Of a stretch of 64,000 bases of DNA, positions 1 to 64,000 are shown one piece after another. This DNA is from Deltaproteobacteria bacterium. GTDB taxonomy: Bacteria; Desulfobacterota; B13-G15; RBG-16-54-18. The notes below the pieces were generated by a model. The model searched no databases, had not been told where the DNA came from, and saw nothing but the letters and a program-made list of their open reading frames with translations. The stretch is from positions 36,506-100,505 of the forward strand of contig JAFGNJ010000027.1 in assembly GCA_016927065.1 (NCBI GenBank), in the 5' to 3' direction. The stretch's first letter is position 1; each line of letters opens with the position of its first letter. The translations under genes were made by a program, and so were the position numbers.

Positions 1-1
1 G

Positions 2-373
2 ATGATGACCGCACTCGGCGGCCCGTCTATCTCCTGCTCTATGTATACCTCTTTCGGCGACGCCGTCAGGGGCTTTTCAAAGAACTTTTACCCCGGTTTC
101 AATACCACACCGTCGCGCTTTTCCTGTATGATCGCCATGTTTGCCTTTTTTTATCTCTTGCCGTTTTTTCTCGTTTTTTTCTATTCCGGAGTTCTTGTCC
201 CACTGGGATTGATATGTCTGCAACGCCTCCTCCTTGCCTTGACCGATCGGCAGAATCCCATTACCAATTGCCTCTTGCATCCCATTCAGATGGTCTTCAT
301 GGTTGTGGTAGGGGTCAATTCGATGCGTGTGGCTGAGGGCAAAAAGATCGTATGGAAGGGCCGCCGGGTATAA
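2..373 (+). CDS. C-terminal fragment of a membrane protein, truncated at window start; possibly the end of a glycosyltransferase
   Basis: ORF open to the window edge; hydrophobic helices (FAFFYLLPFFLVFFYSGVLVPLGLI); no catalytic motif visible in the fragment. Confidence 0.3.
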   Translation: MMTALGGPSISCSMYTSFGDAVRGFSKNFYPGFNTTPSRFSCMIAMFAFFYLLPFFLVFFYSGVLVPLGLICLQRLLLALTDRQNPITNCLLHPIQMVFMVVVGVNSMRVAEGKKIVWKGRRV

Positions 374-999
374 TCGCCAGGCTCAATTTTTTCAGAGGTC
401 TCGCTATCATCTATGCGGTCGGTCTTGCTGGGCACCTCATAACCCCGCTCAGGCCGCTAATGCTTGCAATAACGCCCTATGTCCTTTTGATAACGGGCGG
501 GATTGTCCTTGTGCCGGTGATCAAGGAGAGGAATTGGCGTGTGTTCGCGTGGTTATTGGGGGCAGGGGTGATCACCTTCTTCATTGAGGTCGTAGGCGTT
601 TCCACGGGGAAGATCTTTGGAAGCTATTCTTATACTGATGTCTTGGGCGCGCGGGTCTTGGGGGTCCCCCCCCTCATCGGTTTCAACTGGATGCTTGTGC
701 TCTTCGGCTGCGGCAACCTGGCACAGATCATTTCCCAACGTGCCGCCCTCCGGATCGCCATAGCCATCCTCTGTGCGCCCCTTTTTGATTATGTAATGGA
801 GCCCGTTGCCGTTGCCTTCAACTATTGGGGGTGGCAGGGAGGAGCACCGCCCATGCAGAACTACATCATATGGGGTTTGATCTCCGGTGTTATGTGCAGC
901 TTGTATCTCTTGTTCCGGTGCAACACGCAAAAGGCATTGCCGGCGTATTACCTCGCCATTCAGCTCGCTTATTTTTTTATACTCAAATTTATCGTGTGA
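352..999 (+). CDS. polytopic integral membrane protein, possibly carotenoid/isoprenoid-lipid associated (DUF422-like)
   Basis: 215 aa, about 6 predicted hydrophobic helices, no soluble domain; lies beside isoprenoid genes; family assignment from memory only. Confidence 0.45.
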   Translation: MEGPPGIIARLNFFRGLAIIYAVGLAGHLITPLRPLMLAITPYVLLITGGIVLVPVIKERNWRVFAWLLGAGVITFFIEVVGVSTGKIFGSYSYTDVLGARVLGVPPLIGFNWMLVLFGCGNLAQIISQRAALRIAIAILCAPLFDYVMEPVAVAFNYWGWQGGAPPMQNYIIWGLISGVMCSLYLLFRCNTQKALPAYYLAIQLAYFFILKFIV

Positions 1000-1075
1000 T
1001 TAGCCAGAAAATAAATGTTTTGCTTGCAACTTGTGAGAAGGGTGAAAAATCGCAATAGCAATGTTCTCGGTATTA

Positions 1076-2158
1076 TCAATAGCCTCGCTTAGCCAGGAAC
1101 TGCAAAAGGTGATGCAAGACGGGGTGTGAAAAGTTGATGGCATCGGCAATGGACTCAGCCCTATGTAATTGTTGATCAATAAATTCTTGCGCCTCAGCCA
1201 CGATCCCCGCCTCTACAACGGCGTCTCTGGCCGCAGGAAATTCCGGCAGGGCAAAGAGGTCCTGTGGAAGTTGAGGGTTTGCCGTGGCCTTCTGGTGATA
1301 GCCGATGGTGAGGTAGGTCTTTTTCTTTCGCCGCCAGTCGCTCCCGACATCTTTACCGAGGGCCTTTTCATCCGCCATGAAATCCAAGAGATCGTCCCTG
1401 ACTTGGAAGGCCAAACCGATGTGTTCCCCCATTTCTTTTAATGCCCCTAATGCATCAGTGGTGGACGCGCTGGAGAGGTATCCAAATTCGAAGGCCAAGG
1501 AAATAAGGCGCGCCGTCTTTTGAGAGATCATGAGGAGATAGTCATCCAGGTTAACATCATCTCTCGTCTCAAATGCTTTATCCCGCGCCTGACCTTCACA
1601 CACCACATACATGCCATCGGTAAAGGCATTAATCATGGTCATGAGTTGGGGTGAAGAGGAGGTTAACAGCTTCCGGTAGGCCAAGGCAATCATGGCATCA
1701 CCCGACAATACGGCAGTGCCGAGATCCCATTTTGCATGCACTGTTTCACATCCCCGCCTAAAACGATCGTCGTCCATGATATCATCATGGACGAGGGTGA
1801 AGTCATGCAGGACCTCGATGGCCACGGCAGAAGGAATGGCATTTTCGTAACTATTATAAAAGTGTTCCGCAGTAATTAAAGTGATCAACGGTCGAATCCG
1901 TTTTCCCGGCAAGGTGAAAAAATATGCAATGGGATCACGCAGTAATTCAACTTCTGTGAAGTTGTCGAATTGCCGCAATTCCATATCAACTCTTTCTTGA
2001 TAGGGGCGCAATATTTTCTTAAATGATTCCATCACTTGCTCATACAATGAAACAGTACCCCTCTTGATCCTAGAAGACAAGATCGGCGTGTGACAAAGGG
2101 CATGACAGCATATTCTATATGTTTTGTCAATAAAAACGCTATCTATATTTACTTTCAC
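1076..2158 (-). CDS. polyprenyl diphosphate synthase (trans-isoprenyl diphosphate synthase family)
   Basis: First Asp-rich motif LVHDDIMDDD and second motif FQVRDDLLD; true start probably the internal Met of MESFKKIL near 2032. Confidence 0.9.
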   Translation of the reverse strand: MKVNIDSVFIDKTYRICCHALCHTPILSSRIKRGTVSLYEQVMESFKKILRPYQERVDMELRQFDNFTEVELLRDPIAYFFTLPGKRIRPLITLITAEHFYNSYENAIPSAVAIEVLHDFTLVHDDIMDDDRFRRGCETVHAKWDLGTAVLSGDAMIALAYRKLLTSSSPQLMTMINAFTDGMYVVCEGQARDKAFETRDDVNLDDYLLMISQKTARLISLAFEFGYLSSASTTDALGALKEMGEHIGLAFQVRDDLLDFMADEKALGKDVGSDWRRKKKTYLTIGYHQKATANPQLPQDLFALPEFPAARDAVVEAGIVAEAQEFIDQQLHRAESIADAINFSHPVLHHLLQFLAKRGY

Positions 2159-2248
2159 GGCAGTTGGTTTGTCAAGACAGTTGTAATTCGCTGTGATCTT
2201 CCCTACAATAATTTAGCTACATGAGTACCACGCAAAGGAGAGGATGGT

Positions 2249-3982
2249 TTGAAGGTTAAGTTGGCAAGGACAGCGGGTTTCTGCATGGGGGTCCGACGCG
2301 CCATGGAGATAGTCCTAACGGAGATCAATAAAGGGACCTCTCCCCTGTATACCTACGGTCCTCTTATTCATAACCAACAGGTATTAGGGCTGCTCGAAAC
2401 CAAAGGTGTGAAGGCAGTCGATGATATCACGGATCTGGATGAAGGGACCATCATCATTCGGGCGCACGGTATCCCTCCGGCAGAGCGCCGTCGCATCAAG
2501 TCTTCCGGCCTGCGGATCAGGGATGCCACCTGCCCTCGTGTGGCCCGGGTACAGGCGATTATCAGCTCTTACACCAAGCAGGGATATCACGCCGTCATCG
2601 TGGGTGACAAGGATCACCCAGAGGTCAAGGGCCTGATGGGCTATGCCAACGGCAGGGCACACGCCATTAAGAGTGCGAAGGGAGCTTCTCAACTGCCTCG
2701 CATGCGAAAGGTTTTTGTAGTCGCCCAGACCACCCAGGCAGGCCCGACCTTTCGCGAAGTGGTGAAGGCCATCAAGGGTCGATTCCCAGACGCACTTGTC
2801 TTTGATACGATTTGCGACGCCACCTATCGTCGCCAGCGGGAGGTCAGGGCGTTATCGGATCATGTCGACGGCGTGGTGGTGGTGGGGGGCTATAACAGCG
2901 GGAATACCCAACGGCTCGCCCAGATCTCACAGGAAGCGGGGATGCCGACCTTCCACGTGGAGACCGAGGAGGAACTCGACAGTGAGAAATTGCGGGATAT
3001 GGAGGTGATAGGGGTTACGGCAGGTGCCTCGACCCCCACCTGGATGATCAAGAGCGTCGTCAGAGAGATAGAGGGCATACAGAGCCGTACCGAGACCTTG
3101 CTCGGCCGTTGGGTCATCAAGGCCGCTCGTTTCTTGTTGCTGAGCAATGTGGTCACGGCAGGAGGGGCCTTTGCCCTTGCCTATGCGGCCGCCCTCCTCG
3201 CAGGGAGAGATACCGGCATTATCTATCCATCGTTAGCCTTTTTTTATATTTACGCCATGCACGTACTAAATCGTTTTTTGGATAAGGGTGCCAGCGCTTA
3301 TAATGATCCTGAGGTAGCTACCTTTTACAGGAAATATCGGACCTTTTTAGTCGTATCGGGAGTTGTCTCTATTATAATGGCTCTTACCCTTTCCTGGTAT
3401 CTGGGTCTGTGGGTTTTTGTCGCCATGGCAGGGTTAAACCTCCTGGGGATCGTATACAGTGTACCCCTTGTGCCGGCAGGCATCAGGCATCTGTGGCCAT
3501 ACACCCGCATTAAGGACTTTCCTGGATCCAAGACCCTCTCGGAGGCCCTGGCTTGGGGGGTGGTGATCGCCCTCCTGCCCCTGTTAGGCCCCCGTCACGT
3601 TGCACTACTGAGTTCATTAGCAGCATTCATCTTCGTATTTTCCCTTACCTATATCCGGTCGGCCATCTTCGACATCTTTCAAGAGCAAGGGGACCTCATC
3701 GTAGGGGCAGAGACCCTGCCCATTATGCTGGGAGAGGAGAGGACCCTGCTGTTGTTGAAGGGTGTCGTCGTGTTTGCGGGGTTGTTCCTCATCGCAGCCC
3801 CCCTCTCCGGTGCGGTTGGCCCTTTTGCATATCTCCTGATTCTTACGGTCATCTCTTCGGCCTTCTGCCTCCTGGCATATGAGAAGCGGTGGCTTTTCCC
3901 CGGCAGGCGCTTTGAGGCCTTGGTGGAAGGCAATTTCTTCCTAGCGGGACTTTTGGGGTTGATATGGCAGATTCTTACATAA
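2249..3982 (+). CDS. ispH: IspH (4-hydroxy-3-methylbut-2-enyl diphosphate reductase) fused to a C-terminal UbiA-like polytopic prenyltransferase domain
   Basis: N-terminus MKVKLARTAGFCMGVRRA is typical IspH; after about residue 285 the protein becomes polytopic with Asp-containing motifs (HVLNRFLDKGASAYND, DIFQEQGD). Confidence 0.85.
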   Translation: MKVKLARTAGFCMGVRRAMEIVLTEINKGTSPLYTYGPLIHNQQVLGLLETKGVKAVDDITDLDEGTIIIRAHGIPPAERRRIKSSGLRIRDATCPRVARVQAIISSYTKQGYHAVIVGDKDHPEVKGLMGYANGRAHAIKSAKGASQLPRMRKVFVVAQTTQAGPTFREVVKAIKGRFPDALVFDTICDATYRRQREVRALSDHVDGVVVVGGYNSGNTQRLAQISQEAGMPTFHVETEEELDSEKLRDMEVIGVTAGASTPTWMIKSVVREIEGIQSRTETLLGRWVIKAARFLLLSNVVTAGGAFALAYAAALLAGRDTGIIYPSLAFFYIYAMHVLNRFLDKGASAYNDPEVATFYRKYRTFLVVSGVVSIIMALTLSWYLGLWVFVAMAGLNLLGIVYSVPLVPAGIRHLWPYTRIKDFPGSKTLSEALAWGVVIALLPLLGPRHVALLSSLAAFIFVFSLTYIRSAIFDIFQEQGDLIVGAETLPIMLGEERTLLLLKGVVVFAGLFLIAAPLSGAVGPFAYLLILTVISSAFCLLAYEKRWLFPGRRFEALVEGNFFLAGLLGLIWQILT

Positions 3983-4057
3983 CTGGCCCATGGATATAGC
4001 TGCCGTTATTTATGGTATTTTTTTATCTTTCAATTTAGACAGGGTAGAAGATAGCAG

Positions 4058-4330
4058 ATGAATGCATTGATAGATATGCTGCAAAACAATGACGTCCTGT
4101 TGGGATTTGCCAGCGTCGAGATAAAATTTGCCTATCTCGGATCGCTCTTCGCCACCTTGCTCTGCGTGATCTATGGTCTGATGATGTGGAACACGTGCAG
4201 AAAAGCTGCACGGGTACGGAGATCAGTGAAGACGATACGGGTGAAACAAAGAAGACCATCTCGAAGGAGACCAGCGAAGACGGTACGGGTCAGACAAATA
4301 AGACCATCCCGGCGGAGACGGCAACGCTAA
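4058..4330 (+). CDS. small ORF with hydrophobic N-terminus and Arg-rich repeat tail; coding status uncertain
   Basis: ATG ORF whose C-terminal half is encoded by an imperfect ~45-nt tandem DNA repeat; same DNA read in the symporter frame gives an acidic repeat. Confidence 0.2.
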   Translation: MNALIDMLQNNDVLLGFASVEIKFAYLGSLFATLLCVIYGLMMWNTCRKAARVRRSVKTIRVKQRRPSRRRPAKTVRVRQIRPSRRRRQR

Positions 4331-4344
4331 GAGAGGGCAGAGAG

Positions 4345-5955
4345 ATGTTTTTTTATTATAATATTATAATCGCTATCGTATACCTTATCGTCTTGGTCTC
4401 CCTTGCATACAAGGTGCATACGAGGACCAGCACGGCCTCCGATAATACGATCGCCGCCAGAGAGATGCGCCCCAGTGTGATGGCCTTATCGTATGGGGCG
4501 GGATTTCTCGGTACGACGGCGGTTATTGGATTTGGAGGGGCTGCGGCATTGTTTGGGTGTTCCCTCTTGTGGTTGAGTTTTTTCACTATCCTTGTGGGGA
4601 TTTTTATAGCCTTCGTTTTTTTCGGCAGGCGGACCCGACGCATGGGGATGGCCCTCAATGCCCATACCTTTCCGGAAATTTTGGGTGAGCGGTATCAGTC
4701 TCGTTTCATTCAGGGTTTTGCCGGGATGGTGGTCTTTGTCTTTATCCCCATCTATGCAGCCGCTATCCTCATCGGGGTCGCACGGTTCATCGAGGTTTTC
4801 CTCCATATACCCTATGTCGTGGCTCTAGGAACGTTCTCATTTTTTTTAGTTCTGTACGTTATCCTGGGCGGGTTTAAGGCCGTGTTGTATACCGATGCCT
4901 TTCAGGGTGTTGTCATGTTTGTCCTGATGGTGATCTTTTGCTACTTGACCTACCATATCCTTGGTGGAATCATTCCAGCTCATCAGGCCCTGACTGATAT
5001 CGCCCCGCTGGTCCCTGAACACTTGGTCCGCGAAGGTCATCTGGGTTGGACGGCAGGGCTGAGAATAGGGAGCCCCTTGTGGTGGACTGCGTGGTCCAGC
5101 CTCATCTACGGTGTGGGGATCGGTATTCTCGCTCAACCCCAGCTCGTTGAGAGATTTTTGAGGTCCCCTTCGGATCGAGATTTGAACCGTTCCGTATTGG
5201 TGGGAGGGATTTTTCTTTTGGCCATGATCGGGGTCCCTCTCACCGTCGGCCCCTTGACCAATAGTATTTTTATGGAAAGGTTTGGCTACATTGCTATAGT
5301 CATGGCCGAAGGAAATATGGATAAGATCATTCCGCTCTATATCGATACCGTTATGCCCTGGTGGTTTGGCATTGTCTTTCTGATGGGGATCTTGACGGCC
5401 TCTCTGGCTGCCTTAAGCTCGCAATTGCATGTAGGAGGCGCTTCTTTTGGGAGGGATTTTTACGGCAAGGCCATGGGGCTGCATGGGGCGATGGAGGGTT
5501 TTACCACTAAGTTGGGGATAACCATGACCATTATCGCAACTATTCTTTGGGGGCTTGTGTTGCCTCCGAGCGTGATCGTTCGCGCTACCGCCTTCTTTTT
5601 TGGACTTTGCGCCGCCTCTTTTTTACCGCTCTATTTTTTTGGCCTCTATTGGAAGGGGGTTACCAAGGCAGGGGGTATCGCAAGCATGGTGGGGGGGATC
5701 GTGGTAAGTTTTATCTGGATGATTTTTTTTCACGACCAGGAATCAACGATCATCGGGCTTTGCCGAGTCCTCTTCGGCGCGTCAAACCTGGTGGCGGACT
5801 TTCCGCCTCACTCCTGGATATGGCAGTTGCAGTATGTGGACCCCGTTATCGTCGCCCTTCCCCTCTCCTGTGTCCTCTGCTTACTGGTCAGCTCTCTGAC
5901 GCGGAAGATGCCCAGGGGCCACCTCAACCTCTGTTTTAAGTATATATCAAAATAA
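4345..5955 (+). CDS. sodium:solute symporter family transporter
   Basis: Polytopic protein with SSS-like N-terminal TM pattern; ATG at 4345 preceded by AGAGGG Shine-Dalgarno; longest ORF begins at GTG 4186. Confidence 0.85.
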   Translation: MFFYYNIIIAIVYLIVLVSLAYKVHTRTSTASDNTIAAREMRPSVMALSYGAGFLGTTAVIGFGGAAALFGCSLLWLSFFTILVGIFIAFVFFGRRTRRMGMALNAHTFPEILGERYQSRFIQGFAGMVVFVFIPIYAAAILIGVARFIEVFLHIPYVVALGTFSFFLVLYVILGGFKAVLYTDAFQGVVMFVLMVIFCYLTYHILGGIIPAHQALTDIAPLVPEHLVREGHLGWTAGLRIGSPLWWTAWSSLIYGVGIGILAQPQLVERFLRSPSDRDLNRSVLVGGIFLLAMIGVPLTVGPLTNSIFMERFGYIAIVMAEGNMDKIIPLYIDTVMPWWFGIVFLMGILTASLAALSSQLHVGGASFGRDFYGKAMGLHGAMEGFTTKLGITMTIIATILWGLVLPPSVIVRATAFFFGLCAASFLPLYFFGLYWKGVTKAGGIASMVGGIVVSFIWMIFFHDQESTIIGLCRVLFGASNLVADFPPHSWIWQLQYVDPVIVALPLSCVLCLLVSSLTRKMPRGHLNLCFKYISK

Positions 5956-6058
5956 AGGGTTCAAGCGTATTGTCATAGAGAAAGTCATTAGATCTTCAGC
6001 CCTTGCATATCTGAGATGAATCAATTGTCTCTTCGCGATGTTTTGGAAGAGCCCCTTC

Positions 6059-7054
6059 TCATTTCCTTTTCATCACCCTACCTTTTGATGCCTTCCTTGT
6101 TATCCTCCTCTTTTTCCTCTTGGGGATTTTTTTGAGTGATTCGGCTTCGACGAATATTTTCTTCACAGCGGACACTTGCTCTTGGATGCCCCGTTCTACC
6201 TTATCGATGGCCTCCTCGACCTGATCCGTGTTGAGGCCGTCCACAAAGTTGACGTCGATGTTGACCAGAATTTCCTCAGGTCCCAGGTGCATGGTGAGTA
6301 GATTTACAACTTCCTTTACCTCTGGGACAGTGTTGATGGCCGCCCTGATTTTTCTCAAATCTCCCTGTGATACCCCCTCCCCGATCAGGAGGCTCTTGGT
6401 TTCTAAGAAGAGTACAAAGGCTACCAGCGCAAGGATAATCCCAATGACAATAGAAGCCACGCCATCGAAGACGGGATTTTTGGTGAGTGATGAGAGAAGG
6501 ATACCCCCCAAGGCTATAGAGAGCCCGAGAATGGCGGCGGAATCCTCCATAAAGATGATGAAGATGGCCGGTGTCTTTGAATCACGGATAGTCCTAAAGA
6601 CCCCCCGTCTTTTAATGGTCCCCTTCAATGTGCGGAAGGCAATCCGCCAGGAATAACTATCAAAGAAGAAGGAGAGAACAATTACTACATACCCCCATCC
6701 TGCGTGCCTGAGAGGTTCGGGGTGGAGGATTTTTGTGATCCCTTCATGAACGGAGAAGACGGCCCCAATGATGAAGACGGAGAGAGAGACGACAAAGGCC
6801 CAGAAGTATCGCTCCATGCCGTAGCCAAAGGGGTGGTTTCGGTCAGGGGGGCGGGTGCTCAGCCGTAACCCCAGCAGGAGGAAGGCCTGGTTGCTCGTAT
6901 CTGCCAGGGAGTGAAAGCCCTCGGCCAACAGGGCGGTGCTGTTAATGAAGATGGCGACGGTGAACTTCATGAGGGCGATGAAGATATTGGCCGTCAAGGC
7001 CACTCTTACCGCCCGTTTTGTCCTGGAAGTCGCTGTTGTTAAATCCTCTAACAC
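6059..7054 (-). CDS. cation diffusion facilitator family divalent-metal efflux transporter
   Basis: CDF signature region FHSLADTSNQAFLLLGLRLSTRPPDRNHPFGYGMERYF, six TM helices, cytoplasmic C-terminal domain. Confidence 0.85.
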   Translation of the reverse strand: MLEDLTTATSRTKRAVRVALTANIFIALMKFTVAIFINSTALLAEGFHSLADTSNQAFLLLGLRLSTRPPDRNHPFGYGMERYFWAFVVSLSVFIIGAVFSVHEGITKILHPEPLRHAGWGYVVIVLSFFFDSYSWRIAFRTLKGTIKRRGVFRTIRDSKTPAIFIIFMEDSAAILGLSIALGGILLSSLTKNPVFDGVASIVIGIILALVAFVLFLETKSLLIGEGVSQGDLRKIRAAINTVPEVKEVVNLLTMHLGPEEILVNIDVNFVDGLNTDQVEEAIDKVERGIQEQVSAVKKIFVEAESLKKIPKRKKRRITRKASKGRVMKRK

Positions 7055-7062
7055 CTGGTTTT

Positions 7063-8493
7063 TCAGAGTTCCTCCACGGTGATCAGATTGGTGGTCCCCG
7101 GCAAATCGACCGGGGTCCCTGCCGTAACCACCACCCGCTGACCCTTAGTCACCCATTCCTGCTGGAGGGCGGCGGTGATCCCCTTGCCCACGATCTCATC
7201 GACGTTGGTGAATTCGGGCACCAGGATGGGGTGCACACCCCAGGAGAGGATGAGTTGCCTGACAGTGGTGGGTTGGGGACTAAAGGCGAGGATGGGATAG
7301 CGGGGTCGATATCGGGAGACCAAACGGGCTGTCCTGCCTGTACGAGTGGGGGTAATAATCGCAGCCACTCCCAGGTCCTCGGCCAACTGGCAGGCGGCAT
7401 GGCTCATAGAATCGGCGATCTCCCCCTTCTGATACGGGTCGGTGGGGAGGAAGGCTGCATGGGGGAAACTTCGCTCCGTCGCCTCGGCGATCATCACCAT
7501 GAACCGCACCGCCTCGACAGGATATCTCCCCATGGCGGTCTCTTCCGATAGCATGATGGCATCGGTGCCGTCGAAGATGGCGTTGGCCACATCCGATGCC
7601 TCAGCTCTGGTGGGCCGCGGAGTATCCACCATTGACCGCAGCATCTGGGTGGCGGTGATAACGGGTTTCCCAAGGCTATTGGCCCGCTTGATCAGGTCTT
7701 TTTGCACCAGAGGGACCTGCTCCAGAGGAATCTCAACACCCAGATCACCTCTGGCCACCATGATGCCGTCGGCCTCGTTCATGATCTCTTCAATGTGTTG
7801 TAAGGCCTCGTGTCGTTCTATTTTTGCGATGATGGGAATATCGGCATGATGAGAATTCAAGACCTCCCTGGCATCTTGAATATCCTCACCCCCCCTGACG
7901 TAGGAAAGTGCGACGAAGTCTACCTCCGCCTGTACACCGAACAGGAGATCGTCCTTATCTTTGTCCGTGAGGACCTTTGTCCGCAATTCTCCACTGGGGA
8001 TATTGATGCCTTTATGGGAACTGAGGTCTCCTCCCACCACCACCTGACACGTAATCTCAGGGGGCTGAATCGCAACTACCGTGACCTCGAGAGTTCCATC
8101 CGCCAGCAGGATTGAGTTTCCCTCGCTGACGTCGTTTGTCAGACCAGGGTAGGTGACCGATAGCTTCTGTGCATTGCCCATGATTTGTTCTGTAGTCAAG
8201 GTGACGGTTGTGCCCGTTTCCAGATGTACGGTTCCTCCCTCGATCTCCCCCACTCGTACCTTTCCCCCACCGAGGTCTTGGAGGATGGCCACCGGTCTCC
8301 CAGCCTTTTCGCTTAGTCGCTTCAACAGAGTGATTTTTTCGCCATGGTCCCGACGATCTCCATGGGAGAAGTTGAGACGAGCCACATCCATGCCTTGTCT
8401 GATCATCTCCTCCATGATGACGGGATTACTGCTGGCTGGCCCGATGGTACAAACTATTTTTGTCTTTCTTATTTTCTTGCTTGGTTCCTTCAC
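7063..8493 (-). CDS. pyk: pyruvate kinase
   Basis: KIVCTIGPAS N-terminus, MVARGDLGVEIP motif, full-length 476 aa; GTG start. Confidence 0.95.
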   Translation of the reverse strand: MKEPSKKIRKTKIVCTIGPASSNPVIMEEMIRQGMDVARLNFSHGDRRDHGEKITLLKRLSEKAGRPVAILQDLGGGKVRVGEIEGGTVHLETGTTVTLTTEQIMGNAQKLSVTYPGLTNDVSEGNSILLADGTLEVTVVAIQPPEITCQVVVGGDLSSHKGINIPSGELRTKVLTDKDKDDLLFGVQAEVDFVALSYVRGGEDIQDAREVLNSHHADIPIIAKIERHEALQHIEEIMNEADGIMVARGDLGVEIPLEQVPLVQKDLIKRANSLGKPVITATQMLRSMVDTPRPTRAEASDVANAIFDGTDAIMLSEETAMGRYPVEAVRFMVMIAEATERSFPHAAFLPTDPYQKGEIADSMSHAACQLAEDLGVAAIITPTRTGRTARLVSRYRPRYPILAFSPQPTTVRQLILSWGVHPILVPEFTNVDEIVGKGITAALQQEWVTKGQRVVVTAGTPVDLPGTTNLITVEEL

Positions 8494-8627
8494 TCGACGA
8501 TCCCCTTTTTTTCTTGGCTCCAGGAGTATTTTTCGTCATCTGGACATAGCAATACTTTTTCGCCGTCCGCCAACGTTTTTTGTATGTTAAGCGCCGTTAT
8601 AAAAAATGGACGTATACAATGGACACA

Positions 8628-8660
8628 AAAGGGCCTATCTACTATAGGCCCTTTCTTTTT
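8628..8660 (-). terminator. intrinsic terminator hairpin (11-bp stem AAAGGGCCTAT/ATAGGCCCTTT, 5-nt loop) flanked by T-runs on both strands
   Basis: Perfect inverted repeat read directly; lies about 40 nt downstream of the minus-strand small-protein gene ending at 8697. Confidence 0.55.
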
Positions 8661-8696
8661 ACAAACTGGTTGTCCTATCCTCCTTATGGTGTAACG

Positions 8697-8951
8697 CTAC
8701 TGATCTTCTCCTTCACTCGGCTCCTTTTTTGGCGTGGTCTTCACCTCTTTAGCCCTCAGACCCGTCTCTAATTTGTCAAGGACGTCGGCTGTCTTCTCCC
8801 GCAGGGAATTTGTTGCCTTGATAATGGCATCACCGATCTGGCTGAGGACTTCGGTTTGTTTCTTCAGATCTCCGAGCCCCCCCGCCTTTTGAAAGGCCAG
8901 AAAGGCCAATATTAAGGCGACGATAGCAACGAACAACGCGAAACCTGCCAT
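8697..8951 (-). CDS. small membrane-anchored protein (N-terminal TM helix, charged coiled-coil tail)
   Basis: MAGFALFVAIVALILAFLAF hydrophobic start then charged helical region. Confidence 0.5.
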   Translation of the reverse strand: MAGFALFVAIVALILAFLAFQKAGGLGDLKKQTEVLSQIGDAIIKATNSLREKTADVLDKLETGLRAKEVKTTPKKEPSEGEDQ

Positions 8952-8953
8952 AC

Positions 8954-9199
8954 CTATTCACCTCCCCCTTTTTTGTCATTTTTGACGTGTCTTTTTTTCT
9001 TCTGTTTGTTGAATTGATTTATCGTGGCGATAATGTAACCCAGGATGATCCCCGCCAGAAAAGACCCGATGGTGATCAATGCCTTGGATAGCTCGGTTTC
9101 CCAAAAAAGGAATTTTACCCCTACCGGCTGGGTATTGTATAAGACATAGACGACGATGAGACAGGTGAGTACGATCAGAGTGATAACGCGCCCCGACAT
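8954..9199 (-). CDS. LapA-like (DUF1049) small inner-membrane protein
   Basis: 81 aa, two TM helices and Lys-rich C-terminus; abuts the downstream small gene. Confidence 0.5.
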   Translation of the reverse strand: MSGRVITLIVLTCLIVVYVLYNTQPVGVKFLFWETELSKALITIGSFLAGIILGYIIATINQFNKQKKKRHVKNDKKGGGE

Positions 9200-9205
9200 A
9201 GCTAG

Positions 9206-10522
9206 CTATCCCCCTTTCTTTCCCTTGCTTGAAGAGAAGACTCGCTTATATATTACAGTAACATACTTGAGATGGCTATTCAAGTCGAAAACCCCTTGGA
9301 TTTCTTTCACGCTCAGCATAGCGGTGATATCCTTGTCATTCTGGACTAATTGTAGAAAATCCGCTTGCTCTCTCCACGCCCGCATGGCATTACGCTGCAC
9401 CCAGTGGTAGGCATCCCCTCGCGCAACACCCTTCCTGATGAGGGCCAAGAGGAGCTGCTGAGAGGCAATAAGCCCCTTGGTCAGATCGAGGTTCTTCTTC
9501 ATCCGGTCGGGATATACCACCAGTCCCTTGATGATATGGGTGAGCCGAGCAAGCATGTAATCCACGAGGATGGTGCTGTCCGGGGCGATGACTCGCTCCA
9601 CCGAGGAGTGGCTGATGTCCCGTTCGTGCCAGAGGGGGATGTTCTCCAGAGAAGCGAGGGAATTGGCCCTTACCAGTCGGGCCAGGCCGGAGAGATTCTC
9701 CGACCCGATAGGGTTTCTCTTGTGGGGCATGGCTGAAGAGCCCTTTTGACCTTCGGCGAATGGTTCCTCGGCCTCCATGACCTCGGTGCGTTGCAGGTGG
9801 CGGATCTCCACGGCGAACTTTTCTATTGAGGAAGCGATCAACGCCAGGGCCGTGAAGAATTCGGCATGCCTATCCCGTTGGATAATCTGTGAAGAAACGG
9901 GGTCGGGGGTGAGCCCCAGTTTTTTACAGACGTATGCCTCCACAGCCGGAGGGGCGTTGGCAAAGGTGCCCACGGCACCCGATAGTTTGCCCACGCTGAT
10001 GGCTGCGATGGCCCGTTCCATGCGCCCTCGGTTGCGGTGCATCTCCTCGTACCAGAGGGCCATCTTGAGGCCGAAGGTGATGGGCTCGGCGTGCACGCCA
10101 TGGGTCCGGCCGATCATGGCCGTCTCTTTATATTTAAAGGCCTTTTCCTTGATCGCCTCCATGAGGTTATTGATGTCTTCAATGATGATTCGTCCCGCCT
10201 CCCGGAGTCTCAGTGAGAGGGCGGTGTCGACGATATCGTAGGAGGTGAGCCCGAAATGGATATACCTTCCCGCATCGCCCACTGTTTCTTCCAATTGGCC
10301 CACGAAAGCGGCAACGTCGTGTTTGGTCTCGTGCTCGATTTCTTCAATGCGTTGAGTGTCGATGTGCGCCCGTTTTTTGATCTGTTGCACGGCCTCAGAA
10401 GGGATCTCTCCCAGCTCGGCCCAGGCCTCGCAGGCCAAGATCTCCACCTTAAGCCAGGTCTGATATTTATGCTCCTCGCTCCAGAGCGCCCCCATCTTTT
10501 CTCTCGTGTATCGCGAGATCAC
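9206..10522 (-). CDS. purB: adenylosuccinate lyase
   Basis: Fumarate-lyase signature SSAMPHKRNP and TSYDIVDTA motif; 438 aa. Confidence 0.95.
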   Translation of the reverse strand: MISRYTREKMGALWSEEHKYQTWLKVEILACEAWAELGEIPSEAVQQIKKRAHIDTQRIEEIEHETKHDVAAFVGQLEETVGDAGRYIHFGLTSYDIVDTALSLRLREAGRIIIEDINNLMEAIKEKAFKYKETAMIGRTHGVHAEPITFGLKMALWYEEMHRNRGRMERAIAAISVGKLSGAVGTFANAPPAVEAYVCKKLGLTPDPVSSQIIQRDRHAEFFTALALIASSIEKFAVEIRHLQRTEVMEAEEPFAEGQKGSSAMPHKRNPIGSENLSGLARLVRANSLASLENIPLWHERDISHSSVERVIAPDSTILVDYMLARLTHIIKGLVVYPDRMKKNLDLTKGLIASQQLLLALIRKGVARGDAYHWVQRNAMRAWREQADFLQLVQNDKDITAMLSVKEIQGVFDLNSHLKYVTVIYKRVFSSSKGKKGG

Positions 10523-10626
10523 CGTTATCGCTCCTTATCTGTTGATTACTTAACTCTAAGGGAGAAGGGGAGAGTTGTCAATGTGAAAATAGAAAGCGCC
10601 AAGGCATGCCGTTTTATACGGTAACC

Positions 10627-10655
10627 TTGACACCCCTTTGAGGCCCTGTTAGATT
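10627..10655 (+). promoter_or_regulatory. sigma70-like promoter (TTGACA - 17 nt - TAGATT) upstream of the GalT-like operon
   Basis: Hexamers and spacing read directly; about 40 nt upstream of the ATG at 10693. Confidence 0.35.
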
Positions 10656-10692
10656 GTTTTCATTGTGCTGAATCTTTCAGAGGAGTTGCAGA

Positions 10693-11718
10693 ATGGGAAT
10701 AGCCTTTAAGGGACGGTTCCAAAACGCGAAAATCTTGGATCCGAAAACGGGATATGAAGAAACAACACTAACCTTGGAAACGAGGTGGGACCCCCTGACG
10801 AAGCGGTCGGTAAGGGTCCTCGATCTCCCCATTAAAAAGCTTGCTACCATGGATATTGATGAAATTCTGAAAAGGGCAGAGGATATTCCGTGTCCCTTTT
10901 GCCCCGATGCTTTGGACGAGGTCACCCCCCGTTTTCCGAATGATTTCATCGAGGGGGGGAGGCTGTGCTTTGGCGAGGTCTGTATTATCCCCAATAGACT
11001 TCCCTTTGATCGATACTGTGCCGTCGTTGTGCTCACTCATCAGCACTATGTTCCTCTCGTCGATTTTACCGAGGAGCAGCTTTTTAACGGGTTTTCCACC
11101 GCCTGTGTCTTCCTGCGCAGGCTCGTAGAGGTGGATTCCTCGGTACGCTTCTTTTCCATCAACTGGAATTATCTCCCCATGTCGGGGGGGAGCATTATCC
11201 ATCCCCACCTTCAAATCATTGGGGGAGATCTCCCGACACACTACCAAGGAGAGATGATCCGGGGGGCGAGGGAATATCGCCAGCAATGGGAAGCTTCTTT
11301 TTGGGATGAGTTAATCGCTAAGGAAAAGGAACTTGGAGAGCGTTATATTGGTGCTGTCGGCAATACGGTGTGGCTGGCGAGCTATGCGCCGTTTGGCTTG
11401 GGTGATACTATGGCCGTTTTTCGTGAACGGACTTCCCTTCTCAATCTCACTGATCAGGATCTGAGAGATTTTACCCAAGGTCTGCTCAAGGTTTTCCGGT
11501 ATTATCAGGAATTCAATTACTATAGTTTCAACCTTAGTCTCTATTCTGGTGAATACGGCGGTGATGACTCCTTTTGGGTAAACGCCAGGATGCTGGCAAG
11601 GAGGTTATTGCCTCCGGTGGGGGCGAGCGATGTCAGTTACTTTGAGAAGTTGCACGGGGAGCCGATCGCATACAAAAGACCTGAACGGCAGTGCGAGGAG
11701 ATGCGAGGGTATTTCTAG
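10693..11718 (+). CDS. GalT-like HIT-superfamily nucleotidyltransferase (galactose-1-phosphate uridylyltransferase family)
   Basis: CPFC zinc-site motif and HPH active-site motif (SIIHPHLQIIGG). Confidence 0.7.
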   Translation: MGIAFKGRFQNAKILDPKTGYEETTLTLETRWDPLTKRSVRVLDLPIKKLATMDIDEILKRAEDIPCPFCPDALDEVTPRFPNDFIEGGRLCFGEVCIIPNRLPFDRYCAVVVLTHQHYVPLVDFTEEQLFNGFSTACVFLRRLVEVDSSVRFFSINWNYLPMSGGSIIHPHLQIIGGDLPTHYQGEMIRGAREYRQQWEASFWDELIAKEKELGERYIGAVGNTVWLASYAPFGLGDTMAVFRERTSLLNLTDQDLRDFTQGLLKVFRYYQEFNYYSFNLSLYSGEYGGDDSFWVNARMLARRLLPPVGASDVSYFEKLHGEPIAYKRPERQCEEMRGYF

Positions 11719-11919
11719 AGACTGTTTTTAGATGCCTGTTGAAAAGTGTTCCGTGGAACAGCAGCCCTCAATATCCGTAGCATCGTGGCGTTCTTCACTA
11801 CCTACGGCCTTGAGTTTAGATGAATTCCCCTCTCCTCGAAACGGCATGACATTGCTGCTGTCAGGGGTGGGGCAAGGACGATCCCTCAGGGGGTTGTTCC
11901 CGTTGCAGGGGAGCGAAAG

Positions 11920-13032
11920 ATGATATTACCCAACGAGGTCTATGTAGATTCCGCTTTGGAGACTCATCCGGTTGTCCATCGGATACGGCAAGGGCTTGAT
12001 CATCTCCCGTGGCATTCCCGAGGCGATCTCGACAGGGTGATTCAGGATGTCCTCTCCTACCAATCGGATCCCTGTGCTGCGGGGAAACAAATTCTCTGTA
12101 TCCGACCTTACCAGGGAAAACTGGTGAAGGATTGCCCTGGGACCATAGGGCACATCTGCTGCGGCTACAAGATCATCAACGTCATGACCAATTGCCCCCT
12201 CGATTGTTCGTACTGCATCCTCCAAACCTATTTGAACAACCCCTGTCTGACACTCTATCCAGAATTCACACGAATTTTCAGTGAAATAGACGAGATCCTG
12301 GATGCGCATCCTCATCGGATCTTTAGGTTTGGCACGGGGGAATTGGGGGACAGCCTGGCCCTCGATGGTATCGTCCGTTTTGCCGATGAGGCCGTCCCCC
12401 TTTTCGCTCGAAAGCTAAACGCGATCTTTGAGATCAAGACCAAGGCCTGTTCAGTGGATCACCTCCTTACCCTGAACCATGGGGGAAGGACCGTGTGCTC
12501 CTGGTCCCTCAATCCACCAACTGTGATAGAAGGAGAAGAGCATAGGGCAGCCTCCCTTGAGGAACGTTTGCGGGCGGCAAGCCGCTGCGCTGATGCGGGG
12601 TATCACGTGGGATTTCACTTTGACCCCCTCATCGCTTATCCGGGATGGGATGATGACTATCGCAGGGTGGTGGACCTCCTCTTTGAGCACATCGAACCCT
12701 GCAGGGCCATCTGGGTGAGTCTCGGTGCACTGCGCTGTTCCACCTCACTGAAACAGGTAGCCCAAGAGCGATTCCCGACCTCGCGTATATTCTCCGGCGA
12801 GTTGATACGGGGCGAGGATGGAAAGTTACGCTACCTCAAGCCCCTCAGGGTAGCGATGTACCGGCATATGGTCTCGTGGCTGAGATCCTATGACGCGGAA
12901 CTCTTTATTTATCTTTGTATGGAGCGGGATGACGTCTGGCAGGAGGTCTTCGGCACCAGCCCGGGGAGCACCGCGGGTCTCAACAGCTGGTTTGAGGAAC
13001 GCGTTCGGCAATTCACCGAAGGTGGACAATGA
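11920..13032 (+). CDS. radical SAM protein, spore photoproduct lyase (SplB) family
   Basis: CPLDCSYC radical SAM cysteine triad (CxxxCxxC) in SplB-like context. Confidence 0.75.
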   Translation: MILPNEVYVDSALETHPVVHRIRQGLDHLPWHSRGDLDRVIQDVLSYQSDPCAAGKQILCIRPYQGKLVKDCPGTIGHICCGYKIINVMTNCPLDCSYCILQTYLNNPCLTLYPEFTRIFSEIDEILDAHPHRIFRFGTGELGDSLALDGIVRFADEAVPLFARKLNAIFEIKTKACSVDHLLTLNHGGRTVCSWSLNPPTVIEGEEHRAASLEERLRAASRCADAGYHVGFHFDPLIAYPGWDDDYRRVVDLLFEHIEPCRAIWVSLGALRCSTSLKQVAQERFPTSRIFSGELIRGEDGKLRYLKPLRVAMYRHMVSWLRSYDAELFIYLCMERDDVWQEVFGTSPGSTAGLNSWFEERVRQFTEGGQ

Positions 13033-14003
13033 CCACAGCGGTGGGCCTCATCTCAGGGGGACTCGACAGCATCCTGGCTGCACGACTCATCCTCGAACAG
13101 GGGATTAAGATTCAAGGGGTGTCGTTCATCACCCCTTTTTTCAATTCCAAAGGCGCGGAGCGGGCAGCCCAGGCAGTGGGTATTCCCCTCCAGGTCCTGG
13201 ATATTACCGAGCCCCACCTTGCCATGTTGCGTAAACCCAAACATGGATACGGCAACAACATGAACCCTTGCATAGACTGTCATATACTCATGCTCAAAGA
13301 GGCGGGGAGGGTGATGGAAGAGGGAGGATATGATTTCCTCTTTACCGGCGAGGTGCTAGGACAGCGCCCCATGTCCCAGAACAAGGCTTCCTTGCGGGTT
13401 GTAGAGCGGGAGTCGGGGTATGAGGGGTTGGTCCTGCGTCCGCTCAGCGCCCAGCTCCTTCCCGAGACCATGCCGGAGCACGCAGGAAAGGTCGACAGGG
13501 AACAGCTTGTGGGGATCAAAGGGCGCTCCCGGAAGGAGCAGATGGAGTTGGCCAAGCGATACCATATTACGGAGTATCTCTCACCTGCCGGAGGGTGCCT
13601 CCTTACCGATCCTATCTTTTCCCGTCGCCTGGGGGATCTCTTCCGGCGTCCTGAGCCAGTCCAGATCAGGGACATAGAACTCCTGAAGATCGGCCGGCAC
13701 CTACGCCTTTCCCCTGCGGTGAAGCTGATCGTGGGGAGGCACGCACAGGACAATGAAAGGATATCGACGATGGTTATTCCCAAAGATGATCTCCTCAAGG
13801 TGGAAAAATACCCTGGCCCCCTCTGCCTCATCCCGTATGGCGGTGCATCAGAGGATATCGCACAGGCCGCCTCCATTTGTCTGAGATACAGTGATGCCCC
13901 CTCGGATGAAGAAGTGACGGTGTTGCGAAGAAGGGGAGGGGAGGAATGCCGGATAAAGGCGCGATCGTGCCCTGTGTCCTTACCTTCAGAGTTGATGATT
14001 TAG
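13029..14003 (+). CDS. PP-loop ATP pyrophosphatase, MnmA/ThiI-like tRNA thiolation family
   Basis: PP-loop SGGLDS near N-terminus, NPCIDCH cysteine motif; 4-nt overlap with upstream radical SAM gene. Confidence 0.7.
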   Translation: MTTAVGLISGGLDSILAARLILEQGIKIQGVSFITPFFNSKGAERAAQAVGIPLQVLDITEPHLAMLRKPKHGYGNNMNPCIDCHILMLKEAGRVMEEGGYDFLFTGEVLGQRPMSQNKASLRVVERESGYEGLVLRPLSAQLLPETMPEHAGKVDREQLVGIKGRSRKEQMELAKRYHITEYLSPAGGCLLTDPIFSRRLGDLFRRPEPVQIRDIELLKIGRHLRLSPAVKLIVGRHAQDNERISTMVIPKDDLLKVEKYPGPLCLIPYGGASEDIAQAASICLRYSDAPSDEEVTVLRRRGGEECRIKARSCPVSLPSELMI

Positions 14004-14071
14004 AAAAAAGATTCAACATATTTTTTTTGAGTCGTAACATACAGGATAAGTTAAAAGGGAGGTGTAGCAGC

Positions 14072-15406
14072 ATGGGGAAACAGTCTATTCTCGGATATGC
14101 TTTGATGATCTTTTTTGTAGCCGTTCTTTGCCTCCCTGCCTCTTCCGCAGGCAGCGATCCGTGTTGTCCGCTCAACGAGGAACTGAGATATCTCCTCCAG
14201 CCTCCATCAGAGGTCCGGTTCTCTTATCAAGTCCGTCATGAGACCTTTTTTTCCGCTTCTTTGGGAAAGGAGAAGAATTTTTTTCTCATCCTCCCTCCCG
14301 AATTTGATCCCCAGTCAGCTGAGCGATACCCTCTCCTTATACTTTTACATGGGTACGATTTTCACCGCAACGGAGGGGGGACGGTGTGCGATCCCAAGGC
14401 CGCCCTTGATATCCTGTGCCGCGAGGCGGAGGAGGAATATCACTGGCTCCTCTGGGAGGAGATCGCCCCTATTGCCGCAGCCATGATGGCAGAACGGAAT
14501 AAGACTTATAAGGACCTCAAGGAGGATTTGCAGGCTCGCTTCGAAGAACTTACGCACTATGGTGGCCTGGGAGCACAGGATTCCAGCCCCGCTGATATCG
14601 CCGTCTCATTGGTTGAGCACAACCTCCACCCTTTCGGCGGCATCGATGATTCCTTTCATCCTATCCGCAAGATGATCATCCTGCTCCCTGATGGCGATAA
14701 CAGCTTTTATACGGACGAGGACGAAAGAAAAGGTCTCTTTCCCCCTACCAGCAACAGAGGCGCATGCGATGTCTTCTACCCAGAGGAGTGCCTGAGGATT
14801 ATAAACGTTCCCCGTCGTTACATGCGGCCCGGTGCGTTGGGGAGATACGAGAGTTATATTATTGAGTTGATGGAGTACCTCCGCAATAAATCCTCTCTGA
14901 AAGGCAAACTCTTTCCACCTCCGCATACAGGGATCGGCGGTTTCTCTATGGGGGGATTCGGCGCCTTGCAGATCGCCCTGCGGCATTCTGAATTGTTCCG
15001 CTCGGTGAGCAGCCAGAGCGGGTTGGTCGATATAGAGCTTCTCACGAACAAGGTAGTTCTTAAGACTACAATGCCCGAGTTCTTGGAGGTCTTTGGTTAT
15101 CTTGCACCTTTGGCCCTTCCGAGCAGCTCGACAATCAATGAGGCCTATCGGAGGGCCCACAACCCGGTGCGCCTGATCAGAGAAGGCAAGGGAAAAGAGT
15201 TATGGGCAAAAATTTATTTCGACTATGGGTCAGGGGAGCGTCTGTCGTCCATCATGGATGGGAACAAGAGATTAGAAGAGGTCCTCGGCGTCAACGGTCG
15301 GATGATCTCAGTACAATCCTATAATGGAAAAGCGGGACACAATTACCTCTTTTGGCGGTCGAGGTTGGGGAACGTGCTCGAACACCACTCGCGGTGTTTG
15401 AGGTAA
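14072..15406 (+). CDS. secreted alpha/beta-hydrolase fold esterase
   Basis: Signal peptide MGKQSILGYALMIFFVAVLCLPASSA; nucleophile elbow GFSMGGFGA; longest ORF from 13946 overlaps upstream gene. Confidence 0.7.
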   Translation: MGKQSILGYALMIFFVAVLCLPASSAGSDPCCPLNEELRYLLQPPSEVRFSYQVRHETFFSASLGKEKNFFLILPPEFDPQSAERYPLLILLHGYDFHRNGGGTVCDPKAALDILCREAEEEYHWLLWEEIAPIAAAMMAERNKTYKDLKEDLQARFEELTHYGGLGAQDSSPADIAVSLVEHNLHPFGGIDDSFHPIRKMIILLPDGDNSFYTDEDERKGLFPPTSNRGACDVFYPEECLRIINVPRRYMRPGALGRYESYIIELMEYLRNKSSLKGKLFPPPHTGIGGFSMGGFGALQIALRHSELFRSVSSQSGLVDIELLTNKVVLKTTMPEFLEVFGYLAPLALPSSSTINEAYRRAHNPVRLIREGKGKELWAKIYFDYGSGERLSSIMDGNKRLEEVLGVNGRMISVQSYNGKAGHNYLFWRSRLGNVLEHHSRCLR

Positions 15407-15410
15407 TATC

Positions 15411-16079
15411 TTATCTCTTTTTATACTCCTTTCTGATTTGCTTCATATCCTCCCACACATGCTTCTTGAACTGTGGATTTCGCAGGAGGAAGGCGGGGTG
15501 GTAGGTGGGCATGAGTTTGGCGCCGTGGTACGAGTGAAAACGTCCCCTGAGGGCGGATATTTTTTCTTCGGTCTCCAAGAGAGTCTGGGCCGCGAAGGTT
15601 CCTAAAGCGCAGATGATCTTGGGTCGGATGACTTCCAGCTGCTTGAGGAGAAAGGGGAGACAGGCTTGAATCTCATCGGGTCGGGGATCGCGGTTGTTTG
15701 GGGGGCGGCATTTCACGATGTTGGCAATGTATACCTCCTCCCTCGTCAGGTCGATGGCCTCGATGATGCGGGTGAGAAGTTCACCGGCCCTGCCGACAAA
15801 GGGCTTGCCCTGCAGATCCTCGTCTCTGCCAGGCCCCTCTCCAACAAAGACGAGGCGGGCGTGGGGGGTTCCTTCGCCGAAGACCAGATGGTTTCTCCCC
15901 TCATGGAGCCGGCACCTCGTGCACTCTCCTATTTCCCGTCTTACTACATTGAGATCCAGCACGGGTCTTTTTTTCTTTTGAGAAAGGAGGGTATTGATCC
16001 CCAGTTCCTTCTGATATCTCAGATGCCCCTTTATCTGGGTGACGATCTGCCTTAATTCGCGATGGATGTCTTCTTTCAT
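15411..16079 (-). CDS. uracil-DNA glycosylase, family 4
   Basis: Motifs GEGPGRDEDLQGKPFVGRAG and CRPPNNR; Cys cluster CTRC. Confidence 0.9.
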   Translation of the reverse strand: MKEDIHRELRQIVTQIKGHLRYQKELGINTLLSQKKKRPVLDLNVVRREIGECTRCRLHEGRNHLVFGEGTPHARLVFVGEGPGRDEDLQGKPFVGRAGELLTRIIEAIDLTREEVYIANIVKCRPPNNRDPRPDEIQACLPFLLKQLEVIRPKIICALGTFAAQTLLETEEKISALRGRFHSYHGAKLMPTYHPAFLLRNPQFKKHVWEDMKQIRKEYKKR

Positions 16080-16083
16080 CTTT

Positions 16084-17277
16084 TTATACTTCTATCAACT
16101 CTTCATCTGCTGGTGTGAGCTTTTCAACCCCATGCTGACGGACGACAAAGGTATTCTCTATCCCTACGGCCCCCTCGGAGGGGAAGACCATCTTAGGCTC
16201 CAAGGCGAAGGTCATCCCCTCTTCTAGAGGATAGTCATGCCCCTGAGCGATGAAAGGGTATTCGTCGATCTCCAGGCCGATGCCGTGGCCGATGAACCGG
16301 GTTTTATGACCGGGAGGTCCCATGAAGTATTCTTTATAGCCCAATTCCTCGGCCACCTCCCACCCCCTGTGAAAGAGTTCTTGGCAGGAAATCCCTGGTC
16401 TGGCTATGGCTGCGACCTCGGTCTCTATTTGACGTGCGGCACGATAGGCATCCTTAAACTTTTGAGGAAGCTTTCCCAAGCAGAACATCCTGGTTTCGTC
16501 AATTTGATATCCATTGTAACAAATCCCGAAGTCGATAAGGATAGGTTCATGAGCCTTAATCGGTTTCAGGCTGGCCCCTACAGGAAAAGCGGGAGAGAGT
16601 CCCTTCCCCCCCATAGGGGCGTCGATAAAGCTTAGCTCTCCGCCTGTGAAACCGCTCAGTACATGCCATGAAAAGGCGTAAGAATTAAAAGACCTCATAC
16701 GGAGGTAGTTTTGATGTCCATGCCGCATGGCTACGGCCAACAAGAGGCCGGCGAGTTCTATTTCCATCATTCCCTCCTTGAGGATGTGCGGCACCTCGGC
16801 GTAGACGATCTTGCCGATCTCACCCGCTTGTTTCATTTGTTTGGTCTCATAAGGGGATTTTATTTTTCTGATCGCCCTGATCATGGATGATGAATCGGTG
16901 ATTGCAACCCCGGAAAATATCTTTTGCAGACGCATATACTCTTTGACCGGAAGGACATCGAGCTCTATGCCGATTGTGCGTGGGACACCACCATGATGAT
17001 CCTCTATGAGGGATGGTATTTCGTTCCATGAGTTGAGAGGAAGCACCTGTTCCACTGCCGATTCCCTCTGGGCACGCTCACCGTATTTTTTGACCATGAG
17101 AATCTCCTTGCCTGTCTGTGGGACGAACAGCAGGGCGTTCTGCATGGTGCCGGAGAAATAGAGGAGGTCCACATCCTGCACGATCAGGGCCGCGGCCCAC
17201 CCCCTCTGATCCAATTCAGTTCGCAATTTCTGTAATCTTCTCTTTATCTCTTCCGCAGGGACATAGTTTTTTTTCAT
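16084..17277 (-). CDS. M24 family metallopeptidase (Xaa-Pro aminopeptidase / creatinase fold)
   Basis: HGIGLEIDEYP metal-binding motif, pita-bread fold length. Confidence 0.85.
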   Translation of the reverse strand: MKKNYVPAEEIKRRLQKLRTELDQRGWAAALIVQDVDLLYFSGTMQNALLFVPQTGKEILMVKKYGERAQRESAVEQVLPLNSWNEIPSLIEDHHGGVPRTIGIELDVLPVKEYMRLQKIFSGVAITDSSSMIRAIRKIKSPYETKQMKQAGEIGKIVYAEVPHILKEGMMEIELAGLLLAVAMRHGHQNYLRMRSFNSYAFSWHVLSGFTGGELSFIDAPMGGKGLSPAFPVGASLKPIKAHEPILIDFGICYNGYQIDETRMFCLGKLPQKFKDAYRAARQIETEVAAIARPGISCQELFHRGWEVAEELGYKEYFMGPPGHKTRFIGHGIGLEIDEYPFIAQGHDYPLEEGMTFALEPKMVFPSEGAVGIENTFVVRQHGVEKLTPADEELIEV

Positions 17278-17474
17278 TAATACATCTCACTCGTACCGGA
17301 TAAGACCATACTTTTTCTTAGCCCCATCTGTCAACTTTTTTTCTAACGGCAGGGATGGAAGGATTTTTTCTCAAACCTTTATCGTTGACAAGAAAGAGAT
17401 AGCGTGATACATTTTTGTGCAGTTATCTTACATTTTCCGTATAATTAACGCTGTTGCTTATCGAACTTCTTTAG

Positions 17475-18851
17475 GTGGAGATCGTGGACATAAACGAAAG
17501 ACAAGTATTACAAACCGTGCGATCTTCCGACTTTCCTGATGCGACGTTCTATCAGCATCTTTCTCTCGGCACAAAAAAATTCCACAATAAGGAGTATGAG
17601 AAGGCCATCAGTGAATGGCAGGAGGCTGCCAAGCTTCGTCCTGATTTTTCAGAAATGACGGCTCTATCGGAATCCGCCTCTTTTCGGAGCAGACTTGATG
17701 ATGTCCCTCTGTTGGGACTTTTATATATACTGTTCTCCTATGCTTTCACCGGCGTGGCCTCCATTCACAGTGAGGATACCCACAAAGAGGTATTTTTTAA
17801 AGAGGGGTGGATCGTTTTCGCCCGTACCACCAGATCTGAAGAGCGTCTCGGCAATTTTCTGAGCCGGAGAGAATACCTTGCTTCATTCAATATGGAGGAT
17901 GTTGTTACACAGGCTAAGGAAAGTGGGGAGAAGCTCGGCACGTTCTTGGTAAAAGGTGGTTTGCTCTCTGAAAAAGAGCTTCTCGAATTATTGGATTTCC
18001 AAATCAAAGAAATTCTTGCCGACCTTTTTTCATGGAATGAAGGAGAGTTTTTTTTCGAACAAGGAGAGGTGTCAGAGGATGATGTGGTGGTAAGTTACAC
18101 CCCCCTGGACATAGCACTCTTTACCGCCAGGAGGGCCCTTGATTTCTCCACGTTCAGAAGGATGATCCCTAATAATAAGATCATCTTTCGTATTCCCCCC
18201 TACATTGAGAATGACAAAACGAGGGTTATGGAAGAACTCGATGCCAATGAGAAGTTCATTTTTTCCTTGATAGATGGCAACAGGAATGTTGACCAGCTGA
18301 TTAAGTTTAGCGGGGATGAGGAAATCTCAGTTATTAATATTCTCTATCGTTTGGTGCTGATGGGCCTTACTAAAAAGACGAAGGATATCGGCACATATGA
18401 AGACAAAGAATTTGCGGAGGTTTCCCGATTTTTGAGGACCTTTTTAGAGGTCTTCAGGCTGGTGTTGGACGGTTTAAAAAAGGAATTGGGGGCTAGGAGT
18501 AGAGGGGTGATAGATAAGGCCCTGGAACAATTGACTGTAGACTATGGCAAGCTATTTCAGGGGGTAGCGATAGACAAAATCCTCCCCCCAGATGAAAACA
18601 AGATCCTCAAGAATATTTCCCTCTACTATCCAGACCCGTCTGAACGTGCGATCTTTATTGATGGTTTTTACACATTAATAAAAAATATTTTACAAGAGAT
18701 GGCCTCTATACTAGGGATGCCCCTGACAAAACGAGTGGTTGCGGAGATCGGTAGGATCAGATGGGACATCTATCGATTTTACACCGATTCACCCATGAAA
18801 AGAAAGGTACTGGAGGCCTTTGATAAAATCGTAGCTCAGTATCCCAAGTGA
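17475..18851 (+). CDS. hypothetical protein with DUF4388-like domains
   Basis: Repeated pattern resembling DUF4388 (GWIVFARTT...GNFL...GLLSEKELLELL); GTG start. Confidence 0.55.
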   Translation: MEIVDINERQVLQTVRSSDFPDATFYQHLSLGTKKFHNKEYEKAISEWQEAAKLRPDFSEMTALSESASFRSRLDDVPLLGLLYILFSYAFTGVASIHSEDTHKEVFFKEGWIVFARTTRSEERLGNFLSRREYLASFNMEDVVTQAKESGEKLGTFLVKGGLLSEKELLELLDFQIKEILADLFSWNEGEFFFEQGEVSEDDVVVSYTPLDIALFTARRALDFSTFRRMIPNNKIIFRIPPYIENDKTRVMEELDANEKFIFSLIDGNRNVDQLIKFSGDEEISVINILYRLVLMGLTKKTKDIGTYEDKEFAEVSRFLRTFLEVFRLVLDGLKKELGARSRGVIDKALEQLTVDYGKLFQGVAIDKILPPDENKILKNISLYYPDPSERAIFIDGFYTLIKNILQEMASILGMPLTKRVVAEIGRIRWDIYRFYTDSPMKRKVLEAFDKIVAQYPK

Positions 18852-18881
18852 TACTAACACAAACGGAAAGGGGATAGATAT

Positions 18882-19175
18882 ATGATGATGCCCATGTATC
18901 TGACGGATGTAGTCCTTTCGCTTTGTCTGATGTTGGCTGTTTATTTGATTATTATGATCGTCTTCCTTTTTGCTCGGAGGAAATATAAGGGTGGATTGAT
19001 AGAGACGGTAATTAACCTGGTTATCTGTACCGTAGGTTTTCTGTTTGTGGCGGATTTTTCGCTCTTTTTGAGCTTTCAGTATGGCCTCAAACTTGCTTTT
19101 ACCATCCATGTTATTTTCAAGATCATCTCTATGATCTTTCTCTCGGTAGGGGGTATGAAGTTCTTTGTAAAATGA
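18882..19175 (+). CDS. small integral membrane protein
   Basis: 97 aa, three hydrophobic helices; AT-rich coding. Confidence 0.4.
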   Translation: MMMPMYLTDVVLSLCLMLAVYLIIMIVFLFARRKYKGGLIETVINLVICTVGFLFVADFSLFLSFQYGLKLAFTIHVIFKIISMIFLSVGGMKFFVK

Positions 19176-19240
19176 GGTCTCATCCCTCGATGATAAAATC
19201 GTATTGATTTTTACTCCCTTCTCCCGTAACATATTACTCT

Positions 19241-19873
19241 TTGCGGGAGAGGAGAGGGATGTCATTAGAGGGATTGATTGAATGGGTTGTTGCATGGGCC
19301 TATACCCCCTATGGGGGCGTGGCCCTTTTTCTTAACGCTGTCGCCGAATCATCCTTTTTTCCTCTGCCTCCCGATGTGTTGCTCATCGTCCTTTCCCTAC
19401 TTCGCCCTCAATGGGCCTTCGGGTACGCCGCACTCTGCAGTGTGGGATCGGTTATCGGGGGGGGTGTAGGCTATTTTCTGGGACTCAAAGGGGGGAGGCC
19501 CCTGATGCGACGCCTTTTCTCAGAGGAACGAATTCGCTTTGTGGAAAGGTATTATCAGAAATACGACGTCTGGGCGGTAGGAATCGCCGGCTTTACCCCC
19601 ATACCCTACAAGGTCTTTACTATTACTGCCGGGGTTTTTAACCTTGATCTAAAGCGGTTTATCCTCGCTTCCGTGGTCAGCAGAAGCGCCCGTTTCTTTT
19701 TGGTGGGGGCCATGATATTCATCTTTGGGGAGGCCGTAAAGGTCTATGCGACCAAATACGTGAATATCATTAGTATCGCCTTTGTGGCCTTATTGGTCCT
19801 CGGGTTTTGGGCCGTCCATTTTTTGACAAAAAGGGCGGCACGGGGCGAGGATACGACTCGGAGAAAGCCATGA
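19241..19873 (+). CDS. YqaA/DedA-like membrane protein (SNARE-associated domain)
   Basis: Polytopic, Gly-rich re-entrant motif GSVIGGGVGYFLG. Confidence 0.65.
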   Translation: MRERRGMSLEGLIEWVVAWAYTPYGGVALFLNAVAESSFFPLPPDVLLIVLSLLRPQWAFGYAALCSVGSVIGGGVGYFLGLKGGRPLMRRLFSEERIRFVERYYQKYDVWAVGIAGFTPIPYKVFTITAGVFNLDLKRFILASVVSRSARFFLVGAMIFIFGEAVKVYATKYVNIISIAFVALLVLGFWAVHFLTKRAARGEDTTRRKP

Positions 19874-21225
19874 ATCCTGCGATTTTTAGGGAGTATGACA
19901 TTAGGGGAGTGGTAGATAAGGATCTTACGAAGGAGACGGTCCGTGAACTCGGTCGGGGAGCTGGCAGTTACTTCGGCCGGCATGGAGTCAAGCGGATTAC
20001 GGTGGGGAGGGATTGTCGTCCGAGTTCCGATCCCTTCTTCGAAGTCCTCGTGGAGGGACTACTGGCCAGCGGCATGGAGGTTATCGATGTGGGTGTTTGT
20101 CCCACGCCGCTGCTCTACTTTTCCATCGTGCACCTGGAACAGGAAGGAGGGGTGATGATTACCGGCAGCCACAACCCTCCTGAGTTCAACGGCTTCAAGA
20201 TCTGCGTGGGTAAGGACGCCATCTACGGCGAAGAAATTCAGCGGGTGCGGGAGATCATTGAGAAGGGGGACTACGTAAAAGGAGAGGGGAACCTTGCTCA
20301 GCACGATATCATCCCGGACTATCATCATTATGTCCTTTCAAACATCCAGGTGAACCGGCCAATCAAGGTAGTGGTCGATGCCGGTAATGGGACGGGAGGA
20401 GTGGTGGGACTCCCCATCATGCGCGAGCTGGGGTGCAAGGTGGAGGCGCTGTACTGTGAGATGGACGGCCGCTTTCCTCACCATCACCCTGACCCCACGG
20501 TGGAGAAGAACCTCACGGACCTTATTGCTACGGTAAAAGATACCGGGGCTGACCTCGGCATTGGCTATGATGGTGATGCCGATCGTATTGGGGTCATCGA
20601 TGAGGAGGGGGGGATAATATGGGGTGATAAGCTGATGATCATCTTTGCCCGCGATATCATCAAAGAGCGGGGAGGGGGTACGTTTATCGGAGAGGTCAAG
20701 TGTTCCCAGACCCTCTACGATGAGATCGAGCGGCTGGGGGGGCGGGCCATCATGTGGAAGACCGGTCACTCCCTGATCAAGGACAAGATGAAAAAGGAGC
20801 GTGCCTTGCTGGCCGGAGAGATGAGCGGACATATGTTCTTCGCCGATCGTTACTTCGGCTTCGACGACGCCATTTATGCCTCCTGCCGCCTCCTGGAGAT
20901 CGTGGGCAAGACGGGGAAAAAGGTCTCAGAACTTCTGGAGGGGATTCCTCAGACAGCTGTTACCCCTGAGATCAGGGTGGAGTGCCCCGATGATATAAAA
21001 TTTAAGATTGTGGAGCGGGCTACTGAACACTTTCGCCGGGAATATCCCGTCATTGACGTCGACGGCATGAGGATCCAGTTCCCGGAAGGCTGGGGCCTGC
21101 TGCGGGCATCCAATACCCAGCCGGCCCTGGTCCTCAGGTTTGAGGCCGTATCCCAGGAGAGATTGGAGGAGATCAGGGGGATGATAGAGACGAAGGTGCA
21201 CGAGTTGATGGAGGGGGTGCAATAG
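19870..21225 (+). CDS. phosphomannomutase/phosphoglucomutase (alpha-D-phosphohexomutase)
   Basis: Active-site serine loop TGSHNPPEFNG, YDIRG N-terminus; ATGA overlap with upstream stop. Confidence 0.9.
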   Translation: MNPAIFREYDIRGVVDKDLTKETVRELGRGAGSYFGRHGVKRITVGRDCRPSSDPFFEVLVEGLLASGMEVIDVGVCPTPLLYFSIVHLEQEGGVMITGSHNPPEFNGFKICVGKDAIYGEEIQRVREIIEKGDYVKGEGNLAQHDIIPDYHHYVLSNIQVNRPIKVVVDAGNGTGGVVGLPIMRELGCKVEALYCEMDGRFPHHHPDPTVEKNLTDLIATVKDTGADLGIGYDGDADRIGVIDEEGGIIWGDKLMIIFARDIIKERGGGTFIGEVKCSQTLYDEIERLGGRAIMWKTGHSLIKDKMKKERALLAGEMSGHMFFADRYFGFDDAIYASCRLLEIVGKTGKKVSELLEGIPQTAVTPEIRVECPDDIKFKIVERATEHFRREYPVIDVDGMRIQFPEGWGLLRASNTQPALVLRFEAVSQERLEEIRGMIETKVHELMEGVQ

Positions 21226-21263
21226 GAGGGAGTGGCCCTCACAGAAGATTCTTAGGGGCCCAC

Positions 21264-22097
21264 ATGTCCATCGCCGGTGGGATCGATAAGGCCCTCTGTC
21301 GCGGAATGAAGCTCGGATGTGATGTCATCCAGCTCTTTACCAAAAACGCCAATCAGTGGCGGGCCAAGCCTCTTCTTCCGGATGCAATCGAGGCCTTCCG
21401 CCAGGCCCGCCGTGAGACAGGGGTCAGGCCCGTTGCGGCGCACGACAGCTACCTCATTAACCTCGCCTCCCCTGATGAAGGGCTCTATAAGCGGTCTGTT
21501 GAAGCCCTCTGGGAGGAGCTGGAGCGGGCCGAGACCCTGGGGCTCCCCTATCTGGTGATGCATCCCGGATCCCATCGGGGGGGCGGTGAAGAGGAGGGGT
21601 TTTATCGGATAGCCCGAGCCATCAATCTCCTCTATTACCAGGGCCCGGATATAAAGGTGCAGATTTTGTTGGAGACCACTGCTGGACAGGGTGCTACCGT
21701 GGGTTATCGCTTTGAGCACTTTGCCCGGATCATAGAGATGATTGAGGAGGATGAACGGATTGGGGTCTGTCTCGATACGAGTCACGTTTTTGCTGCGGGT
21801 TATGCAATCGAGACGTCGGAGGGGTATGAGGCCACCATGAAGGAGTTCGATCGGATCATCGGCCTGGACCGTTTGAAGCTTATTCACCTCAATGACTCCA
21901 AGGTCGCCTTGGGCACACGGGTGGACCGCCATGAACAGATCGGTCAGGGGTACCTGGGGCTGGAGCCCTTTCGTCTACTCATGCAGGACCCCCGTTTGGC
22001 AGACATCCCGTTTATCTTGGAGACCCCCAAGGGGTGGACCGCCAGCGGGGAGGATTGGGATAAGGTGAACCTCCGCACGCTGAGGGGGTTGGTGTAA
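21264..22097 (+). CDS. nfo: endonuclease IV (AP endonuclease family 2)
   Basis: 277 aa TIM-barrel AP endonuclease; metal-ligand HxH/E pattern (MHPGSH, HLNDS). Confidence 0.9.
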   Translation: MSIAGGIDKALCRGMKLGCDVIQLFTKNANQWRAKPLLPDAIEAFRQARRETGVRPVAAHDSYLINLASPDEGLYKRSVEALWEELERAETLGLPYLVMHPGSHRGGGEEEGFYRIARAINLLYYQGPDIKVQILLETTAGQGATVGYRFEHFARIIEMIEEDERIGVCLDTSHVFAAGYAIETSEGYEATMKEFDRIIGLDRLKLIHLNDSKVALGTRVDRHEQIGQGYLGLEPFRLLMQDPRLADIPFILETPKGWTASGEDWDKVNLRTLRGLV

Positions 22098-22100
22098 GGC

Positions 22101-23279
22101 GTGGAAAGCGCGGCTATCTCAGAGAGATTGCGGCAGGTTATCACGGAAGAGATCAGGGCCCAGGGGCCTGTCACCTTTGACCGGTTTATGGAGTTCTGCC
22201 TCTACCACCCGGAGTACGGCTACTATGCCTCGGGAAGGGCCTGTCGGGGACGGGAGGGGGATTATTACACCAGCCCCACGGTCCACCACGTCTTCGGAGC
22301 CCTCATTGCAAAACAGTTGGTCCAAATGTGGAGGATCCTGGGAGGAGAAAAATTCGAGGTCGTGGAGATGGGAGGGGGTGAAGGGTATCTATGTTTGGAT
22401 GTCCTGGATTACGTGCAGCGTTATGAAGCAGAATTCTACAATCTCTTATTTTACCATATGGTGGAGATGAGCCCTGTAGTCATCGAGCGACAAAAGGAGC
22501 TTTTGTCAGATCATTCGGGAAAGGTGATATGGGATGCAGTTGAACATGTTGGCGAGATGAAGATTTACGGTTGTTTTCTCTCCAACGAACTGGTCGACGC
22601 CTTTCCTGTGCATCGAGTGGTGCAGGAGGGTAGGAGATTAAAGGAGGTCTTTGTTGATTCGGTTCAGGGAGGATTGGGAGAGGTGCATGGTGATCCCTCT
22701 ACGCCGGAACTAGAGCAATACTTCCTGCGTTTAGGAATCACCCTGACTGAGGGACAGCGGGCGGAGGTAAACCTGGGGGCCCTGAGATGGCTCCAGGGGG
22801 TGGCCAAGGGGCTGGAGCGGGGCTTTGTCGTCACCATCGATTACGGGTATCCGGCCCAGGAGCTCTACAGCCCGCTTCGGGGGAAGGGGACCTTCCTGTG
22901 CTACCGGGGACACCAGGCCCTCACTGATCCCTATGGGGATCTGGGCCTGCAGGATATGACCGCACATGTGGATTTTACCTCACTCATTGAGTGGGGTAAA
23001 GAGTACGGGCTACAACTCACCGGTTTGCTCCCCCAGTACCGATTCCTCCTCGCCTTGGGAATCCTGGACGAGGTAGCACGGATGGGCGAGGGAAAGGAAG
23101 AATGGGAGGGCATGGCCGAGCGGCTTACCGTCAAGAATCTCATCCTCCCCGGGGGGATGGGTGAGACCTTTAAAGTGTTAATACAACACAAAGGGATACA
23201 GGCCCCTCAATTGGATGGTCTGAGAGGGAATATTCAAGGAGGTGAACAATGGTCGACGAAACAATCATTCGGTCTTTAG
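22101..23279 (+). CDS. class I SAM-dependent methyltransferase, MidA/NDUFAF7-like (DUF185)
   Basis: N-terminal FDRFMEFCLYHPEYGYYAS characteristic of the family; GTG start. Confidence 0.75.
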   Translation: MESAAISERLRQVITEEIRAQGPVTFDRFMEFCLYHPEYGYYASGRACRGREGDYYTSPTVHHVFGALIAKQLVQMWRILGGEKFEVVEMGGGEGYLCLDVLDYVQRYEAEFYNLLFYHMVEMSPVVIERQKELLSDHSGKVIWDAVEHVGEMKIYGCFLSNELVDAFPVHRVVQEGRRLKEVFVDSVQGGLGEVHGDPSTPELEQYFLRLGITLTEGQRAEVNLGALRWLQGVAKGLERGFVVTIDYGYPAQELYSPLRGKGTFLCYRGHQALTDPYGDLGLQDMTAHVDFTSLIEWGKEYGLQLTGLLPQYRFLLALGILDEVARMGEGKEEWEGMAERLTVKNLILPGGMGETFKVLIQHKGIQAPQLDGLRGNIQGGEQWSTKQSFGL

Positions 23280-24454
23280 CCGTAAAGACCACTTCTAAAA
23301 TCGTCCTGTTGGTCATGGACGGGGTAGGGGGGTTACGCGTAGACGGCAAGACAGAATTGGAGGCGGCTCATACCCCTCATTTGGATGAGTTGGCTGCCCG
23401 CTCCATCTGCGGGGTGGCCGACCCTGTCTCACCGGGGATCACGCCGGGGAGCGGACCGGGACACCTGGGGATGTTCGGTTACGACCCCCTGCTCTATGAG
23501 ATCGGCAGGGGGGTCTTGGAGGCCTTGGGGATCGGGATGGAGCTGGGAAAGAGCGATGTGGTGGCGCGCGGCAACTTCGCCACCATGGACCAAAAGGGGA
23601 TCATTGTCGACCGCCGGGCCGGGCGCATCCCCACGGAAAAGAACATGGAGCTCTGCGCCCTCCTGCAGAAGGAGATCCAGGAGATAGAGGGTGTTCAGGT
23701 GGAGGTCAGGCACGGCAAGGAGCACCGTTTTGTCCTGCGCTTTATGAAGGCGGGGCTGGACGGCCGGATCGAAGATACCGATCCGCAGAGAGAAGGCCAT
23801 CCTCCAAAAACGCCGACACCCTTAGTCCCGGAGGCCGAACACACAGCCGAGATCATCAAGCTTTTTGTTGAGCGGGCCAACCGCGTATTACAGGACCATC
23901 ACCCCGCCAACACGGTGCTGTTGCGGGGGATCTCCCAGATCCCCGCAATCCCCAGCATGAGCGACCTGTTCAAGCTGAGCCCTGCCTGCATCGCTACCTA
24001 TCCCATGTACAAGGGGCTGGCGAGGCTTGTAGGGATGGAGATCCTGGAGACAGGCGAGGGCATCGTCGATGAGTTCAAGACGCTCAAAAAGCACTATAAG
24101 GAATTCGACTACTTTTTCCTGCACATCAAGAAGACCGACAGCTACGGCGAGGACGGTAACTTTGAGAAAAAGGTCGAGGTCATCGAAGAGGTGGACCGGC
24201 ACCTTCCCGTGCTCTTGGAGCTGGACCCCGATGTCATCGCGGTGACCGGTGATCACTCTACCCCCTCACTGTTAAAGGGGCACAGCTGGCACCCCAACCC
24301 CTTCATGCTCTGTTCAAAATACGAGCGGATAGATGACGTTCAGGAGTTTGCCGAGGCGGCGTGCGTCAAAGGGGGACTTGGGAGATTACTGGCCGTGCAC
24401 GAGATGCCGTTGATGCTCGCCTCGGCCCTCAAGCTGGAGAAGTTCGGGGCATAA
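23249..24454 (+). CDS. apgM: 2,3-bisphosphoglycerate-independent phosphoglycerate mutase, archaeal-type
   Basis: LLVMDGVGG and GDHSTPS metal-site motifs; 401 aa. Confidence 0.9.
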   Translation: MVDETIIRSLAVKTTSKIVLLVMDGVGGLRVDGKTELEAAHTPHLDELAARSICGVADPVSPGITPGSGPGHLGMFGYDPLLYEIGRGVLEALGIGMELGKSDVVARGNFATMDQKGIIVDRRAGRIPTEKNMELCALLQKEIQEIEGVQVEVRHGKEHRFVLRFMKAGLDGRIEDTDPQREGHPPKTPTPLVPEAEHTAEIIKLFVERANRVLQDHHPANTVLLRGISQIPAIPSMSDLFKLSPACIATYPMYKGLARLVGMEILETGEGIVDEFKTLKKHYKEFDYFFLHIKKTDSYGEDGNFEKKVEVIEEVDRHLPVLLELDPDVIAVTGDHSTPSLLKGHSWHPNPFMLCSKYERIDDVQEFAEAACVKGGLGRLLAVHEMPLMLASALKLEKFGA

Positions 24455-24457
24455 AGA

Positions 24458-24493
24458 GGGGCCAGGCAGAGAGGTTACCCCCTGCCTGGCCCC
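24458..24493. terminator. GC-rich hairpin (12-bp stem GGGGCCAGGCAG/CTGCCTGGCCCC) between convergent genes
   Basis: Perfect inverted repeat starting 4 nt after the apgM stop; weak T-tract. Confidence 0.45.
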
Positions 24494-24524
24494 TGTGGTT
24501 CTACTCCGTATGTTTGGGTAGCTC

Positions 24525-24878
24525 CTATTTGGGTGGTTCAATTTTCTTATTACACCCCACTTCACAGCCATCAAAATAGTATTCCCACCCATCGGGACAT
24601 GACATAGTTGGCTGGTTTGGTAAACAACGGAATACCTCTTGGCCAGTACCAGTCTTTTTATGCCATCCTTGAGGACACTTCATAATTTGCAACGTATCTG
24701 ATGTTGTTGGTTGCGGCGGGGTCTGTTGTGTTTGGGGTGTTGATGGACCGGAACGGGACCATGCCATAAAACCCAGCCCCACGATAAATACCATTACCAT
24801 CACCACTAAAACTGTCCATCTGAAATTTTTCATAAATCCCTCCTTCTTGTTTTTTTGTTTATTATGCTTTATTTTCAA
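24525..24878 (-). CDS. small secreted Cys-containing protein
   Basis: Signal-like hydrophobic segment WTVLVVMVMVFIVGLGFMAW, Pro/Thr/Gln linker, six Cys in C-terminal 50 aa. Confidence 0.5.
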   Translation of the reverse strand: MKIKHNKQKNKKEGFMKNFRWTVLVVMVMVFIVGLGFMAWSRSGPSTPQTQQTPPQPTTSDTLQIMKCPQGWHKKTGTGQEVFRCLPNQPTMSCPDGWEYYFDGCEVGCNKKIEPPK

Positions 24879-24940
24879 TCGACCAGGTCAGAGAGGGTAC
24901 CCCCCCCCCTACCTGGTGGCCGCTGAGATTCTACTACTGC

Positions 24941-25813
24941 CTACTCCTGTTCAATCTTGAATGTTCCGCTGCAGCACGAACCAGAGAGGTCATGATAGGT
25001 GCCGTCAGTGGCGTACCACTTGCCAAGGGCATTTTTGCACAACGTGGCCTTGATCTCATGTAAACAGTCAGCATCTTCGGTGCCTTTCATTCCCTTCAGT
25101 CTCCCCACAAGCGTACAACAGTTGCCTGGCCCAGGGATCACCGTTGCTTTGAGCTTGGCGGTTATCGTACCGGTTGCGGGGTCTAGTACATCTCCCAGCA
25201 CTCCGGAACCACAATTGGTCTGCTGCAGAATCAAGGTGAACTTTGCTGACTCTGGGCCCACAGGGCATGCCGGATCGTCTACACTGATTCCCTTATATTT
25301 GCCGGCGATACAGCACGGACCGGTTTGAGCCTCGCAGGTGAGTTTCAGCTCTAGGTTGTTGTTGCCTTCATTCTCCTCCGTTACCACTTTCCACAGGTCC
25401 ACCACCGCCTTGATGCCTTGGATCCCTGATACCTTCAGCTTGCTTACGTAGGTGGCTGTGCCTCCCGGTGTCTTTAGATGTTTGGCAGGGTCGAAATTCC
25501 AAATAGGGCCTCCGCCCCAGCCGGTGCCGTTTTTGTAGAGATAGACCCCGGCGCTTTTGGGAGTGTGCACCGTCCAGACCTCATCGGGCACGATGCCGGG
25601 GCCGAGGTTCTTAATTACAACTGCCACGCGGCAGTCCTTGGTGAGATAGATATTATCGATGGTGAGGTCGGGCAGTCTACTCACAGGCGGTTTCTTCGTT
25701 TCAGAGATAGCTGCATCCTCTTTTTTTCCAGGCTGCTGGGCGAAGATAGTTCCTGTTGCCAAGATTGCAGCCGACCAAACAACCAATCCCATCAATAATG
25801 CTGATCTCTTCAT
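24941..25813 (-). CDS. secreted protein with N-terminal CARDB-like domain and Cys-rich C-terminal region
   Basis: Signal peptide; PDLTIDNIYLTKDCRVAVVIKNLGPG resembles CARDB; CC/CxxC pairs. Confidence 0.6.
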   Translation of the reverse strand: MKRSALLMGLVVWSAAILATGTIFAQQPGKKEDAAISETKKPPVSRLPDLTIDNIYLTKDCRVAVVIKNLGPGIVPDEVWTVHTPKSAGVYLYKNGTGWGGGPIWNFDPAKHLKTPGGTATYVSKLKVSGIQGIKAVVDLWKVVTEENEGNNNLELKLTCEAQTGPCCIAGKYKGISVDDPACPVGPESAKFTLILQQTNCGSGVLGDVLDPATGTITAKLKATVIPGPGNCCTLVGRLKGMKGTEDADCLHEIKATLCKNALGKWYATDGTYHDLSGSCCSGTFKIEQE

Positions 25814-25862
25814 GATCTTCCCTCCTTAATTACTTTTTTACCGCTGAGTGTCCATTCCCCTC

Positions 25863-25873
25863 AAAAAGGTTCA
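25863..25873 (-). promoter_or_regulatory. candidate ECF-type -35 element TGAACCTTTTT
   Basis: 11-mer on minus strand 50 nt upstream of ATG at 25813; same motif upstream of four other units in this locus. Confidence 0.35.
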
Positions 25874-25913
25874 TTTCCGTTAGTCTCGTCAGTATATGGT
25901 TTCCCCTTGATGC

Positions 25914-26735
25914 TTAAGGCCGAGCAGAACCAGGTAAACTGGCTGGGCGCGGGGTAACATGAACTGATATGTAATCAGATCTGACGTTTCCCGCCCCATC
26001 CAAAACTTGGATGTCAAACCCCGTATCACGTTCTATATCCCTAATAGTAATACTAAAAGGAGGTGTTGTATCAGTAACAGATCCGTACCAACCGCCCATC
26101 CAGACCGCACTGATCCCTGAAAAATCATCGCTGACGTCGAACTCAAAGGTAATATCAACGCTTCCACCGTCCTTATAAATCGTTTCTCCATCGGCGGGCC
26201 GAATGCTGTGAATCGTGGGACGTTCCATGTCACACCTCAGCCTGAGATCCCTGGTGGCTGCCTGCCCCAATCTATCCACGACTTTTGCCTGGAGGGTATA
26301 GGTTCCAGATCTTGCAGGCCGGTGAGGGGAGAGATCGAGTTTAAGGTCCCTGCCGCTCCGACTTGAGACTATAGGCCCTCCGAACGTTTCGTGATAGACT
26401 TGATGCCCTCTGAATAGAATCTCAAAACTACTTAATCCCTGTCTGGCAAATATATCGAAGTCAATGCTGACTCGATAGTCGTCACTCGGCGCACCACAAA
26501 AAAGCAGTATATTATAGTCATCGGTGAGGCTCTCGCAGGAAAATTCGTTGATTTTTGGTCCTGGGAGTCGTACGGTGGTATGTGGTAACGGCTCCAATTT
26601 TTCTTTTGGTTTTTCAACCTTCTCTGCATCGAGTTCCTTTTGTTTCGTGCTTTGTGCTGCCCACAGCGGCATACTTAAGGCCAATGACACAGCTAAAGCA
26701 ACAACCACTCCCCATGTAATAGTTTTGTCTTTCAT
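25914..26735 (-). CDS. secreted protein with Ig-like beta-sandwich region
   Basis: Signal peptide MKDKTITWGVVVALAVSLALSMPLWAA; beta-rich C-terminus. Confidence 0.55.
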   Translation of the reverse strand: MKDKTITWGVVVALAVSLALSMPLWAAQSTKQKELDAEKVEKPKEKLEPLPHTTVRLPGPKINEFSCESLTDDYNILLFCGAPSDDYRVSIDFDIFARQGLSSFEILFRGHQVYHETFGGPIVSSRSGRDLKLDLSPHRPARSGTYTLQAKVVDRLGQAATRDLRLRCDMERPTIHSIRPADGETIYKDGGSVDITFEFDVSDDFSGISAVWMGGWYGSVTDTTPPFSITIRDIERDTGFDIQVLDGAGNVRSDYISVHVTPRPASLPGSARP

Positions 26736-26785
26736 CGCAGTTCCCTCTCCCGTTTTCTCTCTATCTTTTTGTTCCTCATCCCTGC

Positions 26786-26796
26786 AAAAAGGTTCA
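26786..26796 (-). promoter_or_regulatory. candidate ECF-type -35 element TGAACCTTTTT
   Basis: 11-mer on minus strand about 50 nt upstream of ATG at 26735, just downstream of the S8 protease stop. Confidence 0.35.
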
Positions 26797-26814
26797 AAAA
26801 TATTTTCTAGTAAC

Positions 26815-28380
26815 TCAATCTAATAACTTCTTCAGATCAACCAGGCCCGAGCCGAACTGCTTGTCTTTGCCCGGCGGACCGTAGTCTTTTGCTGACTTTT
26901 CTAAAAGAGACCGCACCTCTTCTGGCCTCAGATTAGGGTGCTTCTGTAGCAGGAGGGCCACGGCCCCGCTCGCATAGGCCGCTGCCATGGAGGTGCCGGT
27001 ATAAAAGTCATATTTTTCCCCCGGTTGGGTGGTCATGATGTCCACCCCAGGAGCACAGAGAGTGATAAAGTCCCCTTTAATGCCCTCGGCATATGGTTTG
27101 CTCTTGATGTCCACGGCGGCTACGGCGATCACTTCAGGCAGGGCTGCAGGGTAGGGGGGATAAGTGGTGAGACTTTTATCACCGGCCGCCGCTACGATAA
27201 TAATACCTCGTGCGAAGGCCTCTTTGACGAGGTCGATTATTAAGGGATCTTTAGGCCCTCCCAGGCTGAGGTTTATCACTTGGACAGTTTGTATGATGGC
27301 GTAATCAATACCCTGGGAGAGCCAAAAAGAGGTTGTTGTGGCGGCTATCTTCCCTTCGGCGATGGGCTGACACGTCTTGATGGCCACGATCTTCGCCCCT
27401 GGGGCCAGGCCGCAGATACCGAGACCATTATTGCATTGTGCTGCGATGATGCCGGCTACAGCGGTGCCGTGAAGATCGTGCTGGAATGAGTTGCTGGCCG
27501 TGACGTCCTTTTTATGTGCAATTCGTCCTTTGAGATCTTGATGCAGGTAATCCACACCGGTATCTATTACTGCTACTGTGACGCCTCTTCCATCGATTCC
27601 GGATGGCAATTGATCGGCATTGAGCGACTTGAAGGCGTATTGCAGATCTGCGAGGGGATCAACCTTTGTCCCGGCGGTCCGGTAGAGATAGTTGGGTTGA
27701 GGAGACATCTCGTAGGGTTCACGGGAGAGAATCTCCATGACCTCCTCGACGGGGCGCCCGTCAGGTATCCGCAGGCGGACGAGGGATTTTCCTAAAGAGC
27801 CCAGTTCAACGACTTCTGCCACTTCCAGGCGATAGGACCGACTTATTCGTTCCAAGATAGGTCGTACGGACCGTTTGTCGCCTTGAACCGTTATCAGAAC
27901 CTCCCTTGTGATTATCGATTGCAAGGGGAAGCCCTCTGTGATGTTGATGACCTGCACCCGAGGGCCGGTTTTGATGATAAATGGGGGGCATCCCGGCACT
28001 TCGATGGCAGTACAAAAGGTGTATGTTCCTGGGGAGGCTTGATAGGTGGGCGTAATGCTGACCCGTGTTATGAAGCTCTGTTGAGGATGGACGGTTTGGA
28101 TATGAGAAGCCTTGATTTCAAACCACTTTTTGTGACTCGCTACAGTGGGGATAATGGATACTTCGACGCGTTGATAACGAGACCCGGTAAGATTTATCAG
28201 TTTGATTTCAAAGGTGGCCTCTTGTTCCCTCGTGACGGCCTTTGAGGGAGGGATAATTTCTGTCAGGAACCAATCTGGGCCTTTCATCATAGCGGGTTTC
28301 TGGCCAGACTGAGAGACGGTAGGGCAAAGGCTGCTGTAGCAGAGAAATACGACGAGAGCTAATCGAAGATATACGGACAT
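26815..28380 (-). CDS. subtilisin-like serine protease (peptidase S8)
   Basis: Catalytic triad motifs VAVIDTGVD, HGTAVAGIIAA, GTSMAAAYASGA; start chosen at ATG 28380, 1 nt after anti-sigma stop. Confidence 0.9.
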   Translation of the reverse strand: MSVYLRLALVVFLCYSSLCPTVSQSGQKPAMMKGPDWFLTEIIPPSKAVTREQEATFEIKLINLTGSRYQRVEVSIIPTVASHKKWFEIKASHIQTVHPQQSFITRVSITPTYQASPGTYTFCTAIEVPGCPPFIIKTGPRVQVINITEGFPLQSIITREVLITVQGDKRSVRPILERISRSYRLEVAEVVELGSLGKSLVRLRIPDGRPVEEVMEILSREPYEMSPQPNYLYRTAGTKVDPLADLQYAFKSLNADQLPSGIDGRGVTVAVIDTGVDYLHQDLKGRIAHKKDVTASNSFQHDLHGTAVAGIIAAQCNNGLGICGLAPGAKIVAIKTCQPIAEGKIAATTTSFWLSQGIDYAIIQTVQVINLSLGGPKDPLIIDLVKEAFARGIIIVAAAGDKSLTTYPPYPAALPEVIAVAAVDIKSKPYAEGIKGDFITLCAPGVDIMTTQPGEKYDFYTGTSMAAAYASGAVALLLQKHPNLRPEEVRSLLEKSAKDYGPPGKDKQFGSGLVDLKKLLD

Positions 28381-28381
28381 C

Positions 28382-29026
28382 TCACTCTCCCTGCACCTCC
28401 ACAAACCTGATGACATCCCTTTTCTGCCGTAGTGAGGAGATAATCCCCTGAAGTTCCTCGGCACTCATATCAGATTGCAACTCCACCGTATAGATCCCCA
28501 TAGGAGAAGGGCCTCGAACAATGGTCCCGTTTATTTCCAAGATAACCTCTCGAGCCGTCTTTTCCTGGACTCCGTCCTGAAAGAGTATGGATACTTTTGG
28601 TCCTGTGCCTTCGACTGCTTGCGGTCCGGAGAGGGTACGATAGAATCGCTCCCCAGCACCCCAGGGGTTAAGGGTAAAGAGGCCTATGAGCCCCGCAATC
28701 ACGATGAGCTGTGTGACGATGAGCAGGGCAGGTTGCGGTCTGGGGATAAGCGATGCAACCCTCTGCCAGATCGTTCTTTCTCGTTTTTCGATTTCCGCCA
28801 TGAGATGGGGGAAGATTTGGGGGACAGGGATCTCTTCGGCAATGGCTTGATAGCCTTTCTGTTCTTTCTTAATCGCTGCAAGCTCCTCTTGACAGATCGA
28901 ACAGTGTCGGAGGTGTTTTTTGACCGCTGCTTTCTCCTCTTTCTCCAGGGTGCCATTGAGATACCAGGGAAGAAGCAGATCGACCCCTTCAGGACAGAAG
29001 CCTGCTTTGACTTTTTTTTGTTTCAT
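28382..29026 (-). CDS. anti-sigma factor, zinc-finger (zf-HC2) type with TM helix and periplasmic domain
   Basis: HLRHCSICQEEL HxxxCxxC motif near N-terminus; 4-nt overlap with sigma factor gene. Confidence 0.7.
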   Translation of the reverse strand: MKQKKVKAGFCPEGVDLLLPWYLNGTLEKEEKAAVKKHLRHCSICQEELAAIKKEQKGYQAIAEEIPVPQIFPHLMAEIEKRERTIWQRVASLIPRPQPALLIVTQLIVIAGLIGLFTLNPWGAGERFYRTLSGPQAVEGTGPKVSILFQDGVQEKTAREVILEINGTIVRGPSPMGIYTVELQSDMSAEELQGIISSLRQKRDVIRFVEVQGE

Positions 29027-29625
29027 GCCTCACCTCCTATGCCCATTTGCTGTAAGATTCCTCCCAATCGTTTGCGGGCGTAAAACATCCTTGTCTTAAC
29101 TGTATTGGAGGGGCATCCCATGATCTCGGCTATCTCCTTTATGGAGAGCCCCTGATAATAGGTCATGTCGAGTACCTCCCGGTGTTCCCGGCTTAAGCTG
29201 TTGATGGCCATGCGCATCTTGTCCCTCAACTCGGAGCTATAGGTTGCATCGTCTTGTGTGATCTTATTGTCTGCCGTTATCTCCACGGTCTCTAAATCCT
29301 TGTGCGTAGGTGGCCTCTTTTTGATTTCCTTGCGGACCTTGTTGACGGCGATCCCGAACATCCAGGTAGAGGGTTTTGACTCGCCCCTGAACCGTTTTGC
29401 CCCTCTCCAAATCTCCAGCATGACTTCATTGGCCACCTCCTTGGCCCCCTCTCCTTCGCCGAGTAGGCGATAGGAGAAAAGGTATAACCGCTTATAGTAT
29501 CTATCGTAGATCTCACGGAAGGCCTGGTGATTGCCCGCTGCCACCAACTCCAACAACCTTCCATCTTCCAACGATCGTTTATGTGTTCTCAATAGATAAG
29601 TCCTCGCACAGAGAAAAAGGTTCAA
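29023..29625 (-). CDS. RNA polymerase sigma factor, ECF (sigma-70 region 2 and region 4)
   Basis: Regions 2/4 motifs (YRLL..., YYQGLSIKEIAEIMGCPSNTVKTRMFYARKRL); listed TTG start coincides with promoter motif, so true start is probably a downstream non-ATG codon. Confidence 0.8.
   Translation of the reverse strand: MNLFLCARTYLLRTHKRSLEDGRLLELVAAGNHQAFREIYDRYYKRLYLFSYRLLGEGEGAKEVANEVMLEIWRGAKRFRGESKPSTWMFGIAVNKVRKEIKKRPPTHKDLETVEITADNKITQDDATYSSELRDKMRMAINSLSREHREVLDMTYYQGLSIKEIAEIMGCPSNTVKTRMFYARKRLGGILQQMGIGGEA
29614..29624 (-). promoter_or_regulatory. candidate autoregulatory ECF-type -35 element TGAACCTTTTT
   Basis: 11-mer at the extreme 5' end of the sigma ORF. Confidence 0.35.
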
Positions 29626-29722
29626 AGGGGGTTTTGCCCCTCTTGTGAAATACTAAGCCCCAATCTCCATGAAATGAAGATTGAGGCGTGGGATGACACC
29701 TTTCCTCCTTCAGGATCAAGTG

Positions 29723-30520
29723 TTACGGCCTCATCCGGGCCGCCGTCCCGAAATAACGGTCCTTTTCCTGAAGCACTATCTTGAGCTGATCTGTTGGGTC
29801 GAAGTGGATTTCTGCATAACCTTCCTCCGGTATGACGAGGCCGGCATAGGTGAGTCGCCAGTGCATCTCGGCCATGATGACCCCCTCCAGCTCATAGACC
29901 TGGTCGACGGTGAAGCGCAGGACGATGTTGTTAAGGGTTTTAAAGTCATTATCAATGGTTCTTCGCAGTCCCTGCCAACCCTTAGGATATTGCTGATAGT
30001 CTTTTGATATTAATTCCATATACTGTTCTAGACGTCTGGACATGTAGGCCTTGGCCAGCTTATCCGCTTGCTGCTGGATCAACTCCCACAGCGTGATGGG
30101 AAGATAGGTGAGCCGTTTTATCCCGAAAGCTTTGGGGGCGGAGATAAGACCTGCAGAATTGGTAACCCTGAAGATTAGTTGGTAGCTCTTGTTGGGAAGG
30201 GGGACAAACCTGAACTGCCAACTCTCATGCCCTGTTGCCTTTTCCCATGTTTTTCCGCCGTCAAGGGAGACCTCCACTTTTTTCACCTGAGATCCGGCTC
30301 CATCGGCTGTTCCCACGATCAGGATCTCACCGTTGCTGGTAAGATCCTCCTTAATGATCGTCACGTCGGTCGCGTTCGTGAGATCTTTTTTGCCGATGGC
30401 GGCATTGGTGATGCTCGGTTTATCCAGTTTTTGAGGAGCCATTCCCCAGGCCAACGATACGAGCGACAGCAAGACAATACTGGTTACAACACACCTATAA
30501 CATCCCTTCCATAAAGACAT
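29723..30520 (-). CDS. secreted protein, paralog A (Ig-like N-domain plus NTF2-like-looking C-domain)
   Basis: Signal peptide; extended sequence similarity to the adjacent gene (e.g. FGIKRLTYLPITL, HWRLTYAGL). Confidence 0.6.
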   Translation of the reverse strand: MSLWKGCYRCVVTSIVLLSLVSLAWGMAPQKLDKPSITNAAIGKKDLTNATDVTIIKEDLTSNGEILIVGTADGAGSQVKKVEVSLDGGKTWEKATGHESWQFRFVPLPNKSYQLIFRVTNSAGLISAPKAFGIKRLTYLPITLWELIQQQADKLAKAYMSRRLEQYMELISKDYQQYPKGWQGLRRTIDNDFKTLNNIVLRFTVDQVYELEGVIMAEMHWRLTYAGLVIPEEGYAEIHFDPTDQLKIVLQEKDRYFGTAARMRP

Positions 30521-30573
30521 CGATTTCTCCCCGATGAGAATTTCTTTATCTTTTATTCGTTACTTATTTTATG

Positions 30574-30584
30574 AAAAAAGTTCA
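30574..30584 (-). promoter_or_regulatory. candidate ECF-type -35 element TGAACTTTTTT (variant)
   Basis: Variant 11-mer on minus strand 54 nt upstream of ATG at 30520. Confidence 0.3.
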
Positions 30585-30886
30585 TGAGGCCTTCGCCTGC
30601 TGTTGAGTTATCCGCTTATCTGGAATCGGAGGCCTTATTGTTCTATTTTTTTATAGTAAATTAAGCAGGATAAAAGACCTTGCCTTGGATCTTTGAGCTA
30701 AAATCTTCCTTTTCACGCTAGCTTTATACAGCCAATATTACACGGCAGCCTTAATGCGTCTCGTCAGCGATAACCCAAAAAGTGTTTGAACTACTAACTG
30801 ATTGTTTCCGTGCCCCTTACTGTACGCTGAACACCTTGATATCCGCGATGTAGTGACGTTATCAACACTTCTAGTTCACACACAGC

Positions 30887-31966
30887 TCAGGTGAATGTAA
30901 AGGTAGTAACCCGCCGTACATTCCTTCGCCAATCAGCAGTAATCTCATCTGTATAGGTAATGGTAATAGTGTCTCCTAGTGTAAGGGGGAAAAAACGTGA
31001 CCCCACAAACTTTCCCGAGCGGCGCGGGGTCTCTGTTAGCGTTATATTGCCGTTAAATATAACAACACCGCCTATTACCGTTCTAACTCTTACGGTAATT
31101 ATGTTGGCGCCGACCTTGTCCAGATCGGTAACGATGAACTCGTATACCGACGCAGCTAAAGGGACTATCTGTATTGTCCCATTATATCCGATGGGTGCGG
31201 ATCCAAAGTAGAGATCATTTTTCTGGACCAGAATCGCCAGTTGATCATTGCGATCGAAATGGATCTCTACGTAGCCCTCCTTGGGCTCGAGGAGCCCCGC
31301 GTAGGTGAGCCGCCAATGGATATCGGCCATGATCATCTCTTCCAATTCAAAGATTTGATTCACGCTAAAGCTCAGAACGATGTTATTAAGGGACTTGAAG
31401 TCATTTTCTATAGCCTTGCGCAGGTTTTGCCACCCTCGGGGATAGTTCTGATATCCTCTCGAGATAAAACCCATATACCTATCTCTATCTTTGGCCATAT
31501 ACACCTTGGCCAGTTCATCGAGCCGCTCCTCGATTAATTCCGACAGCGTTATGGGAAGATAGGTGAGCCGTTTTATGCCGAATGTCTTTGGATTGGAAAC
31601 GGCACCATCGGCGTTGGTGACCCGGAGGGTGAGATGATAGGTATAGTTGGGGAGAGGAAGGAACTCATGCTGCCACTTCTCGCGTCCCGTTGCTTCCTTC
31701 CAGGTCTGTCCGCCGTTGAGAGAGACTTCAACCTTTTCGACCGGGGGGCCTCCTCCTGCGGACTGTCCCCCAATGAGGATCTTGCGTTCGCGGGTGAGAT
31801 CATCCTTTATAACCGTTACTTCAGATGTTGTTATAAGGTTCTGTTTGCCGATCGTGGCCGAGGTGATATGTGGTTCATCGGCGGCAGCCACCAATGGCAC
31901 TGTCAACACAGAGAGTACAAGGATAATGTTCAGACACCCATAAAACAGTCTTTTCTGTACCCCCAT
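30887..31966 (-). CDS. secreted protein, paralog B, with extra C-terminal beta-rich extension
   Basis: Start set at Met of MGVQKRLF (signal peptide) with Shine-Dalgarno GGAAAGGGAGG; longest ORF to 32035 would include the promoter motif. Confidence 0.6.
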   Translation of the reverse strand: MGVQKRLFYGCLNIILVLSVLTVPLVAAADEPHITSATIGKQNLITTSEVTVIKDDLTRERKILIGGQSAGGGPPVEKVEVSLNGGQTWKEATGREKWQHEFLPLPNYTYHLTLRVTNADGAVSNPKTFGIKRLTYLPITLSELIEERLDELAKVYMAKDRDRYMGFISRGYQNYPRGWQNLRKAIENDFKSLNNIVLSFSVNQIFELEEMIMADIHWRLTYAGLLEPKEGYVEIHFDRNDQLAILVQKNDLYFGSAPIGYNGTIQIVPLAASVYEFIVTDLDKVGANIITVRVRTVIGGVVIFNGNITLTETPRRSGKFVGSRFFPLTLGDTITITYTDEITADWRRNVRRVTTFTFT

Positions 31967-32023
31967 ATTTCCTCCCTTTCCGTAATACGAGCTCGATCTT
32001 TTATGTAAGTGCTTATTTCCCCA

Positions 32024-32034
32024 ATAAAGGTTCA
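32024..32034 (-). promoter_or_regulatory. candidate ECF-type -35 element TGAACCTTTAT
   Basis: 11-mer on minus strand 58-68 nt upstream of ATG at 31966; overlaps stop of the upstream barrel gene. Confidence 0.35.
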
Positions 32035-33669
32035 TTAAAATGTTAGCTTCAATCCACAGTAATAGACACCTTCTATGTAGTTCTGGTCATAGGCATCCTC
32101 ATCAAAGTGCATATAACTTGCACTGAGGGTCAAGTTAGCAGTAAATAGATTTCGTTCCCACAACACCTGATCAAAGACGGCACTGCACGAGCGACTGATA
32201 TTATCTACGAACCCTAAGGAAGGGTCAGGATCATTATCGTAGTACTCGACGGCTACAGTGAGGCTTAACGATGATTTAGTACGTTCATAGCTGAGAGCGA
32301 GTCCCGCATTACCACTGTAGACCCGATCGATCAATCTTGAAAGGATATATTGTCGATATTCATAGGTCCCTCCGAAGTTCCATGCCCAGTCCAGGGCCAA
32401 CCAGGGATAGTTGATACCGAGAGATACAGTAGGTGTGTGGCTGAAGTACTCACAAGTGTCATCGGTCCTGTTCCAATTCCTGCTATAGGTATAGCCGATG
32501 GAGTAATTCCAGTGCGTGAAGCTTTGGTACACTGTACCGTAGACCATGAGATCATCCTGGTCCGTCGTGCGGGGTTCATCCTTGGTGTAGTATTTTGAAT
32601 GATCAATCATGAGATCAACGGCAAGGCTATTCCACATATCTTCTCTTTTGTAAAAAGGATAGATGGTAGAGCTGAAAGAGGTCAGGTGAGTATGGGTGCG
32701 GTGTTCCGCCAGTGAATGTTTATCTATTTTGTCGTAAGAATACTCATAAAAGAGCATTGTACTCACCATTTCCCACGGGGCGTACTCTATTTCTCCCTTT
32801 ACCCGCTGTACATCCGCTGAGGCATATCCCATGGTCGAATAGAACCAGGGTTCCACGCGCTCAAACTCGGCCCGTATCGTGAGATTGTCGCGCGGACTGA
32901 TATCCCCCCTCGCTAAGAAGGCGTTTCCGTATTGGTCTCGGAGTGTTTTATCCCGCTCATCGTAATTATAGATGCTACGGGCATACTCAGCATCGAAATG
33001 GAGTCGGTCGCTCCACAGGCTCAGGTGAAGATCACCTCCAAACACCTGGTTGAACTGATCTCCGAGCGAGGAATCGGCCCGCAGCGAATCCCGTTCAACA
33101 TCTGAATAGATAAAGGTACCTCCTAGGGTAAGGTGTTCTTTGTAAAAGAGTTCTATCCTCCCGCCGGTGGTGTTTTGGATGTAATCATCCAAGTCTTGAT
33201 CTCGGTTTCTTCCATAGAGGGCCGATACTTTTATCCAATCGTTATATTTGTAGAACCCCTTCGCTCCCAGCAAGGAGGTGCTGAGGGTATACGGGGTATA
33301 ATCCTCGGCGTAATCCCCGCCCCAGAGTTCATAGAATTCATCGTAGAGACGAAAGTAACCCTCCACGAACATCCACTCTCGCTCATCGATTTGGTGTAAT
33401 GAATCGTTACTGTTCCTAAAGTGAGTATAGCCCTGGAACTTTATCTTATCAGTAAATTCGTGGTTGAGATCGAGGATTAGGTTCTCCACATAGAACCAGC
33501 CTTGCTCCAAGGATGATTTTTCCTCGTTACCCCTGACATAGTTATAGTAGCCCTCTGACGAGAGATAAATATCAAAGGAGCCTTTTTCCCAATTGATGGC
33601 GGAGACGGTGATGGGAAGCAGAAAAATAGTAATCGCTATACATAAGGAGAGCAATCTCATGTTATCCAT
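32035..33669 (-). CDS. putative outer-membrane beta-barrel protein
   Basis: Signal peptide MDNMRLLSLCIAITIFLLPITVSA, Tyr/Asp-rich alternating pattern, C-terminal ...GLKLTF ending in aromatic residue. Confidence 0.6.
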   Translation of the reverse strand: MDNMRLLSLCIAITIFLLPITVSAINWEKGSFDIYLSSEGYYNYVRGNEEKSSLEQGWFYVENLILDLNHEFTDKIKFQGYTHFRNSNDSLHQIDEREWMFVEGYFRLYDEFYELWGGDYAEDYTPYTLSTSLLGAKGFYKYNDWIKVSALYGRNRDQDLDDYIQNTTGGRIELFYKEHLTLGGTFIYSDVERDSLRADSSLGDQFNQVFGGDLHLSLWSDRLHFDAEYARSIYNYDERDKTLRDQYGNAFLARGDISPRDNLTIRAEFERVEPWFYSTMGYASADVQRVKGEIEYAPWEMVSTMLFYEYSYDKIDKHSLAEHRTHTHLTSFSSTIYPFYKREDMWNSLAVDLMIDHSKYYTKDEPRTTDQDDLMVYGTVYQSFTHWNYSIGYTYSRNWNRTDDTCEYFSHTPTVSLGINYPWLALDWAWNFGGTYEYRQYILSRLIDRVYSGNAGLALSYERTKSSLSLTVAVEYYDNDPDPSLGFVDNISRSCSAVFDQVLWERNLFTANLTLSASYMHFDEDAYDQNYIEGVYYCGLKLTF

Positions 33670-34003
33670 TGCCTCCTTCTACATTTAACTGCTTCTCAGC
33701 ACCTGTAAAATCATGGTCGCAAAAAAGCCTCCAGAGGGCATACTTAAACCTTGAAGACTCAATACAGCGTGCTTTTTCGCAAACTTTCCTTCTCATCCTC
33801 CCCCTTCTGAAAGATAGCGACAATATTGTTGTATAATATCAGTCCTTTTCAGATTGTACTGTAGCACACTAGTTAAAAGTTTAGCCCTTGTCAAGAATAA
33901 ATATGTTCATTCGGAAGATGGGTATAGACAAAGTTATTAGCAACTTAGGTAACATAAAAGCCGTGGTTAATGTGTCAGGGACAGAAGGAGTGGTGTTATC
34001 CAG

Positions 34004-34597
34004 TTATTGTTGCTGGAGGAGCTTTATTTCCTTTAAGGCAAAATCATCGTGGTTGCCGCACTTGGGACCTTTTGCTGTGACGATGAGCTTGTTGATCCCA
34101 GGGCGCAATACGTGTGAGGGGAGGGGGACCTGGATGGTTCTGAATGTTCTATCCTCTTCTTGATAAACGTAGTTATTGAGGTTATCAATATAATTGCCAT
34201 TGATATATAATTTATTTGTAAAGAAACCGTTGCGGTAGTCTGTACTCTCATTGTCGTTGCGTACGGCAACCATTCCTGCTACCTGCAAGGAGAGGGTGTT
34301 TTTACTTCCCACTGATCCTAGAGTAAATTCCTTCTGATACTCCAGACCGACCCCACTATTATCATCACCTATGTAGCTCATCTCGGGGTCAATAATGATA
34401 GTTTTTGTCATTTCCTCTACGTTGGATATCTCCCTATTAATGTACTGTTCACTCTGGGGGGTAGCTTGGGAAATGTTGGATATTAAGCGAAAAAATAATC
34501 GGGGGGTAACGGGGAAAAGGCCTAATATTAAAAGAATAATTATACAATAACTGAAGCCCTTTTTCATCAATGCCTCTTTTTTCGGAGACGAACCCAA
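34004..34597 (-). CDS. secreted hypothetical protein
   Basis: Signal peptide; likely start at internal Met MKKGFSYCIIILLILG (about 34567). Confidence 0.5.
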   Translation of the reverse strand: MGSSPKKEALMKKGFSYCIIILLILGLFPVTPRLFFRLISNISQATPQSEQYINREISNVEEMTKTIIIDPEMSYIGDDNSGVGLEYQKEFTLGSVGSKNTLSLQVAGMVAVRNDNESTDYRNGFFTNKLYINGNYIDNLNNYVYQEEDRTFRTIQVPLPSHVLRPGINKLIVTAKGPKCGNHDDFALKEIKLLQQQ

Positions 34598-34708
34598 TTT
34601 ATATAATAATTTGACGAAAAGGTCAAGCTTTTTTGTATAAAGAAGCAGTTGACATTAATGCTTTCTGTATGGTTAATTAATACTGTACGATTCTTTGAAT
34701 AATTTTTA

Positions 34709-35788
34709 TTGTCAATGCCTGAGATAAGGGAAAGATATAAGGATGTCAAGAAGATCTTGGTCAAAGGAACAAACTGGGTAGGCGATACCATTATATCGTT
34801 CCCTGCTGTTTACTCCTTACGCCGTCTCTTTCCGAAAGCCCATATTACTGTATTGACAAAATCCCATCTCACCGGGCTCTGGAAGGCTAATACAGATCTC
34901 GATGAAGTAATACCGTATGATATGCCCACAGGCGCGGGCAGGATCTTCGGTGAGTTGAAGGTAGCGCGACGCATCAGAAAGAGAGGTATAGACCTTGCAA
35001 TCGTTTTGCCCCGATCCTTTAGCTCAGCCTGGATGGTTTTTGGGGGAGGGATCCCCCATCGCATTGGGTATAAAGGTGAGGGACGAGATTGGCTTTTGAC
35101 CGAAAGGATCGACCGCACAGGCGATCTTTTGAGTCAGCACCGTATGTACTATTATCTCCATCTCATAGAGCGCATAGGACGCTGTTCCTCCCCCCCTGTT
35201 CCTTCATTATCCCTTAATGGAAATCAAGAAAACTGGTCCAATGCATTTCTTTCGCAGCATGGCCTAAAAGGCACGGTGCTGATTGGTTTTAACCCCGGGG
35301 CCACATATGGGGAGGCCAAGTGTTGGCCTTCGGAGCGATTTATAGAATTGGGGAGGAGATTGAGAAAGGAATATGGTGCCTTTATCCTTATCTTTGGCTC
35401 TTCTCGTCCTCAAGAAAAGGCATTAAATGTCATGATTGCCCAGGGAATCGGTGAAGGATGCCTCAATCTATCAGGGGAAACCTCGTTATTACAGTTGGCG
35501 GCGCTGCTTCGACACTGTCAGGTGTTAGTCACCAATGACACGGGTACCATGCACGTTGCGGCGGCGGTGGGCACACGGGTGATGGCCATATTCGGCCCCA
35601 CTGATCCCCGGACGACCTCACCCCTGGGGGAAGGAAATGTGGTCATCCGCAAGAAAGTTTCATGTAGCCCCTGTCTCAAAAGGGTATGTTCTGAAGATCA
35701 TCGATGTATGGATTTGATAGAGGTGGAAGAAGTTTATCATACGGTATGTGCGCACATACCTGGGGGAACGGTATCGGTGAAAGGATAA
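34709..35788 (+). CDS. ADP-heptose:LPS heptosyltransferase-like glycosyltransferase (GT9)
   Basis: GT9-like N-terminus KILVKGTNWVGDTIISFPA and C-terminal TNDTGTMHVAAAVG motif. Confidence 0.8.
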   Translation: MSMPEIRERYKDVKKILVKGTNWVGDTIISFPAVYSLRRLFPKAHITVLTKSHLTGLWKANTDLDEVIPYDMPTGAGRIFGELKVARRIRKRGIDLAIVLPRSFSSAWMVFGGGIPHRIGYKGEGRDWLLTERIDRTGDLLSQHRMYYYLHLIERIGRCSSPPVPSLSLNGNQENWSNAFLSQHGLKGTVLIGFNPGATYGEAKCWPSERFIELGRRLRKEYGAFILIFGSSRPQEKALNVMIAQGIGEGCLNLSGETSLLQLAALLRHCQVLVTNDTGTMHVAAAVGTRVMAIFGPTDPRTTSPLGEGNVVIRKKVSCSPCLKRVCSEDHRCMDLIEVEEVYHTVCAHIPGGTVSVKG

Positions 35789-36543
35789 TGGAAAAGATCT
35801 CTGTTTACGTCCTTACTTTTAATAATGAGAGGACTATTGAGCGGTGTTTAGAAAGTATCCGGTGGGCCGATGAGTTGGTGATCGTGGATTCTTACAGTAC
35901 CGATGACACGCTGGATAGATGTCGCCGCTTTACCAACCAGGTCTATCAACGAAAGTGGACAAACCACCAAGATCAATATCAGTATGCCGCTGATCTGACG
36001 GCGAACCGCTGGGTGATGTTCGTTGATGCCGATGAAGAGATCCCCCCTGCGTTGGCCCAGGAGATCCAAGAGGAATTAAAGATCAAAGACGGTCAGTGGG
36101 ATGGCTATATCGTACATCGACACACCTATTACCTGGGGCGATGGATACAGCACGGTGGGTGGTACCCTGACTATGAGATCAGATTATACGATCGGAACAA
36201 GGGAAAGTGGGCAGGGGGCCTGCATGCCAAGGTAACGGTGGATGGGAGGATCAAGACCTTGCAGAACCGTTATCACCATTATACTTATCGAGACATTTCC
36301 GATCAGATTCAGACTATTGACAGATATTCTCAGATCGCCTCGGAGGATATGCTTCGAGAGGGTAAAAATTTTAGTCTTATAAATATGTTGCTGAATCCAC
36401 CCTTTCGTTTTATAAAGGAGTATATCTTTAAAAGGGGTTTTCTGGATGGGATACCTGGTTTGATAATTATTGTCTCCACTATGTTTTATGTGTTTATTAA
36501 GCATGCCAAGCTGTGGGAACGGCAAAAAGGATTGAGTGAATAA
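35788..36543 (+). CDS. glycosyltransferase family 2
   Basis: SVYVLTFNNERTIERCL...VIVDSYSTDDT GT2 signature; TAATG stop-start overlap. Confidence 0.8.
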   Translation: MEKISVYVLTFNNERTIERCLESIRWADELVIVDSYSTDDTLDRCRRFTNQVYQRKWTNHQDQYQYAADLTANRWVMFVDADEEIPPALAQEIQEELKIKDGQWDGYIVHRHTYYLGRWIQHGGWYPDYEIRLYDRNKGKWAGGLHAKVTVDGRIKTLQNRYHHYTYRDISDQIQTIDRYSQIASEDMLREGKNFSLINMLLNPPFRFIKEYIFKRGFLDGIPGLIIIVSTMFYVFIKHAKLWERQKGLSE

Positions 36544-36544
36544 T

Positions 36545-37552
36545 ATGGCGGGCAAAGAGACCTTTGAGGGGAAACGGGCACTGATCACCGGAGGGTTAGG
36601 CTTTGTGGGAAGCAACTTGGCTATTCGGCTTGTGGAGGAAGGAGCTGCAGTTACTCTTGTGGATAATATGATCCCCCGTCAAGGTGGCAATTTGTTTAAC
36701 ATTTCTCCCATTGCCGACAAGGTCCATGTAAACTTCAGCGACGTGAGAAATCAACTCTCCATGGATCATCTTGTGCAGGGACAAGATTATATTTTCCATC
36801 TGGCTGGCCAGGTGAATCACGTGGAGAGCGTGCGCAATCCCATTCAGGACCTTGATATCAACTGCCGGGGCACCTTGGTTCTGTTAGAGGCCTGTAGGCG
36901 GTTCAACAGAGATGTCAGGATTATTTTTTCAGGTACCAGGGGAGAATACGGTGCAAGTGTCCATCTGCCCGTCGATGAAAACCATCCCACGAATCCTAAA
37001 GGAATATACGCCGTGACCAACTTAACGGCGGAAAAGATGATCCTCGTCTATCACGATATCCATAAGATCCACGGGGTTTGCCTCAGGATTACCAATACCT
37101 ACGGTGAGCGTCACCAGATGCACCACGATGAATTTGGTGTGCTGAATTGGTTCATCCGTCAGGCCATGGATGGTAAGACCATACCGGTCTTTGGGGATGG
37201 GATGATCTTGCGAGATTTTTTGTACGTAGAAGACGTGGTAGATTGTTTTTTGATGGTGACGACCTGTCCTCAGGCCTATGGCGAGGTATTCAACGTGGGC
37301 ACGGGGGTTCCCATCAATTTTGTTGATCTGGCCAAGAAGATTGTAGCGATCGCAGGTAGTGGCAGGATGGACTTCACCGAATTTACCCCGGAACGGAAAG
37401 AAGTAGAACCGGGGGACTACTATACTGATATTGCCAAGATCAAACAGGTGGTGGGCTGGGAGCCTAAGACCTCCCTTGATGAGGGGATCAGCAGGACCAT
37501 AGCGTTTTATCGACAATATAAAGACCACTATTGGAAGGACCCTGCTCAGTGA
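36545..37552 (+). CDS. NAD-dependent sugar epimerase/dehydratase (SDR family)
   Basis: Rossmann GGLGFVGSNL; catalytic YxxxK region. Confidence 0.85.
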   Translation: MAGKETFEGKRALITGGLGFVGSNLAIRLVEEGAAVTLVDNMIPRQGGNLFNISPIADKVHVNFSDVRNQLSMDHLVQGQDYIFHLAGQVNHVESVRNPIQDLDINCRGTLVLLEACRRFNRDVRIIFSGTRGEYGASVHLPVDENHPTNPKGIYAVTNLTAEKMILVYHDIHKIHGVCLRITNTYGERHQMHHDEFGVLNWFIRQAMDGKTIPVFGDGMILRDFLYVEDVVDCFLMVTTCPQAYGEVFNVGTGVPINFVDLAKKIVAIAGSGRMDFTEFTPERKEVEPGDYYTDIAKIKQVVGWEPKTSLDEGISRTIAFYRQYKDHYWKDPAQ

Positions 37553-38712
37553 AAATCCTCCATCTTTTTTCGGATTGGAAGTGGACGGGGGCGGCCGAAC
37601 CGGTGGTAAACCTTTGCTCGGCCCTCCAGCAGCGAGGACATGAGGTGGTTCTGGCCTATCGGTGTCCTCCCTTTGAGGTCTCGGAAAGTCTAGAAATAAG
37701 AGCGAGGGAGAAAGGCGTTTGTGGCACTGGTGTCTTTCGTCTTGAACCTATCTCTAAGCTTCACAAGATATATTTCTTAAAGGCACTTGTTGGTGATATC
37801 AAAGATATCGCGCGCTACATCGATCAGGATCAATTTGATATCGTCACTGTTCATAATTCTCATGATCATATCGTGGGGGGGTTAGCGGTGAAGGCTTCAA
37901 GAAGACATCCCCCGATAATCCGGATGGATCATAAGCAGAATTCCCTGAAGGCGGATCTTATCAGCAAGTGGTTTTTCAAGAGATATACCGATGGCCTTAT
38001 TACTTTTTCTAAAGGGGGAGAGGAGAGGTTGACGAACGGTTTAGGATTTCCTCCTGACAGGGTGATCAAAGTACCTACAGCCGTGGACCTCACCAGGTTT
38101 GATCCACAGAGGGGCTACAAAGATATGCGCCCGGTTTTCGGGATACCCCCCACATCTCCCGTCGTGGGGATCGCGGCCAGGTTTCAGAGATATAGAAGGA
38201 CCGATATCCTTTTGGAAGCCGTATCGCATCTGACTAAAGATGTTCCTGAGGTAAGGCTTTTATTGGTAGGCCACAGTAGCCAGATGCAAAAGAGTATCAT
38301 AGAACCTATGGAAAATTTAGGGATATCTTCTCACGTGATTTTAGCCGGGTATCGAATGGATGACTATGTCGATACCCTTGCCTGTATGGATGTCTTCGTC
38401 TTGCTTACCCCTGGTTCTGATGGAACGGCCCGTGCCCTGCGGGATGCCATGGCCATGGGGAAGCCGGTAGTTGCAACCACAAAAGGTATTTTGCCGGAGC
38501 TCGTACGTAATGGGGTTAACGGATTTATCGTACAGGAGACTCCGCAGGCCATCTGCCAAGCCCTTTTACCCCTCGTGAAGGATCAGCAATTGCGCCATTC
38601 AGTAGGAAAGGCTGCTCGGAAGACGGCCCAAGAGGAATTTCGCCTGGAGCGTCAGGCCGAAGCGGTGGAGGCGTTTTATCAAAAGATAGTGGAGGCGCTT
38701 CCTCGTTCATGA
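37531..38712 (+). CDS. glycosyltransferase family 4 (GT-B fold)
   Basis: GT-B C-terminal domain pattern; start may be GTG 37549 (GTGA overlap with upstream stop). Confidence 0.8.
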   Translation: MEGPCSVKILHLFSDWKWTGAAEPVVNLCSALQQRGHEVVLAYRCPPFEVSESLEIRAREKGVCGTGVFRLEPISKLHKIYFLKALVGDIKDIARYIDQDQFDIVTVHNSHDHIVGGLAVKASRRHPPIIRMDHKQNSLKADLISKWFFKRYTDGLITFSKGGEERLTNGLGFPPDRVIKVPTAVDLTRFDPQRGYKDMRPVFGIPPTSPVVGIAARFQRYRRTDILLEAVSHLTKDVPEVRLLLVGHSSQMQKSIIEPMENLGISSHVILAGYRMDDYVDTLACMDVFVLLTPGSDGTARALRDAMAMGKPVVATTKGILPELVRNGVNGFIVQETPQAICQALLPLVKDQQLRHSVGKAARKTAQEEFRLERQAEAVEAFYQKIVEALPRS

Positions 38713-39878
38713 AGATCGCCCTTGGCATACGAAATTTTTCTCCCGCCAAGGGTGGGGCTGAAAGATATCTGGTAGAGCTCACACAGTTTCTTGTGCAAGA
38801 GGGGCATGAGGTTCACGTCTTTACGCACAGTTTCGACAAAAGAATAGAAGGCCTTTATCTACATAACGTAACCCTTTTTCCTTTCCCCAAAGGGCTGCGC
38901 ATCCTCTCCTTCGCCTCGAAGTGTCATAAACTCATGAAACGGGATAATTTCGATGTGATCATAGGGGTGGGCAATACCTGGCAGGCAGATCTCTTACAGC
39001 CGCACGGAGGGGTCCATTGGAAATGGTTTTGGCGGAGTTTAAAGGCTTATCAAAGTCCGTGGCTTTGGGGCGCAAAGTTTCTGGGGAGGGTTTTGAGTCC
39101 TAAACAGTGGATTGAAGGGATCGTGGAGGATGCCCCTTATCGTACAGGGGTGAAACAGATTGTAGCCATTTCCGAGATGGTTAAGAGAGATATCGTTGAT
39201 TATTATGGTATTCCCGAGAAGAAAGTAGTGGTGATTTACAATGGTGTTGATACCGAATACTTCCACCCTCGTAACAAAAAATATAGGAAGAAGATCAGAA
39301 GTCAGTATGGTTTAGGCGCACAGGATGTCGTGCTCATATTCGTTGCGCATAACTTCAGGCTTAAAGGATTGCGATGCCTTATTCAGGCCCTACCTTTGAT
39401 TAAGAAAAAGAATGAGAAGATCAAACTTTTGGTGGTAGGCCGTGATAACAACGATCCTTATCGGCGTCTCGCCAAGAAGATGGGATGTGAGAGTGATGTC
39501 TTTTTTGCTGGGGGAGTACGGTATCTTGAGCGATATTATCCGAGTGCGGATATTTTGGTACATCCTACTTTTTACGATGCCTGTTCCTTGGTGGTTCTAG
39601 AGGCCTTGGCCAGTGGGGTGCCGGTGATCACGACGCAATATAATGGTGCAGGGGGAATCATTGCAGATGGGAAGGAAGGGTTTGTATTGGAAGATCCAAG
39701 AAAGGTGGAAATCTTAGCTAAAAAAATCTTGTATTTTGCAGATCCTATAAAGCTTAAAGAGGCCTCGTCTGCTGCCAGAAATTTAGCCAAAAGATATCCG
39801 CTAAAAACGTCTTATGGGGCAATGTTGAAGACCATGCAATCTATTGCGTCTAAAGACTCGCAGTTAAGACAGTTATGA
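38709..39878 (+). CDS. glycosyltransferase family 4 (GT-B fold)
   Basis: GT-B pattern incl. EALASGVPVITT motif; 4-nt overlap upstream. Confidence 0.8.
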   Translation: MKIALGIRNFSPAKGGAERYLVELTQFLVQEGHEVHVFTHSFDKRIEGLYLHNVTLFPFPKGLRILSFASKCHKLMKRDNFDVIIGVGNTWQADLLQPHGGVHWKWFWRSLKAYQSPWLWGAKFLGRVLSPKQWIEGIVEDAPYRTGVKQIVAISEMVKRDIVDYYGIPEKKVVVIYNGVDTEYFHPRNKKYRKKIRSQYGLGAQDVVLIFVAHNFRLKGLRCLIQALPLIKKKNEKIKLLVVGRDNNDPYRRLAKKMGCESDVFFAGGVRYLERYYPSADILVHPTFYDACSLVVLEALASGVPVITTQYNGAGGIIADGKEGFVLEDPRKVEILAKKILYFADPIKLKEASSAARNLAKRYPLKTSYGAMLKTMQSIASKDSQLRQL

Positions 39879-39887
39879 GTTAGGAAG

Positions 39888-40565
39888 ATGAATTTTTTCG
39901 ATTACGGCTTAATTAAATCATTTATTCAGGCATTTCGATACCAAGGGCCGGTAGTGGAGATTGGATCTTTAGTGGTAGACGAAAGTATGAAAGTTTTTGA
40001 TGTGAGGAGTCTATTTCCAAAGAAGAGCTTTTCTGGGGTGGATTTACGGCACGGTGCTGGAGTCGATATCATGGGTGATATTGAAGGATTACCCTTTCAG
40101 CAACATTCTATTGGTACGCTCCTGTGTCTTGACACCATCGAGCATGTCTGGGATGTCCATGCCGCTTTTAAAGAGATAAAAAGGGTATTAAAAAAGGATG
40201 GAATCGCCGTGATTTCCTCCGTATTCAATTTTAAGATTCACGCGTGTCCCCACGATTTTTGGCGGTTTACCCCTGAAGCCTTAGATAGACTCACCAAGGG
40301 TTTCCCGTACAAAATCTTAGGATATCAAGGATATCGAAAACGACCGAGGCATGTTTTTACCGTCGTCTTTGGCAAGGAGTATCGCACTCAAGATATTGAG
40401 AGTCAGATAACGGAATTTAAAAAGTTACTTCAAGGAGAGGCAGTTAGATATTTTTCGGTCTTTGACAGGATGCGTCACTATATTGCTAGCCTCTTTGCCA
40501 AGAAACCGCTCATGGATTTTAGGTACTATAACCACATAGAGGTTCTTCACAAGATTAAGGTTTGA
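39888..40565 (+). CDS. class I SAM-dependent methyltransferase
   Basis: Methyltransferase-fold motifs (VEIGS..., LDTIEHVWD, LKKDGIAVIS). Confidence 0.65.
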   Translation: MNFFDYGLIKSFIQAFRYQGPVVEIGSLVVDESMKVFDVRSLFPKKSFSGVDLRHGAGVDIMGDIEGLPFQQHSIGTLLCLDTIEHVWDVHAAFKEIKRVLKKDGIAVISSVFNFKIHACPHDFWRFTPEALDRLTKGFPYKILGYQGYRKRPRHVFTVVFGKEYRTQDIESQITEFKKLLQGEAVRYFSVFDRMRHYIASLFAKKPLMDFRYYNHIEVLHKIKV

Positions 40566-40592
40566 TTATTCCCTACATTAGGGGAGATTGCC

Positions 40593-41180
40593 ATGAATGT
40601 GACAAAAGCAATAAAAAGGACAATTATTCCTCCTGACCCCTTTTTTATGAATAACAACAAGCTTTATAAAAAGTATCAAATTGGCGATTGGACATATGGT
40701 ACCCCTAAGGTGTTCTCATGGCGTGAAGGTACGACCTTAAAGATTGGACGGTTCTGTGCAATTGCTGATGGTGTAATAATTTTATTGGGCGGAGAACACA
40801 GGATAGATTGGGTGACCACCTACCCGTTTACTAAGCTCTTTCCGAAGGCCAAGGGGTTTACGGGCCATCCTCGTTCCAGAGGTAATGTTATTATAAAAAA
40901 TGATGTGTGGATTGGTACAGATGCATTAATCCTATCGGGCGTTACGATAGGTAACGGCGCTGTGATAGCTGCCCGTAGTGTTGTCAAGGAAAATGTGTTA
41001 CCTTATTCAATAGTTGCTGGGAATCCAGCAAAGCATATTAAGTTTCGGTTTAGTAAGTCAATAATAGATGATTTACAGAAAATTGCGTGGTGGAATTGGC
41101 CTTTGTCAAAAATTGAGGAAGCATGGCCATTGTTGCTTTCGTCGGATATAGGAGCATTTGTAGACAAGTATAAAGCGTGA
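40593..41180 (+). CDS. hexapeptide-repeat acetyltransferase (left-handed beta-helix)
   Basis: Hexapeptide repeats VWIGTDALILSGVTIGNGAVIAARSVV, NPAKHI C-terminus. Confidence 0.8.
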   Translation: MNVTKAIKRTIIPPDPFFMNNNKLYKKYQIGDWTYGTPKVFSWREGTTLKIGRFCAIADGVIILLGGEHRIDWVTTYPFTKLFPKAKGFTGHPRSRGNVIIKNDVWIGTDALILSGVTIGNGAVIAARSVVKENVLPYSIVAGNPAKHIKFRFSKSIIDDLQKIAWWNWPLSKIEEAWPLLLSSDIGAFVDKYKA

Positions 41181-41318
41181 ACACTGTTTGATGCTTTTGA
41201 CGATCAATATGTACATGCAAAAATTATTATAGCAAAATTGAAAAATTAAGAATGAGATCGTCAAAAAAGTTTCTAACGATCAACAGAGATGCCATGATTT
41301 TGTAATAACTAAGGTGAT

Positions 41319-41930
41319 TTGATGATAACTTGGAGTCAGCTTGTCAAAGGTCGCGATCAGATCCACGAGCGCTATCCTACGATATGGGGACTAATGTTGA
41401 TCAAAAGGCCCTCCAGATTGGCAAAGAGTAGGTATGCGCATCCGCGATGTGGGGAGAATAGAAGAATTGACAATAGAGTGAAACATATTTATCCTGATAT
41501 CTGTTATGAAAATATGTATGAAGATCAAAAATTGCTTCATGATTATTAGTCATTAGATGCGATTGATGGGTAATTTGATCTCATTATACTTTTGAAAGCC
41601 ATAGAACATTTGGAGCTGGGAGAAGGGATGACGATGTTAAGCCGGCTCAATGAATTGCTCGTAGATGGAGGTAGGTTGGTTATCAGTGCTCCCAATATTT
41701 TTAACCCCAGCCGGTTTTGGTTTAAAGCGACTCACAAGGTAGCCTATAGCTATGAAGAGTTGGGAGGGATTGTACTTGGTCAGAGCTTTGATGTATCGGG
41801 AATTTATCGTACCTCTAATGATTCCTTTTTAAAGTATTTTTGGCGTCTTACCCTCATTTGTTTCCCGCCTAGAATTTTATATAAGGATTTTGTCAAATCA
41901 ATTCTTATTACGACCTGCAAAAGAGGTTGA
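41319..41930 (+). pseudogene. decayed copy of the locus-specific methyltransferase paralog (intact at 44697 and 47091)
   Basis: Two short ORFs with near-identical nucleotide stretches to 44697..45335 but missing the SAM-binding middle and broken frame. Confidence 0.6.
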
Positions 41931-42016
41931 TCTATAGTTCATCGCAAGGTGTGAGTGGATAAGAACATGATAGAAGCCAATCACTTGATTAAAAAACTCT
42001 TAAAAGGAGATAACAG

Positions 42017-42736
42017 GTGAATGTGAAAGAACTTTCAATTTTTATCAATAACACCCAAAGAGACTTGTACAATTTTATTTATCAAAAAATTTTTGTTAAT
42101 TTTAAATTAAAGAAAAATGTCATTGACCATTTTCATAAACTTTATTATGAATCACATAAAGTAACTTGGGAAAACACATTTTGGTTAGGTATTCAAGCCC
42201 ATAAATGCCCTTTAGATCTCTGGATTTACCAAGAGATTATCTTTGAGATTAAGCCAGATATAATAATAGAATGTGGAACATTTCATGGTGGAAGTGCTTT
42301 GTTTTTAGCATCTATATGTGATTTGTTAAATAAGGGGAAAATTATTTCTATAGATATAGAAAACAAAAAAGACAGACCAAAACATGAAAGAATCACATAT
42401 TTACTTGGTTCTTCAACTTCTGAAGAAATCGTAGAGAAAGTTCAAATCTTCATAAAAAACATTGATAGGATTATGGTCATTTTGGATTCAGATCATAGCA
42501 AAGAACATGTCCTAAGGGAATTAGAAATTTATAGTAAATTTGTGACAAAAGGCAGTTATATCATTGTTGAGGACACAAACATTAATGGCCATCCTATAGG
42601 ACCAGACTTTGGGCCAGGTCCGATGGAGGCAGTTAAGGAATTTTTAAAGATGAAAAGAGATTTTGCCATAGATAAGTCAAGAGAAAAATTTTATCTAACT
42701 TTTAATCCAGATGGATATCTCAAAAGGGTAAGATGA
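42017..42736 (+). CDS. CmcI-family (cephalosporin hydroxylase-like) sugar O-methyltransferase
   Basis: ECGTFHGGSALFLA motif; strongly AT-rich coding; GTG start. Confidence 0.65.
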   Translation: MNVKELSIFINNTQRDLYNFIYQKIFVNFKLKKNVIDHFHKLYYESHKVTWENTFWLGIQAHKCPLDLWIYQEIIFEIKPDIIIECGTFHGGSALFLASICDLLNKGKIISIDIENKKDRPKHERITYLLGSSTSEEIVEKVQIFIKNIDRIMVILDSDHSKEHVLRELEIYSKFVTKGSYIIVEDTNINGHPIGPDFGPGPMEAVKEFLKMKRDFAIDKSREKFYLTFNPDGYLKRVR

Positions 42737-42803
42737 CAAGAAGAAAATACTTTTTCGTCTGAACTACCAAAAGAAGATATCTTTTTATCTGAACTATTGT
42801 GAA

Positions 42804-43463
42804 ATGGATAGTAAACGAAGGAACTTATATTATTTCAGCGTTCGAAATGATCTTATCCGACTTATCCCTCTCCATGCAAAACGAATTTTAGAAGTGGGAT
42901 GTGCAGGTGGTATGACCGGGAAAGCATTAAGGGAGAAAGGATTTAAAGAAATTGTAGGTATTGAGGTCAATAGAAAAATCGCTCAAAAAGGGAAATTGTA
43001 TTACGATAAATTAATTATTGGAGATGTAGAGAAAATAAAACTTCCATTTGAAAAAGGGCATTTCGATTGTATTCTATATGGTGATGTCTTAGAGCATTTG
43101 GTGGATCCGTGGAAAGTGTTAAAAGAGCACAACGCATTGTTAAAGTTGGAGGGGGTCATTATCTGTAGTATCCCGAACGTACGACATTACAAGATTATCA
43201 AAAAACTGGTCTTCAGTGGAACTTGGGAGTATACTGAGTATGGGATATTGGATAGAACCCATCTCCGTTTTTTCACACTGGATTCAATTAGAAAGATGTT
43301 AAGAGAGACGGGTTTTGAGATCAGAGATTTGATAAAGCGCCCTTCGGGCGCAAAATGGTTGAAGGTTTTAAATCGACTTTTAAAGAATCTAATAATTAAT
43401 TTTTTGGTGGGGCAATATACGGTTGTGGCGGTAAAAAGAGAAGAGGCGGAAGGTAGCGTATAG
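42804..43463 (+). CDS. class I SAM-dependent methyltransferase
   Basis: Motif I ILEVGCAGGMTG, motif post-II GDVLEHLVDP. Confidence 0.8.
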   Translation: MDSKRRNLYYFSVRNDLIRLIPLHAKRILEVGCAGGMTGKALREKGFKEIVGIEVNRKIAQKGKLYYDKLIIGDVEKIKLPFEKGHFDCILYGDVLEHLVDPWKVLKEHNALLKLEGVIICSIPNVRHYKIIKKLVFSGTWEYTEYGILDRTHLRFFTLDSIRKMLRETGFEIRDLIKRPSGAKWLKVLNRLLKNLIINFLVGQYTVVAVKREEAEGSV

Positions 43464-43626
43464 TCAAGATGGGCATTTCGGCTCGATGTTAAAAAAAATT
43501 GCTTGCATCTCGCTGATCTCCTTGATGCGACAATTTTTGATATTTTGATATTAATATTTTTAAAAATAGTTCGTATGAGGGGTCATATAACTTCTCATTT
43601 GACAAATCTTCTTCGAACGGGCAAAG

Positions 43627-44538
43627 ATGGCTGAACTTCAGGTAAGCATTGTCATTCCATGCTACAATAGCGCAAAATTTATTGATACAACCTTGCAAGC
43701 AGTATTCAATAGTACTTACAAGGACTTCGAGGTACTAGTTATAGACGATGGTTCCACAGATGGTACCAAGAAGGTTTTACAAGAGAAAGGTTGGATCAAA
43801 AAGGTCCGATACGTTTACCAGGAAAACAAAGGCATAGCTGGTGCACGCAATGCGGGGATTACAATCGCTCAAGGGAAATACATAAGTCTTTTAGATCATG
43901 ATGACCAACCGTTACCTGAAAAATTGGAAAGAATGGTTTCTTACCTGAATAACCACCCTGAATTTAAGATGGCTTACTCGCCATGTATTATTGAACGTAT
44001 TGATAAAGGTGGAGAGCGCTATAAACAGGGTATATACTCATCACATACGCCCCGTTGGCTTCGAAACAAGTATGAAGGTGATCTTTTTGAAAATCTATTT
44101 TATATGCGCATTCTTATTACCAGTGTTCTTATGTATAAGGAGGCGGCTTTGGCCGTCGGTCTTTTTGACGAAACCTTTAAGGTATGTGAAGATCTAGAGT
44201 TCTACTTGAGATTTGGCGCACAGTATAGAATTGGTTTTATTAAAGAACCTTGCAATGTTCATATCGAACACTTTTCAAATAGCAGCAAGCATTTTGCCGA
44301 TTTATACCCTACCTATGCAATTCTTGCGTATAATCGTCACTATCAAAGCCTAAAAAAGAAAAGTTCCAGGGCCGAAAAGATTTATCGTGAGCGCATGACA
44401 GCTGCCTACAGAGGGCTTGCAGACGTATCATTAAAGAACGACAATAGAAAGGGCGCAAGAAAATATGCTGTTGATGCAATCCGCATGAATCCATACCATC
44501 CGAAATATTATTTTAAAATGTTTAAAACTTGGCTATGA
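43627..44538 (+). CDS. glycosyltransferase family 2
   Basis: VSIVIPCYNSAKFI...VLVIDDGSTDGT, DxD-like DHDD. Confidence 0.85.
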   Translation: MAELQVSIVIPCYNSAKFIDTTLQAVFNSTYKDFEVLVIDDGSTDGTKKVLQEKGWIKKVRYVYQENKGIAGARNAGITIAQGKYISLLDHDDQPLPEKLERMVSYLNNHPEFKMAYSPCIIERIDKGGERYKQGIYSSHTPRWLRNKYEGDLFENLFYMRILITSVLMYKEAALAVGLFDETFKVCEDLEFYLRFGAQYRIGFIKEPCNVHIEHFSNSSKHFADLYPTYAILAYNRHYQSLKKKSSRAEKIYRERMTAAYRGLADVSLKNDNRKGARKYAVDAIRMNPYHPKYYFKMFKTWL

Positions 44539-44696
44539 ATTGAGCAAGAAAGTGTTCTTGGAAATTTTTGATATTGGGAAATATGTTCAACATCATCTGG
44601 TAAACAGAAGAACAAGCTAGCTTTTTAGTACAAAAGTGTTTTAATAAACTATCCTACACTGAGTTAGTAAGAAACAGACAAATATAGAGGGGTAGT

Positions 44697-45335
44697 ATGT
44701 TAGATATGTTATATTGGAGTCAGCTTGTCAAAGGTCGCGATCAGATCCACGAACGATATCCTACGATATGGGGTTTACGGTTAATCAAGAGACCCTCCAG
44801 GTTGGTTAAAACCCTTCTTCGTCCAGGTATGCGCATCCTTGATGTCGGCGCGAGTGACAGAAGGATGGAGAGAGGAATTAAGGAGATTTACCCTAACGTT
44901 ATTTACAAAAGCATGGATGTTGATCGCGGATTGCCTCATGATTATTATACTTTGGATGGAATAAATGAGCAGTTCGATCTTATTATGCTTTTTGAAGTTA
45001 TAGAGCATCTGGAGTTGGAAGTAGGGATAAAAATGTTAAGTCGGCTCAATGAATTGCTCGTACATGGAGGTAGGTTGGTTATCAGTACTCCCAATATTTT
45101 TAACCCCAGCCGATTTTGGTTCGATGCGACTCACAAGGTAGCCTATAGCTATGAAGAGTTGGGAGGGATTTTGCTTGGTCAGGGGTTTGAAGTACTGGAT
45201 ATCTACCGCACCTTTAACGCTTCATTTCCAAAGTATTTTGTGCGCCTCACCCTTTTCTACCCCTTGCATAGGATTTTAAATGTAGATTTTGCCAAGTCTA
45301 TTGTATTTCTGGCCCAAAAAAGAGGGAACCGGTGA
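44697..45335 (+). CDS. methyltransferase-fold protein, locus-specific paralog family (copy 2)
   Basis: ILDVGASDRRMERG motif I-like, EVIEHLE motif; paralog of 47091 and of the decayed copy at 41319. Confidence 0.65.
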   Translation: MLDMLYWSQLVKGRDQIHERYPTIWGLRLIKRPSRLVKTLLRPGMRILDVGASDRRMERGIKEIYPNVIYKSMDVDRGLPHDYYTLDGINEQFDLIMLFEVIEHLELEVGIKMLSRLNELLVHGGRLVISTPNIFNPSRFWFDATHKVAYSYEELGGILLGQGFEVLDIYRTFNASFPKYFVRLTLFYPLHRILNVDFAKSIVFLAQKRGNR

Positions 45336-45380
45336 TGAGAAAATATTACCTTCATATACCAACAGCAAGCAGAGTGATGT

Positions 45381-45986
45381 ATGCGCATTGCTTATAAACT
45401 ATCAAAATTCTTTTTTAAATTGGCCAATCAAAAGCAGGTTATCGAATGGGTAAAAATATATGGTGCGTTTGATAAGACTAATTACGAAGATTATACAATA
45501 CGCAATCTTAAGAGCGAGTCCTCAATCTACCATGGCGAGCTTATTAAATGGGCACAAGACATTATGCCTTCTCCTCGCAAAGTTTTACTATCAGGTGATT
45601 GCAACAACCCCGCACAATTTGTGCAGGAAAAAATTCGAGCTAAGGAGATGTACACAGCAGGTCTATTAGATGTTGATTTCAAATGGGGTTTCGATGAAGA
45701 TCCTCCCACAATGGGCCAGTTTGACCTTATTATCAGTCAAGCAATTTTGGAGCATCTGCTAAATCCTTATAAGCATATGCACGATCTGGCTGGTCTTTTG
45801 GTGCCTGATGGTTATTTGATAGTGCATACTGTAATCCCTGGTTTTTGATATCATCGATATCCTATTGATGCCTTTCGTTTTTTCCCTGACTGGTTTGAAG
45901 AAATAGCGAAGAGGTTAAATTTTTCGATAGTTAAAAAAAGAATCAAACGGACCCACATATTTTATATGTATAAAAAAATCAGTTAA
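45381..45986 (+). pseudogene. methyltransferase-fold-like ORF interrupted by an in-frame TGA at 45846-45848
   Basis: Reading frame continues through the TGA for 45 more codons to TAA at 45984; TGA replaces a likely Trp codon. Confidence 0.5.
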
Positions 45987-46060
45987 GAGCAGGAAAGATT
46001 TGAATGTAGAAGAGCTTTGATTTGCTATGTGTATTATAAAACTAAGACACAAGGGTGACA

Positions 46061-47044
46061 ATGAAGGTAACCATCTTACTCTCGCGTAATGCTGGTACAA
46101 GATATCGATTTCCTCAGTTTATACAAGCCCTTACCAGAGAAGGAATACAGGCAGAAATATATAGGTTTCAATCTTCTCTTCCACTTTTTCTTAAGTTGTT
46201 ACAAGATTTGAAGAAAGCAGATATCGTAGTAATATTGAGAAAACTCTTATCACCATGGAAACAGCAGTTAATCCGAAGATTCGCAAAAAAAATTGTTTTT
46301 GAATATGATGATTCAATTATGTATCGATCTTCACGTTGGGAGAATCAATACTCCCGTACCCGGAGAGCACGATTTAAAGATATGGTGAAGATATGCGACC
46401 TCATCATTGCTGGCAATCAATTTCTCAAGGGAGAAGCGACGAAGTACGTGAATGAGGAAAAAGTGCATGTTATACCCACGGTCGTTGATATTGAAAGATA
46501 TGTACGAAAGCAATATCATGATTCAAAAGATGAAGTGATAATTGGCTGGTTTGGAAGCAAGGGGACCCTCTATTACCTCAAGAAACTTGTTCCGGCGCTT
46601 ACAGAAATCGGCAAAAGATTTCCCTTTGCTCAATTGAAGATCGTATGCAATGATTTTCTTGATATCCCCAATATGAAAGTGATAAAAAAAGAATGGTCAG
46701 AAACGGATGAGGTTGCTGATCTTCAGAGCTTTGATATCGGGTTGGGTCCTTTGACGGATGATGTATGGACACGAGGTAAGTGTGGTCTGAAACTGGTTCA
46801 ATATCTAGCAGTGGGGATCCCAGTCATTTGTTCCCCGGTAGGAGCGAATAAGGAAATTGTTAGCGATGGTGATGTTGGATTATGGGCCCGGGATACGCGG
46901 GAATGGATAGAGAAACTTAGTTTACTCATTGAAAAACCAGAGATGAGAAAAAAGATGGGGGAAAAAGGAAGAGAGAGAATAGAGAAGCAATATTCTCTTC
47001 AGGCCGTTGCCCCTAAATTAATTGATATACTAAGCAGATTGTGA
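46061..47044 (+). CDS. GT-B fold glycosyltransferase (GT4-like), paralog of 48477
   Basis: Similarity to 48477 protein (YSRTR...FLK..A.K, WFGSKGTLYYL vs WIGDHGSIHYL); ATG 46061 preceded by AAGGGTGA. Confidence 0.75.
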   Translation: MKVTILLSRNAGTRYRFPQFIQALTREGIQAEIYRFQSSLPLFLKLLQDLKKADIVVILRKLLSPWKQQLIRRFAKKIVFEYDDSIMYRSSRWENQYSRTRRARFKDMVKICDLIIAGNQFLKGEATKYVNEEKVHVIPTVVDIERYVRKQYHDSKDEVIIGWFGSKGTLYYLKKLVPALTEIGKRFPFAQLKIVCNDFLDIPNMKVIKKEWSETDEVADLQSFDIGLGPLTDDVWTRGKCGLKLVQYLAVGIPVICSPVGANKEIVSDGDVGLWARDTREWIEKLSLLIEKPEMRKKMGEKGRERIEKQYSLQAVAPKLIDILSRL

Positions 47045-47090
47045 AATATCTTTTTAAGATAATTGGAATGTCTATTTCCAAGGAATAACG

Positions 47091-47741
47091 ATGTTGGACT
47101 GGAGTCAAATAATTCATTATCGTGATCAAATTCATGAACGTTATCGGAAGATATGGAACATTCCTTTGATTAAGAGACGGTTTAGCCTCTTAGAGAGAAA
47201 CATTCGTCCTGGGATGCGCCTTCTCGATGTGGGGGCTGGAGAGCGAGGGATGGAAGATAAGATCGTGAAAAAACACAATGGAGTAATATACAAAAGTATG
47301 GACATAGATCGTCGTCTCCACCATGACTATTACTCGCTAGATGATATTGATGAACAGTTTGATCTTGTTTTGCTCCTCGATGTCATTGAGCATGTGGAGT
47401 TGGAGGAAGGGGTGAAGATGTTACAGCGAATCAATGAACTCCTCGTCGATGGTGGGAATTTGATTATCAATACGCCGAACATATTTAATCCTAATCGTTT
47501 TTGGTTAGATGCTACTCATAAAGTGGCATACAGCTATGAGGAGCTGGGTGGTATCTTGCTCAGCCAAAGCTTCGATGTGTTGGAAATCTATCGTACCTAT
47601 AATGATTCATTCCCAAAGTATATTCTCCGCCTTACACTTTGTTATCCCCTGCATAGAATGTTAAATGTTGATTTTGCAAAATCTATTATAATCTTGGCGA
47701 GCAAGAAGAAGGATACTGTAGAAGTACGGGTGTCTGAATGA
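47091..47741 (+). CDS. methyltransferase-fold protein, locus-specific paralog family (copy 3)
   Basis: Full-length similarity to 44697 protein; LLDVGAGERGMED motif I. Confidence 0.65.
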   Translation: MLDWSQIIHYRDQIHERYRKIWNIPLIKRRFSLLERNIRPGMRLLDVGAGERGMEDKIVKKHNGVIYKSMDIDRRLHHDYYSLDDIDEQFDLVLLLDVIEHVELEEGVKMLQRINELLVDGGNLIINTPNIFNPNRFWLDATHKVAYSYEELGGILLSQSFDVLEIYRTYNDSFPKYILRLTLCYPLHRMLNVDFAKSIIILASKKKDTVEVRVSE

Positions 47742-48469
47742 GCGTTAGTAGAATAAGGGCCCATAATTTGGTAATAGAAATCCTGAAAAATGCGGGAAAG
47801 CCAGGAAAAATTCTGGATGCTCCTGCGGGAACCGGTACAATATCTAAAACATTGCAGGATGCAGGATTTGAAGTCTATGCCGCTGATATAACACCTGAGT
47901 TGTTTAAGCTTCCAGATATTCATTGTGAGAAGGCAGACCTCAATTCCCGTCTCCCTTATAAGGATGGATTTTTTGATTATATTTTAAATTCCAATGGTAT
48001 TGAACATCTGGAGGACCAGTATAATTTTGTCCGGGAGTGTTACCGGATTCTAAAGCCAAACGGCAAACTACTTATCACGACCCCTAATATCCTGAACTTA
48101 AAAGCGCGGGTTGCATATATGTTACTTGGCTTCCATACGTTTCATGATAGACCCCACGATGAAGTAGGTGATTACGAGGGCGGCGGGCATATTAATATGG
48201 CCTCCTACTTCGATTTGCGAGTAAATCTGCACAGAAACGGGTTTAAAATCATCTCAATTTCAACGCATATGTACAGTGCTACTGCTCTGTTTTTTTCCTT
48301 TCTTGTTCCGTTTGTGTATGTGATGATGTTTAAATCCTTTAAGAGAGAAAAGAATAGAGAACAGAGAGTGAGGAACAAAGACATCGCAAAACATGTTTTA
48401 TCAGCCGATCTTCTGTTTGGTAAAAAGCTTTTTGTGCTCGCAGAAAAAGATCACCGTTATAAAAAATAG
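47738..48469 (+). CDS. class I SAM-dependent methyltransferase
   Basis: Motif I ILDAPAGTGTIS, YRILKPNGKLLITTPN. Confidence 0.8.
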   Translation: MSVSRIRAHNLVIEILKNAGKPGKILDAPAGTGTISKTLQDAGFEVYAADITPELFKLPDIHCEKADLNSRLPYKDGFFDYILNSNGIEHLEDQYNFVRECYRILKPNGKLLITTPNILNLKARVAYMLLGFHTFHDRPHDEVGDYEGGGHINMASYFDLRVNLHRNGFKIISISTHMYSATALFFSFLVPFVYVMMFKSFKREKNREQRVRNKDIAKHVLSADLLFGKKLFVLAEKDHRYKK

Positions 48470-48476
48470 TTACGCT

Positions 48477-49475
48477 ATGCGAGTTCTCTTTCTCATCCAA
48501 GGTTGGGATGTAGCAGCTAGTCGGTATAGAGTACTTCAATATCTGCCATATCTGGAGAAAAGGGGGGTCGAGACCCACGTAGCCACGTATCCCAGGGGTA
48601 TTACCGACTTTGCAACGTTCTTGAGGAGGGTTGCAGATTATGATGTGCTCTTTCTTCAGAGAAAAAGATATAATCCACCTTTTTTGCAGCTTTTACGCTG
48701 GAGGGCACAGGGGATCGTGTATGACTTTGACGATGCTGTGATGTATAGAAACTCTACGGCGCCATCACCTTACTCCAGAACCCGTCAGAAAAGATTTGCC
48801 CGTATCATAAGGGCCGCAGATTATGTCATTGCTGGTAATAATTTCTTGAAAGATCAAGCTTCGAAATTTACCGAACAGGTAACTGTGATACCTACGTCAA
48901 TTGACCGGGATCGATATGATGTTAAAGACTACCAAGAAAAAAAGAACAGGGTATCGATCGGGTGGATCGGAGATCACGGGAGCATCCACTATCTGCAAAA
49001 AATGCGGTCTATCTTTGAAAAACTGGGCAGGAGATATCCTGACCTCGAGCTTAAAATCATCTGCGATACCTTCTTTGACTGTAAAAACATTGAGGTTGTC
49101 AAAAAGCCGTGGAGCCAGAAAGAAGAGGTTGAGGACTTGAAAAGCCTAGACATCGGTGTGATGCCTCTCTTGGATGATCCCTGGTCGTGGGGCAAATGTG
49201 GACTCAAGATACTGCAGTATTATGGAGTAGGAGTGCCGGTAGTCTGCACGCCCGTGGGTGTCAACAGGGATGTGGTACAAAATGGGGTGAACGGTTTTTG
49301 GGCCATGACCAATGACGAATGGATTGAGAAGCTCTCCGTATTGATTGAAGACCCTTCCCTGCGGCAAAAGATGGGGTTACGAGGCCGAGAGTTGGTGAGA
49401 AAGTCATATTCCATACAAGGGTGTGCGTCAATATTTTATGGGGTGTTGGATGAGGTGGCCCGTGGGGGTGTCTGA
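48477..49475 (+). CDS. GT-B fold glycosyltransferase (GT4-like), paralog of 46061
   Basis: Paralog of 46061 protein; ATG at 48477. Confidence 0.75.
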   Translation: MRVLFLIQGWDVAASRYRVLQYLPYLEKRGVETHVATYPRGITDFATFLRRVADYDVLFLQRKRYNPPFLQLLRWRAQGIVYDFDDAVMYRNSTAPSPYSRTRQKRFARIIRAADYVIAGNNFLKDQASKFTEQVTVIPTSIDRDRYDVKDYQEKKNRVSIGWIGDHGSIHYLQKMRSIFEKLGRRYPDLELKIICDTFFDCKNIEVVKKPWSQKEEVEDLKSLDIGVMPLLDDPWSWGKCGLKILQYYGVGVPVVCTPVGVNRDVVQNGVNGFWAMTNDEWIEKLSVLIEDPSLRQKMGLRGRELVRKSYSIQGCASIFYGVLDEVARGGV

Positions 49476-51159
49476 TGATCTATCATATAAGCGGGGGGTG
49501 AAGGGATGGCGATGGACCCTTGTCGAAGGCACGGCTCAGGAGTTACCCCCCTCGTTGCTCGATGATCCAGAGCGATTTCTGTGCAAACACCCTCCACAAA
49601 AAGTTTTAAAAGAATCCCCTGTCCGAACGGTCTCGATTATTTCAGGGCCTCGTGGAAGGCTCTTCCTGAAACGCTATAAGATAAAAAAATTCAAAGAGAA
49701 ATTTAAATACCTCGCGGTCCCCTCCAAGGCACACAAAGAATGGTTGATGGGGCGTCAAGCACTGCGCAAAGGAATCCCCACCCCCATGCCTTTGGCCATA
49801 GCCGAGAGGCGAAAAGGGATTTTTTTACAAGATGCCTTTCTCATAACCCAAGCCATTTTCCCTTCAAGCTCCTTCATTGAATTGATTTTGGACGGAAGAC
49901 ATAAGGACCTTCTATCCCCTGCAGCCCGATTAATCCATCAGATCCATGAAGCCGGTCTCTTCCATCAGGATCTGCATGCCGGCAATATCTTGGTCGGCGA
50001 AAATAATAACAAGCTTTACCTCATTGACCTCCATCGTTCCAGATTCGTAAAGAGTGTTTCCCAACGCAGGAAACTATGGAACCTGGCGCAGTTTTTTTAT
50101 TCTCTCAAAGGATTAATTTCGAATAAAAATAAAAAGGTTTTTTTAAATAGGTACGATAAAGAAGGGAAGACATTTAACAAGGGATTTGAGGAAACTTTGC
50201 GGAGAATCGAGAGGGTGGAGGAGCGGATTTATCGGCGGCATATGAAGAGCAGGACGAAGCGATGTCTCAAAGACAGCGGAGGATTTTATGTCGCCAAGGA
50301 TGATTCCTGGCGGATATGGGCACGGAGGGGGTGGGAGTTCCAGACATTGCTGCAGCTCATAAAAAAACACAAGAAAATTGTTGACAAGGGTACCGATGGC
50401 TTGATCAAGACAGATCGCCGTTCAGCTATCTCCCTTTTCAATTATAGGAAGACCAGGATTTGCGTGAAGGAATACCGTTATAGGGGGGGGCTGGGATGCA
50501 TAAAGGACTGTTTCAGAAGATCCAGGGCCCGCAGGGGATGGCTGATGGGCAATGGGTTGGTGGTCAGGGGCGTCCCAGGGATTACGCCGCAGGCCCTCTT
50601 GGAGCGCAGGGTGAGAGGGTTTTTAAAGGATGCCTTTCTCATCATGGAGACCCCCCCCGGCTATGTCGAGCTTGACCGCTATATGGTTCGGTCTTTTGAA
50701 GGCTTCCCTCATAAAAAACTTAAGGCAAGGACCTTTCTGATGGCCTTGGCAGGGTTCATAGCTCACCTGTATACGCTCAGGATTTCTCATAGGGACCTGA
50801 AGGCCTGCAACATCATGGTGCGGGAGGAGCACGTGGGGTGGGAATTCGGTTTAGTCGATATGGATGATATCCGTTTGGACAAAAACATCCGCACCAGGAG
50901 GTTTGTGAAGGCATTGATTCAATTACATACGTCTACTCCCCTTTTTATCGGCATGGACGATCGAATTGCATTCCTGAGCGAGTATCTGCGGTTGATCGGC
51001 CGAGGTGACATAAGGGAGATCATCAGCGCGGTGAGCAGGGGCAGTAGGGGAAGACAATTGGTCTATGTAGACCCTCAGGGTGATGTGATCATGGATGTTG
51101 CTTGGGAAAAGACTTGCGCTTCCTGTTGTGAACCCGCTCTTTCAAAAGAGGACTTGTGA
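49423..51159 (+). CDS. tandem two-domain lipopolysaccharide (Kdo/WaaP-type) kinase-like protein
   Basis: Two kinase catalytic loops: FHQDLHAGNILV...LIDLHRS and SHRDLKACNIMV...LVDMDD; start uncertain. Confidence 0.7.
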   Translation: MRQYFMGCWMRWPVGVSDDLSYKRGVKGWRWTLVEGTAQELPPSLLDDPERFLCKHPPQKVLKESPVRTVSIISGPRGRLFLKRYKIKKFKEKFKYLAVPSKAHKEWLMGRQALRKGIPTPMPLAIAERRKGIFLQDAFLITQAIFPSSSFIELILDGRHKDLLSPAARLIHQIHEAGLFHQDLHAGNILVGENNNKLYLIDLHRSRFVKSVSQRRKLWNLAQFFYSLKGLISNKNKKVFLNRYDKEGKTFNKGFEETLRRIERVEERIYRRHMKSRTKRCLKDSGGFYVAKDDSWRIWARRGWEFQTLLQLIKKHKKIVDKGTDGLIKTDRRSAISLFNYRKTRICVKEYRYRGGLGCIKDCFRRSRARRGWLMGNGLVVRGVPGITPQALLERRVRGFLKDAFLIMETPPGYVELDRYMVRSFEGFPHKKLKARTFLMALAGFIAHLYTLRISHRDLKACNIMVREEHVGWEFGLVDMDDIRLDKNIRTRRFVKALIQLHTSTPLFIGMDDRIAFLSEYLRLIGRGDIREIISAVSRGSRGRQLVYVDPQGDVIMDVAWEKTCASCCEPALSKEDL

Positions 51160-52107
51160 AACCGTCTTGATTCGATTGGTTCCTTTGATCTCCAAGGGGG
51201 AAAGGGGAAGGAAGATGAGGCGGAGGCGTTCACCATAGGTATCGGAGAGTAATCGGATATAGTGGGCCTGCATTGTCTTCCTTTGTTGGTGGAAGGCGCA
51301 ATCCGCCTGCTCAATGCAATTGTTGACAATCAGATAGTGCACGGGAAGCCCGTGAGTGTCGAAGTTGTGGATGATACGTTCCGTCTGCTTGACCCCTAAC
51401 GACTCGGGGATGGTGACCACGATGTATTCCGTGAGGCGCTCATCTCTGATAAAGGCGGCAATTTCATTGGAGAGTGCCTGCCATCCGGTGATGATTTCCA
51501 AGAGTGATCGCTTGCCTTTCTGCAGCTTCACCGCTTCCTTCGCTTTTTCAAAATAACTATACAGGTTGAGATAGAATTTCGTCGCCCCCTCCAGGTGGCG
51601 TAGGAAGATCTCGGGGAGGTGGAGCAGGCGCAGGGTGTGTCCTGCCGGGGCGGTGTCCCATACCACCAGGTCATACCGTCCCTCGCGCACCAGTTCCATG
51701 ATGAAATAGAGCATATACTCCTCTTCTATCCCCGGTGCGCCTCCCACATAGTCCATGACAAAGTCATAATCGAGGTCGGTAAACGAGGATACTACCTCAT
51801 AGATCTCACGACCGAAACGCTCCTTCCATTTTTCCCGAACGATCTCAGAGGAGACCTCCAGGGCAGTAAGATCGGTGCAAAGAGGGATAGGGGTTTCTCG
51901 GGGGCCGACGGTGATCTCAAAGATATCCGAGAGGGACGGCGTCGGGTCGCTGGACAGGATAAGGGTCTTCTTCCCCAATTCGGCCATGTGCATGGCTATG
52001 GCCGCCGCACAGGTGGTTTTCCCCACTCCGCCTTTTCCCCCTACCAGGATCAATTGTTTTGATCTCCTCTCTAAATCGGAGAAAGACCTTTTCTCTGCGC
52101 TCATCAC
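51142..52107 (-). CDS. ArsA/GET3-family P-loop ATPase (single domain)
   Basis: Deviant Walker A GGKGGVGKTT; 18-nt 3' overlap with convergent kinase gene. Confidence 0.8.
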   Translation of the reverse strand: MMSAEKRSFSDLERRSKQLILVGGKGGVGKTTCAAAIAMHMAELGKKTLILSSDPTPSLSDIFEITVGPRETPIPLCTDLTALEVSSEIVREKWKERFGREIYEVVSSFTDLDYDFVMDYVGGAPGIEEEYMLYFIMELVREGRYDLVVWDTAPAGHTLRLLHLPEIFLRHLEGATKFYLNLYSYFEKAKEAVKLQKGKRSLLEIITGWQALSNEIAAFIRDERLTEYIVVTIPESLGVKQTERIIHNFDTHGLPVHYLIVNNCIEQADCAFHQQRKTMQAHYIRLLSDTYGERLRLIFLPLSPLEIKGTNRIKTVSQVLF

Positions 52108-52114
52108 CGTTTTC

Positions 52115-52378
52115 CTACAATAATACCCCCACCAGGGTCTCAGTGGTTTGGACTCCTTGCAGCCCGCGAATTTGATTGATGACCATTCGTGATAGATCAG
52201 GTATGTTTTTGATCTGGACCTGCACTACTACGTCCCAGCGACCGAAGACCAGATCGGTCTCTTCCACCCCCGGCAGGGCGCTGATCTGCGAGATAGTGTC
52301 GGCCTCCAGTCCGGGAACGAGACTAACCAAGATATAGGCTTTCATCATATTCTCACCCCCCTCTCCTTGTATCTTCAC
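52115..52378 (-). CDS. stand-alone Lrp/AsnC-type ligand-binding (RAM) domain protein
   Basis: About 75-aa beta-alpha-beta-beta-alpha-beta-like pattern; start probably internal Met (MKAYILV). Confidence 0.45.
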   Translation of the reverse strand: MKIQGEGGENMMKAYILVSLVPGLEADTISQISALPGVEETDLVFGRWDVVVQVQIKNIPDLSRMVINQIRGLQGVQTTETLVGVLL

Positions 52379-53257
52379 CTATGAGAGACCTCGGCATCTG
52401 GTCTCTCTCCTCGACTTCAATTCTTCCACCACGTTATATGTGCAGTTCATATCTCCATAACCCTCGCCAAGTTCTTCTTTATCTTTGTTGAGACCGTGAA
52501 AATCACTTCCCCCTGTGACGACAAGTCCATATCTTTGCGCGAGATAGAGGTAAAATTTCGTCTGGCCTTCTGAGTGTTCAGGGTAATATGTCTCTATTCC
52601 ATCCAGGCCTTTTTCTTTTAATACAACTACTACGGTTTCAAGATCCTGTAGTTGGATCTGGTTAAGGGTAAAGGGATGGGCCAAGACCGCTACCCCTCCA
52701 GCCTTGTGAATGACGCTGATGGCCTCTGCCGGGGAGAATCTAAACTTCTCCACGTAGGCAGGTCCTCCCTTGCCAAGGTAGCGATCGAAGGCATCTTGGA
52801 TATTCTTCGCATAACCCTTTTGGACCAGTGCGTATGCGAAGTGTGGACGACCTGTCTGCCCGTCTTCCGGGGCTTTTTTGATCTCTGAGAGTTCTATTTT
52901 GATCCCGAGTCTTTGGAGCTTTTCGATCATTTTTAGATTTCGTTCTACGCGGGCCCGTTGAACAACCGTTAATTTGTCCAATAGTTCTCCATTGGTGTGA
53001 TCAATATAGTATCCTAATAAGTGCATGGTCCCTTTAGGAAAATCCACGCTTAACTCAACCCCGGGGATTACCTCTAATCCCAGCTTGCTTCCCTCCTGCA
53101 ATCCTTCTGCTATACCCTCTATGGTGTCATGGTCGGTAATGGCAATGGCACGAAGCCCCTTTTTTTTGGCATATTGTACTACCTCGCTAGGACTCATTGT
53201 CCCATCGGAAGCCGTGGTGTGGATGTGGAGATCGATTTCGCTCATGGGTGTAGCCAC
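52379..53257 (-). CDS. PHP-domain metal-dependent phosphoesterase
   Basis: IDLHIHTTASDG and AITDHD motifs. Confidence 0.85.
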   Translation of the reverse strand: MATPMSEIDLHIHTTASDGTMSPSEVVQYAKKKGLRAIAITDHDTIEGIAEGLQEGSKLGLEVIPGVELSVDFPKGTMHLLGYYIDHTNGELLDKLTVVQRARVERNLKMIEKLQRLGIKIELSEIKKAPEDGQTGRPHFAYALVQKGYAKNIQDAFDRYLGKGGPAYVEKFRFSPAEAISVIHKAGGVAVLAHPFTLNQIQLQDLETVVVVLKEKGLDGIETYYPEHSEGQTKFYLYLAQRYGLVVTGGSDFHGLNKDKEELGEGYGDMNCTYNVVEELKSRRETRCRGLS

Positions 53258-53259
53258 GT

Positions 53260-54123
53260 TTAAAAGACCTCTCTGAGCCCCACGGCGAGGGTGGGGAAGG
53301 GGATAGGGATGAAGGCGGTAAAGAAGATGACAAAGGTGAGGCCCCCAAGGACCTTTCTACGCCAACCCAAAGGGGTACGGTCGTCGAGGGGGGGAGGATG
53401 CTGGTAACCGATTCGGCTAAAGTGCAATAGGATTGCCAACACGAGCCATCCGAGGTTGTAGATGAGACCGAGGAGGGTGATCCCCACCAGAGTAAGACGG
53501 AAGATGATCTTGCTGTGGCGACCGAAGAGTGCGTAGATGATGTGCCCCCCGTCGAGCTGTCCTGCAGGTAAGAGATTAAGGGCGGTGATAAAAAATCCCA
53601 ACCATCCCGCATACGCAATGGGATGCAAGATGACATCGGTACCTGGGGGGAGATTCCCCAGGACTATCCGCTGCAGGAGCGAGAACAGGGGGGAATTACC
53701 CAATGAAATACTCCTTGCTGCGAGCTGGGATACATCCGTAACCTCAGATAAGAGGAACCCTACGATCACTGCCGGAATGGCCAGTGCAAGACCAAACAGA
53801 GGTCCCCATGACCCGATGTCGAAGAGGGCCTTGCGTTGGGGTATGGGACCTTTCATCCTGATGAAGGCCCCGAGGGTACCAAAAGGGGGGAGGGGCAAGG
53901 GTATAAAATAGGGGAGCGAGCAAGGCACACCGTATTTGCGGCTGGCAAGATAATGCCCGGTCTCATGGGCTCCGAGAATGGAAAGAATGGCTATGGAATA
54001 ACAGATGCCACCCGTTATTGAGTAGCTCAATGTACCTGATGTGGATAATCCCAACCCTCCAATAAAAAGGGTAGAGCCAACGGTCATGAGAAAAAGGACC
54101 ACATTGGGCCAAAAAGATCTCAT
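53260..54123 (-). CDS. M50 (site-2 protease) family zinc metalloprotease
   Basis: HExxH within TM helix (GAHETGHYL) and LDGG motif (AGQLDGGHIIY). Confidence 0.85.
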   Translation of the reverse strand: MRSFWPNVVLFLMTVGSTLFIGGLGLSTSGTLSYSITGGICYSIAILSILGAHETGHYLASRKYGVPCSLPYFIPLPLPPFGTLGAFIRMKGPIPQRKALFDIGSWGPLFGLALAIPAVIVGFLLSEVTDVSQLAARSISLGNSPLFSLLQRIVLGNLPPGTDVILHPIAYAGWLGFFITALNLLPAGQLDGGHIIYALFGRHSKIIFRLTLVGITLLGLIYNLGWLVLAILLHFSRIGYQHPPPLDDRTPLGWRRKVLGGLTFVIFFTAFIPIPFPTLAVGLREVF

Positions 54124-54137
54124 GGAGGTCGGTTAAG

Positions 54138-54227
54138 CTATTTCCTTTTGTGGCGATCTCTGACAAGTTGTTTTTTGTGTTTGTGTTTTCTCATTTTCTT
54201 ACGTCTTTTTTTTGTAACGCTTCCCAT
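54138..54227 (-). CDS. 29-aa highly basic small protein resembling ribosomal protein bS22 (formerly AURKAIP1/COX24-like)
   Basis: Not in ORF track; MGSVTKKRRKKMRKHKHKKQLVRDRHKRK; AAAGGAG Shine-Dalgarno 7 nt upstream. Confidence 0.5.
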   Translation of the reverse strand: MGSVTKKRRKKMRKHKHKKQLVRDRHKRK

Positions 54228-54229
54228 AT

Positions 54230-54559
54230 CTAATCTCCTTTTCCAGTTGCTGTTTCTATCCATTGCAAATAATCGGCATCGCCCTTTTCTAATGATATGG
54301 CGGTGATCTCCGGGACCTCATAGCTATGAAGTTCTCTAATGCGGCTCCGTATTTTCTCGAAGAGATCCGCCCGGCTTTTAATCAAGATGAGGCTTTCACT
54401 TTCGTCACAGATATCACCCTTCCACCGGTAGATGGAGCGGATCTGAGGTATTATGTTTGCGCAGGCGGCCAGCCCTTCTTCCACTAAATGTTTACCAATC
54501 GAAGCAGCCTCCTGTTCAGAGGCAGCGGTTACAAAAATGATAACAGTTTTACTTTTCAC
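54230..54559 (-). CDS. cutA: divalent-cation tolerance protein CutA
   Basis: 109 aa; CutA1-like pattern (ACANIIP, SIYRWKG, HSYEVPE). Confidence 0.85.
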   Translation of the reverse strand: MKSKTVIIFVTAASEQEAASIGKHLVEEGLAACANIIPQIRSIYRWKGDICDESESLILIKSRADLFEKIRSRIRELHSYEVPEITAISLEKGDADYLQWIETATGKGD

Positions 54560-54808
54560 GGCTTTCCTTCTTTAAACAAAGCTTACTATAGGGAACCTCG
54601 CTGAAACAGATATCACGTTATCGTAGATAGTCCAAGCGAAGAGGTTTCTTTGTTCATCTGCTATATTTCATGCTATCATAAGCTACGTTCTTGTATGGTC
54701 AGAGGATAAGTTTAAAAAATTACAATAACAGGAGCCACTTGTCAAGGAGAACTCGTTTGACATTAAGGTGAAAGTTGCTATCTTTGAAATGGAGATGCAG
54801 CATTTTTT

Positions 54809-56134
54809 GTGGAGGTTACAGGGTTGACCAAAACCAAAAAAAGAAAGATGCGGTTGGAGCATTTGACCAAATTTCAAGATAAAGTCTCGCAGTGTATGAA
54901 GTGTGGCTTCTGTATGTACTTCTGTCCTGTCTACCGGGAGATCCATACTGAACCTGTCGTAGCTCGGGGAAGGAATGTCCTCGCCATGGAACTCCTGGAG
55001 GGCGTCCCCTTTGATTGGGGGCACTTGGAAGAACGCTATAGTAAATGTCTTACGTGTAATCGATGCGCTCAATTCTGCCCTGCAAAAGTAGAAGTAGCCA
55101 CCATCACCATGGCAGCCAGGGCTGATATCGTTGCCAATAAAGGACTCCCCTTTGCCAAGAAGGTAGTATTTGAAAAACTCCTGAAGAAGAGAGGCCTCTT
55201 TGGTAGGGTGTTGAAGCTTGCCTCGAAGCTTCAGTGGTTGCTTCCGAGGACAAAGGGGAAGATCCGTCACCTTCCCGTCTTCCTTTCCGCCCTGGCCAAA
55301 GGCAGACAGATTCCGGAGATCGCCCCTACGTTTCTGCGCGATAAACTCCCAGAGATCAACTCACCCCCGCCGGGGGTCACAAAGCGTATGCGGGTCGCCT
55401 TTTTCGTGGGGTGTGCCACTGATTATGTCTTTCCTGACGTAGGGAAGCGGACCATAGACTTCCTGACCAGCCAGGGAGTTGAGGTGGTCTTCCCCAAAGG
55501 ACAGGGGTGTTGCGGAATGCCGGTTTTTGGTAGCGGCGATTTTGTTACCGCCAGGGAGATGGCCGATAGAAACGTAGCGGTCTTTTCTCAGTTGAAAGAT
55601 GTGGATTACATCGTTACCTCCTGTGCGACATGTGGGTCTGCCTTGAAAGAGGGGTATATAACCTACTTAGCGGATACCCCAGACAGGGAACAGCGGTATA
55701 AAGAGTTTAGGGACAAAGTGAAGGATATCAACGAATTCATCATCGATATTCTCAAGCCCCCTCCTGAGGCGTTTCGCACTACCTTGCCCAAGGGGACTAA
55801 AATCACGTACCATGATCCCTGCCATTTGGTGCGGTATCAGAATATCTCAGCGCAGCCGCGTGAGGTCATTAAGTCCATCCCGGGTCTAGAGCTAGTGGAG
55901 ATGAGGGAGCCGGACCGATGCTGCGGCATGGGGGGGTCTTTCAATGTTCAATACTATGACCTCTCAAAGAAGATAGCCGATCATAAGATGAAAGCAATCG
56001 CCGATACCGACGCCGATATCGTGGTTACGGCCTGCCCTGGTTGCATGATTCAATTGATCGACAACACTATCCAGAAGAAAATGCCCCAGCGGGTGATGCA
56101 CGTGATGGAGCTGTTGGGTTCAAGGACTGATTAA
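54809..56134 (+). CDS. (Fe-S)-binding oxidoreductase subunit with two 4Fe-4S motifs and two CCG domains (GlcF/GlpC/LutA-like)
   Basis: CMKCGFCMYFCP and CLTCNRCAQFCP ferredoxin motifs; CCG motifs GCCGMP and CCGMGG. Confidence 0.8.
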   Translation: MEVTGLTKTKKRKMRLEHLTKFQDKVSQCMKCGFCMYFCPVYREIHTEPVVARGRNVLAMELLEGVPFDWGHLEERYSKCLTCNRCAQFCPAKVEVATITMAARADIVANKGLPFAKKVVFEKLLKKRGLFGRVLKLASKLQWLLPRTKGKIRHLPVFLSALAKGRQIPEIAPTFLRDKLPEINSPPPGVTKRMRVAFFVGCATDYVFPDVGKRTIDFLTSQGVEVVFPKGQGCCGMPVFGSGDFVTAREMADRNVAVFSQLKDVDYIVTSCATCGSALKEGYITYLADTPDREQRYKEFRDKVKDINEFIIDILKPPPEAFRTTLPKGTKITYHDPCHLVRYQNISAQPREVIKSIPGLELVEMREPDRCCGMGGSFNVQYYDLSKKIADHKMKAIADTDADIVVTACPGCMIQLIDNTIQKKMPQRVMHVMELLGSRTD

Positions 56135-56155
56135 GGGATTTTGAGAAGAGGGTTT

Positions 56156-56413
56156 CTAGATCTCCTCTTGGTGCTTTTTCTCCTGTAAACTCTTTCGGAT
56201 CTCAGAGATGATAGCGTTGGCCTTCGCCTCCAGCTCTTCAGGCACCATGACTGCTGCCCACCCCTTTTGGGGGATGAAAATCCCGTCGTAGGCGGTATCG
56301 TGATAGGATCTGATCATACAGGGGATTTCTTCCTCTTGTAAGGTCTGGGCGATTAGATCCGCTTCGAATTTATTTTCGGCTACCGTGATTTTTTTGTAGT
56401 TTTCCCCGCTCAT
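56156..56413 (-). CDS. small DUF2007-like protein
   Basis: 85 aa, acidic; pattern similar to DUF2007 family. Confidence 0.4.
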   Translation of the reverse strand: MSGENYKKITVAENKFEADLIAQTLQEEEIPCMIRSYHDTAYDGIFIPQKGWAAVMVPEELEAKANAIISEIRKSLQEKKHQEEI

Positions 56414-56495
56414 GATATTTCCTTTTTGGTAGGGGATAATACCATCGGATCATCCTCCGGTCAAGGATATCTCCTCTGAATTCAGTACTCTTCCC

Positions 56496-57707
56496 TTGAT
56501 TGTTGTTCTCACTAACGATACTATGGTATCGGTGAGGGAGATGATGGGAACCCACCGGCTTACGCGGAGGGAATTTTTAGCGACCTGCGGCAAAGGTCTT
56601 TTGGCCCTTACCGCTACCCCCCTTGTCTTGCACAGTGAGGCTTACCCTTCTGAAAAAACCGGGTTGGAGAGTGGATGGGGATTGGTGGAGACAAAACTCT
56701 CCCTCTATTTTCAACCCCTTACAGACAACGACGTTCAGTGTTTACTTTGCCCACGGGAGTGCGTGATCTCCGCAGGTGAAAGGGGGTATTGTGAGGTAAG
56801 GGAAAACAGAAAAGGGAAGCTATACAGCCTCGTTTATGGGAATCCCTGCGCAGTCCATATAGATCCTATCGAGAAAAAACCGTTTTTCCATGTTCTGCCG
56901 GCAACCCCTTCATTTTCCATCGCTACCGCGGGTTGCAACTTCGACTGCAAGTTCTGCCAGAATTGGGAGATTTCTCAGGAGGTGCCGGAGAAAACCCTCA
57001 ATTTCCGATTACCACCTGCTCAGGTGGTGGAGATGGCCCGCGAGAATCGATGCCTTAGCATTGCATCGACCTATGTAGAGCCTACCATCTTCTTCGAGTA
57101 CATGTATGACATCTCGGTTCTGGCCAAGAAGAAGGGGATCTTGAGCGTCTATCACTCCAATGGCTATATTAATCCCCAGCCCTTGGCAGGCCTCAGCCCT
57201 TATCTGGGGGCCGCCTGTATTGACCTTAAAGGTTTTACCAATGATTTCTATCAGGAAATGACTGAAGGAAGTCTTGAGCCGGTCCTGCGCACCATCAAGA
57301 CCTTACGGCAGAAGGGTGTTCACGTGGAGTTGGTCAATCTTGTTATCCCCACTAAGAATGATGATATGAAGGTGGTGCAAGAGATGTGTCAGTGGATCAA
57401 GGAGGAACTCGGTCCTGATGTTCCTCTCCATTTCAGCCGCTTTTATCCTCTGTATAAACTGCGCAATCTCCCCCCCACCCCGGTGAAGACTCTGGAACGG
57501 GCGAGGGAAACCGCACTCGCTGTCGGCCTTGAATATGTCTATATCGGGAACGTCCCTGGCCATGCAGGGGAGAATACCTACTGCCCCCATTGTAAGAAGG
57601 TCCTCATCGCCAGGAAGGGGTATTATATCCTTGCCAATCATGTGATCAAAGGACGGTGTAAATATTGCGGCAAGGAGATCCCCGGGATCTGGAAGGAGTG
57701 GTTGTAG
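56496..57707 (+). CDS. radical SAM enzyme of the PFL-activase-like / AmmeMemoRadiSam type with twin-arginine-like N-terminus
   Basis: N-terminal Cys cluster CLLCPREC...YCEV then GCNFDCKFCQN radical SAM motif; N-terminus THRLTRREFLATCGKGLLALTATPLVL. Confidence 0.75.
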   Translation: MIVVLTNDTMVSVREMMGTHRLTRREFLATCGKGLLALTATPLVLHSEAYPSEKTGLESGWGLVETKLSLYFQPLTDNDVQCLLCPRECVISAGERGYCEVRENRKGKLYSLVYGNPCAVHIDPIEKKPFFHVLPATPSFSIATAGCNFDCKFCQNWEISQEVPEKTLNFRLPPAQVVEMARENRCLSIASTYVEPTIFFEYMYDISVLAKKKGILSVYHSNGYINPQPLAGLSPYLGAACIDLKGFTNDFYQEMTEGSLEPVLRTIKTLRQKGVHVELVNLVIPTKNDDMKVVQEMCQWIKEELGPDVPLHFSRFYPLYKLRNLPPTPVKTLERARETALAVGLEYVYIGNVPGHAGENTYCPHCKKVLIARKGYYILANHVIKGRCKYCGKEIPGIWKEWL

Positions 57708-57720
57708 GAGTGTGAGATAC

Positions 57721-59067
57721 TCACCACTGGGCTGGCGCCCGTAAAGGGCCTTCCCACTTGGCATGAATCTCTCGCATCTTGCTGCGCCACATGGAGAAGT
57801 TGAGGATTAAGGCCAGTGGGATATTTTTGAGAGGGGCATGCCAAAGCCGCGAGATAATGGAACGCGGCGCGCAACAATACTTTTTGGCCCAGAGATAGCC
57901 CTCCTGTAGTTCATCGGGGGTCATTAAGGCGGGAAGAAAGAGGACTTGCCCGACATCGTATTTACGCCAATCCTTGCTTGCTTCCAGAAGGCGACCTTCC
58001 TTGATGAGGCGGCGCCGCAACGCGGTGCCTGGGTAGGGGGTAAGGATTGAGAAGACCGGCACCTCCATTCCCGACTCTTGGACATAGTCCACCGTACGGC
58101 GAAAGATATCCCTGGTGTCATCGTCGTGTCCAAAGATAAAGGCCCCCTGAACGATGATCCCCGCTCGGTGGAAGTCACGCACATGCTGTGTAAACTGCTT
58201 TGTACTGGCCCACGATTTTCCCGCTATGTCGAGGTTTAATTGATCAAGGGATTCGAAACCGACAAAGAGCTGTGTGCAGCCACTTTTTGCCGCTAGATCG
58301 AGGAGTTCCGGGTCTTCTGACATCCTGAGGGAGGCAAAACTCGCCCAGCGGATCTTGAGGGGAATCAGGGCTCGAAGCAATTCCTTGGCATATCGAGGGG
58401 TGCCGCCGATGTTATCGTCGACGAAGAAGACGTTGAGCTGCGAGTAGATATCCGATACTTCTTTGATCTCGGCTACTACGTCCTGCACCGGGCGGGGCCG
58501 GTATTTGTATCCAAAGAAGAGGGGAACCGAACAAAATTCGCAATTATTAGGACAGCCTCGGGTGGCTTGCGCGGCAAAAATATGGCGGTGATGGTGCCGC
58601 CGCAAGAGGTCTCTGCGAGCGAAAGGTTTTCCATAGATAGGAGGTGGTTTGGGAGAGTGATAGATGTTTTTCAGTGTTCCTGCGCTGAGGTCCGCTAAAA
58701 GCATTGGCATAACTCCTTCGGCTTCTCCTCGCACCACCGCATCGCAGTGTTCCAAGGCTTCCTCCGGTTCATTACTGACATGCAGACCGCCCATCACCAC
58801 GGGGATCGAGCGGGAGCGAAAGTAGTCCGCCAATTCATAGGCATGGGGCGCATTCATGGTAAGGGAGGAGATCCCCACCACATCCGCCTCCCTATTCAAG
58901 TCCACTGGCTCTAGATCCTCGTCCACTACTTCGACCTCCCATTCCTCTTCGGGGAAGAGGGCGGCAACTGTGGTGATACCGAGGACAGGGAAGGGGAACG
59001 GAGGGTGATCCGAGCTCACCACGGATTTATCGATGGCATGGATCAAATATGCTTTCCGTCTTGACAT
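57721..59067 (-). CDS. B12-binding domain radical SAM protein
   Basis: N-terminal B12-binding-like domain, radical SAM motif ATRGCPNNCEFCSV. Confidence 0.8.
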   Translation of the reverse strand: MSRRKAYLIHAIDKSVVSSDHPPFPFPVLGITTVAALFPEEEWEVEVVDEDLEPVDLNREADVVGISSLTMNAPHAYELADYFRSRSIPVVMGGLHVSNEPEEALEHCDAVVRGEAEGVMPMLLADLSAGTLKNIYHSPKPPPIYGKPFARRDLLRRHHHRHIFAAQATRGCPNNCEFCSVPLFFGYKYRPRPVQDVVAEIKEVSDIYSQLNVFFVDDNIGGTPRYAKELLRALIPLKIRWASFASLRMSEDPELLDLAAKSGCTQLFVGFESLDQLNLDIAGKSWASTKQFTQHVRDFHRAGIIVQGAFIFGHDDDTRDIFRRTVDYVQESGMEVPVFSILTPYPGTALRRRLIKEGRLLEASKDWRKYDVGQVLFLPALMTPDELQEGYLWAKKYCCAPRSIISRLWHAPLKNIPLALILNFSMWRSKMREIHAKWEGPLRAPAQW

Positions 59068-59261
59068 TGTGATATCTGTCCGGGTCGCTTTAATGAATTA
59101 TGGTTATATAATAACACAGAGAAGGCATGAACGAAAAGCCCGTGCATAGTCATTTCCTTGTTTATACAATGATTTTACCCCTTCTCGCAAACTATAAACG
59201 ATAAAAACAGTTGCTTTTTCTCAGGTGATCATTTATTTTTAACTTTTATTCTCTGAGGAGG

Positions 59262-61157
59262 TTGATTATGCTGAAGTTTATGAGGACCCATGCCACCTCG
59301 TGGGCTATCAAGATCATTCTGGTATTGATCATTATAGTCTTTGTCCTTTGGGGAGCAGGAAGTATTAAGGAAAGAGAAGAGACAGTTGTGGCCACCGTCG
59401 GACATCAGTCTATCACCACAGAAGAGTTCGGACGAGCATACAATAGCATTTTGGCATACTATGAGCGGGTTTTCGGACAGCAACTTCCCCCTGATTTTCT
59501 TAAAGGAATGGATATCAAACAACAGGTCCTTGACCAATTGGTCAATACAGCAGTGGTGCAGCAGGAGGTTCAAGAGATAGGCCTTCAAGTGACAGATGAG
59601 GAGTTTAAGGAAGCGATCAAACAAGACCCAACCTTTCAACGGGGGGGGAAGTTTGACCGCGGCCTGTACGAACAGATTGTGCGTAACCTGGGTACTCAAT
59701 TACTAGTCCAGATCCACACAGATTTAATGAACCAGCGTTTTGTGGAGCTTATCGGAGATACCGCCGTGATCCTAAACGAAGAAGAGGTAAAAGAGCTCTA
59801 TGCAGTGGAAAACGAGAAGATTAGTTTGAGTTTTGTTAAGGTTTCCCCAGAGGGTTTTACAAAGAAGGTTGTGGTGACCGCGGGTGAATTGGAACAATAC
59901 TACGCGGAGCACAAGGAGGAATTTCGTACTCCTTCACAGGTGAGTGTTCTCTATGTTCGATTTTCTCCCAATGCATATCTCAATGAGGTCACTGTTTCAA
60001 CGCAGGAGGTCCAAGATTATTATGATATGAATAGAGAGCAGTATCAAAGCCCTGAACAGGTGCGGATTAGACATATCCTCATTAGGGTTGGTTCCGAGGC
60101 TACCCCTGAAGAAGTGGATAAAGCGAAACAAAAAGCGGAGAAGATCCTTGCACAAGCCCGCCAAGGGGCGAATTTTGCTGCCTTGGCGCGTCAATACTCC
60201 GATGACTCGTCAGCTTCTGAAGGGGGTGACGTGGGCTATTTCTCTCGGGGCGAGATGGAGCCAGCCTTTGAAAAAACGGTTTTTTCTCTTCGAAAAGGAG
60301 AGATAGGGCCTGTAATTCGGACCAGTCAAGGTTTTCATATTGTTAAGGTTGAAGATGTGCAAAAGGAAAAAAGTAAATCCCTCGATGAAGCAGAGGAAGA
60401 GATCATTTCTTTTCTGAGGTGGGAGAAGGCGAAACATTTGGCTGCTATGAATGCTGAAGATGCTGCCTATCAGGCGAAAAACCGAGAAGGTTTGAAACCC
60501 TATGCCGATGAGAAGGGACTTCAAGTGAGGAATGGAGGGCCCTTTATAGCAGGCACGGGGGGGTATGAGGAGAAAATGTCCTCTATAGCCTTTACGTTGG
60601 ATGCGGGTGATATTTCGTCGGCTTTTCAGGATGGTGAGGACTACTTTGTCTTGGAAGTAACTGATAAGGTACCGCCTTTGATCCCTCCGTTAGAGGAGGT
60701 AACAGAACGGGTGCAGGGAGCACTGGTCTCCTCATCGGCCCAAGGGTTAGCGCAGAGTACCGCCCAGAATCTCCTTGAAGCCTGGAAGAAAGGAGAAGGA
60801 TTTGAGGAGGTATTAAGGGCCAATGGCTTACTGGTGGAGAAGACCGGTTTCTTCAAGAGGAGTTCAACGTCACCTCCTTCCATAGGCCCCCTAGGAGCAG
60901 ATGCTGATGAGATTGCTACCTTGAGCCGAGAGGCGCCCTGGCCTGATGACATAGTTGAGGTGAACGGTGCTTTTATTGTGGCCAGACTTGAAGGCGTAGA
61001 GCGGGTGGACGAAAGAGAATATGAAAAGGAGAATACCGCCTATCGCACGCAGCTCAACAACCGTAAGACAATGGAACTGTTTAAGGCATGGCTTACGGTG
61101 GCGAAGCAACGGGCAGATATTGAGATTAATGAGAAGCTTTTAGGAAGATATCGGTAA
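59262..61157 (+). CDS. periplasmic chaperone / peptidyl-prolyl isomerase, PpiD/SurA-like with parvulin domain
   Basis: N-terminal TM anchor, SurA-N-like region, parvulin motifs RIRHILIRV and GDVGYFSRGEMEPAFE...GFHIVKV. Confidence 0.8.
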   Translation: MIMLKFMRTHATSWAIKIILVLIIIVFVLWGAGSIKEREETVVATVGHQSITTEEFGRAYNSILAYYERVFGQQLPPDFLKGMDIKQQVLDQLVNTAVVQQEVQEIGLQVTDEEFKEAIKQDPTFQRGGKFDRGLYEQIVRNLGTQLLVQIHTDLMNQRFVELIGDTAVILNEEEVKELYAVENEKISLSFVKVSPEGFTKKVVVTAGELEQYYAEHKEEFRTPSQVSVLYVRFSPNAYLNEVTVSTQEVQDYYDMNREQYQSPEQVRIRHILIRVGSEATPEEVDKAKQKAEKILAQARQGANFAALARQYSDDSSASEGGDVGYFSRGEMEPAFEKTVFSLRKGEIGPVIRTSQGFHIVKVEDVQKEKSKSLDEAEEEIISFLRWEKAKHLAAMNAEDAAYQAKNREGLKPYADEKGLQVRNGGPFIAGTGGYEEKMSSIAFTLDAGDISSAFQDGEDYFVLEVTDKVPPLIPPLEEVTERVQGALVSSSAQGLAQSTAQNLLEAWKKGEGFEEVLRANGLLVEKTGFFKRSSTSPPSIGPLGADADEIATLSREAPWPDDIVEVNGAFIVARLEGVERVDEREYEKENTAYRTQLNNRKTMELFKAWLTVAKQRADIEINEKLLGRYR

Positions 61158-61211
61158 CCGTGCCAAATTTTCTTGACAAATCTCTCTTAATTTGGTAAGA
61201 GTTATTGTACT

Positions 61212-61784
61212 TTGATAATGTGCAGAGTTAAAGATAATCAGATGGATATTGCAAATCGGCTGAGCAAAATTTGTATAGTGGCCATGATGGTCATCTTCTT
61301 TTGTGCTGTCTTAGCCGGTGCACAAGGAAAGACTGAGGAAAACAAGGAGCTGATGGGCCTTGTCGAAGTAAAGGAGTGTGAGGGGGTGGGGGTGAGCCAT
61401 TGCGAACTGGCCAAAAATCTTGTTCTCACCCTGAAGATGGGGGAGGATTTAATCTGTGAGGCCTGTTTCATTCAATTACAGGCATTAGGAATTGCCCCGG
61501 GTGAAGAGTGGAGCTACGCGGATCCTCACAAAGTTGTTACACAGGAAGATATTCAGGAAGTGGCATTGGAAATCCATCGGGCTTATAACAATGGTATGGT
61601 CCGCGTCGATGGTTTTGTAGCGGCGGCAGGCATCAATAGTTTCTGCCGCGATATAAAAGGGATTTCTCCTCCACCGGAGAAGGAGGAAAAAGGACAGCCG
61701 GAAAAGCAGCCTGAGGAACAACCAACTACAGCCACCCCACCGCAGGCTGAAGAGACCGGCGTTCAAAAAGAGAAAAAAGAATAA
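61212..61784 (+). CDS. secreted hypothetical protein with Pro/Glu-rich C-terminal tail
   Basis: Signal-like MMVIFFCAVLAGAQG; low-complexity C-terminus. Confidence 0.5.
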   Translation: MIMCRVKDNQMDIANRLSKICIVAMMVIFFCAVLAGAQGKTEENKELMGLVEVKECEGVGVSHCELAKNLVLTLKMGEDLICEACFIQLQALGIAPGEEWSYADPHKVVTQEDIQEVALEIHRAYNNGMVRVDGFVAAAGINSFCRDIKGISPPPEKEEKGQPEKQPEEQPTTATPPQAEETGVQKEKKE

Positions 61785-61858
61785 GCTTTGGGCTGCGTTC
61801 GCAAAGACAGGCGTTGTGAAATATCCTACACCAGGTACCACAACATTAGAAATACTTA

Positions 61859-61884
61859 AGGCCTCTGCATAAGAGGTTTTTTTG
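61859..61884 (+). terminator. weak intrinsic terminator (5-bp stem CCTCT/AGAGG plus T7)
   Basis: Short hairpin followed by TTTTTTT about 75 nt after the stop at 61784. Confidence 0.3.
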
Positions 61885-62034
61885 TGTCTTTATCAAACAT
61901 AGAGAGAATTTACTTCCGCGTACAGATTGGCACGGCACGCTTTCGGAGCGCAGAAAAGATCGAAGCGTTATCAATCCATCAACACGTTTGATGTGAGTTT
62001 CTTAGAAGAGACTGATTACATTACGGAGATACCG

Positions 62035-62469
62035 ATGGCTCGTATTACGATTGGACTTCCTGAGCAATTTCAGTTTTCAACCGATATTGCAGTACGCATT
62101 AGTGATATCAATTATGGCGGGCATCTTGGGCATGATTCCATAATCTCTCTTATGCATGAAACCCGGGTGAGATTTTTAAACTCTCGTGGTTTTTCCGAAT
62201 CAGATATCGAAGGCTTCGGTCTGATCATGACAGATTTGGCAGTTGTCTATAAAGCAGAGGTCTTGTACGGAGAAATATTGACGATTGAAATTGGTATTCA
62301 AAATATTACTAAATACGGTTGGGATTTTGTTTATCGCGTTATCAACAAGAAGACGGATAAAGAAGTGGCGCGGGCAAAAACAGGGGTATTGATTTTTGAT
62401 TATAAGCAAAAAAAGGTTATTGTGATACCGGAACGTTTTATGAAAGACTTTGGATTAGGAAAAGACTAA
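62035..62469 (+). CDS. hotdog-fold acyl-CoA thioesterase (4HBT/YbgC-like)
   Basis: About 145 aa from internal Met with GGAG Shine-Dalgarno; longest ORF starts 61927. Confidence 0.7.
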   Translation: MARITIGLPEQFQFSTDIAVRISDINYGGHLGHDSIISLMHETRVRFLNSRGFSESDIEGFGLIMTDLAVVYKAEVLYGEILTIEIGIQNITKYGWDFVYRVINKKTDKEVARAKTGVLIFDYKQKKVIVIPERFMKDFGLGKD

Positions 62470-62633
62470 CAGTCGGACTATAATGGCCACAGGAAAAATC
62501 TAAGGCTGTCATCATATAATGATTTACACGGAAGATGCACAAAATAAGTTTTCTATTGCAAGAAGAAGTGTTGTGTGATAAATTTTTCATCAGTTTATAC
62601 GTATTGACTAAATAGTTATTCAGCGGAGGTATA

Positions 62634-62849
62634 GTGAGCAGAGACGATTTAATCAAGCTTGAAGGAATAGTGACTAAGGTTATAGGACGGGGGAGTATGG
62701 AGATCGAGTGTGATAATAATACTATTGTTAAAGGTGTCCTCTGTGGCCGGATGAAAAAAAAGAGAGTTCGGGTGATGGAGGGCGACCGAGTTCAAGTAAG
62801 TGTTTCACCGTATGATACCACTCACGGTATCGTTACGTGGCGTTTTTGA
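62634..62849 (+). CDS. infA: translation initiation factor IF-1
   Basis: 71 aa S1-like fold; pattern matches IF-1 (LEGIVTKV..., GRMKKKRVRVMEGDRVQVSVSPYD); GTG start after GGAGGT. Confidence 0.85.
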   Translation: MSRDDLIKLEGIVTKVIGRGSMEIECDNNTIVKGVLCGRMKKKRVRVMEGDRVQVSVSPYDTTHGIVTWRF

Positions 62850-63006
62850 AAGAGTTCTTTGTAAGAAAGAGGAAAAGAGTCGCTTCCTTTAATTACATCA
62901 AAAAATATTTCCTATCTTCCCACCGCGTTTAATCGCACAAATAGTTAAGCTCAGTCACGCTAGTGCCAAGTCTAAAAGCACTGTGCACACCATTGAGGTA
63001 TGCTCC

Positions 63007-63624
63007 CTATTTTACATCTGCGTCATTATCAAATCCTCTTTGTTCCCAATATCCCTTATAAGGCTTATCCGACAATTCAATTTCTTTAACCCACTTTACC
63101 CATTTGTATCCCAACTTTGATTCGGCCACCACTTGAAAGGGAAAGCCCCGCTGGGCATCGAGGACCCGCCCATTGATCTTGGCCGCTAGCAAAATGTCAA
63201 GGCGGATAATATCATCATAGAATAGAGAAGAGGAATAGCCATCAACAGCATAGAAGATGACGGTTTGCACCCCTTTTTTTGGCTTTGCCAGGGCCAGCAG
63301 ATCGGCCAGGCGCACCCCCTCAAAGAGGAGGTGTTCGTCCCAACCTTCCACACAATAGAGGGTGACGGCACGTTTTGCGTTGGGTAAATTCAGTACTTCT
63401 TGATAGGTCAAGGATTGGGGGGTTTGCACCAAACCCGTTATGCGAAGCCGGTATTGCTCGATATCGACCTGCTGGGGGCCCTTAATAGAATTGTCGTATT
63501 TTCTGTCAAAGGGATCAAGATGTTCACCTTTATACTCCCGGATTTCACGCTCCGCCTGCGGTGCGGGACACGCCATCAAGCCTATGCCTGCAAATATCAA
63601 GGATATCCAGATGAGGTGCTTCAT
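63007..63624 (-). CDS. sulfite-oxidase-family molybdopterin-binding oxidoreductase domain protein, lipoprotein-like
   Basis: Signal plus Cys (LIFAGIGLMAC); Moco-binding-domain pattern (LYCVEGWDE...). Confidence 0.75.
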   Translation of the reverse strand: MKHLIWISLIFAGIGLMACPAPQAEREIREYKGEHLDPFDRKYDNSIKGPQQVDIEQYRLRITGLVQTPQSLTYQEVLNLPNAKRAVTLYCVEGWDEHLLFEGVRLADLLALAKPKKGVQTVIFYAVDGYSSSLFYDDIIRLDILLAAKINGRVLDAQRGFPFQVVAESKLGYKWVKWVKEIELSDKPYKGYWEQRGFDNDADVK

Positions 63625-63826
63625 ATCAATACCCTCCCTTGTTGCTTTTATTTATAGACTACCCCCTTTTCCCCTTGGCGGTCTCTCTGGGGGTACGACA
63701 GAGGATTGTTAGAGTGTCAAGTGTAAAGGGTTATGAAGGAGTTTAAGTTTTCACCACTCTCCCGCACACCATCCTCATGGTCGTCCGGGAGAGTGGCATT
63801 CAACATTTTCAATAAAAAACGGTCTT

Positions 63827-64000
63827 CTATTTCTTTTTCTTTGCTGTCTTCTTTTTCGCCTTCTTGGGTGCTTTCTTTTTTGATTTTTTTGTCGATATGT
63901 TAAAGAGGACATACAAAGGGCAAAATCCTACCAGGCTCGTTAGGAAAAAAATCACCGCAATGATGCCGAGGATGATGGCAGCGGTGCCCGACAGGTTGCC
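63827..64000 (-). CDS. DUF2892-like small membrane protein, N-terminally truncated at window end
   Basis: Not in ORF track; ...LVGFCPLYVLFN motif then Lys-rich tail; open to window edge. Confidence 0.4.
   Translation of the reverse strand, partial: GNLSGTAAIILGIIAVIFFLTSLVGFCPLYVLFNISTKKSKKKAPKKAKKKTAKKKK

Follow-up and report, generated by a model that had tools for sequence, protein, structure and literature searches.

The window, that is, the whole stretch of 64,000 nucleotides that was analysed, belongs to a metagenome-assembled genome of an uncultured Thermodesulfobacteriota. An interval of 6.5 kb holds three homologues of a class I SAM methyltransferase of about 210 aa, here called MTX, all on one strand (A, 41322-41930; B, 44697-45335; C, 47091-47741), and both tblastn and nucleotide alignment confirmed the three copies where the original prediction had placed them. 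In a reading that we consider probable as a whole, the region corresponds to the low-GC, variable portion of a gene cluster for LPS-core-like glycan biosynthesis. By Pfam, this cluster extends from a GT9 heptosyltransferase at one end to a tandem Kdo/WaaP-type kinase at the other, with GT2, epimerase, two GT4, methyltransferase and hexapeptide acyltransferase genes. GC content fell to 35-40% across the variable segment vs about 50% in the flanks, a trait common to the variable genes of relatives. The features were as follows.

41322..41930, + strand: copy A, a full-length type-1 MTX pseudogene (ATG at 41322, stop TGA at 41928-41930), alignable along its entire length with both B and C
41322..41408, + strand: putative A/B exchange tract 1 (partner in B, 44706-44792), holding a 39-nt exact match; from site counts against locus L069
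41429..41453, + strand: frame-shifted 25-nt stretch of A, bounded by two deletions and covering the SAM-binding glycine-rich motif I
41547..41573, + strand: two in-frame premature stops of A, from translation, sequence and comparison of invariant columns
41612..41693, + strand: putative A/B exchange tract 2 (partner in B, 45011-45092); from site counts against L069 and L072
41865..42016, + strand: 3' end of A and 83-nt spacer to CmcI, collinear with the MTX2-CmcI junction of L006
42017..42736, + strand: CmcI-family (rhamnosyl O-methyltransferase-like) gene (Pfam RMNT_CmcI, 3.7e-68; 30% GC)
42804-43463, + strand: MT23 (Pfam; in a collinear block with B in L079)
43627-44538, + strand: GT2 glycosyltransferase, GT2b (Pfam; in a collinear block with B in L079)
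44697..45335, + strand: copy B, intact type-1 MTX, orthologue of MTX1 in the closest relatives (Methyltransf_23, 36.2 bits, cutoff 27; 87% aa to MTX1 of L069)
45381..45986, + strand: MT201, a second decaying methyltransferase, truncated from 201 codons to 155 aa by one nonsense codon
46055..47044, + strand: GTa, GT4-like glycosyltransferase (Pfam), conserved downstream partner of MTX1
47091..47741, + strand: copy C, intact type-2 MTX, orthologue of MTX2 in relatives (Pfam, 37.1 bits; type-2 clade, 100% bootstrap)
47738-48469, + strand: MT_D methyltransferase (Pfam), conserved partner downstream of MTX2
48477-49475, + strand: GTb gene call (Pfam), conserved partner downstream of MTX2

With B as tblastn query, A matched at 64% aa over 208 residues (41322-41927, E 4e-79) and C at 68% aa (47091-47714, E 1e-94), while nucleotide identity was 76% for A-B, 68% for B-C and 64% for A-C. 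Copies B and C, predicted to be intact, were uninterrupted open reading frames, both above the Pfam Methyltransf_23 threshold; by family consensus, B probably starts at ATG 44706. The near-identical A/B stretch first quoted, a 38-mer, was real and lay inside the 39-nt exact match (41330-41368 = 44714-44752), and a further 45 nt matched exactly between 41727-41771 and 45126-45170. Self-comparison of 39-50 kb otherwise displayed a 40-nt, 70%-identical match between two glycosyltransferase paralogues (46404/48826) and short matches of 20-34 nt, of a kind that the tool flags as often due to chance. Homology among the copies ended at the gene ends, with no wider duplicated block.

MTX resembled class I SAM-dependent sugar or small-molecule O-methyltransferases in its Methyltransf_23 match above threshold, motif I (VGASD/VGAGE) and Rossmann-like predicted fold (Foldseek probability 1.0); an acidic residue followed strand 2 (YKSMD), and the AlphaFold model of copy B had the class I methyltransferase fold (pLDDT 80). 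Structural neighbours were 3cc8, 3l8d, BioC and RebM/AtmM, of the Pfam Methyltransf_23/11 group, but MTX differed from any solved structure (13-17% identity, TM about 0.5). A sequence search of the PDB gave one marginal match only, the structural matches being generic methyltransferases, and no curated NCBIfam family or equivalog matched. Conserved segments specific to MTX were an N-terminal W-x-x-h-x-x-R-x-x-I-H-x-R-Y and a C-terminal YPLHRILNVDFAKS. With few exceptions among related loci, MTX lay directly upstream of a GT4-like glycosyltransferase; from this context, its most likely role is O-methylation of the sugar handled by the adjoining transferase.

Two MTX subtypes were distinguishable in the alignment and formed separate clades (type 2, 100% bootstrap; type 1, including A, 97%). 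Both slots were occupied in L001/L002, L006, L069 and L071, and the closest relatives shared the order HexAT-MTX1-GTa-MTX2-...-GTb-kinase. The nearest relative, L069 (88.9% nt identity over a 7.1-kb backbone), carried HexAT-MTX1-GTa-MTX2 with nothing extra between. The second MTX copies of L001, L006, L069 and L071 shared 81-87% aa identity with copy C, and synonymous sites between B and C were saturated (pS 0.86). On this synteny and divergence, B is the resident MTX1 orthologue, and B and C are the old subtypes MTX1 and MTX2 rather than recent duplicates.

Downstream of B, the nonsense mutation of MT201 (TGG to TGA at 45846-45848) interrupted a gene whose homologues are 201 aa long; tblastn aligned P0122 at 76% over 200 aa in a single frame, straight through the stop. 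GTa and GTb shared 43% aa identity, and the MTX1-GTa pairing was present in L001, L006, L069, L071 and L072. L073, the source of the MT_D and GTb gene calls, mapped 1:1 onto positions 45141-51848 of the window, and the MT_D/GTb order was the same in L071, L005 and L008. Content of the variable segment differed among related genomes (MT11, zero to three HexAT, MTX1/2, MT201, CmcI, MT_D, MT23, GT2b), with pseudogenes at different places in different genomes.

Copy A had been described as lacking its SAM-binding middle, which proved incorrect: A aligned with B over its whole length, the middle being kept, although more diverged (57-69% nt). An 11-nt deletion at 41428|41429 (B 44813-44823) and a 4-nt deletion at 41453|41454 (B 44849-44852) shifted the frame for 25 nt and then restored it (net -15). 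The claim that A is frame-broken thus held locally, over motif I, while its two open reading frames lay in the same frame, split by in-frame stops (TAG at 41547-41549, replacing the invariant Tyr84, and TAA at 41571-41573). Sixteen of 69 family-invariant residues were changed, with G51/A52 of motif I deleted and D74Y. The A-B dN/dS was 0.27 vs 0.07-0.14 among intact pairs; in the middle and 3' segments, dS of 1.1-1.3 with dN/dS of about 0.25 indicates that A was functional for long and came under relaxed constraint afterwards. The general picture of paralogues, one of them decayed, in a glycan locus was right.

A stood at the head of an extra segment of about 3.4 kb (A-CmcI-MT23-GT2b) between HexAT and B. 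Its spacer to CmcI was 72% identical end to end to that of L006 (z = 19 vs shuffles) and resembled neither the sequence downstream of B or C nor that downstream of MTX1 of L069; the last 66 nt of A were 78% identical to MTX2 of L006 and 70% to B. The A-CmcI junction thus appears ancestral. The CmcI gene also matched the NCBIfam RhmsylMtase model (1.8e-54, under that model's cutoff). In L079 the order was GT4b-MT23-GT2b-MTX-GTb, and nt homology (78%) ran without a break over 43623-45325. Among the related loci retrieved, neither the donor arrangement MTX-CmcI-MT23-GT2b nor an A-like extra type-1 copy was found; the homologues retrieved included no intact A-type allele, and none of the best 120 was nearer to A than B is.

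B was 94-97% identical to L069 in 44793-45010 and 45093-45250, and about 70% in two patches of about 85 nt, so that 5% of sites differed outside the patches vs 30% inside (Fisher p 4e-14). In tract 1, A and B differed at 12/87 sites and B and L069 at 27/87, B having the A base at 20 of these 27. In tract 2 the differences were 9/82 for A-B, 23/82 for B-L069, 28/82 for B-L072 and 10/82 for L069-L072, with the A base at 18 of the 23 B-L069 differences; pooled, 38 of 50 B differences were to the A base (p 1e-4). Because L069 and L072 agree in the second patch, B would be the changed sequence there. The first patch lies in a 5' region variable among all members (L069-L072, 20/87); direction of conversion was read mainly from one outgroup lineage (L069, with L072 supporting). 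The site pattern of A was also mosaic (maximum chi-square p<=0.001), and A at about 41694-41780, adjoining the second patch, resembled B as well as the orthologue of B. Three intact orthologues taken as a control triple were mosaic too (p<=0.003), which indicates that recombination with outside alleles is common in the family and could be the source of some of the patches.

It is unlikely that no A/B exchange took place and that the high-identity tracts reflect purifying selection on conserved enzyme parts, with uneven decay elsewhere in A. Between B and L069, the central tract 41628-41780 indeed showed little change (pS 0.18), and in 45096-45185 all three of A, B and L069 were 92-100% alike. 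In patches P1 and P2, however, L069 and L072 differed from B at 22-34% of sites and A at 11-14%, an A-B match for which protein-level constraint cannot account, and B-C synonymous sites were saturated in the same tracts. The near-identical stretches are best read, on these site patterns, as gene-conversion tracts rather than residual identity after a young duplication, and the recombination within the locus that had been proposed is supported by these localised tracts where B leaves its orthologue and matches A.

The recent triplication originally envisaged, a tandem duplication of one methyltransferase gene with rapid decay of one copy, is very unlikely. Three homologues within 6.5 kb on one strand, the 39-nt and 45-nt exact matches, tracts 88-95% identical and B as nearest overall relative of A all speak for it. 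Nevertheless, B and C belong to separate clades and two conserved syntenic slots with saturated synonymous sites; A-B dS (0.69) equals the between-species divergence of B from its L069 orthologue (0.65); homology ends at gene boundaries, the flanks of A matching another junction, MTX-CmcI of L006; and identity is patchy, B departing from its own orthologue inside the patches.

All assemblies compared come from short-read metagenome data. In an independent assembly (Logan k=31 unitigs of run SRR13394437), three unitigs were 100% identical to the window and ended exactly inside the 39-nt and 45-nt repeats: one joined HexAT to the 5' end of A, one the 3' end of A, CmcI, MT23, GT2b and the 5' end of B, and one the 3' end of B to downstream genes. 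The middle segments (41360-41741 and 44744-45140) were on no unitig retrieved, so unitigs alone cannot assign which copy carries which middle. That strain variants were joined via shared methyltransferase sequence, or segments between exact repeats mis-paired, is the least probable reading: the source is a short-read assembly and the unitig breaks imply a graph branched at the repeats, but the longest exact repeat (45 nt) is probably shorter than reads of a typical Illumina run, A and B differ at 24% of sites, the three unitigs link the segments, tandem arrangements are not a normal outcome of strain bubbles, A still differs at 9-12 sites from the A-like patches in B, which are therefore not collapsed copies, and swapping the middles would leave one copy broken and the other mosaic all the same.

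Anatomy, synteny, divergence levels and the mosaic pattern with its statistics were observed directly; how and in which direction tracts were exchanged, the sequence of events and the biochemical role of MTX are inferred. The 3' end and spacer of A match an MTX that natively precedes CmcI; A may therefore be what is left of another variant of the locus, which recombination brought in or retained. It would have been functional for most of its history and died later, when two small deletions destroyed motif I, two stops arose and 16 invariant residues were lost. Once A and B formed direct repeats at a distance of 3.4 kb, interlocus gene conversion would have moved short tracts between them, two patches of about 85 nt in B probably being overwritten with A-type sequence.

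One study describes chimeric genes as products of recombination between paralogues in which the DNA between them is deleted (PMC13626634). A resembles the chimeras described there in joining a type-1 body to the 3' end and spacer of the MTX preceding CmcI. Such a structure would result from crossing-over of MTX1 with MTX2 in a locus of L006 type, type-2 ancestry of the coding 3' end being marked by one diagnostic site only. Further downstream, however, the window retains a complete MTX1-GTa-MTX2 set, and a simple deletion in this genome can therefore account for the structure at most in part.

Interlocus (ectopic) gene conversion occurs between bacterial paralogues, including transfer from pseudogene to functional gene. 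The near-identical tracts of about 85 nt in direct repeats otherwise 60-70% identical resemble such conversion, as does an intact B carrying bases of the pseudogene lineage, for which GBA1/GBAP1 offers a eukaryotic analogue (PMC12075325). Unlike in silent-cassette systems, there is no evidence that A/B exchange is programmed or selected, and the tracts are old enough to have gained 9-12 differences.

In LPS core and O-antigen clusters (waa/rfb-type), the variable regions are poor in GC and contain shuffled modules and remnants of genes. The locus is alike in combining a conserved backbone (GT9 heptosyltransferase, GT4s, Kdo/WaaP-type kinase) with a low-GC variable segment; it differs in its uncultured host and in that neither IS nor H-repeat-type elements were observed at the junctions; the only candidate crossover sites seen were homologous genes. 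Horizontally acquired glycosyltransferase operons in Salmonella provide a comparison for variable LPS loci (PMC3688519). Overall, this is an ordinary mosaic, decaying variable glycan locus, shaped by the evolution ordinary for such loci.

The locus between 34.7 and 51.2 kb encoded, in order, a GT9 heptosyltransferase, a GT2 transferase, an epimerase, two GT4 transferases, a methyltransferase (MT11), a hexapeptide acyltransferase (HexAT), copy A, a CmcI-type O-methyltransferase, a methyltransferase (MT23), a GT2 glycosyltransferase (GT2b), copy B, a short methyltransferase ORF, a GT4-like transferase (GTa), copy C, a methyltransferase (MT_D), a second GT4-like transferase (GTb) and a double Kdo/WaaP-type kinase-domain protein. 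With the heptosyltransferase and the Kdo/WaaP-family kinase flanking GT4/GT2 transferases (PF01075, 5.4e-47; PF06293, 1.8e-32 in two stretches; GT4 and GT2 matches), the locus is a predicted LPS-core-like cluster. The GT9-to-kinase backbone was common to most related loci with flanks retained, GT9 and kinase being much weaker in more distant loci. Two distinct parts of the end-of-cluster kinase (49423-51159) matched the Kdo/WaaP profile, which makes it a protein of 565-578 aa with two domains in tandem; this form was kept in relatives retaining that cluster end. GC dropped from about 50% to 35-40% across 40-48 kb, a trough also found in the variable genes of relatives. The CmcI-type gene (42017-42736) had the lowest GC of the cluster (30%, GC3 25%), and its homologues had 31-32% in L006 and L074 (backbones 49-53%) and 39% in L001 (backbone 51-57%), which suggests that CmcI may be a mobile module, foreign in its base composition.

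Three homologues of one methyltransferase family, here called MTX, were located by ORF listing and repeat finding:

41322-41930, same strand as B and C, copy A (pseudogene)
44697-45335, same strand as A and C, copy B (intact)
47091-47741, same strand as A and B, copy C (intact)

Start-to-start distances were about 3.39 kb from A to B and 2.39 kb from B to C. Nucleotide identity of the coding regions in a three-way DNA alignment was 76% (A-B), 68% (B-C) and 64% (A-C), and tblastn of B against the window recovered A (E 4e-79) and C (E 1e-94), excluding chance resemblance. B and C matched Pfam Methyltransf_23 with 36.2 and 37.1 bits, respectively (curated cutoff 27 bits). Alignment, tblastn and Pfam all agreed with the original prediction of three homologous copies, B and C being intact, and the near-identical A/B stretch quoted there, a 38-mer, was found within an exact 39-nt match (41330-41368 = 44714-44752). 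A second exact A/B match spanned 45 nt (41727-41771 = 45126-45170). Similarity was confined to the span from start to stop codon, the spacers 3' of A, B and C being mutually unrelated. A 27-nt inverted repeat (41507/44563) and the AT-rich direct repeats D4-D10 from repeat finding were regarded as chance.

Database search with B returned 654 homologues of about 205-215 aa, mostly from Desulfobacterota-type MAGs, and a scan of GTDB species representatives yielded 66 mostly single-copy loci, some of them in Auribacterota, Chlamydiota, Nitrospinota and further phyla. Two subtypes were displayed by the alignment, type 1 (MTX1, including A and B; signature RPSRL…VGASD…LFEVIEH) and type 2 (MTX2, including C; RRFSL…VGAGE…LLDVIEH). 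All 18 aligned members conserved motif I (ILDVGASD / LLDVGAGE) and the invariant acidic YKSMD. The AlphaFold2 model of B (pLDDT 79.6, pTM 0.81) showed alternating strands and helices, and Foldseek retrieved over 900 methyltransferase matches from the PDB (E<=1e-3), with probability 1.0 for the highest-ranking ones. Based on Pfam, motif I and the Rossmann-like alpha/beta fold of the B model, B and C are predicted class I SAM-dependent methyltransferases. The Foldseek matches of B were all generic class I methyltransferases and gave no substrate clue (top structures 3cc8, 3l8d, BioC, AtmM/RebM and mycolic acid methyltransferases; TM about 0.5, 13-17% identity); NCBIfam held no MTX family, only sub-threshold UbiG-like matches, and a PDB profile search with MTX gave one marginal match (2p7h, E 0.0055).

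A GTa/GTb-type GT4-like transferase directly followed MTX in most related loci with downstream sequence at hand, and start and stop codons of the two genes overlapped or abutted in several of them; a small methyltransferase gene was interposed in the window and in three related loci (L005, L008, L074). Given this pairing within an LPS-core-like cluster, MTX possibly O-methylates a core-glycan sugar tied to the adjoining transferase. GTa (46055-47044) and GTb (48393-49475) were themselves paralogous (43% aa, E 6e-102), and since distant relatives (L011, L014, L023, L038) encoded one MTX followed by both transferases, the transferases seem to have duplicated before MTX1 and MTX2 diverged.

In NCBI, B is deposited as a 177-aa protein (P0003, 99% identity), which lacks 35 residues of the 212-aa ORF (window 44697-44805), so that its deposited start is internal; by the family consensus M-x-x-W-S…, the true start is probably ATG 44706, the deposited annotation cutting the conserved N-terminus. 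Beside B, the 155-aa methyltransferase ORF (MT201, 45381-45986) corresponded to a 201-codon gene with one TGG to TGA nonsense codon (45846-45848). The 45 codons past the stop remained in frame and conserved (76% aa to a 201-aa homologue, P0122), and contig L073 of the independent Logan assembly carried this stop as well; MT201 would be either a second pseudogene of very recent date or a case of sequencing error or readthrough.

Copy A aligned with B along its whole length, from start codon to stop codon, with the following lesions on its coding strand:

between 41428 and 41429, 11-nt deletion (alignment with B)
between 41453 and 41454, 4-nt deletion (alignment with B)
41547-41549, in-frame stop TAG at the invariant Tyr84
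41571-41573, in-frame stop TAA (from translation of the sequence)

The 25 nt between both deletions, which hold the codons of SAM motif I (…ILDVGAS…), were read out of frame, and the reading frame was regained after a net loss of 15 nt. The longest ORFs left (76 and 112 aa) both lacked motif I. A had been described as frame-broken with its SAM-binding middle lost: the effect was right, motif I being destroyed, but the middle is present and the copy alignable end to end. Among the 69 residues invariant across 18 intact family members, 16 were altered in A, including G51/A52 (deleted), K71E, S72N, D74Y and R77Q. The dN/dS ratio was 0.27 for A-B versus 0.07 to 0.14 in intact pairs, and dN in unconverted segments was 0.29-0.31 for A-B versus 0.04-0.07 between B and its counterpart in L069, the nearest relative. 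Judged from disabling lesions over full-length homology and from relaxed constraint, A is a pseudogene.

The arrangement of the copies was compared with an independent assembly, the Logan k=31 unitigs of run SRR13394437, built from the same kind of short reads as the MAG. Three unitigs were 100% identical to the window:

30593-41359, unitig L078
41742-44743, unitig L077
45141-51848, unitig L073

Each unitig broke off precisely 30 nt inside one of the two exact A/B repeats; the sample therefore contains both copies of each repeat, flanked by different sequence, and L077 physically links the 3' end of A, CmcI, MT23, GT2b and the 5' end of B. The unitigs covered the A and B ends and flanks, the two middle segments between the repeats not being assigned to copies by unitigs alone. 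At 45 nt, the longest exact repeat is far shorter than Illumina reads usually are, a general figure rather than this run's own.

The triplet with one pseudogene is real, but it did not arise by recent triplication. The original prediction of a recent tandem duplication was contradicted by synonymous divergence, with a whole-gene dS of 0.69 for A-B versus 0.65 for B-L069 and saturated synonymous sites for both B-C (pS 0.86) and A-C, as well as by a duplicated unit without flanking sequence and by the grouping of B and C with orthologues of other genomes, both slots being present in L001, L006, L069 and L071. In the NJ tree, bootstrap support reached 100% for the type-2 clade (C and second copies) and 97% for the type-1 clade with A and B, while the A+B sister pairing obtained only 33%. 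Tree and conserved slots thus identify B and C as old paralogues.

Nearest relatives (L001/L002, L006, L069, L071, L072) shared the order (MT11)-HexAT-MTX1-GTa-MTX2-(CmcI or MT_D)-GTb-kinase, a single MTX followed by GTb was found in L003 and L009, and other mixes in L005, L008, L074 and L079. The closest genome recovered, L069 (88.9% nt over the 7.1-kb backbone 32595-39739), held HexAT-MTX1-GTa-MTX2 with nothing interposed, B and C being 87% and 86% identical in aa to its MTX1 and MTX2, respectively. Compared with L069, the window carried an additional segment of about 3.4 kb, A-CmcI-MT23-GT2b, between HexAT and B, and A was the sole copy unique to this genome among the related loci compared. 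Locus L079 (GT4b-MT23-GT2b-MTX-GTb) showed unbroken 78% nt homology to 43623-45325, including the GT2b-B spacer.

Other modification genes of these loci also varied. Backbone identity to L069 stopped near 39739, within the 3' end of the GT4 gene GT4b, and in the following stretch (39740-41180) MT11 had no match in L069 and HexAT was 72% identical in nt, placing the left edge of the exchanged variable region at about 39.74 kb. HexAT between MT11 and MTX1 in L001 (9412-9853) and L002 was represented by two partial matches only, each in its own frame; this suggests a pseudogene there and different modification genes decaying in different genomes. Three tandem HexAT copies (71-83% aa to the window copy) were found directly upstream of MTX1 in L071 (5150-7388), so that local amplification of modification genes recurs in such loci.

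Copy A appeared to be old and inherited along with its neighbor. Its middle (41456-41627) and 3' end (41781-41930) displayed A-B dS of 1.1-1.3 with dN/dS of about 0.25, indicating purifying selection during most of that time and later relaxation. None of the 120 best homologues was an intact A-type allele closer to A than B, and among them the middle was matched at <=61% aa and the 3' end at <=65% aa. The last 66 nt of A were 78% identical to MTX2 of L006 and 70% to B. The 83-nt non-coding A-CmcI spacer was 72% identical end to end to the MTX2-CmcI spacer of L006 (z = 19 vs shuffles), and showed no similarity to the sequence 3' of B, C or L069 MTX1. These L006-like features indicate that A and CmcI were inherited as a pair, rather than A being a new copy of B placed beside CmcI. 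By diagnostic sites the first two-thirds of A were of type 1; the 3' third had one such site only, too few to show that the coding 3' end is of type-2 origin, a proposal supported by the spacer. Campbell-type or double-crossover insertion predicts an L069-like 5' end of A and was rejected, this end being only 67% identical to L069. The window held no tRNA as integration-site marker, and a metagenome search via GT2b for the donor order MTX-CmcI-MT23-GT2b turned up L079 alone, whose MT23-GT2b-MTX arrangement lacks both CmcI and a second MTX.

Along A, the nearest neighbor changed in discrete tracts, with significant site-pattern clustering (max-chi2 p<=0.001):

41322-41400, nearest to B (88-90% identity)
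41428-41627, nearest to type-1 genes of other species (75-87%), B only 57-75%
41628-41780, nearest to B (92-95%)
extreme 3' end, nearest to L006 MTX2 (78-79%, 60-nt windows)

B in turn contained two A-like patches, P1 and P2:

44706-44792 (P1), 27/87 differences from L069, 12/87 from A
44793-45010, 16/218 from L069, 64/203 from A
45011-45092 (P2), 23/82 from L069, 9/82 from A
45093-45250, 5/158 from L069, 26/158 from A

Differences between B and L069 were enriched inside the patches (Fisher p 4e-14), where the A base was present at 38 of the 50 sites at which B departs from L069 (enrichment of A-sharing, p 1e-4). Phylogeny of these tracts conflicts with the rest of the gene, by max-chi2 for A and Fisher for the B patches, which bears out the recombination between copies originally predicted. 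The simplest reading would be that B received two tracts of about 85 nt from the A lineage through interlocus gene conversion. In P2, L069 and L072 differed at 10/82 sites, versus 23/82 between B and L069 and 28/82 between B and L072; L069 and L072 being alike, B is probably the changed sequence, and these counts favor the A-to-B direction. Against it, P1 was variable in all lineages and a control triple was also mosaic. In 41694-41780, A, B and L069 were all 92-100% alike, which could reflect transfer in the opposite direction or plain conservation.

The control triple of intact orthologues (L072, B, L069) was likewise mosaic (p<=0.003). The last 80 nt or so of B (45251-45332) differed from L069 at 30% of sites, did not match A and were closest to L004/L071-type alleles (88-90%), by which this end is a third mosaic patch of different apparent origin from P1 and P2. 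From the control triple and this B end, allelic recombination is evidently general in the MTX gene.

Clustered paralogues with identical stretches need not signal recent duplication, a tempting misreading corrected here. The region is an ordinary mosaic, decaying and recombining variable glycan locus: an LPS-core-like variable region of an uncultured sulfate-reducer/syntroph lineage, with exchangeable methyltransferase-glycosyltransferase modules whose scars are pseudogenes and conversion tracts. Current concepts are unchanged by these findings; the modest gain would be a clear case of pseudogene-lineage sequence within an intact paralogue. MTX is an uncharacterised, well-conserved family and a reasonable target for glycan biochemistry, with MTX lying directly upstream of a GT4-like transferase in most of the informative loci. 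Literature on parallels offered generic ones only. If A served as a silent reservoir, conversion from A would vary the surface glycan through B, and MTX copies could also provide portable homology arms by which locus variants exchange modification modules. We consider it very improbable that A is kept for repeated A-to-B conversion diversifying the methyltransferase, and hence the surface glycan, as a rudimentary cassette mechanism analogous to pilS/pilE or vls.

Follow-up and report, generated by a model that had tools for sequence, protein, structure and literature searches.

A mosaic of methyltransferase and glycosyltransferase modules in a putative outer LPS core operon of an uncultured Thermodesulfobacteriota bacterium

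The variable interval of an operon in the window (the 64,000-nucleotide stretch of DNA analysed here) is assembled from small modules, in each of which at least one gene for a SAM-dependent methyltransferase comes before a glycosyltransferase (GT) gene. Two of these, modules a and b, are made up of a methyltransferase that we call MT-A, an accessory methyltransferase and a ~330-aa GT4-like enzyme of the GT-B type, and sequence comparison shows them to be old paralogs. The source genome is the MAG of an uncultured Thermodesulfobacteriota ('Deltaproteobacteria'), a sediment bacterium. The interpretation that we favour, and consider moderately probable, is that the modules form the variable outer part of an LPS core-oligosaccharide operon, with the sugar added by each GT subsequently O-methylated.

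The modules lie inside a single + strand operon of about 34.7-51.2 kb, and according to Pfam profile matches the ORFs from 34709 to 51159 all encode a GT, methyltransferase, acetyltransferase, epimerase or kinase. The conserved left flank comprises genes for heptosyltransferase II, a GT2, an epimerase/dehydratase and two GT4 enzymes, and on the right the conserved gene encodes a fusion of two WaaP/Kdo-type kinases. The heptosyltransferase II gene (WaaF-like, GT9; 34709..35788, +; PF01075) forms the left end of the operon and scores 211 bits against TIGR02195 (cut-off 134.6), with orthologs of 68-80% identity at the equivalent position in related loci. The canonical GT4 pair bordering the variable interval (37531-38712 and 38709-39878, both +; PF00534 and PF13439) is kept together in nearly all related loci. 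On the other side, the kinase (49423..51159, +, with the real start probably a little downstream of 49423) has two stretches matching the Kdo/WaaP-type LPS kinase domain (PF06293, 112.9 bits), and its orthologs (563-569 aa, 55-76% identical) close the variable interval in related loci. The GC content of this interval is 30-42%, compared with ~50% in the flanks, and eight methyltransferase genes or remnants are found there within 9.6 kb.

The operon holds no polymerase, flippase, ligase or ABC exporter, as Wzx, Wzy, Wzz, Wzm/Wzt, an initiating phosphotransferase and WaaL are all absent from it, and in the window as a whole we saw neither lipid A/Kdo genes nor a WaaL ligase. Taken with the heptosyltransferase II and the WaaP/Kdo-type kinase, on which the LPS assignment rests, this gene content suggests that the interval is the outer, variable portion of an LPS core locus. 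The earlier note had proposed a methylated surface polysaccharide; the same genes and absences point to an LPS core oligosaccharide in place of a polysaccharide.

The two tandem cassettes that the earlier note described are largely as it portrayed them. Module a consists of MT-A1 (44697..45335, true start probably the ATG at 44706), MT-B1 (45381..45986) and GTa (46061..47044), and module b of MT-A2 (47091..47741), MT-B2 (47738..48469, its start overlapping the end of MT-A2 by 4 nt) and GTb (48477..49475). All six are coding regions on the + strand and the three-gene architecture is indeed repeated, with the exception that 45381-45986 is not an open frame, being interrupted by a TGA at 45846-45848. 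The first genes (68% identical over 208 aa, E 5e-107) and the third genes (43% over 317 aa, E 2e-103) are paralogs in pairwise alignments, as had been claimed; each of these pairs scores 294 bits while every other methyltransferase or GT pair in the window reaches 48 bits at most, so the paralogy lies far beyond chance. The middle methyltransferases do differ, MT-B1 and MT-B2 sharing only a 43-residue SAM-motif stretch (E 5e-05).

MT-A1 is a class I SAM methyltransferase by profile (PF13489, 36.2 bits, cut-off 27), and its AF2 model (pLDDT 79) matches class I methyltransferases. MT-A is a small and highly conserved family; we found 654 homologs, the nearest 69-87% identical. Copies of b type or in second position in five related loci (L003, L005, L012, L037 and L040) are 80-87% identical to MT-A2, and orthologs of MT-B2, an accessory class I methyltransferase (Pfam Methyltransf_23/11), are 70-87% identical and likewise sit between MT-A and a GT (L002, L005, L016, L021 and L035). 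GTa matches PF00534 and PF13439 above their cut-offs and has orthologs of 60-82% identity; its AF2 model (pLDDT 93) has its best Foldseek matches among GT4-type enzymes (GlgM, PglA, BshA, MshA and PimA), with query-normalised TM mostly 0.65-0.80. GTb is always the GT adjoining the kinase, and its orthologs (73-86%) lie directly upstream of the kinase in L005, L009, L012 and L016.

We note that GTa and GTb share the GT-B fold and the Pfam domains of the retaining GT4 enzymes (PimA, MshA, BshA, PglA and WaaG type), but are shorter (~330 aa) and have both EX7E glutamates replaced. In a 34-sequence family alignment G239 and Q247 are invariant at these positions and are flanked by the equally invariant K240, C241 and K244. 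Since the glutamates are absent, to call these proteins GT4-like hexosyltransferases using a nucleotide sugar is itself an assumption. NCBIfam matches for MT-A, the MT-B proteins and GTa/GTb were all far below cut-offs, with no equivalog match for the three methyltransferases, and the PDB searches yielded nothing more specific than generic methyltransferases of class I and enzymes of GT4 type.

The repeat pattern begins some 3.4 kb upstream of the region first described, with a pseudogene copy of MT-A (psi-MT-A; 41322..41930, +) that is 76.5% identical to MT-A1 and 65% to MT-A2 in DNA. Deletions of 11 nt after 41427 and 4 nt after 41450 have destroyed SAM motif I, and in-frame stops occur at 41547 and 41571. 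This remnant heads another module, composed of a CmcI-type (rhamnosyl O-methyltransferase-like) methyltransferase gene (42017..42736, +; PF04989, 229.8 bits; GC 30%), a class I methyltransferase gene (42804..43463, +; Methyltransf_23/11) and the GT2 gene paired with the latter (43627..44538, +; PF00535, 120.7 bits). The interval thus appears to be a mosaic, because 41505-42734 is collinear with the MT-A/CmcI pair of locus L003 (76%) and 42803-44684 matches the methyltransferase and GT2 pair of L017. In that locus the methyltransferase (79% DNA identity) also precedes GT2 and then MT-A, and the GT2 counterparts in L017 (81%) and L028 (77%) both lie just upstream of an MT-A. Two further accessory genes precede psi-MT-A, namely a class I methyltransferase gene (Methyltransf_11; 39888..40565, +) with counterparts in some relatives only, for instance L001, L009 and L012, and a hexapeptide-repeat O-acetyltransferase gene (40593..41180, +; PF00132, the Vat/CatB and WbbJ-like models matching more weakly and below their cut-offs), likewise with a counterpart in only some relatives.

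Comparison with 93 related loci, in which the metagenome loci are only loosely dereplicated, indicates that the flanks are constant, with heptosyltransferase II and the WaaP/Kdo-type kinase bracketing the interval in every locus, and that between them there is usually one and sometimes two MT-A/GT modules with interchangeable accessory methyltransferases. The 24 complete intervals measure 1.4-5.8 kb compared with 9.5 kb here, the window version being the largest seen. As labelled by tblastn with the window proteins only, 17 of the 24 have one MT-A and one GT, two have one MT-A and two GTs, one has two of each, one has two MT-As and a single GT, two have an MT-A and no GTa/b-type GT, and the last, a mislabelled interval, has neither. 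A GT of the GTa/b family is adjacent to MT-A or one gene away in 38 of 44 copies, and the accessory methyltransferase beside the same GTs varies among lineages (none, MT-B1, MT-B2 or CmcI-type). Related genomes differ both in how many modules they have and in which methyltransferase stands in the middle, a pattern compatible with a methylated surface glycan that varies by module, and the earlier note's view of the units as homologous tandem modules is supported.

Hypervariable LOS/LPS outer-core loci between conserved core genes are familiar from the LOS classes of Campylobacter jejuni (waaC-waaF) and the OC loci of Acinetobacter baumannii. The present operon resembles these in its conserved inner-core flanks, in a variable low-GC interval of GTs and modifying enzymes, and in gene-level mosaicism and pseudogenes between strains. 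It differs in that the host clade is another, uncultured one, and in that the interval is dominated by methyltransferases and built around an MT-A/GT pair without a characterised member. GTs beside several SAM methyltransferases also recall the mycobacterial GPL, LOS and methylmannose polysaccharide clusters; the gene at 42017-42736 clearly belongs to PF04989, the CmcI/rhamnosyl O-methyltransferase family, and GTa has the MMP mannosyltransferase ManT as one of its structural matches (rank 29). However, the context here is a Gram-negative LPS core, MT-A, MT-B1 and MT-B2 are generic class I enzymes, and the CmcI-type protein falls below the NCBIfam equivalog cut-off (NF045824, 184.6 bits compared with 400). 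Finally, the presence in one LPS-related cluster of genes for a SAM methyltransferase and for a sugar kinase with the eukaryotic-like kinase fold is reminiscent of WbdD, the kinase-methyltransferase chain terminator of E. coli O9a. Unlike in WbdD, methyltransferase and kinase are separate proteins here, and it is with a GT, not with the kinase, that MT-A is linked. The kinase, which contains two kinase domains, is a WaaP/Kdo family member, and an ABC-transporter pathway for O-antigen is missing.

Regarding the origin of the cassettes, their tandem position and identical gene order might suggest a recent duplication of one cassette within this genome followed by replacement of the middle gene, giving a new methylation pattern, as could the fact that neither MT-A1/MT-A2 nor GTa/GTb has a close relative in the genome outside its own pair. 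The earlier note had held that the paired genes should be closer to each other than to unrelated family members; this is so within the genome, but taken literally it fails across genomes, where MT-A1 has over 100 foreign protein clusters at 69-87% identity and GTa is matched by dozens of foreign family members as closely as by GTb. At DNA level the cassettes share only 68% identity in MT-A and 51% in the GTs, with no similarity into the intergenic DNA, whereas for each copy the orthologs in corresponding positions of other MAGs are 72-87% identical, closer than its partner in the window, so the duplication is old and not local. In NJ trees, calculated with no support values, MT-A1 and GTa fall in clades separate from those of MT-A2 and GTb, each with foreign copies of the same position (first-position copies in the case of MT-A1). 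Other lineages have either a single module or orthologs of both modules arranged as in the window, and loci with both occur in several of them (L003, L009, L012, L016 and L018). We therefore reject a recent tandem duplication for cassettes a and b as highly improbable; some duplication within or near the lineage is plausible for psi-MT-A, whose nearest relative is MT-A1, foreign copies reaching at most 72% DNA identity. As for the TGA in MT-B1, it is probably a recent nonsense mutation: the ORF yields 155 aa up to 45848, the frame continues to a TAA at 45984-45986, and the orthologs are 201 aa with a tryptophan (TGG) at this codon. Alternatively, the TGA might have arisen as an error in sequencing or assembly, represent a minority allele, or be read through or recoded, leaving module a fully active. 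This is rather doubtful but deserves serious consideration, given that the sequence beyond the TGA is intact (89% identical to the L009 ortholog), that one G-to-A change suffices and that minority alleles can enter MAG consensus sequences. Against it, the NCBI and Logan assemblies both show the 155-aa product, the residue at this site in homologs is Trp or another ordinary one and not a conserved Cys/Sec, and TGA ends 13 of the 18 listed operon genes, MT-A1 included and the frame end of the pseudogene counted, and is thus an ordinary stop codon here. Our preferred reading, then, is of a locus in partial decay, with a fresh nonsense codon in the accessory methyltransferase of module a and a dead psi-MT-A, so that not all modules would be active.

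With regard to the product, each GT would add one sugar to the growing core at the cytoplasmic membrane face, the linked MT-A would O-methylate that sugar and the accessory methyltransferase would add a further methyl group. Alternatively, MT-A might work for the GT upstream of it, or its target might be a conserved feature of the inner core, for instance the phosphate added by the WaaP-type kinase, giving a methyl phosphate as with WbdD. MT-A (70-87% across MAGs) is more conserved than GTa/GTb and its partners belong to three GT subfamilies, so its target could be a conserved feature and not a new sugar. In most single-module loci it directly follows the second GT4, two genes before the kinase, and it lacks a downstream GTa/b-type GT in four to six loci (L022, L076, L080 and L088, and the second copies of L018 and L043). 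The sole fusion found, a 616-aa protein from elsewhere that runs GT4 then MT-A-like, favours the upstream GT by its order, although its existence also counts for our preferred reading. We nevertheless consider such a role unlikely, since, of the 32 copies flanked by 2.2 kb on either side, 29 have a GT of any window type no more than two genes downstream and 23 have one equally near upstream. The gap from MT-A to the downstream GT, GTb included, is often 0-12 nt, accessory genes insert on the upstream side, and MT-A has been duplicated along with the GTs while the kinase remains single-copy; nor does the operon hold a WbdD-like fusion, coiled coil or ABC transporter. That the modules build the repeat unit of an O-antigen, capsule or exopolysaccharide seems more improbable still. 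The island does resemble O-antigen clusters in its low GC and its many genes for GTs, methyltransferases and an acetyltransferase, CmcI-type and other methyltransferases are known in O-antigen and GPL pathways, and a phosphomannomutase/phosphoglucomutase gene is present at 19807-21225, but the assembly and export genes sought are missing from the operon and the two core-type flanking genes bracket the interval in every related locus.

Methylated sugars would be the putative product of the core-oligosaccharide modules, and if the proposed mechanism holds the outcome would be a strain-specific, heavily methylated outer core. Modules a and b are best described as old paralogs that have been shuffled among lineages; such variability of surface sugars is of an ordinary kind, brought about here by uncharacterised enzyme families.

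The six coding regions that the earlier note described as a repeated three-gene cassette are all present on the + strand, and the repeat itself is borne out. Module a consists of two methyltransferase genes, MT-A1 (44697-45335) and MT-B1 (45381-45986), and the glycosyltransferase gene GTa (46061-47044); module b follows with MT-A2 (47091-47741), MT-B2 (47738-48469) and GTb (48477-49475). MT-A1 and MT-A2 align over 208 residues at 68% identity (E 5e-107) and GTa and GTb over 317 residues at 43% identity (E 2e-103), and the similarity of the two middle methyltransferases is confined to a 43-residue stretch around the SAM motif. When all operon proteins were compared with one another, the two pairs scored 294 bits each and none of the remaining methyltransferase or glycosyltransferase pairs exceeded 48 bits; the repeat is therefore real, and the paralogy of both pairs lies far beyond chance. 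The observation of tandem paralogous cassettes was thus essentially right, with two amendments: 45381-45986 is not an open frame, and a further, decayed MT-A copy lies upstream.

The modules are part of a run of genes from 34709 to 51159 in which every ORF is on the + strand and the gaps are short or overlapping. The order begins with a GT9, a GT2, an NAD-dependent epimerase/dehydratase and two canonical GT4s, continues with a methyltransferase, a hexapeptide acetyltransferase and the modules from the decayed MT-A copy through module b, and ends with a 578-aa protein carrying two Kdo/WaaP-type kinase domains (49423-51159). The GT9 scores 211.1 bits against TIGR02195 (heptosyltransferase II; cut-off 134.6), and this heptosyltransferase gene is kept at the same place in relatives. 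The double kinase, which in relatives is 563-569 aa long and conserved at the right-hand border of the variable interval, scores 112.9 bits over two stretches against PF06293 and falls below the cut-offs of the NCBIfam equivalogs KdkA and RfaP. Read from the GTG at 49423, its frame shares 53 nt with GTb, so translation probably begins further downstream. The operon ORFs include no match to Wzx, Wzy, Wzm, Wzt or WaaL and encode no flippase, polymerase, ligase or ABC exporter. A heptosyltransferase II together with a Kdo/WaaP-type kinase, without these functions, is what marks an LPS core, and judging from its genes we regard the operon as serving LPS-core (LOS-type) synthesis and not as an O-antigen or EPS cluster; a polymer as its product would fit this gene set poorly. 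The GC content of the 39 to 49 kb interval is 30-42%, as compared to about 50% in the flanks, and proteins of the window are recorded at NCBI as MBN1255776-78.

Outside the operon, the - strand at about 24900-33700 holds roughly 9 kb of extra genes as compared to L009 and L011, two related loci in which a phosphoglycerate mutase gene almost directly precedes the GT9. Among them are genes for an ECF sigma factor (29023-29625), a zf-HC2 anti-sigma factor (28382-29026), a subtilase (26815-28464) and Ig-like-domain proteins, along with several ORFs without a family match. Elsewhere, an IspH/LytB domain (residues 3-274) and a UbiA prenyltransferase domain (310-544) are joined in one 577-aa ORF (2249-3982), whose neighbors encode a polyprenyl synthetase (1076-2158) and a protein of a carotenoid-synthesis family (352-999).

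The decayed third MT-A copy, psi-MT-A (41322-41930, + strand), shares 76.5% DNA identity with MT-A1 and 65% with MT-A2. Deletions of 11 and 4 nt have left its SAM motif I destroyed, and in-frame stops occur at 41547 and 41571; under NCBI-style ORF calling it would break into fragments of 76 and 112 aa. Downstream on the same strand lie a CmcI-type methyltransferase (42017-42736), a class I methyltransferase (42804-43463) and a GT2 (43627-44538), and psi-MT-A with its CmcI-type neighbor looks like the remnant of an MT-A/CmcI module without a working MT-A.

Decay is also seen in module a. The MT-B1 ORF, beginning at 45381, encodes 155 aa before an in-frame TGA at 45846-45848, and the frame runs on to a TAA at 45984-45986. 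Its homologs are 201 aa long, with Trp at the TGA site in the five closest aligned homologs and TGG at that codon in the orthologs of the related loci L009 and L016. Identity to the L009 ortholog is 89% in the 45 codons past the stop, as compared to 72% ahead of it, which suggests that a G-to-A nonsense change arose very recently, or that the site is polymorphic in the population. Alternatively, the TGA might be an error or, again, a polymorphism; the 155-aa product is on record from two assemblies, NCBI and Logan. Selenocysteine or other recoding at this codon was considered and rejected, as the closest homologs have Trp (TGG), the distant ones have S/H/N/G/Q/P/C/F without a conserved Cys, and TGA is the usual stop codon of the operon (13 of the 18 genes listed, the end of the psi-MT-A frame counted in). 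In this genome module a probably no longer has accessory methylation; module b and the module formed by the class I methyltransferase and GT2 look intact.

The 93 related loci (8 from genomes, 5 via exact protein look-ups and 80 from metagenomes, the latter dereplicated by eye) were labelled by tblastn with the window proteins, and the labels thus cover genes homologous to window genes. Among these loci the flanks are kept, with GT9, GT2, epimerase and two GT4s on one side and the double kinase on the other. The interval from the second GT4 to the kinase spans 1.4-5.8 kb in the 24 complete cases and 9.5 kb in the window. One MT-A and one glycosyltransferase of the GTa/b family occupy it in 17 of the 24; the others hold one MT-A with two such glycosyltransferases (n=2), two of each (n=1), two MT-A with one glycosyltransferase (n=1), one MT-A without a GTa/b-type enzyme (n=2) or neither (n=1, where an unrelated kinase-like match was taken as the right flank). 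The slot between MT-A and the glycosyltransferase is, depending on the locus, empty or filled by MT-B1, MT-B2 or a CmcI-type gene. For instance, L009 reads MT-A, MT-B1, GTa, CmcI, GTb; L016 reads MT-A, MT-B1, GTa, MT-B2, GTb; L003 and L012 read MT-A, GTa, MT-A, CmcI, GTb; L005 has MT-A, MT-B2, GTb; and L017 has a methyltransferase, GT2, MT-A, GTb. The MT-A/CmcI pair of L003 aligns collinearly with window positions 41505-42734 (76%), and the methyltransferase and GT2 pair of L017 with 42803-44684 (79-81%). The window strings together modules that are found separately in other loci.

Two further features of the relatives were seen. A third subfamily of MT-A-associated glycosyltransferase, 45-48% identical to both GTa and GTb, occurs in seven loci (L002, L021, L023, L027, L035, L015 and L007), always with an unlabelled gene of about 1 kb between the glycosyltransferase and the kinase. 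A B12-binding radical SAM gene lies between GT2 and epimerase in relatives (L009 2937-4349; L012 2749-4146, where the core operon additionally has a DegT aminotransferase); it is absent there in the window (35704-37552), whose own B12-radical SAM gene is at 57721-59067 on the - strand.

The relatives also bear on when the duplication took place. MT-A1 shares 69-87% identity with more than 100 foreign clusters, equal to or above its 68% to MT-A2; orthologs of GTa reach 60-82% identity, and dozens of foreign family members at 43-50% match GTa as closely as GTb does. Between the window copies, DNA identity is 68% for MT-A1/MT-A2 and 51% for GTa/GTb, and similarity ends at the gene boundaries. In neighbor-joining trees, which carry no support values, MT-A1 clusters with first-position copies (L009, L012, L016), MT-A2 with second-position or b-type copies (L003, L005, L012, L037, L040), GTa with first glycosyltransferases and GTb with kinase-proximal ones. 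Because foreign orthologs are closer, copies group by position and DNA identity is low without extending past the genes, a recent tandem duplication was rejected, and modules a and b are paralog lineages of long standing that have been inherited or exchanged as whole units. The cassette duplication proposed in the earlier note is therefore recast as old and shared, not local: across genomes, read literally, the members of each pair are no closer to each other than to other family members, whereas within this genome they stay specific paralogs. A search for repeated DNA at the module borders that might serve as recombination sites gave only short AT-rich matches at chance level.

Which genes form the unit can be read in two ways. 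A glycosyltransferase of the GTa/b family directly adjoins MT-A in 27 of the 44 copies with enough downstream sequence, and is reached past one intervening gene in another 11; for the 32 copies flanked by 2.2 kb of sequence on either side, a window-type glycosyltransferase is no more than two genes away on the downstream side in 29 and on the upstream side in 23. GTb often follows MT-A after 0-12 nt, and accessory genes insert on the upstream side. This downstream bias and the short gaps favor the register MT-A ... GT originally proposed. A shifted register, glycosyltransferase then MT-A, is less likely on the linkage statistics, but it does find a parallel in P0498, a distant 616-aa protein from outside the window in which a canonical EX7E GT4 is followed by a C-terminal MT-A-like domain 33% identical to MT-A1. 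This is the one long fusion among the 150 best MT-A representatives, and it is suggestive of a Rosetta-stone link between the MT-A family and GT4 enzymes, although its glycosyltransferase is a canonical EX7E GT4, unlike the GTa/b-type enzymes. With the register MT-A ... GT, the target of MT-A would be the sugar added by its downstream partner; alternatively, MT-A might act on a conserved feature such as a phosphate installed by the kinase, or on the product of the upstream glycosyltransferase. A methyltransferase and a kinase do work together in the WbdD terminator, but as a fusion serving an ABC-transporter O-antigen pathway, whereas MT-A proteins stand alone at about 210 aa and the operon has no ABC transporter.

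MT-A1 and MT-A2 match PF13489 at 36.2 and 37.1 bits (cut-off 27), and the AF2 model of MT-A (pLDDT 79, pTM 0.81) retrieves more than 1000 class I methyltransferases from the PDB at E<=1e-3, generic matches with TM 0.5-0.6; both classify as class I SAM-dependent methyltransferases, by the profile and by the Rossmann-like seven-strand fold of the model. Their motif I (D/E-x-G-x-G-x-G) is atypical, with LDVGASDRR as the family consensus and LDVGAGERG in MT-A2, and its first Gly and the next Ala are the sole invariant residues across the family. The family is small: a set of 1.84 billion proteins gave 80 representative clusters at E<=1e-30. In the public record MBN1255776.1 (177 aa), MT-A1 begins about 35 codons late (window 44697-44805); the N-terminal 35 residues are conserved in the family, with W7, H18, R20 and W25 invariant, and the start is likely ATG 44706 or 44697. 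The CmcI-type gene is a clear member of PF04989 (229.8 bits, cut-off 23.2) and scores 184.6 against the rhamnosyl O-methyltransferase equivalog NF045824 (cut-off 400). For MT-A, MT-B1 and MT-B2, all NCBIfam matches were far below their cut-offs and no specific PDB relative was found; it is from gene context that we infer sugar O-methylation by these three.

GTa and GTb share with GT4 enzymes the two-domain GT-B fold and the Glycos_transf_1 (PF00534, 48.1 and 38.4 bits, cut-off 26.4) and Glyco_transf_4 (PF13439, 29.8 and 32.0 bits, cut-off 28.5) profiles. The AF2 model of GTa is a GT-B enzyme (pLDDT 93), whose top PDB matches are all GT4-type (GlgM, PglA, BshA, MshA, PimA and HepE), with query-normalised TM mostly 0.65-0.80. 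The EX7E motif is not shared: aligned to canonical GT4 and to BshA (2jjm), GTa/b lack both glutamates and have G239 and Q247 there. GTa residues 239-247 read G-K-C-G-L-K-x-x-Q, with G239, K240, C241, K244 and Q247 invariant in a family alignment of 34 diverse sequences. No NCBIfam equivalog or specific solved relative was found for GTa/b; PDB sequence searches with MT-A and GTa gave weak generic matches, and fold searches returned the enzyme class and no specific function.

The variable region of this LPS-core operon is thus modular, mosaic and partly decaying, with a tight MT-A/glycosyltransferase gene pair and interchangeable accessory methyltransferases. At the substrate level, families and context suggest that each glycosyltransferase would act in the cytoplasm, extending the lipid A-core acceptor by one sugar, and that MT-A would O-methylate the sugar added by its partner; accessory methyltransferases may add further methyl groups, the acetyltransferase an acetyl group, and the double kinase a phosphate on core heptose or Kdo.

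Campylobacter, Acinetobacter and others have hypervariable LOS/outer-core loci with conserved flanks, exchangeable glycosyltransferase and modifier genes, low GC and pseudogenes, and the present locus resembles them in all these respects. We would file it with them, set apart by its methyltransferase density and by the uncharacterised pair of MT-A and an EX7E-less glycosyltransferase; it otherwise represents typical surface-glycan mosaicism and no new principle. Searches of the literature on methylated LPS cores in Geobacter and related bacteria, and on methyltransferase and glycosyltransferase outer-core modules, gave nothing specific, and the MT-A/glycosyltransferase pair appears there undescribed. 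To our knowledge, next to nothing has been described of LPS structure in uncultured lineages related to sulfate reducers.

From this locus one would expect a core oligosaccharide modified by as many as six active methyltransferases and one acetyltransferase. The variable part of the locus is built from a small set of exchangeable methyltransferase and glycosyltransferase modules. For glycobiologists, MT-A and a GT4-like enzyme without the EX7E glutamates form a defined, testable pair, and the atypical active site of GTa/b (G...Q, invariant lysines) might mean an unusual donor or reaction. The interval from GT4 to the WaaP-type kinase offers a marker for typing surface variation in metagenomes. 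We speculate, quite tentatively, that MT-A and the EX7E-less GT-B of about 330 aa are an undescribed, self-contained module that adds one sugar and methylates it, specific to LPS cores in Thermodesulfobacteriota and a small number of other anaerobes, and that it can be stacked one to three times and combined with extra methyltransferases that are interchangeable, so that outer cores differ between strains and are unusually rich in methyl groups. If this were so, pressure from phages or predators in sediments might be what drives outer-core variation in these organisms.

Follow-up and report, generated by a model that had tools for sequence, protein, structure and literature searches.

An in-frame TGA in an accessory methyltransferase gene of a deltaproteobacterial surface-glycan cluster: probably a very young nonsense change

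In bacterial LPS, O-antigen and capsule clusters, nonsense pseudogenes are known in which a single point mutation puts a premature stop into an accessory glycan-modifying gene, leaving its remainder and the surrounding cluster intact. Bacterial selenoprotein genes present a similar picture at first sight, with an in-frame UGA followed by conserved coding sequence. Here, we describe a gene from the metagenome-assembled genome (MAG) of a deltaproteobacterium that has both of these appearances, and whose product is related to the class I SAM-dependent methyltransferases typified by 3l8d, NodS and CmoM. The gene lies in a stretch of 64 kb that was analysed as a whole and is called the window below. 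We consider it likely that its internal TGA arose by an ordinary TGG>TGA nonsense change that hit an accessory glycan methyltransferase gene only very recently.

A methyltransferase gene interrupted at codon 156

An ATG at position 45381 of the + strand opens a reading frame of 155 codons that stops at a TGA (45846-45848). Past this TGA, the same frame runs on for 45 further sense codons and meets no stop until the TAA at 45984-45986, and the sequence around the site (45837-45869) reads CCT GGT TTT TGA TAT CAT CGA TAT CCT ATT GAT. The original prediction had placed the in-frame TGA and the closing TAA at exactly these positions and had translated the region as VIPGF-stop-YHRYPIDAFRFFPDWFEE, which we reproduced without change. 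The elements of the gene are the following:

45381..45986, + strand: complete ancestral gene of 201 codons and a stop, encoding an uncharacterised class I SAM-dependent methyltransferase
45381..45848, + strand: present open reading frame, 155 codons, ending at the premature TGA
45846..45848, + strand: premature TGA, which is TGG (Trp156) in the closest orthologues; stop at codon 156 of 201
45849..45986, + strand: stranded 3' part, 45 sense codons plus TAA, with the best conserved motif of the family, YHRxPIDxxRFFPDWFE, and the two final beta strands

In NCBI, the 155-aa product is recorded as MBN1255777.1 (P0002; 100% identity, 159,540-bp contig) under the title 'MAG: methyltransferase domain-containing protein [Deltaproteobacteria bacterium]', as an ordinary protein and not as a pseudogene.

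An open run of 45 codons is only mildly unlikely to arise by chance in DNA of ~38% GC (p ~0.05, estimated from base composition), and it is homology to the C-terminus of the orthologue P0001 that settles the coding status of the run. P0001 is a protein of 201 aa that is 76% identical to the read-through product and whose gene has the same neighbours in the same order. At least 20 contigs, drawn from several JGI metagenomes and one Logan assembly, carry this gene; of the 45 downstream residues, 40 agree with the C-terminus of P0001 (89%, E = 1e-27).

A search with the read-through translation as query returned 150 proteins at E <= 0.001, most of which are 199-215 aa long, cover 97-100% of the query and are continuous through the TGA position. 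Homologues that terminate at this position had been named at the outset as the observation that would speak against an interrupted gene; among the ~150, the sole protein that ends there is P0002, the product of the same contig. When 38 sequences were aligned, the best conserved part of the family proved to be the one behind the stop, and its invariant residues (Y157, H158, R159, P161, D163, R166, F167, P169, D170, F172, I193, F194 and Y195) are all present in the window. Since homologues span the site and the downstream residues are conserved, 45381-45986 represents one ancestral gene of 201 codons. We rejected a split gene with a separately translated C-terminal part for want of a start codon or listed open reading frame in 45849-45986, where the first start codon comes only at Met196 and no + strand frame of at least 30 aa is listed.

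Position 156 is Trp in the six closest homologues (P0001 and P0003-P0007, 70-77% identical). At the codon level, the syntenic orthologues (loci L002 and L007) read CCT GGT TTT TGG TAT CAT where the window reads CCT GGT TTT TGA TAT CAT, an otherwise identical six-codon context that points to a single G>A transition at 45848, in agreement with the TGG-to-TGA change originally proposed. The corresponding loci (L002-L007) share a gene order consisting of a methyltransferase, the target and a GT1 gene, followed downstream by a WaaP/Kdo-type kinase and an ArsA/ParA-like ATPase on the opposite strand. Across 154 family matches, by comparison, the site takes 17 different amino acids (P 54, Q 20, N 17, F 10, ... 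W 4, C 1) and is never a stop. Conservation of Trp among homologues, which had been suggested as a check, thus holds for the closest clade and gives way to hypervariability in the family as a whole.

Sequence profiles link the product to the methyltransferases only marginally. It scores 21.8 bits against Pfam Methyltransf_11 (cut-off 21.2) and 23.9 bits against Methyltransf_23 (cut-off 27), several homologues carry precomputed PF13489/PF08241 matches, and NCBIfam and PDB sequence searches gave only weak, generic methyltransferase matches far below their thresholds. With curated profiles matching so marginally, the family appears to be an unnamed branch of the class I methyltransferases. An AlphaFold model of the orthologue P0001, built from a 59-sequence alignment (mean pLDDT 93.1, pTM 0.90), showed the class I fold, with an alternating beta/alpha core and the strands of a seven-stranded sheet in the expected order (strands 67-71, 89-94, 114-120, 140-151, 181-189 and 192-199; helices 161-165 and 169-178). 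When this model was compared with the PDB using Foldseek, the top matches were all class I SAM-dependent methyltransferases (probability 1.00, TM 0.5-0.62, identity 10-17%), among them 3l8d, NodS (3ofj/3ofk), CmoM (8k5l), O-methyltransferases and NNMT. Together with the weak Methyltransf_11/23 matches, the fold bears out the earlier description of the gene as methyltransferase-like.

In common with the class I methyltransferases, motifs II and III (FDLIISQAILEHL and GGYLIVHT) align to the Pfam methyltransferase models. Unlike these enzymes, the family has LLAGE(N) in place of the glycine-rich motif I and a C-terminal YHRxPIDxxRFFPDWFE signature of its own, and its distance from solved class I structures is considerable, at only 10-17% identity and TM 0.5-0.6 for P0001. 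In the P0001 model, the fifth strand (140-151) is followed by a surface loop that contains residue 156; this segment (~151-170) is predicted with less confidence. Truncation at this residue removes helices 161-165 and 169-178, strands 181-189 and 192-199 and the 13 invariant residues, and the model suggests that the 155-aa product probably neither folds properly nor binds substrate, and is inactive.

The family itself is widespread and occurs in polysaccharide/LPS gene clusters. Its members (loci L008-L157; proteins P0001-P0120) come from Desulfobacterota, Nitrospirota, Thiobacillaceae, Rhodocyclales, Actinomycetota, CPR bacteria and a Nanoarchaeota MAG, and share an invariant C-terminal YHRxPIDxxRFFPDWFE...HIFY. 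For this family, Pfam and NCBIfam models exceed their cut-offs marginally at most, and no close solved structure was found. Two family copies stand ~1.5 kb apart in one locus (L032, 5153-5209 and 6630-6686, - strand), for example in a Thiobacillus denitrificans MAG, and also in L067 and L079. Several other members show frame breaks at other places; in L157 (Ga0209048_10246579), an in-frame TAA at 582-584 replaces the conserved Glu105 (GAA>TAA) and the frame continues, an independent case of nonsense change or error.

The surrounding glycan cluster

The target lies within a run of + strand genes from ~34.7 to 51.2 kb, which looks like an LPS core/outer-core type cluster with many methylation steps:

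34709-35788, + strand: GT9 heptosyltransferase
35704-36543, + strand: GT2
36536-37552, + strand: NAD-dependent epimerase/dehydratase
37531-38712 and 38709-39878, + strand: two GT4 glycosyltransferases
39888-40565, + strand: Methyltransf_11 protein
40593-41180, + strand: hexapeptide acyltransferase
41319-41930, + strand: decayed methyltransferase copy (pseudogene), third copy of the 212-aa methyltransferase gene
42017-42736, + strand: CmcI-type O-methyltransferase
42804-43463, + strand: Methyltransf_23 protein
43627-44538, + strand: GT2
44697-45335, + strand: 212-aa methyltransferase (Methyltransf_23) with a TGA stop; in related contigs, the gene immediately upstream of P0001 is its orthologue
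45381-45986, + strand: target methyltransferase
46055-47044, + strand: GT1 of GT-B type (Glycos_transf_1 / Glyco_trans_1_2), 78% identical to the gene after P0001
47091-47741, + strand: 216-aa methyltransferase
47738-48469, + strand: 243-aa methyltransferase
48393-49475, + strand: GT1
49423-51159, + strand: two-domain WaaP/Kdo-family kinase

The last of these genes (49423-51159, + strand) encodes 578 aa with a Kdo/WaaP-family LPS kinase domain (86-244) and a Pkinase-like region (404-469), and overlaps the preceding GT1 gene by ~50 nt.

DNA alignment of the decayed copy at 41319-41930 revealed two deletions, of 11 nt and 4 nt, as well as in-frame stops, which leave open fragments of 76 aa and 112 aa, so that gene decay is already documented in this cluster. 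This pseudogene is unannotated and older than the lesion in the target; its paralogues are the genes at 44697-45335 and 47091-47741. An LPS-core-like cluster that holds a frameshifted methyltransferase pseudogene is a setting in which the decaying glycan-modification gene of the original prediction fits.

Part of the run (44697-49475, + strand) is a duplicated module, in which the 212-aa methyltransferase, the target and a GT1 protein of 329 aa are followed by the 216-aa methyltransferase, the 243-aa methyltransferase and a GT1 protein of 360 aa. Identity is 68% between the 212- and 216-aa methyltransferases and 43% between the two GT1 proteins. We considered the target and the gene at 47738-48469 as possible paralogues and rejected the pairing, as a generic methyltransferase motif is the only match between them. 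A Logan contig of the same region breaks inside the 44697 copy, probably because of the duplicated module.

The centre of the cluster (40000-48000) has 35-40% GC, compared with ~50% in the flanking housekeeping genes, and compared with the orthologous loci L002-L006, the window holds additional genes, namely the CmcI-type methyltransferase at 42017, the methyltransferase at 42804, the GT2 at 43627 and the 216- and 243-aa methyltransferases. Low GC and extra genes together suggest horizontally acquired, fast-changing content. A gene neighbourhood conserved across the whole family, which might have pointed to the substrate, was not found; neighbours vary, and a common order is confined to the close orthologues. 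From the cluster context, we infer that the methyl acceptor of the target would be a sugar of an LPS-type glycan.

Accessory surface-glycan genes are often phase-variable in pathogens, and the target is a gene of this kind, which is why a contingency gene that is reversibly switched off has to be weighed. Such a gene had been offered as one option from the outset, and the local sequence speaks against it. In 45200-46200, no tandem repeat was found, the longest homopolymers are 6-7 nt with none at the defect, and the defect itself is an in-frame base substitution instead of a change in length that would shift the frame. We regard phase variation as extremely improbable here, and this part of the original prediction falls away.

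Age, authenticity and decoding of the TGA

We compared the interrupted gene with its neighbours and with the family to gauge how far it has drifted. With 76% identity to its orthologue, the read-through product falls inside the span of 66-88% that 12 intact neighbouring genes give when compared with the same contig. At positions with at least 90% agreement in the family, the window deviates at 3 of 40 upstream of the stop (E24V, E73D and E105D) and at 0 of 20 downstream, values that fall within the range of intact homologues. By Nei-Gojobori estimates against L002, dN/dS came to 0.126 before the stop (codons 1-155) and 0.04 after it (codons 157-201), at dS > 1, and in the stranded 3' part no further stops, frameshifts or raised dN/dS were found. 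We therefore rejected a long-standing pseudogene, given a divergence no greater than that of the neighbouring genes and the retention of conserved residues. An undamaged downstream part means that the stop is very recent, that it is an error, or that it is passed by translation.

Error would mean that all or most cells carry TGG and that the A called at 45848 reflects a consensus or base-calling mistake or a low-frequency variant, the gene being intact and functional. A perfectly kept downstream part is what a gene with no true stop should show, the source is a MAG, and short low-coverage contigs of other family members (P0096 and P0101) display error-like frame breaks. The allele is, moreover, seen in the assemblies of one strain: no other public assembly of the same strain was present in the collections searched, where the next closest protein is 76-77% identical. 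Weighing against this, a Logan assembly made from run SRR13394437 agrees with the window at every one of 1060 nt around the gene (100% identity), the TGA included. The agreement of the NCBI MAG and the Logan assembly, which most probably derive from reads of the same run, shows that the TGA is not an artefact of a single assembler. The length of both contigs (159.5 kb and 26.5 kb) also speaks for reasonable coverage, substitution errors seldom survive in a short-read consensus, and the presence of a true pseudogene in the same cluster makes gene loss plausible there. A literature search for run SRR13394437 returned no mention of it, and a broader one contributed nothing useful. On balance, an artefact or minority allele appears unlikely, and we infer that the cells themselves, beyond the consensus, carry the A at 45848.

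If the base is real, the TGA could be passed by translation in several ways, the simplest being an altered genetic code. TGA terminates 11 of the 13 neighbouring cluster genes, at lengths matching those of their orthologues, and is the commonest stop among open reading frames of at least 200 aa in the window (26 of 57). Its normal use as a stop in the neighbours, at orthologue-matching lengths, excludes an alternative code, and reading TGA as Trp or Gly was rejected on these grounds.

Alternatively, the UGA might be recoded as selenocysteine by SelB and a SECIS element, making the protein a selenoprotein methyltransferase. The UGA is in frame and has a conserved continuation, Deltaproteobacteria are often selenoprotein-rich, and one distant homologue (P0059, locus L048) has Cys at the aligned site. 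That Cys, however, is the only one in 154 sequences, at a hypervariable loop position outside any catalytic or redox motif; no catalytic or redox residue would vary this much. The orthologues have Trp there, neither Cys nor Sec, and no partner Cys lies nearby. The weak 6-bp AT hairpin that had been pointed out in the original prediction is indeed present (GATATC-ATC-GATATC, 45847-45861), and all hairpins near the UGA are short and A/U-rich, with 3-nt loops that begin 1-4 nt after the UGA. Folding of the 81 nt from 45840 to 45920 gave -15.8 kcal/mol, no more stable than shuffled sequences (z = -0.83), and revealed no SECIS-like structure 3' of the UGA; a search of Rfam produced no match, even at E <= 10.

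We further searched for recoding elsewhere in the family with a degenerate DNA pattern encoding G-x-[codon]-Y-H-R-x-P-x-D-x-x-R-F-[FY]-P-D-W-F, in which the variable codon was either TGA or NNN. While the NNN version retrieved 107 stretches from metagenome records and 43 from species-representative genomes, the TGA version matched once in the window and had 0 matches in 241 million metagenome records and 185,579 species-representative genomes, so that in these two large collections no family member has TGA at the site. No tRNA gene, and hence no tRNA-Sec, was detected in the 64-kb window, and no sel genes among the window's open reading frames that were scanned. The target thus differs from bacterial selenoprotein genes in having neither a SECIS-like structure nor a Cys/Sec pattern, in its ancestral Trp and in the placement of the UGA in a variable loop. 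Selenocysteine had been judged unlikely before these searches, and after them we hold it to be highly improbable.

A leaky stop is a subtler proposal, in which near-cognate tRNA-Trp or a suppressor tRNA reads through the UGA at a low but useful rate, so that the enzyme is down-tuned and not dead. In bacteria, tRNA-Trp normally inserts Trp at leaky UGA codons, and Trp is the ancestral residue; given a loop site that accepts 17 residues, the read-through product would probably work. The strong purifying selection on the downstream codons also fits, as an undecayed 3' part is expected if the stop is usefully read through. If this proposal were true, the cell would retain the methyltransferase in small amounts, and the undamaged 3' part would reflect continuing selection and not recency. 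The selection signal, however, spans the whole divergence from the orthologue (dS > 1) and is uninformative on the time since the mutation, and none of the 154 family members has a stop at this site. The base that follows the UGA is U, and UGA-U has been described as the most efficiently terminated UGA context in E. coli. Neither a stimulatory structure after the UGA nor a tRNA gene in the window was found, and 11 of 13 neighbours end in TGA. We consider useful read-through improbable.

There remains the reading of the TGA as a true stop of recent origin. As judged from the sequence, the nonsense event would be very recent, the stranded 3' part being free of detectable damage. The original prediction had named a recent nonsense mutation or a sequencing error as most likely, and both the TGG of the orthologues and the lack of downstream decay agree with it.

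Proposed course of events and comparison with known nonsense pseudogenes

In the course of events that we favour, the ancestral product would have been a 201-residue class I SAM-dependent methyltransferase encoded in an LPS-core-like cluster of an uncultured deltaproteobacterium. One G>A transition would then have changed codon 156 from TGG (Trp) to TGA, and translation would end at this codon because TGA is the organism's usual stop. The resulting 155-residue product would be without two helices, the last two strands and YHRxPIDxxRFFPDWFE, and would most probably be inactive; the cluster's glycan would miss one methyl group.

This suggests that the LPS-type surface glycan of an uncultured deltaproteobacterium has just lost one methylation step. 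The consequences are mainly for annotation, in that the label of a probable pseudogene or truncated gene would suit MBN1255777.1 better than that of a normal methyltransferase-domain protein. Separately, the analysis yielded a widespread, unnamed methyltransferase family with the distinctive motif YHRxPIDxxRFFPDWFE.

Compared with the nonsense pseudogenes described from bacterial surface-polysaccharide clusters, the target stands apart in that it is seen in a single environmental MAG, at the level of assemblies, and carries no visible secondary damage. It resembles them in having a decayed copy nearby (41319-41930), and the AT-rich cluster with its duplicated genes and decayed methyltransferase copy presents the usual picture of fast surface-glycan gene turnover. 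A nonsense knockout of such a gene is an already known kind of event and nothing new, and the interrupted methyltransferase would take its place among these pseudogenes as a very young example.

Follow-up and report, generated by a model that had tools for sequence, protein, structure and literature searches.

The window analyzed in this study is a 64,000-nucleotide stretch of DNA from an uncultured Thermodesulfobacteriota ('Deltaproteobacteria') bacterium. Between a cutA gene and a gene for an M50-family metalloprotease lies a very short open reading frame (ORF) that very probably encodes the small ribosomal protein bS22. The features of this region, which are all located on the minus strand, are listed below in the direction in which they are read.

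54230..54559, minus strand: cutA, 109 aa, upstream of bS22 (Pfam CutA1, E=2e-37)
54235..54241, minus strand: Shine-Dalgarno motif AAAGGAG, read directly from the sequence, within the final cutA codons
54138..54227, minus strand: bS22 coding sequence, 29 codons plus a TAG stop, product MGSVTKKRRKKMRKHKHKKQLVRDRHKRK
54124..54137, minus strand: 14-nt spacer CTTAACCGACCTCC, from the bS22 stop to the M50 start (54123)
53260..54123, minus strand: M50-family (site-2-protease-like) membrane metalloprotease, 287 aa (Pfam Peptidase_M50, E=2.6e-22)
52379-53257, minus strand: PHP-domain phosphoesterase, directly downstream of M50 (Pfam/NCBIfam)
52115-52378, minus strand: 87-aa protein with an AsnC-type ligand-binding domain (Pfam)
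51142-52107, minus strand: Get3/ArsA-family ATPase (Pfam/NCBIfam)

The bS22 ORF reads ATG GGA AGC GTT ... AGG AAA TAG on the minus strand, with the ATG at 54227-54225 and the TAG at 54140-54138. The spacer between AAAGGAG and the ATG is 7 nt long (ATTAGAT, 54234-54228), and the cutA stop codon (TAG, 54232-54230) falls inside it, which places the Shine-Dalgarno motif within the final codons of cutA and the ATG 2 nt past the cutA stop. A preceding sequence-only reading had proposed a 29-aa minus-strand ORF with a canonical Shine-Dalgarno sequence at 7-nt spacing, fitting exactly between cutA and the M50 gene, and all of this was confirmed: translation of 54227..54138 gave MGSVTKKRRKKMRKHKHKKQLVRDRHKRK, the motif lies at 54241-54235, and the M50 start follows the ORF stop by 14 nt. 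The 29 residues of the peptide include 10 Lys, 6 Arg and 3 His (55% Lys+Arg). The same reading had described the gene as unannotated, which holds for the ORF track but not for public databases. The mechanical ORF list, whose default minimum is 60 aa, shows the ORF only when this minimum (min_aa) is brought down to 20, and gives it in a 41-aa form (54138..54263) that begins at an upstream ATG overlapping cutA. On the other hand, the identical 29-aa protein is present in GenBank as MBN1255787.1, encoded on a contig of 159,540 bp, under the name "AURKAIP1/COX24 domain-containing protein".

The cutA product scored 109.9 bits against NCBIfam CutA, under the cut-off of 120. The genes that follow M50 (51142..53257) are co-oriented and tightly packed, and are regarded here as neighbourhood only, separate from bS22. 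For the PHP-domain protein (52379-53257), the NCBIfam model for 3',5'-nucleoside bisphosphate phosphatase matched best, at 217.7 bits against a cut-off of 400, and that for RNase RNM reached 188 bits against 375; neither score comes near its cut-off, and no assignment follows from them. RNase RNM/AM (Escherichia coli YciV) trims the 5' ends of rRNA, and if the PHP protein were RNase RNM-like, the string would hold two ribosome-related genes. On the plus strand, a gene at 49423-51159 encodes a 578-aa protein with two kinase-like regions, in which two stretches matched the Kdo/WaaP lipopolysaccharide-kinase family (E=1.8e-32) and residues 404-469 gave a weaker Pkinase match; this gene runs toward the ArsA/Get3 gene and overlaps its end by 18 nt (51142-51159). 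No ribosomal protein genes adjoin bS22, and an Rfam scan of the whole window at gathering thresholds gave 0 matches, and thus no rRNA (16S included) or riboswitch context. Counts of promoters and terminators between 50900 and 55000 were at or under the shuffle expectation; a promoter-like site upstream of cutA (54702-54675, minus strand) agreed with the consensus at 9 of 12 positions, which is a consensus match only.

Based on curated profiles, the product was then compared with known families. The sequence-only reading had likened it to bS22 of Actinobacteria and Bacteroidetes, and a search against the bS22 and AURKAIP1/COX24 families agreed with the family itself. Against NCBIfam NF047430 (ribo_bS22, 30S ribosomal protein bS22), an equivalog model with a cut-off of 34, the peptide scored 36.8 bits (E=3e-9, profile positions 1-29 of 31), a margin of only 2.8 bits, and two same-locus relatives scored 46.4 and 62.6 bits. 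Against Pfam PF08213 (COX24_C/DUF1713, the AURKAIP1/COX24 domain), whose gathering cut-off is 23, the score was 27.3 bits over profile positions 1-29 of 33; this match agrees with the precomputed Pfam assignment and with the name that the identical protein has in GenBank. Judged from its sequence, the peptide is thus a member of the bS22 family by curated profile cut-offs.

Structures of ribosomes gave a similar picture. A single-sequence phmmer search of all PDB chains matched bS22 of 9j1m, 9e16, 8crx, 5o5j and 6dzi (E=1e-5 to 2e-2), chains that come from mycobacterial and Cutibacterium ribosomes and align with the peptide without gaps along the pattern MGSV-KKRRK-M-K-KH-K-L-R-R. When a clade profile built from 15 bS22 sequences was run against the entire PDB, bS22 chains were matched at E=1e-9 to 1e-17 and mitochondrial mS38/AURKAIP1/Cox24 chains at about 0.006-0.2, with no match other than bS22/mS38 at E<=1; since the peptide is short and compositionally extreme, E-values of this kind rest on few informative positions. 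Residues MGSV, K6, R8, K10, K11, K14, H15, K16, K19 and R25 are invariant in the 15 clade sequences.

The closest known relatives appeared to be actinobacterial. The window protein and Mycobacterium smegmatis bS22 are identical at 18 of 28 aligned residues and have in common the N-terminal MGSV-KKRRK-M motif and Lys16, the latter aligning with K16 of the M. smegmatis protein. Actinobacterial bS22, which is encoded by MSMEG_0945 in M. smegmatis and Rv0550B in M. tuberculosis (bioRxiv 10.1101/2023.03.31.535098), is also about 30 aa long and extremely basic, and belongs to the same NCBIfam equivalog and Pfam family; its structures include PDB 5o5j, 5zeb and 8crx, and Cutibacterium acnes bS22 is a further protein of this type. 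The two differ in length (29 aa in the window, 33 aa in Actinobacteria) and in the centre, which is His-rich in the window protein (KHKHKK) and reads KKKHRK in actinobacterial bS22. In addition, the window protein comes from another phylum and another gene neighbourhood (cutA/M50). The proposed likeness to Bacteroidetes did not stand: bS22 of Porphyromonas gingivalis (9i5v; PMC12123416) gave E=2 with the peptide and was absent from the clade-profile PDB search at E<=1. The matches to actinobacterial chains, together with the non-significant value for 9i5v, point to a peptide of the actinobacterial sequence type, and not of the Bacteroidota type.

Since the peptide consists so largely of Lys and Arg, shuffle controls were run. 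Against an HMM built from two actinobacterial bS22 sequences only, the real peptide scored 24.6 bits, whereas the maximum among 20,000 shuffles was 12.3 bits (0/20,000 reached the real score) and the reversed peptide scored -6.0. Nine shuffled peptides and one reversed peptide gave no NCBIfam match even at E<=10. Six-frame translation of the window and of the 80 loci described below gave 17,531 stop-to-stop segments, among which the family HMM picked out 23 hits of at least 32 bits, the rest remaining below 10 bits, and exactly one of the hits was in the window.

To place the ORF among its relatives, the M50 protein was scanned against one genome per GTDB species, which yielded 80 loci (labelled L001 and so on). 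Conservation of the ORF at the same position, which the sequence-only reading had named as a check, was found in 22 of these loci, where the ORF lies directly 5' of M50, always on the same strand as M50, and carries a coding substitution pattern. It was present in all of the twelve closest loci (M50 identity 60-77%; MAGs labelled Deltaproteobacteria or Thermodesulfobacteriota), and the ten more distant loci with the ORF belong to Syntrophobacterales and other Thermodesulfobacteriota, with M50 identity down to about 48%. No bS22 was found within about 4 kb of M50 in the other 58 loci, which come from Atribacterota, Planctomycetota, Acidobacteriota and other groups. An ORF of the L013 type scored 30.2 bits against NF047430, under the cut-off of 34. 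Nearly all relatives have AAGGAG or GGAGG about 4-10 nt before the ORF start, and L015-L017 have a weaker GGAAGGA. In the alignment of the 22 sequences, 14, 10 and 28 of the 29 columns vary at codon positions 1, 2 and 3, respectively, and pairwise codon differences were 2612 synonymous versus 1056 non-synonymous; dN relative to the window was 0.01-0.26, with dS saturated in nearly all pairs. A substitution pattern of this kind is typical of a translated gene on which purifying selection acts strongly. The curated cut-offs, the matches to ribosome-bound chains in the PDB and the positional conservation support the proposal of an overlooked bS22 gene, and all indications are that this bacterium carries a genuine bS22 gene with a strong Shine-Dalgarno sequence of its own.

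Two of the loci carry archaeal labels. L049 (JALHSQ010000162.1, 2,996 bp) is labelled 'Candidatus Bathyarchaeota archaeon', yet it has bacterial-type genes and shares one bS22 amino-acid sequence with three Thermodesulfobacteriota loci (L034, L066 and L079). L067 (JAHLWS010000007.1) is labelled 'Promethearchaeota archaeon', yet its genes are also of bacterial type, and its M50 protein, at 56% identity, is within the range of the Atribacterota hits. Both contigs are probably mis-binned.

Database records of the family were affected by gene calling. A word-index homologue search with the 41-aa ORF returned 2 proteins only, which is no measure of family spread; when 1.84 billion cluster representatives were searched exhaustively with a profile, 210 matched at E<=0.001. 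A 30-aa member of the same 90% cluster as the window protein is found on 15 contigs as "hypothetical protein". Most of twelve representatives inspected (set P0004-P0153) were calls of 40-113 aa with bS22 at the extreme C-terminus, and several of them contained a translated ribosome-binding site before bS22 ('...KGGEIMGSV'). These longer calls reflect a systematic over-extension of start codons by gene callers, the same artefact as in the 41-aa ORF of the window. P0114 and P0147 showed read-through at the 3' end instead of an over-extended start. The bS22 family, the curated models NF047430 and PF08213 and the exact window protein are all already known.

Two alternative readings concern the existence and the extent of the gene. 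A very short ORF of low-complexity basic composition, which passes NF047430 by less than 3 bits, might be a frame left open by chance in A-rich intergenic DNA, and might resemble bS22 only because it is rich in Lys and Arg. However, none of the shuffles reached the real score with the independent HMM, shuffled and reversed peptides had no NCBIfam match, and the ORF is found at 22 loci with dN far under dS, a conserved Shine-Dalgarno motif, and invariance of MGSV, K16 and other positions. The selection pattern, the HMM separation and the shuffle controls effectively refute a chance frame, whose probability we regard as vanishingly small. The second reading takes the 41-aa ORF (54263..54138), initiated at the upstream ATG and overlapping the 3' end of cutA, as the true product, which is the form given by the mechanical ORF list and is similar in length to many database entries of the family. 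It seems extremely improbable: the closest relatives have an in-frame stop a few codons before MGSV (four codons in, for example, L001-L004, L006-L008 and L012), so that the 12-residue extension is absent from them; the extension has no bS22 profile match, as the profile aligns from residue 13; the spacing of the Shine-Dalgarno motif suits the internal ATG; and the long database entries carry a translated Shine-Dalgarno sequence ('KGGEI') before MGSV, as expected of over-extended calls. Given the absence of the extension in the closest relatives, the 41-aa form is an accident of the window genome.

With the 29-aa form preferred, we consider it very probable that the window protein is a ribosome-bound bS22. 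This protein is the bacterial counterpart of mitochondrial mS38 (AURKAIP1 or, in yeast, Cox24) and an analogue of eukaryotic eL41. In published structures of homologues, bS22 forms a bent helix that lies deep within a 16S pocket formed by h2/h27/h44/h45 near the decoding centre, and touches H68/H70 of 23S upon subunit joining; the Bacteroidota and Borrelia proteins occupy this same pocket (PMC10618245, PMC7797042), as do mS38 and eL41 (PMC10618245). The M. smegmatis bS22 gene is non-essential, and Lys16 of its product touches the backbone of h44 and has an influence on the aminoglycoside pocket (bioRxiv 10.1101/2023.03.31.535098). All solved bS22 come from Actinomycetota, Bacteroidota or Borrelia. 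By analogy with the homologue structures, the 29-residue peptide would form a bent alpha-helix and insert into the 16S rRNA pocket of h2, h27, h44 and h45 beside the decoding centre, where its conserved Lys16 would touch the backbone of h44 like that of the M. smegmatis protein, and the peptide would contact 23S rRNA (H68/H70) as an intersubunit bridge. Translation of bS22 presumably starts from its own strong Shine-Dalgarno sequence embedded in the end of cutA, and the cutA-bS22-M50-PHP string is probably co-transcribed.

Members of this group outside Actinobacteria resemble the window protein to different extents. Flavobacterium johnsoniae Fjoh_1533, P. gingivalis 9i5v and Borrelia burgdorferi bb0822 are also basic peptides of the 30-aa class, and bS22 of Bacteroidota and Borrelia was likewise missed by gene callers and annotators or labelled hypothetical; it was, however, named on structural grounds, and its similarity to the window protein is non-significant. 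For Borrelia bS22, tryptic mass spectrometry failed (PMC10618245). The C-terminal domain of mS38 belongs to PF08213 as well, but mS38 proteins carry a long N-terminal part and reach 70-200 aa or more, whereas the window product of 29 aa corresponds to the domain alone, and the sequence similarity of mS38 to the window clade is marginal. An assignment to mS38 proper was rejected, the product consisting of the domain only and the 41-aa extension being not conserved. Unlike the bent bS22, eL41 is a single unbent helix.

The order of genes around bS22 is conserved to different degrees. The string cutA, bS22, M50, PHP phosphoesterase, 87-aa AsnC-type gene and Get3/ArsA ATPase is kept in L001-L008, L010 and L012, with some gaps (the 87-aa gene is absent from L001 and L004, and L007 stops short of the ATPase). 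These same ten loci have cutA upstream of bS22, as does L058, at 41% identity. The bS22-M50 pair occurs without cutA in L009, L011, L013, L015-17, L034-35, L049, L066 and L079 (at about 3,500-4,800 in the coordinates of each locus), and a small gene resembling the AsnC ligand-binding domain takes the upstream place of cutA in L015-17, L034-35, L049, L066 and L079. The pairing of bS22 with M50 is therefore more conserved than the cutA-bS22 pairing noted earlier, and the M50 gene can be viewed as the conserved partner of bS22 in this lineage.

The start of the M50 gene was analyzed for its own signals. The spacer CTTAACCGACCTCC contains no Shine-Dalgarno motif before the M50 start; its duplex energy with the anti-Shine-Dalgarno sequence is +0.4 kcal/mol, and it resembles that sequence instead of complementing it. 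Most bS22-linked loci similarly have an M50 start without a Shine-Dalgarno sequence (L001-L012, around locus position 4001). A start that lacks this signal and lies 14 nt past the bS22 stop suggests translational coupling, and it is a possibility that M50 is translationally coupled to bS22. A comparison of M50 genes without and with bS22 gave median Shine-Dalgarno strengths of -3.2 and -1.8 kcal/mol, respectively, which is not a significant difference (p=0.18), the starts of distant loci being uncertain. An mRNA structure conserved between the Shine-Dalgarno motif and the start of M50 was also considered and rejected (consensus -3.75 kcal/mol, essentially no covariation).

The linkage to M50 leads to further readings of what the peptide does. 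The ORF could mainly be a leader peptide or translated upstream ORF whose task is to bring ribosomes to the M50 gene, with the peptide itself secondary and M50 dependent on coupling. The position of the M50 start and its lack of a Shine-Dalgarno motif agree with such a role, as does the adjacency of ORF and M50, which is more conserved than that of cutA and the ORF. However, the amino-acid sequence is strongly constrained over its full length and matches proteins bound to the ribosomes of other phyla, neither of which is needed for coupling alone; in addition, M50 genes without the ORF have no significantly stronger Shine-Dalgarno sequence, and coupling could coexist with a ribosomal role. We thus judge a mere leader function to be very unlikely. 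It is highly unlikely, in our view, that a real bS22-family peptide has here a non-ribosomal role tied to the M50 protease, for example as a nucleic-acid-binding or membrane-active peptide. Such a role would fit the persistence of the M50 pairing down to about 48% M50 identity and the lack of ribosomal genes nearby, but every characterised family member is a ribosome component, both the N-terminal motif and the Lys16 that contacts h44 are retained, and gene adjacency alone is weak evidence of function. A broader proposal keeps bS22 as a constitutive part of Thermodesulfobacteriota ribosomes and holds that its lineage-wide linkage to an M50 gene without a Shine-Dalgarno motif is not neutral synteny but a functional or regulatory coupling. 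The PHP phosphoesterase resembling RNase RNM comes after M50 in the closest relatives, and coupling of this kind might tie the synthesis of a protease and a nuclease to the translation of a ribosomal protein; we regard this proposal as unlikely.

Our results, which favor a ribosome-bound bS22, are mildly new in two respects: the likely presence of bS22 in Thermodesulfobacteriota ribosomes, and the lineage-wide adjacency of bS22 and M50, neither of which is documented in the literature examined. Among the top-ranked papers for bS22 and delta-proteobacterial taxa, none contained 'bS22', and a co-mention is possible in lower-ranked ones. The study of the Borrelia ribosome predicted that unannotated bS22 would be present in further bacteria, as short ORFs are missed (PMC10618245), and the window provides sequence-level support for bS22 outside Actinomycetota, Bacteroidota and Borrelia, as these authors predicted. 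It also shows clearly how a 29-codon ribosomal protein gene is dropped by ORF tracks with length thresholds. Beyond correct annotation the finding matters little, and NF047430 and PF08213 already capture the gene. bS22 lies next to the decoding centre, and in mycobacteria it modulates the access of aminoglycosides (bioRxiv 10.1101/2023.03.31.535098); its distribution among phyla thus has a bearing on ribosome heterogeneity and antibiotic susceptibility.
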